Assembly: GCA_963824385.1 (NCBI GenBank)
Contig: CAWGPD010000005.1
Coordinates: 1-24,858 of the forward strand
Direction: 5' to 3'
DNA: 24,858 bases
Source of the DNA: an uncultured Nitrososphaerota archaeon
Lineage (GTDB): Archaea > Thermoproteota > Nitrososphaeria > Nitrososphaerales > Nitrosopumilaceae
Shown here: one piece after another, positions 1-24,858 of the stretch
How the letters are laid out: each line of letters opens with the position of its first letter
How positions within the stretch are numbered: the first letter of the stretch is position 1
Notes under the pieces: model-generated
The model's input: the letters and a program-made list of their open reading frames with translations, nothing else
What the model was told of the DNA's origin: nothing
The model's database searches: none
Program-made: the position numbers and the translations under genes

Positions 1-152
1 CCACATATTCATTAAAGCACATTTGCCAAAGATCCATTCTAAGAACAAGCGTGAATTTCCAAGAGATTATTTAATTACATCCCAGGAGAATCTCGCCAGT
101 GATTATCAGTAATGGTAATTTGTGATGATTCTTTTTATAAGATAAAATTATT

Positions 153-902
153 ATGATAATGTTCAAGACTATGCAAAAATCAAAAATAAAAAAAGAGTCG
201 CCAAAAAATTCATCTACATTACTGCTTGGCATTCCAGGGCCTGGATTGATAGGAAGTATGGCAATCACATACATCGTACAATCATTAAAGATGGATCTGA
301 TAGGAGAGATAGAAACTAGTCCTGCATCCATCATATTTGTAGACAATGGTCAGATTGTAGGACCTGTTAGAATTTATAAAAAAGATAAAACATTTGCAAT
401 CATATCTGACATACCAGTAGACTATGATAACGTAGTAGACTTTGTAGAATCAGTAATAGACTTTGCAAAAAGAAATAACGTTGGTTTGATTATATTTTCA
501 TCAGGCATTCATGTACCTGATAGAAATGTAGCAGGCCTCAAGACGTATGGACTAGTAACCAATGAAAAACTTGAACAAACTCTTTACAATAACGAAATAC
601 CCAAATTTCTATCAGGCGTAATAAGCGGACCTGATGCCACCATTCTTACGCAGTTGAAAAATTCGTCAATACCTACAATAGCATTACATACAGAATGCAA
701 TTATTTTTTCCCAGATCCTGATGCTGCAATGCAGACCATCAAAACAATATCACGTATAACGAAGATAAATGTAGATTTAACAGAATTTAAGAAGCAAATT
801 GACTACCTAAGACTACAAAACAGGCAACTCATGGAAGAGACACTAAATGTAATGCAGGCACAAAAAGAGCAACCAACCGCCCCTCCGCAGATATACAAGT
901 GA
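153..902 (+). CDS. PAC2-family proteasome assembly chaperone (PbaA/PbaB-like)
   Basis: LLLGIPGPGLIGSMA N-terminal motif, SGPDA and FPDPDAA motifs, C-terminal IYK (HbYX). True start could be ATG 159 or 171. Confidence 0.88.
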   Translation: MIMFKTMQKSKIKKESPKNSSTLLLGIPGPGLIGSMAITYIVQSLKMDLIGEIETSPASIIFVDNGQIVGPVRIYKKDKTFAIISDIPVDYDNVVDFVESVIDFAKRNNVGLIIFSSGIHVPDRNVAGLKTYGLVTNEKLEQTLYNNEIPKFLSGVISGPDATILTQLKNSSIPTIALHTECNYFFPDPDAAMQTIKTISRITKINVDLTEFKKQIDYLRLQNRQLMEETLNVMQAQKEQPTAPPQIYK

Positions 903-907
903 GTGAC

Positions 908-1299
908 ATGTCAGATTTTGCTTCCATCATAGAAAAACAGATGAACTCCTTTTTTGGAAATACGATATTTGATGATTTTATACACAAAGAGCTTAGTTCC
1001 CCTGTCTCATCTAAAAGAAAGACATGCTAGCTGGACTTTGGAAGTTGACCTGCCACTAGTTGACAAGAAGAATATAGTAGTAACATTATCAGATGATCAT
1101 CTCAGCTGTAAAGGCAAAACTTACCAAGACATATAGTATATCAAGGGGCGCTACAGTCACAGAGTTTGATTATTTTAAAAAGACAATAAAACTTCCAAGC
1201 GGAATTAACACAAAACAGATTTCAGCAAACTTCAATAATGGTATTTTGAAAATCACAATGCCAAAGCCTGCAGATGGCAAAAATATATCAGTGGAATAA
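908..1299 (+). CDS. hsp20: Hsp20/alpha-crystallin small heat-shock protein, two apparent +1 frameshifts (about 987 and 1103)
   Basis: Starts MSDFASIIEKQMNSFFG at ATG 908, continues in ORF 954..1136 (WTLEVDLPLVDKKNIVVTL) and ORF 1093..1299 (FKKTIKLP..ISANFNNGILKITMPK). Confidence 0.88.
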
Positions 1300-1474
1300 A
1301 TTAATTATCATAAGACGGAAAACCTGTAGATATAATAAATAAAAATTATGAAAATAACTATTCTATTTAATATCATAGATATTACAAATTAAAGTGATGC
1401 TAGTTATCACATTTGAAAATCCCTTTGTGATTTATTAAGTACTAGAATGTAGGATATATAGTGCAAGCAAAAAA

Positions 1475-1702
1475 ATGACAGAGAAACACAATATCATCCA
1501 TATTGACGAATCAGACCGAGGCAGTTGTTATTATTGCGGTAGTCCTGCATCCATCAAGGTTGGTATGTGGTCTGAACTAGCACCTACAAAGGAAGAAGAT
1601 GAAAAACAGAGCTGGCGTGCTGTTCTCATATGCAAGGAATGCAATAGTAAACATAGCTGGGTGGACGAACAAGGTTTACCAGACACCTATCTTGGATACT
1701 AG
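1475..1702 (+). CDS. Small zinc-ribbon protein (CxxC...CxxC)
   Basis: 75 aa with CYYC and CKEC; TATA-like TTTATTAA at 1431-1438. Confidence 0.7.
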   Translation: MTEKHNIIHIDESDRGSCYYCGSPASIKVGMWSELAPTKEEDEKQSWRAVLICKECNSKHSWVDEQGLPDTYLGY

Positions 1703-1728
1703 ATAAATCCAAGACCTTTTCAGAATCC

Positions 1729-1853
1729 AAGTCTTACAGTTTTTGAACTAACAGTTAATCCGAATCCAAGAGATTTTGTGAGTAAAATTTGATACAAAAT
1801 GTGCAGTAAGCTTATCTGGGTAGCTACAAAACTCCCTCTCTTAATTTTTTATT
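1729..1853 (+). repeat. Copy of the intergenic element also at 7344-7497, lacking the left arm
   Basis: 1730-1781 matches 7377-7428 at 48/52 nt; CTACAAAACTCCCTCTCTTAATTTTTTATT resembles ATACAAAACTCCTTTCCTTAATTTTTTATT at 7466-7495. Confidence 0.92.
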
Positions 1854-4132
1854 CTCTATGAGGTATTTTTATCACAAATGTGGATGGCAGTTTTACATGT
1901 ATTGTCCATCCATGTTGTTCTATTAGGTTCCTACAGGTTGGTAATCCAAGACCTGTACCTGATCTTTTTGTTGTAAATAGCGGTTCAAAGATATGTGATA
2001 ACACCTCAGGTGATATACCGTTTCCAGAATCTGAAATTTCTATCACATCACCATCAAATTCATTTCTGATCGCCACAGTGATTTTGCCTTTATTGGCATC
2101 GACTGCCTGAATTGCATTGTTAATTATATTTTCAAAAACGATTTCCAATTTTATTTTATCACAGTCTACCAGTAGATCATTGTTAGGCAAAGTTATCTCG
2201 ATATTATCAGGCAATATTATTTTATCAACGCAAGAGTTTAGAATTTGTAATATTGAATTAGACTCTTTTTTGATATCAGTAGATCTGACAAAATTCAATA
2301 CATCTTCAATCTGGTATGATATTCGCAAAGCAGATTTATCGATCATGTTAATTAGAGATAATTCTTTTTCAGTCATGTCTTGTTTACGCATTATTAACAA
2401 TTCGGCGGCATTGTGAATTACGCTTAGAGGACTTCGTATATCATGCGAGAGTCTAGATGATAGACTCACCTATTGTTGTTAGTCTTTTTGTCTTTTCTTC
2501 CTCAAGTGCTTCCCTAGTACTAAAAATTTCGGTCATATCTCTTAGGGAAACTGTTCTTCCTATCACCTTGCCTGAATCGTCATAAAAGTTTGCTCCGCTA
2601 AGAAGGGTAGGAAATTCCGAACCGTCTTTTCTTGTCAACCAAATAGTTTGATTTATGATTCTATCAGTCTTTTTCCATTTCTCCATTCCTTTTGATAATT
2701 CCTTGAGGCTTTTTTTGGATGTATGTTCAAAAATGGATTTCCCGATTACTTCATCTTTTGTATAACCTAGACTATTTGTGTAATTATCATTGCAATCTAG
2801 TATGATTCCATCTTCAGAAATAGAACGTAGAAGATCAGGTGCATACTCGTAAAGACTTCGATATTTCTTCTCTGTTGCAGAGAGAATCTCATAGGTTTTT
2901 CTTAGTTCTTCGTATTGGTCTAGTGCACGCTTCTCTGATAATTCTAGTTTCTCAACTTCTACAAGTTTTTCTCGTGCGGCCTGTATGTTTTTAATCATGT
3001 GGTTAAATGACCTGCCAAGTTCTCCAAATTCATCAACAGAATCTTCCTCCACCATCGTTCCAAAACCTTTTGCAGATACTTGCTCAGTTGCTATTTTTAG
3101 TCTAGTAATGGGCTCTGAGATGAACTTGGATGCAATCAATGCAAAAACCATCACACTGACCATAGTTATTGATACAAGTACCAGTATTCCATTGCCCAGT
3201 GTGGCGATAGGTTCTGAACTTTTAGCTAAATTGTAACTCAATGCCCCAATGAAGATGATCGGAATTATAGAGGATATCAGAAATAATGTAATTAATTTTG
3301 TTTTCAATCTAACAGATCTAATAGTTTTCTCCATAGAATAATGGGATTTCAAAATCACTAGTGTTATTCCAGATAAAATAAACAATATGCTAGTATGAAA
3401 TGCCATTCCAGTACTCAATCCGGGTATGTAAAAGTAGAGAAACGATAAATTCGTAGCATATCCGATAAGACCAAGACCTCCAGATGACAGTAAAACTAGA
3501 CCAATCCAAAATGAGGGCTTTTTTGATTTTATATAATTGGACAGAGAAAATATTCCAGCCGTTACTATTAGAATAAAGTCTGCCATTGTAGCTATTGACG
3601 GTCTTCCTAGAACAGAGGTGTTTTCGTTATGTGATTCTTTTACAAATAAATTCTCGATTCCTGTGTATATGCCGGTGAGATTGGATACAAGTAATGTAGC
3701 CATAAACAGAAAAATCACCAGACCTGATGCCGAGATGGCAATTTCGCTTAGACCAAGTCTTCCTTTTTGCATCTTTGCAATAAAATATAGAACAATCCCA
3801 CTGAAAATAAAAGATGCCGAAGTACTAAATTTCATAGTTACTGCATGAGGTAATACTTCTTCCAAAGGTACTACATTGAATACCCATCCAATTGTGACCA
3901 ACATTCCTACACCAAAAATTATTATTGCCAAAATTTTTGCTATTTTGATTTCTAGTCCTTCCATTTGGCAACCAATTTTTTCATCATGCTGTACACTAGT
4001 ACGATATTTTGATATTTTATCGTACAGGTTTTTGCATTTTTTGTTTTCAGAATTTTTAATTTCATCATTGTCAGATTTTAATAATTTATTCTCATCATAG
4101 TCAAGACTCCCATCACTGGATTTATCAGTCAT
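1849..4132 (-). CDS. Membrane sensor histidine kinase (multi-TM, HAMP, PAS, HisKA, HATPase), one apparent +1 frameshift near 2464
   Basis: ORF 2453..4132 has TM helices, HAMP (DEFGELGRSFNHM) and PAS; ORF 1849..2469 has SHDIRSPL, NIINNAIQA, DSGNGI, GTGLGL. Removing one base gives TTIGELSSRLSHDIRSPL, about 760 aa. Confidence 0.92.
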
Positions 4133-4221
4133 TTCTCATGTTATAGCTAGTACAAAACGGTATATTGTGCTGTTTGTTCAAAAAAAACATACTTTGAGTA
4201 AATAAGGAAATTGGTTTATCT

Positions 4222-4237
4222 GAGTCTTACAGGACGC
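4222..4237 (+). repeat. GAGTCTTACAG core repeat copy
   Basis: GAGTCTTACAGGACGC, preceded by AATAAGGAAATTGGTTT, which resembles the A-rich arm. Confidence 0.85.
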
Positions 4238-4312
4238 ATTTTGTCACTTGTAATCAAAATAATCATTGCATGATGTATTCTAACATATTACGTTCTGTGT
4301 CTGGTTGTCATT

Positions 4313-4543
4313 CTAGACGGATCTGAAGATTAGTGCAATATACCCGATTAGCACTCCGGCCCATATCGTACCTGCACCTTCCCAGAATGCAAGTTGATTG
4401 GTGCCGCCTCCATATCCTCCACTTTGTGGATGGATTACGAATATTGTCACTAGGCAGCATGCCAGCATCAATGCTACTCCTATTGGCAGATATCCATCAT
4501 GTCGTTTTCTTTGTGTTTCATACGAACTTGTGTATGATGACAT
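4313..4543 (-). CDS. Small two-TM membrane protein (76 aa from ATG 4543)
   Basis: Two hydrophobic segments separated by a Gly-rich loop; the ORF-track extension to 4681 looks non-coding. Confidence 0.6.
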   Translation of the reverse strand: MSSYTSSYETQRKRHDGYLPIGVALMLACCLVTIFVIHPQSGGYGGGTNQLAFWEGAGTIWAGVLIGYIALIFRSV

Positions 4544-4757
4544 GGTGAATAATACGTGATTCAAAGATATACGGATATCGAATCTGAGACAGTTCATTTT
4601 ACATGTAATGTAGAACATTTGTGAAGTAAAACGTATGATCTGATGATGAAGGATTATGCCACGGCAGAGCCTAAAATTCATTGGTCAAACTTTGGAACGA
4701 ACTACAGAAAATCTATCCCTTTCACTATTTCTTAATAGTTTGAGTGTCGTATGATAA

Positions 4758-5183
4758 TTGAGTCCTATGTTTGCAAGGATACTTGTGGCAGTCGATGGTT
4801 CGGAATCTGCAAAAAAAGCATTTGAAAAATCAATCTACCTTGCTCAAAAATGTAATCGAAAGCTAGATCTGGTTCACGTTGTAACATGCGAACTTGGTGG
4901 AGATAGTACCATCATTTATGATCTGTTAGATGAGGCCAAGATAAAGGCTAAAAAAATGTTGAAAGAATACAAAATTGAGGCCTCTAAAAATAACATTCCG
5001 TTGGAAATCACGATAACACAAGGAGATGCAGCAAAGATCATAATTGAATTTTCAAAGAAGAACAAGTATGATCTTATAATCATGGGAACTCGTGGAAGAA
5101 ATGCCTTTGAGGAATTGTTACTTGGTAGCGTCTCGTTGAAAGTTATGCATCATGCAATTTGTCCAGTAATGGTAGTAAGATAG
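4758..5183 (+). CDS. Universal stress protein (UspA family)
   Basis: ILVAVDGSESA and DLIIMGTRG...LLGSVSLKVMHHAICPVMVVR. Start may be ATG 4767. Confidence 0.95.
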   Translation: MSPMFARILVAVDGSESAKKAFEKSIYLAQKCNRKLDLVHVVTCELGGDSTIIYDLLDEAKIKAKKMLKEYKIEASKNNIPLEITITQGDAAKIIIEFSKKNKYDLIIMGTRGRNAFEELLLGSVSLKVMHHAICPVMVVR

Positions 5184-5391
5184 TGTATTTGGAATGTTTA
5201 CCTTTGAGAGTCATTTATTTTCTTGATCATTGTGTTCTTTTTCTTTTAATTGGAATGTATTTGGCCTTATGGCAAAATGTGAATTGTACCATCATCAAAC
5301 CAGTTACAGTCACAGAGTTCCTGAGAATTTTTTCCAATTTGCTTCATGCATATCATGGCTACTCCCTTATGATCATCTTTTGAATGTCCGC

Positions 5392-5402
5392 ATGTCTTAC
5401 AG
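5392..5402 (+). repeat. Degenerate core repeat copy (ATGTCTTACAG)
   Basis: 9/11 match to the core, intergenic, followed by TTCAAACTGA, similar to TTGAACTGA and TTCAAACTAA after other copies. Confidence 0.6.
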
Positions 5403-5593
5403 AAATTCAAACTGATGAAATCCTATAACCGAATTTATTATAACCAGAAGTTTTATGGACAATTTCCAGTGATTGTTTCAATGAGATAATTGATCTTCCA
5501 AGTTCTTAAAACTTTACTACAGCAGCATGTATTCCCAAGCAAATCGGAGGTAAACCATTTTTACGGATTGTCGATAAACTCGTTTGGAGAATT

Positions 5594-5622
5594 AAAATAA
5601 AAAAAGGAAAAGGAGTTTTGTA
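5594..5622 (+). repeat. A-rich arm AAAATAAAAAAAGGAAAAGGAGTTTTGTA
   Basis: Similar to 7344-7373 and to the reverse complements of 1825-1853 and 7467-7497; last 13 nt identical to 6149-6161. Confidence 0.85.
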
Positions 5623-5623
5623 A

Positions 5624-6104
5624 CTACTCTGAAATTGTAATGCGAAAGATTTTAGCCTCTTGGTCAGGGCAGTCATTCTTGCCTCTAGGAAGGTGGCCGA
5701 TTCTTGTCAGCAACATCCATGCCGCTCTTTACCTCACCAAACGCTGTATACTGGCCGTCAAGGAACGTGCTGTCACCTGTTACGATGAAAAACTGTGAAC
5801 CTGCACTGTTTGGGTCGTCGGACCTTGCCATGGAAACAACGCCTCTCTGGTGAGGTTTGGAATTAAATTCTGCCTTTATTGCATATCCAGGTCCTCCCAT
5901 TCCCCAACTGCTTTTGTCTGGTTGTTTTGTATTTGGATCTCCGCCCTGAATCATGAATCCGGGTATTATCCTGTGGAAAAGTACGCCATCATAAAAATTG
6001 GACTTGGCCAGTTTGACAAAATTCCTTACGGTCTCAGGAGCATAATTTGGTAATAGTTCAAAAACAATGTTTCCAAAGTTGGTCTCTATTGTAGCTTGGG
6101 GCAC
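5624..6104 (-). CDS. Cyclophilin-type peptidyl-prolyl isomerase, one apparent +1 frameshift near 5701
   Basis: FHRIIPGFMIQGGDP, SMARS.DPNSAGSQFFI, FLDGQYTAFGEV. Removing one base extends it to DKIGHLPRGKNDCPDQEAKIFRITISE*, stop at 5624-5626. Confidence 0.95.
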
Positions 6105-6148
6105 GCTTCACAAACAGCCATTTTATCATAAGAGTCTTTCTTCATTCC

Positions 6149-6179
6149 AAGGAGTTTTGTAGCGAGTCTTACAGAACTC
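6149..6179 (+). repeat. Arm end fused to core: AAGGAGTTTTGTAGCGAGTCTTACAGAACTC
   Basis: Exact core at 6164-6174; same arrangement as 7361-7386. Confidence 0.9.
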
Positions 6180-6195
6180 AGGTTTCAAACTAATT

Positions 6196-7254
6196 TTATT
6201 TAGATTTTAAAAGTCTTACAACAAAAATAGTTCCACTGGCGCTAGTCGATTTTACCTTTACACTACCACCATGCTTGCGCATTATAACATCACTTGCAGG
6301 CAATCCAAGACCGGTTCCTATCATCCTTGTTGTAAATAATGGATCAAATATTTTATCTAGCAAATTTTGTGGGATTCCTGTACCTGTGTCTCTCATTTCT
6401 ACTTCAACATCAGTTGCGTTTTCTATTATCTTGATGTCTATTCTGCCATTATTTTCCATTGCTTGGATTGCATTTAAAATTAGATTTACAAATACTATCT
6501 CAAGTTTGTTTGGATCACAGAGTGCTATTACATCATTATCTGGCAGGTTAATTTGTATACTCTCTGGAATTGTTATTCCATTTACAGTATTTGTAATTAT
6601 GTCTAAAATTGAACAAAGTTGTAATGCTAATTCAGGAGATCTTACATATTCCATCACTTCATTTACTTGGTGAGACATTCGATCAACTGCACGGGTCATC
6701 ATGTCAACGTGGTGAAATGCTTCTTTTGAAACAAGGTTTTTTGATTTCATAAGCTCGATGCTATTTTTTACTATGTTCAGTGGGTTTCGAAAATCATGCG
6801 CTATTCTTGCAGTAAGTTCTCCGAGTATTGTCATTTGTTGAAGCTTAAGATTACTTATCAATTCCCTTGCATTTGTCATGTCAGATATGTCCCTTATCAC
6901 ACTATTACTACCAAGCAAATTTTTGTTCTCGTCATACAGGCTAGACGCACTGATTAATGCAGGAAATGTACTACTGTCTTTTCTTTTCATTATGATCTCC
7001 CTGTTTGTTACACTACCTGTTTTTTTCCATGTGTCAAACGAGTTTTTCATTGCAGGTATGCTAGAACAATGAACGTGCTCAAAGATGGAAGCGCCTATTA
7101 CCTCTTCTTTTGCGAATCCCAGATCTTTTGCATATGATCTGTTACATGCAATGATTATGCCGTTAGTATCTATGGTTCTGAACATTACTGGAGAATCTTC
7201 ATAATGATTCTTGTAAATTACCTCATAAGGAAAATATTGATTATCTTTGGACAT
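6196..7254 (-). CDS. Cytoplasmic PAS histidine kinase
   Basis: PAS domain, AHDFRNPL, NLILNAIQA, DTGTGI, GTGLGL; no TM. Start set at ATG 7254 (ORF open to 7308). Confidence 0.93.
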   Translation of the reverse strand: MSKDNQYFPYEVIYKNHYEDSPVMFRTIDTNGIIIACNRSYAKDLGFAKEEVIGASIFEHVHCSSIPAMKNSFDTWKKTGSVTNREIIMKRKDSSTFPALISASSLYDENKNLLGSNSVIRDISDMTNARELISNLKLQQMTILGELTARIAHDFRNPLNIVKNSIELMKSKNLVSKEAFHHVDMMTRAVDRMSHQVNEVMEYVRSPELALQLCSILDIITNTVNGITIPESIQINLPDNDVIALCDPNKLEIVFVNLILNAIQAMENNGRIDIKIIENATDVEVEMRDTGTGIPQNLLDKIFDPLFTTRMIGTGLGLPASDVIMRKHGGSVKVKSTSASGTIFVVRLLKSK

Positions 7255-7343
7255 GATTTTATGAAAGATTTTCTGGCTTTTAATAGATTGTATCACATTT
7301 TTATACAAAAATGATGATAAAAATCGATTACAATGTTCGGATC

Positions 7344-7497
7344 AAAATAAAAATTAAGGAAAGAAGTTTAGTAGTGAGTCTTACAGTTTTTGAACTGACA
7401 GTTAGTCCGAGTCCAAGAGATTTTATGAAAACATAGTATGATAGAGATAAGCTGAATCGAAGTAGATACAAAACTCCTTTCCTTAATTTTTTATTTT
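7344..7497. repeat. 154-bp element with imperfect ~30-bp terminal inverted repeats (MITE-like or recombination-site-like)
   Basis: Left AAAATAAAAATTAAGGAAAGAAGTTTAGTA vs reverse complement of right AAAATAAAAAATTAAGGAAAGGAGTTTTGTA; core at 7376-7386. Confidence 0.85.
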
Positions 7498-7593
7498 ATC
7501 TTATTGTTTCATGTCTTTAGAACTATAATTTATTTTCAATAATTGTTTCAGTTGAGGGAATTAAATACATCTTATAATTAGGCTTGCCTAAGA

Positions 7594-9114
7594 ATGATAT
7601 CAAAAACCGTTATTTTATTTGGCATAATCATCGCACTCTCATCTGCTCTGACAGGAGTTGTTGTCTATCACTTTACGTCAAATTCAAATCAGGTTGCGAT
7701 GGTAACCAAGACACCTACACCTATTGTATTACAAGGTGTAACTAGGACCTATTACATGGCAGCAAACGAGGTAAACTGGAATTATGCTCCGTCCGGTACA
7801 AACCTGATAACAGGCAAGCCTCTTGCAAATGATTCTGTAACAGCACTCTATACACAAAATGGAGTAGACAGGATTGGTAGTGTGTATCTAAAGTGCCTCT
7901 ACCAGGGATACACGGATGATTCCTTTACAACACTACAAAACCGAACTGCCGAGTGGCAACATCTTGGCATACTTGGACCTGTGATTCATGCAGAAGTTGG
8001 TGATACCATCAAAGTAGTATTCAAAAATAATTGCAGAATTCCTGTCAGCATACATCCACATGGAGTTTTGTATGACAAGGCCTCAGAGGGTGCACCATAC
8101 AATGACGGTGTGCCAGATTCTCAAAAAGCAGGTGATGTAGTACCACCTGGTGGCAACTTTACATATATCTGGAATGTGCCAGAGAGGGCAGGTCCTGGAC
8201 CACATGATCCAAGTTCTATACTATGGATGTATCATTCACATGTAAATGAAATAACAGATACAAATGCAGGACTTGTCGGACCTATTATAATAACAAGAAA
8301 TGGAGAGGCAAATCCTGATGGCACTCCAAAAGGTGTGGACAGGGAGTTTGTTACTTTGTTTACCATATTCAATGAGACTCAAAGTCCTTACTTGGCAAAT
8401 AACATCAAGACATTTACTGGCGAGAACATGTCGCAGGTAAACGAGACTGACCCGAATTTCTGGGAAAGCAATCTCAAGTATTCCATTAATGGGTACATCT
8501 TTGGAAATACTCCTGGACTTGACATGCAACAAAATACTCATGTACGCTGGTATGTGGCAGGCATGGGTGGCGAGAGCGATTTGCATGCACCACATTGGCA
8601 TGGAAATACATTGTTAATTGACGGCATGCGCACAGACATGGTAGAACTTCTTCCAATGAGCATGAAAGTGCTAGATATGTACCCTGATAACGTTGGCACC
8701 TGGCTTTTTCACTGCCATGTAAATGATCACATCCAAGGCGGAATGCTGGCACTATATACAGTTGAGAAAAATAATGGGACCCAAGGCACCAATACATCTG
8801 GAGAGAATCTCAAAATTGGATTAACAACTGATACTGCAAATCCAACTACTGGTCAACCAACTAACCTCAAGGTGGATTTTATCGACAGTCAAACAAATTC
8901 AATTGAGGAGCACGTTGACTACAAGGTTTCAATCCTCCAGGGAACAACACAGGTGTTCTCCACCTCTGTCTCACATACTACAAATGGTTCTGTCACTATA
9001 CCATACCAGTTCCAAAATGCAGGAGCTTACCAGATAGTAGTTGAGGTGGACGGGGTTTGGTTCCTGCCAGCTTCAGAGACAGCGCAATTTCCAATCAATG
9101 TTTCAAATTCATAA
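7594..9114 (+). CDS. Membrane-anchored two-domain multicopper oxidase with extra C-terminal beta-rich domain
   Basis: N-terminal TM/signal; Cu motifs HPH, HSH, HAPHWH, HCHVNDHIQGGM (type 1 site only in domain 2). Confidence 0.92.
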   Translation: MISKTVILFGIIIALSSALTGVVVYHFTSNSNQVAMVTKTPTPIVLQGVTRTYYMAANEVNWNYAPSGTNLITGKPLANDSVTALYTQNGVDRIGSVYLKCLYQGYTDDSFTTLQNRTAEWQHLGILGPVIHAEVGDTIKVVFKNNCRIPVSIHPHGVLYDKASEGAPYNDGVPDSQKAGDVVPPGGNFTYIWNVPERAGPGPHDPSSILWMYHSHVNEITDTNAGLVGPIIITRNGEANPDGTPKGVDREFVTLFTIFNETQSPYLANNIKTFTGENMSQVNETDPNFWESNLKYSINGYIFGNTPGLDMQQNTHVRWYVAGMGGESDLHAPHWHGNTLLIDGMRTDMVELLPMSMKVLDMYPDNVGTWLFHCHVNDHIQGGMLALYTVEKNNGTQGTNTSGENLKIGLTTDTANPTTGQPTNLKVDFIDSQTNSIEEHVDYKVSILQGTTQVFSTSVSHTTNGSVTIPYQFQNAGAYQIVVEVDGVWFLPASETAQFPINVSNS

Positions 9115-9149
9115 AAAATGAAAAATTGAGTTCAAACTTGTGAGGGTTC

Positions 9150-9164
9150 GAGTCTCACAGGACT
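9150..9164 (+). repeat. Core repeat variant GAGTCTCACAGGACT
   Basis: 14/15 identical to 9758-9772; intergenic. Confidence 0.85.
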
Positions 9165-9216
9165 TTAATCTATTGGTAGGAAGATTAAAGAAAAGCTCTG
9201 CTAATTTATCTTTGAT

Positions 9217-9582
9217 ATGCAAAAACCAATACCTGAATTAGAATCAATTTGTAAAAAAGTCGTTGAGTTGGATCCCAATGTTAGATTTACAGGAATAGTT
9301 TCTACTAAAGGTAAGCTCTTGGCGTCGCACAAAAAAGGAGGAATAAAACTACATGTAAATGAAAAAAATCATGAAATGTTATTCATGGGACTTGCCCTCA
9401 AGGAGAGGATGCGACAAGATTATGATGAACAACTTGGTCCTGTGGACTATACAGTATCACATAGGGCAAAATGCGTAATAATTGGTGTTCCTTTTGAGAA
9501 AAACATACTGCTCATATCAGGAGAAAAAGATTTGGATGTAACAAAGATTTCATCTAAAATATTGCAAATGCTCAATGCCTAA
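9217..9582 (+). CDS. Small roadblock/sensor-like thaumarchaeal protein (DUF6659-like)
   Basis: LDPNVRFTGIV..KGKLLA...RMRQDYDEQLGPVDYTVSHR pattern recalled from this family. Confidence 0.7.
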   Translation: MQKPIPELESICKKVVELDPNVRFTGIVSTKGKLLASHKKGGIKLHVNEKNHEMLFMGLALKERMRQDYDEQLGPVDYTVSHRAKCVIIGVPFEKNILLISGEKDLDVTKISSKILQMLNA

Positions 9583-9606
9583 GACTATAAGCAAAAATGA
9601 AAAAAT

Positions 9607-9748
9607 TGCAGACTCGGTCGATTCCTGTTCTAAGGCAATAACAAAAGACCCTTAGAACACGAACCGCTTGATGTTTGTGTTAGTCTGCACAATCTATTAC
9701 GTGATACGGATTCAAAAGATTTTGTTTGTTTATTTTGAAACAAACAAA
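9607..9748. other. Nested inverted repeats: structured RNA or terminator candidate
   Basis: Stems 9607-9614/9682-9689 (8 bp), 9615-9620/9660-9666, 9626-9635/9650-9659 (10 bp), 9721-9731/9738-9748 (11 bp). Confidence 0.6.
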
Positions 9749-9757
9749 GAAAAATCA

Positions 9758-9772
9758 GAGTCTTACAGGACT
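9758..9772 (+). repeat. Core repeat copy GAGTCTTACAGGACT
   Basis: Exact 11-mer core, intergenic. Confidence 0.88.
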
Positions 9773-9974
9773 AGAGTATTCAATGGTTTTAAGCTAGTGA
9801 GATTTGGTGACCAGCAAGCGTACAAAATATGCACAGTGCATAATATTTACTCCAGATATCTCGCGTACAACCACATTTACAGGGACATTTTCTTAGTTTC
9901 AATTTTTTATCCTATATATCATAAGAATGACTTGGGTATTTGTAAGATTATCTAATTTATCAATTTAACAAGAT

Positions 9975-10421
9975 CTAGTGAACAATGGTAACCGGGCAGG
10001 CAGCGTGTTCTGATACATGTCTTGCAGTACTTCCAAGTCTTTTTAGAGATGAAACACCTGTTAGCTTTCTGCTTCCCATTACCACTAGATCAATTTTTGA
10101 TCTTTTTATCTCTTTTAAAATGGCATCAGATACGTCATCATGAACAATTTTATAAAATGCCTTTGCGCCCTCCTCTCTGCATTTTTCTGTAATTTTTTTC
10201 ATCTCTTTTTCACCTTGTTCAGTTAAAGCTTTTACAACCTGCTGATAATTCATAACTGCAGTTCCTGAAAAAACAGAGTCACTTATTGGATAGTAGACAG
10301 GAATTACCATCAAGAGTTTCAGATCAGCATTAAAATTTCGTGCAATATCTTTTGCCAATTCTAATGCTTTTTTTGAAAGTGGTGAGCCATCATATGGCAC
10401 TAGAATATTTTTTAGTAACAA
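9975..10421 (-). CDS. Universal stress protein (UspA family)
   Basis: NILVPYDGSPLS and DLVVMGSR...LGSTARHVSEHAACPVTIVH. Confidence 0.95.
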   Translation of the reverse strand: MLLKNILVPYDGSPLSKKALELAKDIARNFNADLKLLMVIPVYYPISDSVFSGTAVMNYQQVVKALTEQGEKEMKKITEKCREEGAKAFYKIVHDDVSDAILKEIKRSKIDLVVMGSRKLTGVSSLKRLGSTARHVSEHAACPVTIVH

Positions 10422-10691
10422 CTAGAATAATTCCTTAACTTTACTTCTGTATGCTTCAACGATTTGTCCAAATTCTGTAAAGTCACTTGCAGATGGAGTT
10501 TGCATTCTGAAAGCAAGCTGAGCTACAAAGAGTGTAAACGCGTTTCCCATCATCATGTTAAAAGTCAATTCAGAGAGGTCTTGAACCGCAGGAAATGCCA
10601 CTTTTAGAAATGGCAAGTATGCCTTGGTCTGGTTTAACATAAGTTCCATGTTTTTTTCAATTGCTGCTTTTACCTCAGGCTGAATAGTCAT
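10422..10691 (-). CDS. Hypothetical helical protein
   Basis: 89 aa ORF abutting both neighbours (0 and 1 nt gaps), so probably operonic. Confidence 0.75.
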   Translation of the reverse strand: MTIQPEVKAAIEKNMELMLNQTKAYLPFLKVAFPAVQDLSELTFNMMMGNAFTLFVAQLAFRMQTPSASDFTEFGQIVEAYRSKVKELF

Positions 10692-10692
10692 G

Positions 10693-10899
10693 CTAATTCA
10701 CCGAGACGACCTGGTACGGTTTTGATTGATAGTGGGTAGAGCATAAAAACACCATTTCTCCATTTAATACCTTGGCTGTAATTGATATACCATTTAATTC
10801 TTTTTTACATATATGACATGTAAGCGGTTTGACATCAGATTTTATGAATTTTTTTTCATGTGAAAAATACAAGTCCTGAGCTATGAAACTGTCTGCCAT
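10693..10899 (-). CDS. Small zinc-finger protein (CxxC...CxxH)
   Basis: CHIC and CSTH; TATA-like TTTAATAA about 25-30 nt upstream on the minus strand. Confidence 0.72.
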   Translation of the reverse strand: MADSFIAQDLYFSHEKKFIKSDVKPLTCHICKKELNGISITAKVLNGEMVFLCSTHYQSKPYQVVSVN

Positions 10900-11020
10900 A
10901 TTTCATAAAAGACAGTTTCAATATTATTAAAGTGATCTTCATTATCAAGGCTGATTCCAAGTGGTTATCAGTTTTGATAATCCTGACAGAAATTTTATAC
11001 TAAATTAATGGATTATTGTC

Positions 11021-11470
11021 ATGACAATAGCTCGCGATATAATGTCAAGTAAAATAGTCACAATGGAATCAAATGTATCATCTACTGAAATTGCAAAGAT
11101 TATGGACAAAAACAAGGTAAGCAGTGTTATAATAACAAAAGATCAAGTACCAATTGGCATAGTAACGGAGAGAGACATGGTGTCAAAAATCGTTGCACAA
11201 AACAAGAAACCGTCTGAAGTAAAGACTGCAGAGATTACAGCCTCACCTCTTTTCATAGTAAGTTCACTTACACCTACAGATGATGTAGCAAAGAAAATGG
11301 TAGATAAAAAAATTAGGCGAGTTGTAGTAATGGATTCTGACCAGGCACTAGGAATCATAACGGTGACAGATTTTGTAAAGCACTTGCATGAGATGCTTTC
11401 AGATTCCGAAAATTACAACAAGATTCTATATCAGCATCTAATAGAAGACTGGGAATACTGGATGTCCTAA
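11021..11470 (+). CDS. CBS-domain pair protein
   Basis: ARDIMS, PIGIVTERDMV, GIITVTDF. Confidence 0.93.
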   Translation: MTIARDIMSSKIVTMESNVSSTEIAKIMDKNKVSSVIITKDQVPIGIVTERDMVSKIVAQNKKPSEVKTAEITASPLFIVSSLTPTDDVAKKMVDKKIRRVVVMDSDQALGIITVTDFVKHLHEMLSDSENYNKILYQHLIEDWEYWMS

Positions 11471-11595
11471 TCAGGACATAAATTTTTGTTAGTATAAAAT
11501 TTGAAATTAATGTATGAATCCAAGGATGGTTCTGGCATTACCATGTCTGATAATAGAATGTCAAGTTTTTATGTATCAGTTTCATACTGGAACCA

Positions 11596-12039
11596 TTGGA
11601 TAATTTTTCTGCCAAAGACATAATGAAGAATCAGGTTGTTACAGTTGATTCTGCCATGACAGTTATGGATACAGCAAAGATAATGGATGATGCAGGCATT
11701 GGCTGTGTTGTTGTTATAGAGAACAATATTGCAGTGGGCATTGTAACAGAGCGCGATTTTGTCAAAAGGGTTGTATCTCGTGCAATTCCACTGACAACTC
11801 CAATAAAAAAAGTAATGTCGTCTCCGTTGATTGTAGTAAATCCAGAAGAGAATATTTGGGAAGTGGCAGAACTTATGAAACAGCGAAGAATTCACAAGGT
11901 TCCAGTGGTATATCAAGATCTACTAGTTGGAATTGTAACAGCGACCGACTTGACTAAATTATGCAGCATTGGTTCTGATTCAGAGATGCGAAGGATAACA
12001 GACCAGATACTTTTGAGAATGAAGCCTGCAGACAAGTAA
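11596..12039 (+). CDS. CBS-domain pair protein
   Basis: AKDIMK, VGIVTERDFV, VMSSPLIVV, VGIVTATDL. Confidence 0.93.
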   Translation: MDNFSAKDIMKNQVVTVDSAMTVMDTAKIMDDAGIGCVVVIENNIAVGIVTERDFVKRVVSRAIPLTTPIKKVMSSPLIVVNPEENIWEVAELMKQRRIHKVPVVYQDLLVGIVTATDLTKLCSIGSDSEMRRITDQILLRMKPADK

Positions 12040-12045
12040 TTTAGT

Positions 12046-12915
12046 TTAATTTTTAACTATAGCGCGTACAATGTCAGTCTTTGTCACAATCCCTACCAAT
12101 AAGCTTGCCCTTGACAACTGGCAAGCCGCTGATTCCATTTCTTATCATCAAGAGCGAGACATTTGATACATCGTCTGATACATCTACAGTTACTGGGTTT
12201 GATGTCATAATATCAGTTGCAATAAATGTCAAAAGATAACTTAGTTGGTTTGAGCGATACTCTTTTGGATTTGTAGCCATCCTATAGTTTTCAACCTCAG
12301 TTGGATCTCCGGATTGTTTTAGCCACAGAGGCATCTTGGCAGGTATAAAATCTCGGTGAGTGATAATTCCTACAGGCTGTCTGTTTCTTTCTACAACTAC
12401 TCTAGATATTTTATTGTTGACAAGAACGCTTTCAACGTATAGTAGTGAATCAGTCTGGTTTTACTGTAATTACATCTCTTGTCATAATTTTAGAGACTAG
12501 TAATGGTTCTGTGGCTTGTGTCAAAAATACGGATGCCAAGTCTGTCTTTGTAATAATTCCAGCTAGTGTCTTGTCTTTGTGTAGCACTATAACAGAACTG
12601 ATTTTATTATCAAGCATTAGTTTAGCACAGTCGTATAACGTTGCACCTTCTGGAACAGTAACAAGGTCTTTAGACATAACATCAAATACGCGTGTAGCTT
12701 CAAGTGGTTTTGCATCAATTCTATAGATTGCCTTTACCAAGTCTTTTTCTGTCAGCATTCCTACTGGCTTGTCTTTTTCTGATACAATGAGTCGGCTAAT
12801 CCTGTGCTTTAGTAAGATTGCTCTTGCATCCAAGAGGCTTGTTCGTGGGGTTACTACAATTGTTTTTTTAATTACTTGATTTATACTGTCATTTTTTAGT
12901 TTCAATAATTTTCAT
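12046..12915 (-). CDS. Four-CBS-domain protein with apparent +1 frameshifts (about 12901, 12452, 12098)
   Basis: ORFs 12450..12905 and 12074..12334 join through DSLLYVESVLVNNKISRVVV..PVGIITHRDF and end VGIVTKTDIVRAIVKN*. ATG 12915 start needs a third correction, otherwise TTG 12905. Confidence 0.87.
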
Positions 12916-13037
12916 ATATTTTGGGTAGATTATAGGCTTTTTACAAATCTCACTTGTGATAACATTGTCAATACTTTCATAATTACAATCCAGCTACACT
13001 TTTGGTGATAATTTTCTAGGTTCTAATCCGGGTGAAT

Positions 13038-13228
13038 TCGGGTATCAACATGGGCTAATTTTGGACCCACTTTTCGTAAAATTGCAAAAATTGTAGTGGT
13101 GGTATTGAACTAATATTGCAATACCCATCAAAGGTATCATTACGGGTCAAACTATTCTAAGTTAGTAGATGGGTCTAACAGGATTCAATCCAACCTATGC
13201 AGATGTAACATGGGTCTAAAATTATTCC
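13038..13228. repeat. Left cluster of GGGTC-family repeats
   Basis: 13141-13182 matches the reverse complement of 22431-22474 (38/42 plus a 2-nt gap); 13200-13228 matches the reverse complement of 22455-22483 (25/29). Confidence 0.85.
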
Positions 13229-13241
13229 TAATATCTGTGTA

Positions 13242-13799
13242 CTACATGTCGTGTTGATTTGGATATAGCCAACTTCGTAGAAGTATACTCAATCTTGGCA
13301 AAGCAAAGTAAGTCAATACAGCCACGAGAATGCCCACATAAACAAAATTACTTGCTAACAACGACCATGAATCCAAATAAGAGGCAAGAAGAAAATGGGC
13401 GATAAAACTGACTACATATGCTGTTAGGAGAGTCACAATGAACATCTTCCACTTCGGAGGAGCTTTTACAGTCTTCAAATTTGGTAGTGCAAACCATGTT
13501 TCCATGCCCGTTGCCCTCTCGTAATGTTGGGTTGAATAATTCTTGACCTCATCCACAAGCTTGTTTCTTGCATCAGAGTTTTCCCAATTGTCCAAGGTGG
13601 TTTTATTATCGAAACGACATATCAAATATCTCAAGTCTGAATCCACTCCTTCGGGTGCAAGTGATGTCATTCCTCTATATCCTGGTGATTCTCGCATGGC
13701 TTGAATAAGACGATGCAACCAGTCCTCATACGCTTCTCTCTGGCCCGGCTTAATCTTTCTGTTGACAACCAGAATAGCATCGTCAGATGGTGTGACCAT
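13242..13799 (-). CDS. ABM (antibiotic biosynthesis monooxygenase)-fold protein with two C-terminal TM helices
   Basis: IKPGQREAYEDW..SPGYRG, LDNWENSDAR, TGMETWF..PPKWKM, hydrophobic C-terminus. Confidence 0.85.
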   Translation of the reverse strand: MVTPSDDAILVVNRKIKPGQREAYEDWLHRLIQAMRESPGYRGMTSLAPEGVDSDLRYLICRFDNKTTLDNWENSDARNKLVDEVKNYSTQHYERATGMETWFALPNLKTVKAPPKWKMFIVTLLTAYVVSFIAHFLLASYLDSWSLLASNFVYVGILVAVLTYFALPRLSILLRSWLYPNQHDM

Positions 13800-13923
13800 A
13801 ATATGTGCTCAATCTAACATGTGCTACTTGTTATAATAAATGATCCTCGATGATGAGTCTATGACTTAATTTTTGGACTAGAAATAATAAAAAATTTTTT
13901 AGTTAGACTGTATACAATATGAC

Positions 13924-14046
13924 ATGAATTTTGGCCTTTGTCTATTTTGTAACATGCATAGAGAACTTGAGATGCATTACTCCAAAAAATATACAAAGTC
14001 AGTTGAGATATGCAAAGACTGTCACAAATCAAAACCGCTTGATTGA
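13924..14046 (+). CDS. 40-aa zinc-binding microprotein (not in ORF track)
   Basis: MNFGLCLFCNMHRELEMHYSKKYTKSVEICKDCHKSKPLD*; CxxC...CxxCH. Confidence 0.65.
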   Translation: MNFGLCLFCNMHRELEMHYSKKYTKSVEICKDCHKSKPLD

Positions 14047-14061
14047 TTAAAAATTTGGAAA

Positions 14062-14865
14062 CTAGTAAAATTTAGTTCTGCCCTTTACAATTGGCTTCGC
14101 AATATTCCACAAGTATTCAAAATAATCATTACACCATTCATAAAATTCAGGATCTTTTCCGATAAATAACGTGTTCATGTCCACTTCTCCCTTTTGGTTT
14201 GGAAACATTATTGCAGCTTGCTTGTCTGCAATAAACAGCGAGATCTTCACATTACCATCTACTATTTTCTGTTCCAAAGATCCTTTTTGGATAAAACTTA
14301 TCAATTTCTTTTGTATGTTATCTACAATTTCATCTGGCATGACTGAATCAAATCCAAAAATTGTAGATATTTTTACGCCGTTCTTTACCCTGTCTAGCAG
14401 TATTTTTCCTTCATCTTCCCAAGCCTGAGAGACAATCAACTTTATGTGATCTTTTGCCTCAGATTCTATTTTTTTTATTCTCTGTTGCACAATTGTTACC
14501 TTGGTTATCAGTTCACAGTTGTTCAAAACTCCAAGTCTTTGTTTGAATTTTGGTGGAAGATCATATGAGTGGTCCTCGATGAAATCCTGATGCTTGAATA
14601 AGAATTGATAATATTGGATTTGTTCAACGATTAACTTGCCATATTCGGTTAAGGAGAACAACCCTTCCGAGTCTTTTCTTATTATTCTAGTCTCTGTAAG
14701 CCTAGCAGTGTTTCTATGGATCTCTTGAACTGTAAGATTGAGATCCTTGGCAAGTTTATTGGTCCTAGTTGGTTTTTCTTTTAGCATCAAAAGTATTGCA
14801 CACCTTGTCTCGCTAGCTAGTTCCATAAACAGATCAGCGGGTAAATTTGGATCAGAACTTGCCAC
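14062..14865 (-). CDS. Archaeal winged-HTH transcriptional regulator (ArsR-like N-terminus, DUF1724-like C-terminus)
   Basis: LASETRCAILLML..LAKDLNLTVQEIHRNTARL..FSLTEYG; C-terminal FYEWCNDYFEYLW. Confidence 0.85.
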   Translation of the reverse strand: MASSDPNLPADLFMELASETRCAILLMLKEKPTRTNKLAKDLNLTVQEIHRNTARLTETRIIRKDSEGLFSLTEYGKLIVEQIQYYQFLFKHQDFIEDHSYDLPPKFKQRLGVLNNCELITKVTIVQQRIKKIESEAKDHIKLIVSQAWEDEGKILLDRVKNGVKISTIFGFDSVMPDEIVDNIQKKLISFIQKGSLEQKIVDGNVKISLFIADKQAAIMFPNQKGEVDMNTLFIGKDPEFYEWCNDYFEYLWNIAKPIVKGRTKFY

Positions 14866-14931
14866 GATATTATGAAAGTAACCTATTGTAAAAAGTTCTC
14901 GTATATTAAAAAATGAGGTTAATGTTTATGG

Positions 14932-15084
14932 CTAAAATTCAATTTTTCGAGTAGAGTGCTTTGTTATCTCATTATGTAGCGTTACTGACGATTCATCATG
15001 AAATGTAAGATTACACCTATAGCATATCCAAAAAGATGGGATTGTTGGCTGTTTTATCAGCCCAACAGAAACTTGTGAAGCCAT
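14932..15084 (-). CDS. 50-aa C2H2-like zinc-finger microprotein
   Basis: WICYRCNLTF...LHNEITKH; ATG 15084 lies 1 nt after the upstream ORF stop. Confidence 0.72.
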   Translation of the reverse strand: MASQVSVGLIKQPTIPSFWICYRCNLTFHDESSVTLHNEITKHSTRKIEF

Positions 15085-15085
15085 C

Positions 15086-15202
15086 TTAGCCGTATGTCCT
15101 CCCACAGGTTTCACATTGCCAATGTGATGTTATGACAGTCCATTTGTGCTCATGTTGTGTTTCTGATATTCTATTTCTTGGAATTTGGTTTATTGTTTCC
15201 AT
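15086..15202 (-). CDS. 38-aa HxHxW...CxxCG zinc-binding microprotein (not in ORF track)
   Basis: METINQIPRNRISETQHEHKWTVITSHWQCETCGRTYG*. Confidence 0.65.
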   Translation of the reverse strand: METINQIPRNRISETQHEHKWTVITSHWQCETCGRTYG

Positions 15203-15257
15203 ATGGTCCTAGTCGAAGAAGGTGATGATATATTCAAGTAAATTCAATTCTTGAGAT

Positions 15258-15283
15258 GTAAACAGATCTGTTTACTGTAAACA
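15258..15283. promoter_or_regulatory. Candidate operator in divergent promoter
   Basis: Perfect 18-bp palindrome GTAAACAGATCTGTTTAC overlapping TGTTTAC-T-GTAAACA. Confidence 0.65.
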
Positions 15284-15349
15284 ACTTTCTTTAAAATTCC
15301 AGTCTTTCGTTTAGGGCATCTTAAGTAAATTCCCGACTATACTGTTTAC

Positions 15350-16099
15350 ATGATTCGAATAATCAAAGAACAAGAACAATACAAGGGAGAAAGTGACTGG
15401 TTAACAACATATCACCACTTTTCTTTTGGTGAATATTATGATCCAAGTAAAGTCAACTTTGGACCATTACGTGTCTTCAATGACGATATAATACAACCTG
15501 GAAAAGGTTTTGATTTTCATCAACATCAAGACATGGAGATAGTAACCTATGTGGTAGAAGGAGAACTTGAGCACAAGGACAATCTTGGAAATCATGGAAT
15601 AATACAACCAGGCGAAATACAGAGAATGTCAGCTGGAACGGGGGTATTCCATTCAGAATTTAACCATTCAGATGTAAAGCCACTTCGACTATTACAGATT
15701 TGGCTTTTTAGCAACACCAGAGGATTAAAGCCATCATGGGAACAGAAAAAATACACAAAAGATGATAGGAAAAACAAGTTACTTCCTATAATTAGTCCAA
15801 AGAACTCTTACCAAAAAGACAGACTTGCAATAAGCCAAGATGCTACTTTTTACATCTCAAATCTGGAAACAGGTAATGATCAAAACTATATAGTAAATAG
15901 AGATAGAATACTCTACTTGTTTGTAATTGAAGGCAAAATTACATTAAATGGCAAAGTGCTCAATACAAGAGACTCGGCACAGGTAGAGAATGAAGAGAAC
16001 TTGAAGATACAAGCTCAAAGAGATACTGAGCTTATCTTAATTGATCTGCCAATTAGATATATGAAAAATTCAGTGCCAGTGGAGGTTACACAAAAATGA
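15350..16099 (+). CDS. Pirin-family bicupin (YhhW-like)
   Basis: HHFSFGEYYDP, LRVFNDD, HQHQDMEIVTYV, HKDNLGN, MSAGTGVFHSEFN, LLQIW. Confidence 0.95.
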   Translation: MIRIIKEQEQYKGESDWLTTYHHFSFGEYYDPSKVNFGPLRVFNDDIIQPGKGFDFHQHQDMEIVTYVVEGELEHKDNLGNHGIIQPGEIQRMSAGTGVFHSEFNHSDVKPLRLLQIWLFSNTRGLKPSWEQKKYTKDDRKNKLLPIISPKNSYQKDRLAISQDATFYISNLETGNDQNYIVNRDRILYLFVIEGKITLNGKVLNTRDSAQVENEENLKIQAQRDTELILIDLPIRYMKNSVPVEVTQK

Positions 16100-16743
16100 G
16101 TATCAATGGAGAAAAACCATTGAAGACACTAATTGTACAATATACCCCGCGAAATGAAAGATCAAACACCAAAAAGATACTAGATGCTTTCATTGGAGAG
16201 ATAAAAAATTCAGATATTGAAAGACTTGATCTAGTAAAAGATGTACCAGACTTGTTTTCAGAACAAAATTTATCTGCGTATATCCACCGCAATTATCTAG
16301 GAGAAGAACTATCTTCTGACCAGAAGAGTAGTTTATCAAAAATGGATCGTATGACTGCACAGCTAAAATCAGCTGATGTAGTAGTCGTTGCATTTCCAAT
16401 GTTTAATTTCTCAATGCCTGCAACTGTCAAGGCTTGGTTTGATTATGTAATGATAAAAGGACAAACATGGGATGCCAAGGATGGAAGCTACATTGGACTA
16501 ATGAATGGAAAAAAAGCCTTGGCTATTGTATCATCAGGCACAGTTTACGATACCGAACCAATGGCATCATGGGAATATGCATTATCGCTTGCAAAGATTG
16601 AATTCCAGTTTATGGGATATTCTGATATCCGTGGAATTCTTGCTGGTGGGATGAATGCTGGAGAAGATGTAAAATCTTTGAATTTAGAAAATTCTATCAA
16701 GCAAGTACAATCAATAGCACAAGAATGGAGTAAAGAAAAATGA
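16096..16743 (+). CDS. azoR: FMN-dependent NADH-azoreductase / NAD(P)H:quinone reductase (flavodoxin-2 fold)
   Basis: ADVVVVAFPMFNFSMPATVKAWFD, GKKALAIVSSG; ATGA overlap with pirin. Confidence 0.88.
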   Translation: MSINGEKPLKTLIVQYTPRNERSNTKKILDAFIGEIKNSDIERLDLVKDVPDLFSEQNLSAYIHRNYLGEELSSDQKSSLSKMDRMTAQLKSADVVVVAFPMFNFSMPATVKAWFDYVMIKGQTWDAKDGSYIGLMNGKKALAIVSSGTVYDTEPMASWEYALSLAKIEFQFMGYSDIRGILAGGMNAGEDVKSLNLENSIKQVQSIAQEWSKEK

Positions 16744-16823
16744 GAGCATACTACCACTTTTCCTTTGGTGAATCTTATGATCCAAGTTATATCATAATGC
16801 GTGATAAAGTGGTACTTGTTTGA
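16740..16823 (+). pseudogene. Pirin 5' fragment forming a 27-aa mini-ORF
   Basis: 16753-16787 matches 15414-15448 at 33/35 nt; reads MRAYYHFSFGESYDPSYIIMRDKVVLV*. Confidence 0.7.
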
Positions 16824-16839
16824 TGGTGGTTGCGTAAAA

Positions 16840-17247
16840 ATGAGTCAATCTAATAATCCGTTGGAGATGAAAACCTATCTCATAGACGATAGTTTAAAAT
16901 TATTTGGGCAAAAATTTGCATTAGATGTAATTCAAAATATGTTATTTCTAAAACAAAAAAGATTCAGCGAGTTTTTGCATTCAATTGACGGCATAAACAC
17001 AAAGACGCTATCTATTAGGTTAAAGGATCTAGAAGGATACGGATTAGTTGAAAGAAAGATCCTAAAGAATAGACCTCTTGAAGTAGAATACAATTTAACT
17101 GAAAAAGGAATGGCTTTGGAATCTATTCTAACTGAGATGATTGAATTTTCTAAAGTTTTTAAATCTAAAAACACTTTTGAAGATGGAAAACAAGATGAAA
17201 TATTTCTTGGATCCAAAACAAGATTATCTTCTGTTTATGATTACTGA
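16840..17247 (+). CDS. HxlR-family winged-helix regulator
   Basis: KRFSEF..IDGINTKTLSIRLKDLE..GLVER...VEYNLTEKG. Start set at ATG 16840 (ORF open from 16801). Confidence 0.92.
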   Translation: MSQSNNPLEMKTYLIDDSLKLFGQKFALDVIQNMLFLKQKRFSEFLHSIDGINTKTLSIRLKDLEGYGLVERKILKNRPLEVEYNLTEKGMALESILTEMIEFSKVFKSKNTFEDGKQDEIFLGSKTRLSSVYDY

Positions 17248-17417
17248 AATTTATTTTATAGTTCAAACTCAAATCCTAAGTACAGCGAATCTATAAATTA
17301 GTAATTCTGAATGATCTAGAAAATAATCTAAACTTCACATTTTCACTAATCAAAAATTTATCATGTTACCTTGTCGAAACTTCCATCAATAAATACCAGA
17401 ATATTATATTTACATCA

Positions 17418-18078
17418 ATGACAAACATCGACAACCAAATTCACAGCTTACTAGATCCAAAAAATTGTGTTCTTGTCCTGATTGATTTTCAGCCGCAGAT
17501 GGCATTTGCTGTAAAATCAATTGATGGTCAGACATTGATCAACAACGCAGAAGGTCTTGCAAAGGCCGCTAAAATCTTTAACGTGCCAACAATTCTCACT
17601 TCAGTTGCAGAAAAAAGTTTCTCTGGACCTTATTTCACGCAGATAAAAAAGGTCTTTCCAGGTCAAGAAGTGATTGACCGTACAACCATGAACAGTTGGG
17701 AGGATAAGAGAGTCGTAGATGCAATCAAAAAAACTGGACGTAAAAAGATAGTTTTTGCGGGACTTTGGACAGAAGTCTGTATTGTAACGCCCACAATTAT
17801 GGCATTAGAAGAAGGATACGAAATCTATGTGGTAGTAGATGCATGCGGTGGGACAAGCCAAGTTGCACACGACATGGCAATGCTCCGTATGATACAGGCA
17901 GGTGCAGTACCAGTAACATGGCTGCAATTTCTGTTGGAATTACAGCGTGATTGGGCACGAACCGAAACATATGATGCTGTCACAACTCTCGCAAGAGAAG
18001 ATGCCGGCAGTTACGGTTTGGGACTAGAATATGCAAAAGCTTATGCTTGGCGAACATGCTCGTGAGGGCAGTAAGTAA
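17418..18078 (+). CDS. ycaC: YcaC-like isochorismatase-family hydrolase, apparent +1 frameshift near 18042
   Basis: LIDFQPQM, DRTTMNSWED, AGLWTEVC, ELQRDWAR. As given it stops at 18065; the inferred correction ends AKAMLGEHAREGSK*. Confidence 0.9.
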
Positions 18079-18160
18079 ATTGGAGTATACTTTATGAAAT
18101 CAAAACATCTCCAACCCACATTTTTAATTTCTTGTAATAAAATAAACCAGAGGTCAAAAT

Positions 18161-19981
18161 ATGAATAAAACAAATCAAGATACAAGCAACGAATCAGCTG
18201 ATCTGATTATCATCAACGGTAATGTTGCCACTCAAGACAAATCACGCTCTTTTGTTTCAGCAGTGGCAATCAAAAGCGGAATCATCATTGCAACAGGGAC
18301 AGATAAAGAAATTCTGGATTATCAAAATGATACAACCAAAATAATTGATGTAGGTGGGCGTACTGTTATTCCTGGTCTTAATGATTCACACCTTCACATC
18401 ATACGTGCTGGTCTTAACTACAATATGGAATTACGATGGGATGGCATACCTTCACTTGATGAAGCACTAAGACGGGTCAGAGAACAGGTCCCACTAACCC
18501 CAAATCCACAATGGGTGCGGGTAGTGGGGGGTTGGTCTGAATTTCAGTTTGATGAACAACGTGTACCAAGTGTTGAAGAACTAAATAAAATAAGTACGAA
18601 AATACCAATCTTTATTTTGCATCTTTATCACTGTGCTTTACTTAACAAAGCAGCACTTCAAGATGCTGGATATTCAAAGGATGGTCCTAGCTTTCCCGCA
18701 AGTGAAATTCAACGTGACATTTCAGGTAATCCTACTGGATTACTTGCTGCAAAACCAAATGCCTTGATTTTATATTCGACATTGGATAAAGGCCCCAAGC
18801 TTGCATATCAAGACCAAGTTAATTCTACTCGTCAGTTCATGTATGAATTAAATCGATTTGGTGTAACAAGTGCGATAGATGCTGGAGGTGGATTTCAAAA
18901 TTACCCAGACAATTATTCAGTAATTAATGATCTTGCAAAACAAGACTTGTTAACTGTAAGAATTTCTTACAATCTATTTCCCCAAAGACCAAAAAAGGAA
19001 TTAGAAGATTTTGTCAACTGGATGAAAATAGTAAAACCTGGTGACGGAAATGATTTCTATCGCATGAATGGTGCTGGGGAGATGTTGGTATTTTCAGCAG
19101 CTGATTTTGAGAATTTTCCTGAACCGCGACCAGATCTTGTTAAAACAATGGAATCAGAACTCAAAGATGTAGTAACATTACTGGCAAAAAACAGATGGCC
19201 ATTTCGTCTTCATGCAACTTATGGAGAATCAATTACAAGATTTCTTGATGTCTTTGAACAAGTCAACAGAGATATTCCTTTCAATGGCCTGCGTTGGTTC
19301 TTCGATCATGCTGAAACTATCTATGATTCAGATATTGACAGAGTTCGCAAGCTTGGTGGTGGTATTGCAGTACAGGATAGGATGGCATTCCAAGGAGAAT
19401 CTTTCATAGCTAGATTTGGTGAGAAGGCAGCAGAAAATTCTCCACCCATTACAAAGATGCTTGAAAAAGGCGTGCCAGTAGGAGCCGGAACTGATGCTAC
19501 TAGAGTTTCAACTTATAATCCATGGATTGCACTATACTGGTTAGTTACAGGCAAGACTGTTGGTGGAACTAGATTATATCCTGAAAGCAATCGTCTTAGC
19601 AGAATGGAATCACTTAGGCTCTATACTGTAGGTAGTGCATGGTTTTCAAGTGAAGAAAACAAAAAAGGTTCAATCGAGCCAGGCAAACTTGCAGATCTTG
19701 CTGTACTTTCATCAGATTACTTTACTATTCCAGAAGAAGAAATCAAACACATTGAATCATTCCTCACCATAGTCGGTGGCAAGATTGTATATGGAGTATC
19801 TGTATTCAAAGACCTCTCTCCTCCACCGTTACCTGTTACTCCATCCTGGTCGCCTGTTGCAAAATTTGGCGGATATGCAAATACTAGACATGTTCTACAC
19901 GCAAATGTAAAACAAAAAACTAGTAACAAAATAGCCTCTCCTTTACTATGTTCATGTTGTGATGAACACTTTTCATTTTGA
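18161..19981 (+). CDS. Amidohydrolase_3 family metal-dependent hydrolase (YtcJ/NfdA-like)
   Basis: IPGLNDSHLH, RLHATY, FDHAE, GAGTDATR, GSIEPGKLADLAVL. Confidence 0.93.
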   Translation: MNKTNQDTSNESADLIIINGNVATQDKSRSFVSAVAIKSGIIIATGTDKEILDYQNDTTKIIDVGGRTVIPGLNDSHLHIIRAGLNYNMELRWDGIPSLDEALRRVREQVPLTPNPQWVRVVGGWSEFQFDEQRVPSVEELNKISTKIPIFILHLYHCALLNKAALQDAGYSKDGPSFPASEIQRDISGNPTGLLAAKPNALILYSTLDKGPKLAYQDQVNSTRQFMYELNRFGVTSAIDAGGGFQNYPDNYSVINDLAKQDLLTVRISYNLFPQRPKKELEDFVNWMKIVKPGDGNDFYRMNGAGEMLVFSAADFENFPEPRPDLVKTMESELKDVVTLLAKNRWPFRLHATYGESITRFLDVFEQVNRDIPFNGLRWFFDHAETIYDSDIDRVRKLGGGIAVQDRMAFQGESFIARFGEKAAENSPPITKMLEKGVPVGAGTDATRVSTYNPWIALYWLVTGKTVGGTRLYPESNRLSRMESLRLYTVGSAWFSSEENKKGSIEPGKLADLAVLSSDYFTIPEEEIKHIESFLTIVGGKIVYGVSVFKDLSPPPLPVTPSWSPVAKFGGYANTRHVLHANVKQKTSNKIASPLLCSCCDEHFSF

Positions 19982-20018
19982 GTTGCGAGTTAAAATAGTT
20001 CCAGAATATTTGTAATCC

Positions 20019-21635
20019 ATGGCTGAACAGAGCACTAGTACATCAATTCTTCATACTCAAAAACTATTCAGGATATTGTGGATCACTACTGTTGCATCTA
20101 ACATTGGTACATCCATGCAAAATGTTGGTGCAGCCTGGTTAATGACATCGCTTACTCCTTCACCATTGACTGTTGCACTAATACAAACAGCAACTAGTTT
20201 ATCACTTGTCTTGCTTGCCCTGCCTGGCGGTGCATTTGCGGATGTATTTGACAGAAGACGCTTGCTTTTAGTTGCACAATATTTCATGCTTACTGTATCA
20301 GTAATAATTGCAACACTTGCATTTGCAGGAATTGTTACACCATCAATTTTGTTGACAGTTACTTTTCTGCTTGGATTGGGAGCTGCTATAAGCATGCCAG
20401 CTGCGATGGGTGCTTCACTTGAACTAGTACCAAGATCTGAAGCACGACATGCAATTACATTGGGAGGTATAAGTGTAAACATAGGAGCTGCTGTTGGTCC
20501 TACACTAGGAGGTATTATTGTAGCAGCATCAGGTCCATGGTTTGTCTTTATGTTAAACGCCATATCTTTTGTAGGTCTGATAGTTTTTCTTCATAGATGG
20601 AAAAGATCTACAAATTTTGGTGAATTACCACCCGAAAGAGTTTTTGGAGCAATGCGTGCTGCATTACGATACATACGTCACTCTCCACACATTCATGGTT
20701 TATTCATTCGTGACTTGGCCTTCTCAATATTTGGGAGTGCGTTGATGGCATTGTTACCAATATTGACAAGACATGATCTTCACCTAAATTCTACAAGTTT
20801 TGGAATATTGGCTGGTTGTTTTGGTCTTGGTGCTATTCTTAGTGGCTTTGTAGTCTTACCTCGATTGCCAAAGAAATTATCTATGGAATGGAGAGTTGGT
20901 GGAGCAATTGTGATATTTGCTAGTACAATGACAATTCTTGCATATAAACCAGACTTTGTTATTTTATGTCTAGCAATGATTGCAGGAGGTATTGCCCAAC
21001 TCACAATAATGTCCAGTCTAAATTTTGCAACATATCGTTCTGCACCAAAATGGGTGGGGATTCGGGTCTTGGCGGTTCACATACTTGTATTCCAAGCTGG
21101 AATGACTGGAGGAAGTGTATTGTGGGGTATTCTTGCTAATCAAATTGGTGTTCCAAGCACTTTGATTTTTGCCTCACTTGGATTGTTAATTGGTCTTATC
21201 ACCATGGTTCGCCATAGATTGTTGTCTGGAAAAGATGTTGATATGACACAATCGCTTCATTGGCCAATTCCACAAGTAGCATCTGATCTACATCCAGATG
21301 ATGGCCCAGTCTTGATAGAAATTGAATATATCATAGATAATTCAAAATCAAACGAATTTGAATATGAAATACAGAATCTGAAAAATCTTCACTTACGTGA
21401 TGGAGCAATAAGTTGGGGACTATTCCGAGACGTTGCAAATCCTAGTCGCTATGTGGAAACATTTGTGGCAGAATCCTGGTTAGAGCACCTACGTCAACAT
21501 CAACGAGTAACAAAGACAGACAAAGAAATTCAAGACAAGGTTAACTCTTTTCATGTTGGTGCAACAGAACCAATCGTAGACCATTTTATTGGAGCCAAGA
21601 TGCCAAAAAAAGATAATATCATGAGAGTGAAATGA
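20019..21635 (+). CDS. MFS transporter (MFS_3 type) with C-terminal soluble domain
   Basis: GAFADVFDRRRLL motif A, about 12 TM, C-terminal GPVLIEIEY...RDGAISWGLFRD...SWLEHLRQHQR. Confidence 0.93.
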   Translation: MAEQSTSTSILHTQKLFRILWITTVASNIGTSMQNVGAAWLMTSLTPSPLTVALIQTATSLSLVLLALPGGAFADVFDRRRLLLVAQYFMLTVSVIIATLAFAGIVTPSILLTVTFLLGLGAAISMPAAMGASLELVPRSEARHAITLGGISVNIGAAVGPTLGGIIVAASGPWFVFMLNAISFVGLIVFLHRWKRSTNFGELPPERVFGAMRAALRYIRHSPHIHGLFIRDLAFSIFGSALMALLPILTRHDLHLNSTSFGILAGCFGLGAILSGFVVLPRLPKKLSMEWRVGGAIVIFASTMTILAYKPDFVILCLAMIAGGIAQLTIMSSLNFATYRSAPKWVGIRVLAVHILVFQAGMTGGSVLWGILANQIGVPSTLIFASLGLLIGLITMVRHRLLSGKDVDMTQSLHWPIPQVASDLHPDDGPVLIEIEYIIDNSKSNEFEYEIQNLKNLHLRDGAISWGLFRDVANPSRYVETFVAESWLEHLRQHQRVTKTDKEIQDKVNSFHVGATEPIVDHFIGAKMPKKDNIMRVK

Positions 21636-21645
21636 TCTGAAAAGT

Positions 21646-22125
21646 TTGAATAATTTTGGATTGTTTAATTTTTCACTAATTCTCCTTATTTTTGTTTTAA
21701 CAATGATCACGCCATCGTACGGGGAAGAAATTCCAAACACAAATTCGTCGAAACAAGTGACAATATTCATTCAGCCCCCTAATGTAGGAACGCCATATGA
21801 TCCTAAAGAGATACACATAATTCAAAATTCAATAGTTACATGGATTAATAACGACAATGTCAGTCATACTGTTACAAGTGGAGATCCACAACAAGGTGCT
21901 GACGGAAAATTTGATAGTGGTTTGATTAAACCTGAAAAAGAATTTTCTCATACTTTCACAGAAATCGGCACCTTCAATTATTATTGTCAAGTTCATCCTG
22001 CAATGACAGGAATAGTAATCGTTGATGCAAACATAGTACCTGAATTCCCATTTGCTGCTGTTATACTAGTAATTGCAACATTGTCTATTGTTTTGATTTC
22101 AAGAATCAAACAATACCATATCTGA
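21646..22125 (+). CDS. Exported plastocyanin/azurin-like blue copper protein with PEF-type C-terminal sorting signal
   Basis: Signal peptide, HTVTSG, YYCQVHPAM type 1 Cu ligands, VPEFP followed by TM and basic residues. Confidence 0.92.
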   Translation: MNNFGLFNFSLILLIFVLTMITPSYGEEIPNTNSSKQVTIFIQPPNVGTPYDPKEIHIIQNSIVTWINNDNVSHTVTSGDPQQGADGKFDSGLIKPEKEFSHTFTEIGTFNYYCQVHPAMTGIVIVDANIVPEFPFAAVILVIATLSIVLISRIKQYHI

Positions 22126-22137
22126 AAATTTAGCCAT

Positions 22138-22232
22138 AAAGTGGGCTCAAAATAGACTCTTGTACATGAACCTCCCGAGCCTGAACCATGACAAAATGAA
22201 CGGGTATCAAACTAATTTAGGCAAACCCACCC
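22138..22232. repeat. Degenerate GGGTC-family repeats
   Basis: AAAGTGGGCTCAAAATAG resembles the reverse complement of 13054-13073; CGGGTATCAA is identical at 13039 and 22201. Confidence 0.55.
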
Positions 22233-22279
22233 CCGGTACTCTACAAAATCAAAATTAGTTAGTACAGGGTATGTAATAC

Positions 22280-22423
22280 ATGATGTATTTGACAGATTTT
22301 CTAACACAAAAATCAGGCAATGAAGGAAATCATTGGATGAAGTATCACATGATAATGGAACATGTAAGAAAATATGAAAAGGAATGTGGTATCAAGATAC
22401 TATTGCTAGTAGATGACAAATAA
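22280..22423 (+). CDS. Possible 47-aa small protein or gene remnant
   Basis: MMYLTDFLTQKSGNEGNHWMKYHMIMEHVRKYEKECGIKILLLVDDK*; no recognised motif. Confidence 0.35.
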   Translation: MMYLTDFLTQKSGNEGNHWMKYHMIMEHVRKYEKECGIKILLLVDDK

Positions 22424-22430
22424 GTACGAA

Positions 22431-22492
22431 CCTATTAGACCCAACTACTAACTTGGAATAATTTCAGACCCGTATTTCATCTGTATTGGATT
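22431..22492 (-). repeat. Right GGGTC-family repeat, inverted relative to 13141-13228
   Basis: Minus strand reads AATCCAATACAGATGAAATACGGGTCTGAAATTATTCCAAGTTAGTAGTTGGGTCTAATAGG. Confidence 0.85.
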
Positions 22493-22723
22493 TTGTAAGT
22501 TTCATTTTCTCAGATTGGATTTATGGGATGCCTTTCTATATTTCACAGGCACCAGTTTTTTGAATCATATCTACGAAATACGCCTGACATCTAAAATTGT
22601 CTTTGAAGATATAATCTCACTAGTAATGTTCAGTACAAGACTTTTAAGACATGCCTTTGATTTGAAAATAACCAAAATCCATACAAGGATTATTATTTAA
22701 TACCATATTTCCAAACCCCGAAG

Positions 22724-23380
22724 ATGTATAGCGGAGAGCGTGAAGTCCAGTCAAAGAGAAAAGCCCTTGCTGTCCTACAAGACGAGATAAACAGAATTCT
22801 TAATGCTGTCAGAGACCTCTCAATTCTGCCTAGTTTGATCATCAAGGCAGACAAGTCTGAAATAAAACAGACACTTGAGCGAATAAAAAATACAGAAGAT
22901 GAAGTTGAAGCCCTCCGCAGAAAAATCACTAGAGAGATCTCAGACATTGGAGGCCTTATGATGCACAAAGAGAATATTTTAAACTCGGCATATACCATGG
23001 ATGAAATTGCAGGATACATCACAGGCATTGCATTTAGGCTCTCAAATATCAAGGCTGCAACACTCAAGAAAGAAAAGCTTGACAAGAATATTACAGAACT
23101 AGTAGAACTAGCAGTAGACCAGATTCAAAAAATTAATGAAATAATCAGGGCTCTAGCAAACAACAACAGCATAGTGGCAATTGACTTGGCACATGAAGCA
23201 CAAAAGATAGAGAGACAGGTAGACAACAAGTACAGGGCATTAAGCATTAAAATCCTTGATGAAATTAACACGCCAAAAGAGCTGTTGCTTCTCAAAGATA
23301 TAGTAGAAGGAATTGAAGAAATGTCAGATAAAGTTCTCCAGGTATCAGACTCGTTTATTTTGCTTGCTCTAAGCCTATAA
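22724..23380 (+). CDS. DUF47/PhoU-like phosphate transport regulator
   Basis: Duplicated helical motifs IKNTEDEVEALRR and KIERQVDNKYR, IEEMSD. Confidence 0.88.
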   Translation: MYSGEREVQSKRKALAVLQDEINRILNAVRDLSILPSLIIKADKSEIKQTLERIKNTEDEVEALRRKITREISDIGGLMMHKENILNSAYTMDEIAGYITGIAFRLSNIKAATLKKEKLDKNITELVELAVDQIQKINEIIRALANNNSIVAIDLAHEAQKIERQVDNKYRALSIKILDEINTPKELLLLKDIVEGIEEMSDKVLQVSDSFILLALSL

Positions 23381-23407
23381 AATATTAAAAAACATTTATC
23401 ATATAGA

Positions 23408-23656
23408 CTAGATGTCACCAGATTTTTTCTTCAAGTAATCCTCAAGAAATCCCAAGAAAGCACTACCATCTTTGACTCCTTTCCCATACGATGCTTTCTC
23501 CATGGCATACAGATGTTTCAAAAAGTCCAAGTCTGCTTTTGCAAACCAATCCACCATATCCATAAAATACTGCATTGCTCTCTCATCACTAGTGGTACGT
23601 TTCTCATTATAACTAGAATCTATGTTAGGCGTTGTAGTTACTACCAAATTACTCAA
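23408..23656 (-). CDS. Hypothetical protein
   Basis: Likely TTG 23656 overlapping the upstream stop, preceded by GTGGTGG; ORF open to 23722. Confidence 0.55.
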   Translation of the reverse strand: MSNLVVTTTPNIDSSYNEKRTTSDERAMQYFMDMVDWFAKADLDFLKHLYAMEKASYGKGVKDGSAFLGFLEDYLKKKSGDI

Positions 23657-23897
23657 ACCCACCACTGACAAACCTCTTTCCGCCAAGATCATGTCGCAAA
23701 AACTTTTCCGTATGAATACCAAAATCTACTGTAACAATAAAAAATCCCTTACTAGGTATACCGTCTTTCCAAATCACCAAGTCATTCTCCCAGGTATAAC
23801 CAAGTACTGTACCCTCCCTACCATCCCTTGTTTTTACAGAATCACCTTCCCAGTATACAACTGGAACTCCAATAATGGATGGAAAATGTTGCTTCAT
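23649..23897 (-). CDS. Hypothetical small beta-rich (possibly SH3/KOW-like) protein
   Basis: EGDSVKTRDGREGTVLG pattern; fold is inference. Confidence 0.55.
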   Translation of the reverse strand: MKQHFPSIIGVPVVYWEGDSVKTRDGREGTVLGYTWENDLVIWKDGIPSKGFFIVTVDFGIHTEKFLRHDLGGKRFVSGGFE

Positions 23898-24092
23898 GTC
23901 TAGTAGTATGTTTAGTATGACTTAAATTTCTCTACTATAAAGTTTAGTATTAATTAATATAACACGAAGAGATTAGCGAATTAAATACATTCCATAACAA
24001 ACTAACGTAATTCAGGTATTTATCGTCGTCACGTGGATTTTCATAAGCTATAATCGCGTACCAATTTTTGAGTTTAAGAATTTTTATCAATA

Positions 24093-24698
24093 TCAAACTC
24101 GATGCGTCCCAAGAATATCATGCCACATTATCTTGACAATTTTTTTACGTGCATTGCTTGAAACCCGTAGACTATTATAAAAACTAGTATAACGTTGTTT
24201 TTCATTTTTCTTTGCCATATCTTGATTTAATTTGTTGATATGAAAATCATGTAATCTAATCATAGATTCAGACAAACGATGGTACGTCTGTAATAGCTTG
24301 TAATCAATCTCATACATCATGCGTTCTATTGTCATTCTCTCCTGAAATGCCTTTGTCTTGTCTAACTGTTCCCGAAGTCTAGATCTTTGAACATCAAGTC
24401 TGTGCATATTTACAACTATTGCCATTTGTGGATCGAATGTGTTTGTACTTTGATAAATTCTGGCGTACCAATAACTCAAGTCATCATTTACAGTATTACG
24501 TGAAATTTTTATCATGTCTGCAATCTTTCTTGCAGAATAACCGTAGTCAAAATGCAATCGATGCACCTCGTTTTGCCTTTTCTCTTTTTCTGCCTTTGAA
24601 TATGGCCCACCTTTTTTTGAATTTTTAAAAATTATTTTCTTATTATCTTCAATAAACTCACGATTCACATAAAGCGGAGATTCTGATTCCAATGTCAA
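24093..24698 (-). CDS. HTH DNA-binding protein with coiled-coil C-terminus
   Basis: GYSARKIADMIKISRNTVNDDL helix-turn-helix. Confidence 0.75.
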   Translation of the reverse strand: MTLESESPLYVNREFIEDNKKIIFKNSKKGGPYSKAEKEKRQNEVHRLHFDYGYSARKIADMIKISRNTVNDDLSYWYARIYQSTNTFDPQMAIVVNMHRLDVQRSRLREQLDKTKAFQERMTIERMMYEIDYKLLQTYHRLSESMIRLHDFHINKLNQDMAKKNEKQRYTSFYNSLRVSSNARKKIVKIMWHDILGTHRV

Positions 24699-24783
24699 TA
24701 ATCTTCGCTTTTTTGGTTTGATTTAAGGTCTCTCAATTTATAACAAGTTGACCACACCTCATCTTCTTTTTATAAATAAAATG

Positions 24784-24810
24784 GCATAGCAGCATAGTTT
24801 AGCATAGTTA
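24784..24810. repeat. Short direct repeats GCATAG x3
   Basis: GCATAGC AGCATAGTTT AGCATAGTTA; related CATAGAGCATAA near 24840. Confidence 0.5.
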
Positions 24811-24858
24811 TCTAGGTACGAAAATCAAAATTCAGTGCACATAGAGCATAACAACCAT

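Follow-up and report, generated by a model that had tools for sequence, protein, structure and literature searches.

The window analysed here, a 24,858-nucleotide stretch from an uncultured Nitrososphaerota archaeon, carries short repeats that all point the same way between accessory genes of either orientation, which raises the question of what these repeats are and which enzyme acts on them. Most likely, the accessory genes were inserted successively at the repeated site by the enzyme of a mobile element. As the best explanation we propose, with a probability of about two in three, that the repeats are tRNA-mimic sites at which modules devoid of an integrase stack, the candidate enzyme being a divergent tyrosine recombinase, here called IntV.

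Rescanning the window recovered the seven matches to GAGTCTYACAG described in the initial annotation, at the same coordinates, intergenic and on the + strand, together with four imperfect palindromes (4222, 6164, 9150 and 9758), each one base off GAGTC-N6-GACTC. The same annotation had seen no copy past 9.8 kb; an eighth co-oriented site of 20 bits lies at 13171, and the site array therefore extends beyond that point, with all eight sites on the + strand. The exact 11-mer occurs six times in the 1.68-Mb genome, five of them within the 8-kb array of the window. When two mismatches were allowed, 19 matches were found in the window against a shuffled mean of 9.2, with 1 of 100 shuffles reaching 19, a count that taken alone is only marginal. 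A weight matrix built from 64 sites of other genomes gave 18 sites of at least 17 bits in this genome and none in the reversed genome. None of the 18 falls inside an ORF, against a background in which ORFs of at least 100 aa make up 75.7% of the genome. Genome sites are found on either strand of contigs C1, C3 and C4. Across 60 genus relatives the motif AGTCTYACAGGA gave 75 matches (21 in the reversed control), and at the loci examined in relatives 8 of 9 strict neighbouring site pairs were co-oriented. The 11-mer is a mere core of larger units: the site usually lies in a unit of ~48 bp with two cores, the second inverted relative to the main one, and there is also a 125-bp arm (L). The TTACAG core is shared between genera. 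The features of the window are collected in Table 1.

Table 1. Site array, cargo and flanking features in the window.
Feature	Coordinates	Strand	Details
Left conserved flank	1475..1702	+	Small Cys-rich protein gene
Site 1, left edge of array	1729..1739	+	Left arm and 6-nt core TTACAG; 25 bits
L arm copy 1	1740..1853	+	Fused to core of site 1; 125-bp end arm of integrase elements
HAMP-PAS histidine kinase, cargo	1849..4132	-	One gene; Pfam
Site 2	4222..4237	+	23 bits
Cargo pair	4313..5183		122-aa ORF (-), no Pfam match; universal stress protein (+)
Weak or decayed site	5392..5402	+	14.4 bits; boundary status unsupported
Travelling cyclophilin unit	5590..6179		Left arm 5590-5632; gene -; right arm and site 4 6149-6179
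Module bounded by sites 4 and 5	6164..7386		PAS histidine kinase 6196-7308, -
L arm copy 2	7387..7497	+	Fused to core of site 5 (7376)
Two-domain multicopper oxidase, cargo	7594..9114	+	Pfam
Site 6, full junction	9128..9165	+	Inverted second core 9138-9143, then main core 9155-9160
DUF6659 protein, cargo	9217..9582	+	Pfam
Site 7 and rest of ~48-bp unit, right edge of array	9758..9805	+	Second core ~9795-9800
Right conserved flank	9975..13015		USP and CBS-domain cluster
Attachment junction	13018..13083	+	tRNA-Arg(GCG)-like core, decayed; arm of another element
Eighth site, degenerate	13171..13191	+	20 bits; co-oriented

The intergenic position of all strong sites would also suit a transcription-factor site, or part of a promoter or leader, that merely marks acquired genes. 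So would the situation at a conserved locus in four genomes, where the motif overlaps tRNA-Pro(CGG), its 16 bases lying across the 5' end of the gene and covering part of the leader and the first nucleotides. This overlap is left unexplained by the landing-pad model. The orientation of the sites is however unrelated to gene direction, their distances to starts and stops vary, where a fixed distance to starts had been named as evidence against recombination, and the exchange of flanks falls precisely at the core. We consider a regulatory role very improbable, and the synteny breaks at sites, both in this assembly and in relatives, uphold the earlier preference for polar recombination or insertion sites over promoters and terminators.

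Known site classes were also compared. The consensus of integron attC sites is RYYYAAC ... GTTRRRY; none of the eight window sites has this pair at a spacing of 40-145 nt in the ~80 nt around it on either strand, as the initial annotation had judged. Rfam gave no match near the gathering score in the window and five loci, and no tRNA of the genome ends in the sequence of the site. Among 301 genomes, 8 contain a pattern of T-loop plus site, at 10 places in all, and neither the flanks nor ARAGORN identify any of these as a tRNA. Ten matches of the site pattern in viral contigs belong to unrelated viruses, lie mostly inside genes and were read as chance. Resemblance of the core to rolling-circle nick sites, and involvement of topoisomerase IB, were considered, and no support was obtained for either.

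The locus itself was compared between genomes. The same flanking genes are separated by 44 bp in both G017 and G018, which have no site, by 79 bp in G060 and 92 bp in G025, each corresponding to one site unit, by 2508 bp with two joints in G045, and by 8127 bp in the window. The ancestral locus had neither site nor tRNA, the ~48-bp unit enters the pristine locus as a single piece, and different genomes carry different cargo at the same unit. The left flank is shared with different right-hand DNA following it in G045 and in contig C80 of G018, the right flank is shared with different left-hand DNA in C1, G003, G025 and G045, and in other genomes additional breaks of shared flanks fall at the core. 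In C1, a second copy within the same assembly, the 6164-7376 module is missing exactly at the site, its flanks being joined at one site, and homology ends at 9136 within the site 6 junction; at the position of the attachment junction, 13018..13083, C1 carries a truncated L arm. The earlier division of the region into modules needs amending at two points: no boundary was demonstrated at 5392, the C1 copy and a G045 homologue running uninterrupted through it, and the C1 copy starts at 4668, adjoining a half-site-like arm and away from any listed site.

The cargo recurs in other surroundings. The cyclophilin unit has copies of 88-96% identity among unrelated neighbours in 14 other genomes; these mobile copies have the left arm in 12/14 cases and the right-hand site in 10/14 (the strict site being absent in the other four), compared with 0/15 for housekeeping cyclophilin loci. 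The multicopper oxidase is found beside other neighbours in C1, G045 and G060, a copy of the DUF6659 gene in G045 begins at a site, and the site 6 junction matches at 94% a junction right behind tRNA-Ala(TGC) in G014. A 92% copy of the PAS-kinase module at another place in G060 has just one site unit, a decayed one, at one of its ends, and a site at a single end, or no site, is seen with some module copies elsewhere. On these sequence comparisons, the sites behave as recombination joints.

Homologous recombination or assembly error between repeats could also produce apparent deletions. The assembly does contain indel errors, and C1 and C5 may come from two strains binned together. At ~2464 and ~5701 one base is absent in the contigs of three of four runs, the fourth having no coverage; because these contigs are one base shorter at each position, the split of the kinase at ~2464 is probably a sequencing error and the truncation of the cyclophilin at ~5701 looks like another. 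The joints, however, share only 11-25 bp, a single contig from an independent run spans sites 4 and 5 (X10 record 5948-7522), other single contigs span sites 2, 6 and 7, and the allele series is drawn from five other assemblies, making this explanation scarcely tenable. One run covers only ~4-13 kb, a pattern that taken alone is not evidence. The search for excised or circular modules, proposed in the initial annotation, came back empty: the contigs of the four runs, which drop rare variants, contain neither a joint removing a module at a site nor an excision joint. The 1810-7457 joint is produced by the genome's third L copy, which maps onto the two copies in the window.

The arm of the site leads to the candidate enzyme. 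Elements that integrate at tRNA genes and encode IntV end in L, which in relatives adjoins a duplicated tRNA 3' end. When 50 L ends were compared with the tRNA 3' ends of this genome, 17 matched at least 11 of 13 bases; shuffling gave 0.95 on average and never more than 5 in 42 rounds. For 36 of the 50 the best tRNA match lay in the same register. Junctions with tRNA ends, and likewise with the TTACAG core, are seen both for L and for the arm that lies behind the integrase gene. Nearly identical L arms come with a variety of 6-nt cores, so that IntV probably tolerates unmatched cores. The 50 L arms gave no consensus structure with RNAalifold, and a coding reading was ruled out by stop codons, as judged by eye. 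The L pattern was absent from viral contigs, no recurrent gene family was found beside L at 36 named loci, and no L arm was present within ~1.5 kb on either side at 30 genus loci with PF00589 matches.

The initial annotation had noted that no recombinase lies in the window; the tyrosine recombinase tied to the arm of the site was found outside it, in relatives, where it has the catalytic residues of tyrosine recombinases from tRNA-targeting elements, R-K-(H/Y)xxR-H-Y. The invariant residues of IntV in 28 aligned sequences are R190, K235, Y314xxR317, H344 and Y352, and its model and fold matches are XerA (5hxy, E 7e-7), Cre and an integron integrase (2a3v). Solved structures gave no match by sequence, Pfam detects 1 of the 28 aligned members, and the NCBIfam recombinase models match none of the proteins. 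Homologues at E 1e-40 or better occur in 40 of 62 genus relatives, and IntV relatives are also present in genera where L was not found. In 14 of 27 IntV loci, a non-blind sample in which 7 were found via L, sites or tRNA cores and 6 were chosen since L, a site or this locus was already known on the contig, L lies upstream of the gene, always on its strand (14/14); of the 14 loci outside these 13, several on short contigs, only 3 have L. L is present in 8 of 9 loci with at least 65% identity to the reference. Complete tRNA-integrase-L elements occur at Val(TAC), Arg(GCG), Ala(CGC), Ala(GGC) and Lys(CTT), and at seven loci (L306, L307, L070, L310, L311, L314 and L327) the element lies between the tRNA gene and a duplicate of that gene's 3' end. 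In G045 the integrase arm and L are both joined to the TTACAG core, and an IntV element occupies this site in place of a tRNA; no tRNA was called in the 17-kb locus, and a search of 13 loci yielded no empty allele of this insertion. G025 holds a whole IntV element at the position equivalent to window 13017.

Other enzymes were considered as partners of L. An L067-type integrase was rejected after 20 loci of relatives gave one full L, owed to an IntV gene further up, and it has no relative in viral contigs; an L184-type integrase follows L in four loci, but its own far-end arm differs. The integron integrase model TIGR02249 gave nothing above cut-off in 5/5 genomes and likewise nothing in 14 control genomes. 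PF00589 had no match in the window's genome (86% complete), and its best matches in the genus were weak for a Xer.

The ~48-bp unit might instead belong to a separate recombinase or transposase, with IntV elements using it occasionally as a secondary target and the modules between units being moved by that other enzyme. The unit would then be REP-like or a miniature inverted-repeat element, its ends reading TTACAGG.../...CCTGTGA and its flanks GANTC-like. Its two inverted cores, near-direct 5-bp flanks and one-piece entry would fit this explanation, as would the several modules headed by the unit's own arm rather than L. Many sites are also far from any IntV gene, and the 86%-complete genome of the window lacks a close IntV; what it has is a 45% relative, placed at tRNA-Val(TAC) in the opposite orientation. 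A divergent integrase at C2:315.4 kb surfaced only by tblastn. Against a separate enzyme, the same genome yielded no Y1/HUH transposase (PF01797, 0 matches), IS110 or resolvase. The polarity of unfused sites upstream of the IntV gene is strict (19/19 on the opposite strand), both IntV arms are fused to the core in tRNA register, and the units do not fold consistently (z +1.0 to -4.5 over 12 strands, the window units at 9150 and 9758 not exceeding shuffles). We consider a separate enzyme unlikely.

Under the preferred reading, IntV would act on the site, as its sequence context suggests. The target reads as six bases between a T-loop-side arm, RARTC, and an acceptor-side arm, GRYYC, and GAGTC-TTACAG-GACTC imitates this T-loop/acceptor end symmetrically, outside any tRNA gene. 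A unit would first enter a degenerate chromosomal half-site via its second core. Incoming circles, some of them L-headed and integrase-less, would then recombine at the main core, every such event adding another co-oriented core, and recombination between cores would remove or exchange modules. An IntV element nearby or in transit could provide the enzyme in trans; arrays would therefore persist as orphans once that element leaves, as in the window.

A plainer version would be an additive island in which the cores are decayed old att copies, with neither a landing pad nor continuing exchange. Tandem integration at re-used sites has been described for archaea (PMC6563490) and tycheposon islands offer a further precedent (bioRxiv 10.1101/2020.12.28.424599); outside the window, 8 of 11 strong sites are at most 16 kb from a tRNA gene or continue such an island, and several window sites are decayed. 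This version is nevertheless improbable, as the core matches no tRNA end found, spans genera and sits at a locus ancestrally without site or tRNA, and the cargo at the same unit differs between genomes. A stronger version of the preferred reading, that the ~48-bp unit is a self-seeding pad, mimicking a tRNA end, which a promiscuous mobile-element integrase plants at ordinary intergenic sites, fills, empties and reshuffles without matched cores, in an independently evolved integron-like capture system, is put forward tentatively, at rather less than even odds. If true, sensor kinases, copper oxidase, cyclophilin and stress proteins would be integrase-less traffic, handled by a compact integrase whose target could be re-pointed by a six-base core.

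Soil ammonia-oxidising archaea carry many acquired accessory genes, and these sites offer a concrete route for their acquisition, with a named site, a named arm and a candidate enzyme that standard profiles miss, at a locus caught empty, single-site and filled. The gain and reordering of sensing, copper and stress genes would become testable in a plasmid assay, and the data point to a family of tyrosine recombinases whose choice of target is unusually relaxed, and to a gene-collecting system that may be functionally integron-like yet built from different parts.

The suggestion of an undescribed system survives in part. Its foundation, integration at tRNA 3' ends, is published, as is the stacking of islands there (PMC6563490; bioRxiv 10.1101/2020.12.28.424599, in the sections cited here); the novelty is the dispersed non-tRNA landing pad with an assignable enzyme, which we did not find in print. 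The integrated elements of Thaumarchaeota use tyrosine integrases and tRNA 3' ends, with att cores of median 17 bp and down to 8 (Krupovic et al., 2019, PMC6563490), and they share with the window tandem arrays via site re-use, short cores, and UspA, CBS and multicopper oxidase genes as cargo. The sections of that survey cited here describe no shared non-tRNA site, arm element or arrays of integrase-less modules and report that no integron-like elements had been seen in thaumarchaea, and five motifs of the window system are absent from its four supplementary files. The repeats of the window, in contrast to those of tRNA-integrating elements, are not copies of any tRNA end. Prochlorococcus tycheposons and additive tRNA islands resemble the array in successive site-specific integration, repeated att between modules and the loss of most integrases, but their repeats are partial copies (~40 nt) of the island's tRNA, where growth occurs (bioRxiv 10.1101/2020.12.28.424599, in the sections cited); the window repeat is identical across islands and tRNAs and can seed a tRNA-less locus.

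Integrons and CALINs, archaeal ones included, likewise combine co-oriented sites, one tyrosine recombinase, arrays outlasting the enzyme and two kinds of site, long arm-bearing and short (bioRxiv 10.1101/2022.02.06.479319, in part). The window system is not an integron because it has no IntI and no attC consensus; the 12 strands folded also gave no consistent hairpin, its genes run in both directions and probably have their own upstream regions, and its candidate enzyme is a tRNA-targeting integrase. Acinetobacter pdif/dif modules share short sites with a 6-bp spacer, small accessory modules, either gene orientation and an enzyme acting in trans, but pdif sites alternate in orientation (PMC13141974, in the part cited), whereas 8/8 window sites are on the + strand. 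Archaeal pNOB8-type integrases have the R...YxxR...Y signature, a gene left intact after integration and tRNA 3' targets, and their secondary sites can fix genes in the host (PMC8371274, in the part cited). Unlike these, the IntV family is missed by Pfam and NCBIfam, its gene faces the tRNA and overlaps the arm belonging to it, and among close relatives several tRNAs serve as targets.

The seven matches to GAGTCTYACAG that the initial annotation had read as co-oriented sites dividing 8 kb into cassette-like modules were all recovered at their positions, on the + strand and between genes. Those at 1729, 4222, 6164, 7376, 9150 and 9758 hold as sites; the one at 5392 scores weakly, and none of the copies compared breaks there. 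The statement that no copy lay past 9.8 kb did not stand, as a weight matrix built from 64 sites of other genomes finds an eighth co-oriented site at 13171. The assembly (1.68 Mb in five contigs, 86% complete, the window being the entire contig C5) contains the exact 11-mer six times, five of them within the array stretch, and 18 matrix matches of at least 17 bits, none of which falls in an ORF; the reversed genome, used as a control, gave no match at this threshold. Of the eleven strong sites outside the window, eight are no more than 16 kb from a tRNA end and two further ones continue the same island as these; their strand is mostly that of the tRNA. A second array in this genome (G000), with five strong co-oriented sites, lies behind tRNA-Ala(TGC) at C3:107.8-140 kb.

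It is very likely (probability about 0.9) that the sites are recombination joints, and their first reading as recombination or insertion points was essentially correct: synteny breaks at the core both in a second copy on contig C1 and in an allele series from relatives. The C1 copy (86-96% identity), either a duplication or a co-binned strain, joins 4668-6174 straight to 7361-9136, so that it lacks the kinase module flanked by sites 4 and 5 and keeps a single site at the joint. Its left start, at 4668, adjoins a half-site-like arm, and its homology to the window ends at 9136 and restarts at 9759. The allele series, anchored on a small gene ending at 1702 and on position 9830, comprises the five of 62 genus relatives that show both anchors adjacent; in four more distant relatives the left anchor gene is located elsewhere. 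At the level of sequence comparison, the series demonstrates joints at the core. Flank clustering gave more pairs that share one flank and switch at the core. Not every case is so clean: apart from the 5392 site and the C1 start at 4668, kinase and oxidase modules found in other places have a site on one side only or lack one altogether.

Alleles between the two anchors (gene ending at 1702 and position 9830)
Genome	Anchor-to-anchor length	Content
G017 and G018	44 bp	no site
G060	79 bp	decayed unit
G025	92 bp	one unit
G045	2508 bp	other DNA between two junctions
Window	8127 bp	

Comparison of 83 non-redundant site matches, a few of which are chance matches inside genes, gives a main core RAGTC-TTACAG-GAYTC, whose right side is often prolonged by sequence complementary to the tRNA T-loop. 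An inverted second core, CTGTGA, follows many main cores at about 25 nt and completes a unit of ~48 bp; the G025 allele exceeds the pristine one by one such unit, and at module ends the second core often stands immediately before the next main core (e.g. 9128-9165). These units fold inconsistently and, in agreement with the initial annotation, carry no integron attC consensus.

Fused to sites 1 and 5 is a 125-bp element, L, present in 32 of 150 family genomes and concentrated in four genera; the named records with L (36 of 36 loci) are titled Nitrosotalea, Nitrosotenuis, Nitrosarchaeum, Nitrosopumilaceae or Thaumarchaeota, so the window probably comes from an ammonia-oxidising archaeon of this family. 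In most relatives the first bases of L are the complement of a tRNA 3' end rather than TTACAG. Among 50 aligned copies, in an alignment whose right end was partly chosen by the search pattern, 17 agree with a tRNA of the genome under study in at least 11 of 13 bases (0.95 on average and at most 5 in shuffles), and in 36 the best tRNA match lies in the same register. The tRNA ends in this register read RARTC-N6-GRYYC and the lower strand of the site reads GAGTC-CTGTAA-GACTC; as judged from these alignments, the site is a symmetrical version of the tRNA-end pattern. The search turned up no tRNA whose end has the site's sequence. In G058, G014, G015 and G009, sixteen bases of the site lie across the 5' end of tRNA-Pro(CGG), covering the leader and the first three bases of the gene (loci L148-L151) below a conserved promoter region; the version in this genome (C3:41619-41630) is one base shorter and that of G051 has diverged. 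The core may have arisen here, or the overlap may reflect an old off-target event. At its 3' end the same tRNA bears CCATCG, which is the core most often seen in one L subtype.

The enzyme acting on the sites is probably IntV, a divergent tyrosine recombinase family that a search for a linked recombinase found tied to L and to the site in relatives. Two other integrase families were tried as candidates and dropped. The IntV gene (reference L307:13087-14367, 427 aa) lies next to a tRNA and is directed at it; the gene extends into its own arm, and this arm has the word TGAACTRACAG in common with L. Its invariant residues (R190, K235, Y314xxR317, H344, Y352) follow the pNOB8-type pattern named in a review of archaeal recombinases (PMC8371274). 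The fold predicted for it, at a mean pLDDT of 70, matches those of XerA, Cre and an integron integrase; Pfam recognises one of the 28 members aligned, and NCBIfam recognised none of three. L lies upstream, always on the gene's strand, in 14 of 27 IntV loci, a sample that is not blind (13 were picked with prior knowledge; one L-positive locus, L173, is from the unpublished genome G011). The fraction is 3 of 14 for loci picked without prior knowledge and 8 of 9 at 65% identity or more. Where a tRNA is in view, L carries its end, namely that of Val(TAC), Arg(GCG), Ala(CGC), Ala(GGC) or Lys(CTT). Unfused sites upstream of the gene are on the opposite strand in 19 of 19 cases, and L297 has four within one 11-kb element.

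Two loci tie the enzyme to the site. At the G045 locus, where no tRNA was called and the assembly shows the integrase gene in two pieces, TTACAG is found joined to both the L arm and the arm behind the integrase gene, and beyond it comes the right part of the unit; a search among 13 loci for the empty allele found none. In G025, an IntV element of ~11 kb starts exactly at the position equivalent to window 13017 and ends in the arm type present at window 13030; at 13017 the window has no element and C1 retains a truncated L. The assembly under study has only a 45% relative of IntV, a divergent tyrosine integrase gene missed by PF00589 and placed right behind tRNA-Val(TAC) (C2:315423-316757), whose element runs off the contig.

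Sequence comparison also demonstrates L as the end arm of IntV elements, and the interchange of tRNA cores and the site core behind the same arms. A unit would be planted by way of its second core, the target being a degenerate half-site such as the pristine allele shows, a step that we propose tentatively, at slightly less than even odds. Insertions would then be repeated at the main core and modules excised by recombination between cores, with an enzyme supplied in trans that would tolerate unmatched cores. Tn916-type integrases and IntI have this tolerance. Modules 1 and 5 resemble IntV elements that lack the integrase; the others, bounded by units only, would need core-to-core recombination, the evidence for which comes from the C1 deletion and from the insert in G045.

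Module 3 carries a second, mobile copy of the cyclophilin gene, found at 88-96% identity among unrelated neighbours in 14 other genomes (two of them, G012 and G034, unpublished), with the left arm in 12 and a strict right-hand site in 10, whereas none of 15 housekeeping cyclophilin loci has such an arm or site. Its stop codon falls on the right end of an L-type arm (5590-5650), as though a core-like sequence in the 3' end of the gene had served for its capture.

Further along the island, long inverted repeats with site-like cores (13149-13228 and 22431-22489) bound a 9.3-kb block, absent from C1, of genes named by eye as pirin, azoreductase-like, isochorismatase-like, amidohydrolase-like and transporter; parts of it precede a 9758-type site in G003. 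The start of the pirin gene recurs behind the next gene as an 85% copy (15408-15455 and 16747-16794), a small relic duplication. Stretches at 13018-13083 and 22150-22240 are the arm of another integrase family's elements, matching L180 and several places in this genome, which suggests that more than one integrase family built the island. At the contig end (23649-24698), ORFs that by eye resemble the start of a terminase-like/HTH cluster at C1:56.5-58.5 kb are possibly an integrated element. Single-base indels against independent contigs (993, 1103, 2464, 4854-4858, 5701, 7454 and 12101) appear to be sequencing errors that split the Hsp20-like, kinase, cyclophilin and CBS genes. In G015, locus L073 (100-2700) has a ~516-bp repeat six times within a large ORF region.

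The unpublished genomes (G011, G012, G019, G028, G034, G148 and G149) contribute single rows only, and the main claims are independent of them. The literature searched, which covered few subscription papers, held no description of the site system. In the portions available, Krupovic et al. (2019; PMC6563490) report tRNA elements with short att sites, and tandem arrays, from the phylum and state that no integron-like elements were detected there; five motifs of the site system were absent from its four supplements. The main text of the archaeal integron paper (bioRxiv 10.1101/2022.02.06.479319), as far as accessible, names neither the phylum under its older name nor Nitroso- taxa. In the parts seen of each source, these integrons, tycheposon islands (bioRxiv 10.1101/2020.12.28.424599), pdif modules (PMC13141974) and the systems of the recombinase review have part of the logic in common, but not this site. 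The array first noticed in the window is real and is now seen as part of a system at family level, for which there is a candidate enzyme. It functions like an integron array, is not an integron, and is best filed under tRNA-integrase accretion in which the repeated target is a non-tRNA mimic.

Follow-up and report, generated by a model that had tools for sequence, protein, structure and literature searches.

Thaumarchaeal cryptic integrated elements (CIE), as presented in the parts of the survey of Krupovic et al. (2019; PMC6563490) considered here, include NitNCS1-E1 at tRNA-Arg(GCG) and the tandem elements NitDev-E2/E3. The genus, the tRNA-Arg(GCG) target, and the short att site CCCCGGGCCCG (Table S2) are all as in the locus described below, and so is a cargo of UspA, CBS, and multicopper oxidase genes; tandem and piggy-back insertion are noted there as well. 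Because elements at tRNA-Arg(GCG) with short att sites are thus listed for the genus, the parent family of our sequences can be regarded as known. Tandem accretion, in the excerpt of PMC5704250 that deals with cis-mobilizable elements (CIMEs), stacks integrase-less units with att ends at a tRNA gene, where they need a related integrase, and the arrangement here is alike. The tycheposons of Prochlorococcus are similar in that small cargo elements and tRNA-specific integrases build islands, and in that flanking host DNA is also carried (bioRxiv 10.1101/2020.12.28.424599, excerpts). Integrons and CALINs, including archaeal ones, share arrays of small units, co-oriented sites, and often no nearby integrase (bioRxiv 10.1101/2022.02.06.479319, excerpts). 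For most accessory DNA of ammonia-oxidising archaea, the route of movement is not known.

The window analysed here, a stretch of 24,858 nt, is the whole of contig C5 of a genome assembled from an uncultured Nitrososphaerota archaeon (G000, 86% complete). In this window a cyclophilin gene is placed between parts of element ends, and the explanation that we prefer, and hold to be probable if well short of certain, is that the gene was moved by a trans-acting, tRNA-targeting tyrosine integrase that used the 6-bp overlap TTACAG instead of the 13-bp repeat flanking the gene. Contig C1 of the same genome holds a divergent allele of the island: window positions 4668-23960 correspond to C1:43431-56421 in five blocks at 85-96% identity, and C5 may be a co-assembled strain's version of the C1 island. 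A unit of 1212 bp with a PAS histidine kinase gene (6196-7308, minus strand), lying between overlaps at 6169 and 7381, is present in C5 and missing from the C1 allele, which lacks 6175-7386 and breaks within the sequence called B below; two additional bases in the C1 site may be errors. Public contigs cover the locus at 5948-7522 (run X6, from a different study) and at 3638-6085 (run X3). Single extra bases at window positions 2464, 5701, 12101, and 12454 do not occur in public contigs, and assembly frameshifts probably account for the split kinase at 1849-4132 and the split CBS gene at 12074-12905.

The labels A, B, and Int-A were coined in this analysis. The A arm, of about 30-32 bp, consists of an A-rich run and GGAGTTTTGTA; the copy at 5594-5623 (plus strand) is the outer end of the attR-side right arm of a tRNA-Arg element family, and 64 distinct copies were found in the loci examined in the genus. 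Most copies precede a conserved arm of about 85 bp, at the end of which lies a tRNA core, or else the B motif or the cyclophilin stop codon. The right arm is present in 49 of the 63 genomes of the genus, and a query spanning 7330-7510 matched 21 of 24 relatives within the genus and none of 16 from other families. The right-arm ends are tRNA-Arg(GCG)-type cores that match the 3′ side of the tRNA T-arm, and their alignment with tRNA genes resolves the core into a half-site, a 6-bp overlap, and a second half-site. The overlap tracks an unusual allele of the host tRNA in five genomes (G067, G011, G022, G046, and G015) and tRNA-Val in G043, while about ten arm ends have an overlap found in none of the host tRNAs checked. 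At the far end of the element, the tRNA 3′ end is duplicated in G014, G056, G067, G046, and G043; the window, whose arms end at B, holds no such duplication. One of these arms (7387-7497, minus strand; A at 7497-7466 plus the inner arm) is joined to B in an attR-like junction and meets B exactly where relatives have the tRNA core. Eleven distinct joints of the arm to the B overlap were found, in the same register as at tRNA genes.

The B core at 6163-6184 (plus strand) comprises a half-site (6163-6168), the overlap TTACAG (6169-6174), and a second half-site (6175-6184). Its layout is that of the tRNA-type core with a 6-bp overlap of its own, a mimic of the T-arm attachment core; read on the minus strand, it presents a T-loop-like sequence followed by CTGTAA and a half-site. 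In the window, a complete A|B junction lies at 7344-7386 (plus strand; A 7344-7374, half-site 7375-7380, overlap 7381-7386), and at 1728-1855 a second B site (plus strand, overlap 1734-1739) meets a right arm with its A on the minus strand; the left flank of this site has a different right flank in G061. Further B sites on the plus strand occur at 4221-4242, at 9149-9170 (overlap TCACAG, with the C1 allele diverging at 9136), at 9757-9778, inside which C1 homology resumes at 9759, and, in degenerate form with overlap TAACAG, at 13170-13191. We counted 97 distinct B copies in the loci examined and 16 in G000, compared to 2 in a shuffle; a pattern search returned 40 matches against 1 for a reversed control, a loose pattern gave 396 matches that are mostly chance, and the conservation of B is inflated by a profile built from B sites themselves. 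Exact B 11-mers number six in the window, all on the plus strand. Neighbouring B sites within 8 kb are co-oriented in 36 of 37 pairs, B sites up to 12 kb behind a tRNA gene follow its orientation in 33 of 43 cases, and B can precede or follow a gene. Not every gene is packaged from B to B, since the two homologues of the kinase (in G076 and G024) have no B at the 3′ end of the gene.

A host tRNA as the source of B was rejected, as no tRNA gene called in G000 ends like B. The viral tRNA-Arg(TCT) gene L267:2948-3022 ends in the exact reverse complement of the 20-nt B pattern and possibly hints at the origin of B; it is one of two viral matches, the other being inside an unrelated ORF, so the match could be due to chance. 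An Rfam search gave no match, and the sites are predicted to fold weakly (z from −2.2 to +0.8). At L160:7445 in G059, a forward B is followed at tRNA-core spacing by the leader of a different integrase type, a leader otherwise found at tRNA-Arg, and a second integrase family may thus use B too.

Several dispersed repeats and remnants lie in the same island. A further break between C5 and C1, near 13015, coincides in C1 with a 23-bp remnant of the element arm and core. An intergenic repeat of about 80 bp has inverted copies at 13149-13228 and 22431-22489, 9.2 kb apart; the left copy includes the degenerate B site at 13170, and the block 13242-22125 bounded by the two copies is missing from the C1 allele. 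The third dispersed intergenic repeat, at 9600-9743, recurs at G000:C3:139385 and C3:240318, and 48 nt at the beginning of a pirin gene (15408-15455) recur with 85% identity 1.3 kb downstream, at 16747-16794. A dispersed repeat of about 100 bp at 5490-5588, found also at G000:C1:44313, C3:114090, and C3:127515, abuts the left A arm. Within it, 5546-5562 is a one-mismatch copy of the terminal inverted repeat listed for the casposon NitDev-C2 in the consulted part of PMC6563490; a reading of this motif as a relic of the EF-2 3′ end was not retained.

The position of exchange could be deduced from the flanks that B connects. The upstream flank of the cyclophilin gene meets seven right-flank clusters through B (nine sites), another five right-flank clusters, the arm not counted, are each found with several left flanks, and a contig of run X10 matches the window from exactly 6163 onwards, with another left flank and without the 13-mer. 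Taken jointly, the C1 break, the flank swaps, and the X10 join place the exchange at about 6165-6174, which lies right of the repeat. The initial annotation had regarded the 13-bp repeat as the best local evidence for a crossover position, and this is not borne out, the flank swaps mapping to 6163-6174. On these comparisons the crossover likely falls within the B overlap TTACAG at 6169-6174.

The repeat itself, AAGGAGTTTTGTA, is present as described, in direct copies at 5610-5622 and 6149-6161 that are 539 bp apart. Its left copy indeed ends 1 nt from the stop codon of the cyclophilin gene (CTA at 5624-5626), and, on the upstream side, 44 nt separate the GTG start at 6104 from the right copy. 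Deletion between the two copies yields the proposed joined form resembling 7344-7386, which is also like other joined A|B sites. With no more than one mismatch allowed, the 13-mer has five matches in the window compared to 0.04 expected from shuffles. The 13-mer is not confined to the borders of the cyclophilin gene, since it occurs exactly a third time, at 7467-7479 (minus strand), a copy absent from the initial annotation. Of the 1736 genome ORFs of at least 100 aa, only four are flanked on each side by an exact 13-mer no more than 60 nt away, and one of these is the C1 allele of the cyclophilin; the window's own cyclophilin falls outside this count because a frameshift shortens its ORF. The left copy is the 3′ end of the A arm (5610-5622, plus strand), and the right one belongs to a 14-bp stump of a second A arm within a joined A|B site (6149-6162, plus strand). 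With both copies being 3′ ends of A arms, we read the repeat as a by-product of element ends and not as a crossover.

The cyclophilin gene (PF00160; 5624-6104, minus strand) encodes 159 aa once an extra base near 5701 is disregarded; the resulting frameshift is very likely an assembly error, since neither the C1 allele nor the X3 and X6 contigs have the base. On the question raised in the initial annotation, the gene is a second copy: a housekeeping cyclophilin with neither A nor B site lies at G000:C2:133574-134054, and a tree of 13 mobile-type and five chromosomal copies, without the frameshifted copy of the window, separates the two types with support of 100/100. The C1 allele is 80% identical to the chromosomal-type copy of G006. 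Close copies, with at least 87% DNA identity, occur in 14 of 62 relatives in the genus Nitrosotalea. By their left flanks the 17 mobile loci sort into 11 clusters, and by their right flanks the 16 that have enough sequence there sort into 12, so that in relatives the gene lies at different places between parts of recombination sites. These varied locations also dispose of the alternative named in the initial annotation, of constant flanks with a left arm acting as a terminator only. From these sequence comparisons, we take the gene to be a spare mobile copy of a host protein-folding gene. Its shortened upstream region (6105-6148, minus strand), referred to below as the short allele, is homologous to the upstream region of the chromosomal copy.

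The junctions differ among carriers in a way that bears on the origin of the repeat. In G050, the left junction is undeleted and 159 bp longer than in other carriers: after the cyclophilin stop codon come about 50 bp similar to the beginning of the chromosomal downstream gene, then 13 bp of integrase-side sequence and a tRNA core, with the 85-bp arm and A beyond. The deletion is marked by a 10-bp repeat whose copies are 159 bp apart in G050, and in the other 14 genomes A stands directly at the stop codon. In the window, the putative deletion scar is 5624-5633 (plus strand), where the last cyclophilin codons match the start of the 85-bp arm as this 10-bp repeat. On the other side, the right copy of the 13-mer is missing in nine of 15 carrier genomes, seven of which keep a longer, native-like upstream region. 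The short allele with its A stump occurs in five genomes and a longer stump allele in one; the long allele, in seven genomes, is joined to B at a motif that is also found upstream of chromosomal copies, and two carriers have no upstream B. These junction states imply that the two repeat copies derive from two different A arms. The cyclophilin tree does not order the upstream alleles, as 11 of its 15 branches are open and the short allele is not one clade. The gene would have been captured beside a core, a state retained in G050; a 159-bp deletion between the 10-bp repeats would then have fused it to the A arm, and later joining to a second, truncated A|B site upstream would have produced the 13-bp repeat.

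The likely enzyme is Int-A, a family of proteins of about 420 aa whose genes end just behind tRNA 3′ ends and point at the tRNA. Matches were found in 43 of 63 genomes of the genus and 61 of 151 of the order, and the closest members end 10-20 nt from a tRNA-Arg-type core. R178, K223, Y302-x-x-R305, H332, and Y340 are invariant in all 18 Int-A proteins compared, with YxxR in place of HxxR (e.g. L126:1772-3019, minus strand), and a predicted model (mean pLDDT 77.7) matches XerA, IntI, and Cre, pointing to a tyrosine integrase with an XerA/Cre-like fold. Close members match nothing in Pfam or NCBIfam, so that integrase surveys based on these collections would undercount the family, and a PDB sequence search with the Int-A profile returned only spurious matches to repeat proteins. 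Int-A and an A-arm end bound one element in G014, G056, G041, G043, and G009:C1; in G060 and G050, the A arm, the core, and the Int-A-side sequence meet in a single junction; and in G061 and G014 the 3′ end of Int-A is joined to B in register with the tRNA junctions. The window has no integrase gene, and in G000, at 86% completeness, no close Int-A was found but only a 45% identical homologue, co-oriented behind tRNA-Val. Int-A matches are also absent from several site-rich genomes (G015, G065, G046, G066, and G012), and other integrase types that follow tRNA-Arg(GCG) could be the enzyme. No A or B site occurs within 1.5 kb of PF00589-positive integrases at any of 30 loci, nor, in a narrow test, within the same distance of 18 Int-A homologues from other genera.

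In the preferred explanation, Int-A acting in trans would make both the arm-to-tRNA and the arm-to-B joints, and B sites inside cargo would serve as internal landing and exchange sites. A wider version of it, two-tier integron-like shuffling in which one integrase would handle elements via tRNA overlaps and host genes as cassettes via tRNA-mimic B sites throughout the genome, is tentative and, to us, rather doubtful. It could instead be argued that A and B are attachment scars of tandem insertions, with flanks shuffled by homologous or microhomology recombination and no activity at B. Such frozen debris would account for the many degenerate or truncated copies of A and B, for a left junction and a right stump that look like microhomology deletions, and for the lack of a close Int-A in G000, of excision joints, and of B at one end of the kinase homologues; it sits badly with swaps confined to a core of 12 shared bp, with arm-to-B and Int-to-B joints in exact tRNA register, and with the co-orientation of neighbouring B sites, and we judge it unlikely. 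The excision joints sought, for units of 539 or 1212 bp, did not appear among the contigs of four runs, which drop rare variants, and neither did the kinase-less C1 form among the joints listed from these runs. The model of the initial annotation has a 539-bp unit with the gene integrate into one A|B site; as a single event, the entry of such a circle or fragment would have left 13 bp duplicated, as an att core or TSD. The likeness of the deletion product to intact A|B sites agrees with this, the short allele is found in five genomes, the tree does not tell which allele is the older, and thaumarchaeal att sites can be this short (PMC6563490, in the part considered). Evidence against one-step integration comes from the undeleted left junction of G050, from the carriers devoid of a right copy, from the long allele, which retains more native upstream sequence, and from the third 13-mer in the window. 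Nor was the predicted empty site found in public run contigs or in metagenome scans, where the left flank and the short upstream allele had no matches, perhaps because near records were missing from the scanned set. With the order of the upstream alleles left open by the tree, a single-event origin keeps a small share of probability.

Two other readings deny A and B the role of recombination sites or assign it to another kind of element. If A served solely as a U-rich terminator and B bound a transcription factor, this would fit an arm that is T-rich on the cyclophilin strand directly after the stop codon, and the dyad symmetry of B. On the other hand, A mostly follows genes co-oriented with its A-rich strand, B occurs on either side of genes, core cyclophilin copies have no A arm, and breakpoints fall in B, making this reading very improbable; a terminator role of A may be a side effect. 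The 34-bp inverted repeat at 7340-7500 and the casposon-like terminal motif at 5546-5562 might suggest that 7344-7497 is MITE- or casposon-derived, with 30-bp terminal inverted repeats and the 13-mer as its target duplication. This interpretation is scarcely credible and was dropped, because most arm copies end in a tRNA core and not in a second arm; in addition, 7344-7497 is not bordered by a target duplication, inverted ends are lacking from the 539-bp unit, and no cas1 was found in G000 at 86% completeness. A dif/XerA site was also considered and rejected: 6152-6179 is readable as 11-6-11, yet the left arm varies among B sites, and PF00589 matches in single-contig genomes lie in frames of 358-440 aa, with none in G000. 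An integron or CALIN attC was set aside on account of an overlap of TTACAG and not GTT, the weak folds, and the empty Rfam search; likewise, three Int-A proteins gave no NCBIfam integron-integrase match.

Returning to integrase-mediated movement at TTACAG as the preferred explanation, the case supplies a candidate enzyme missed by Pfam, defined sites with a 6-bp overlap, a natural filled/empty pair in one assembly, and a stepwise series from housekeeping gene to cargo. Should B be active as a second target, this acid-soil nitrifier would have in its islands a cassette system with one integrase and two overlap classes; if B is debris only, the islands would be an ordinary pile-up of known elements. 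A literature search to which subscription journals were mostly inaccessible gave no description of B or of a mobile cyclophilin, and the consulted part of PMC8371274 notes secondary att sites with nothing like B among them.

Compared to CIE as treated in the excerpts of PMC6563490, Int-A carries the catalytic R-K-(H/Y)xxR-H-Y set and the fold, the duplicated tRNA 3′ end is seen in relatives and not in the window, and for the window there is no integrase in the element and only the 45% homologue in the genome. CIE are defined there by att duplication alone; these excerpts leave the conserved right arm undescribed, and they mention no B (0 matches in Table S2), no integrase-less single-gene units, and no capture of a cyclophilin. 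Relative to tycheposons, the host here is archaeal, and internal B sites have no stated counterpart in the excerpts cited. Relative to integrons and CALINs, in the excerpts cited, the locus has no attC hairpin and no IntI family match, its genes run in both orientations, and its sites derive from tRNA att. The units 1734-4232 and 6169-7386 encode no integrase and resemble CIMEs in having kept att ends while having lost integration and transfer genes. Every CIME joint, in the excerpt of PMC5704250, re-uses the tRNA att, whereas here there is a second core, with an overlap that matches no tRNA of G000, with inverted orientation, and with dispersal at non-tRNA loci. By analogy, the locus works like the tandem accretion of integrase-less, CIME-like units stemming from a known CIE family.
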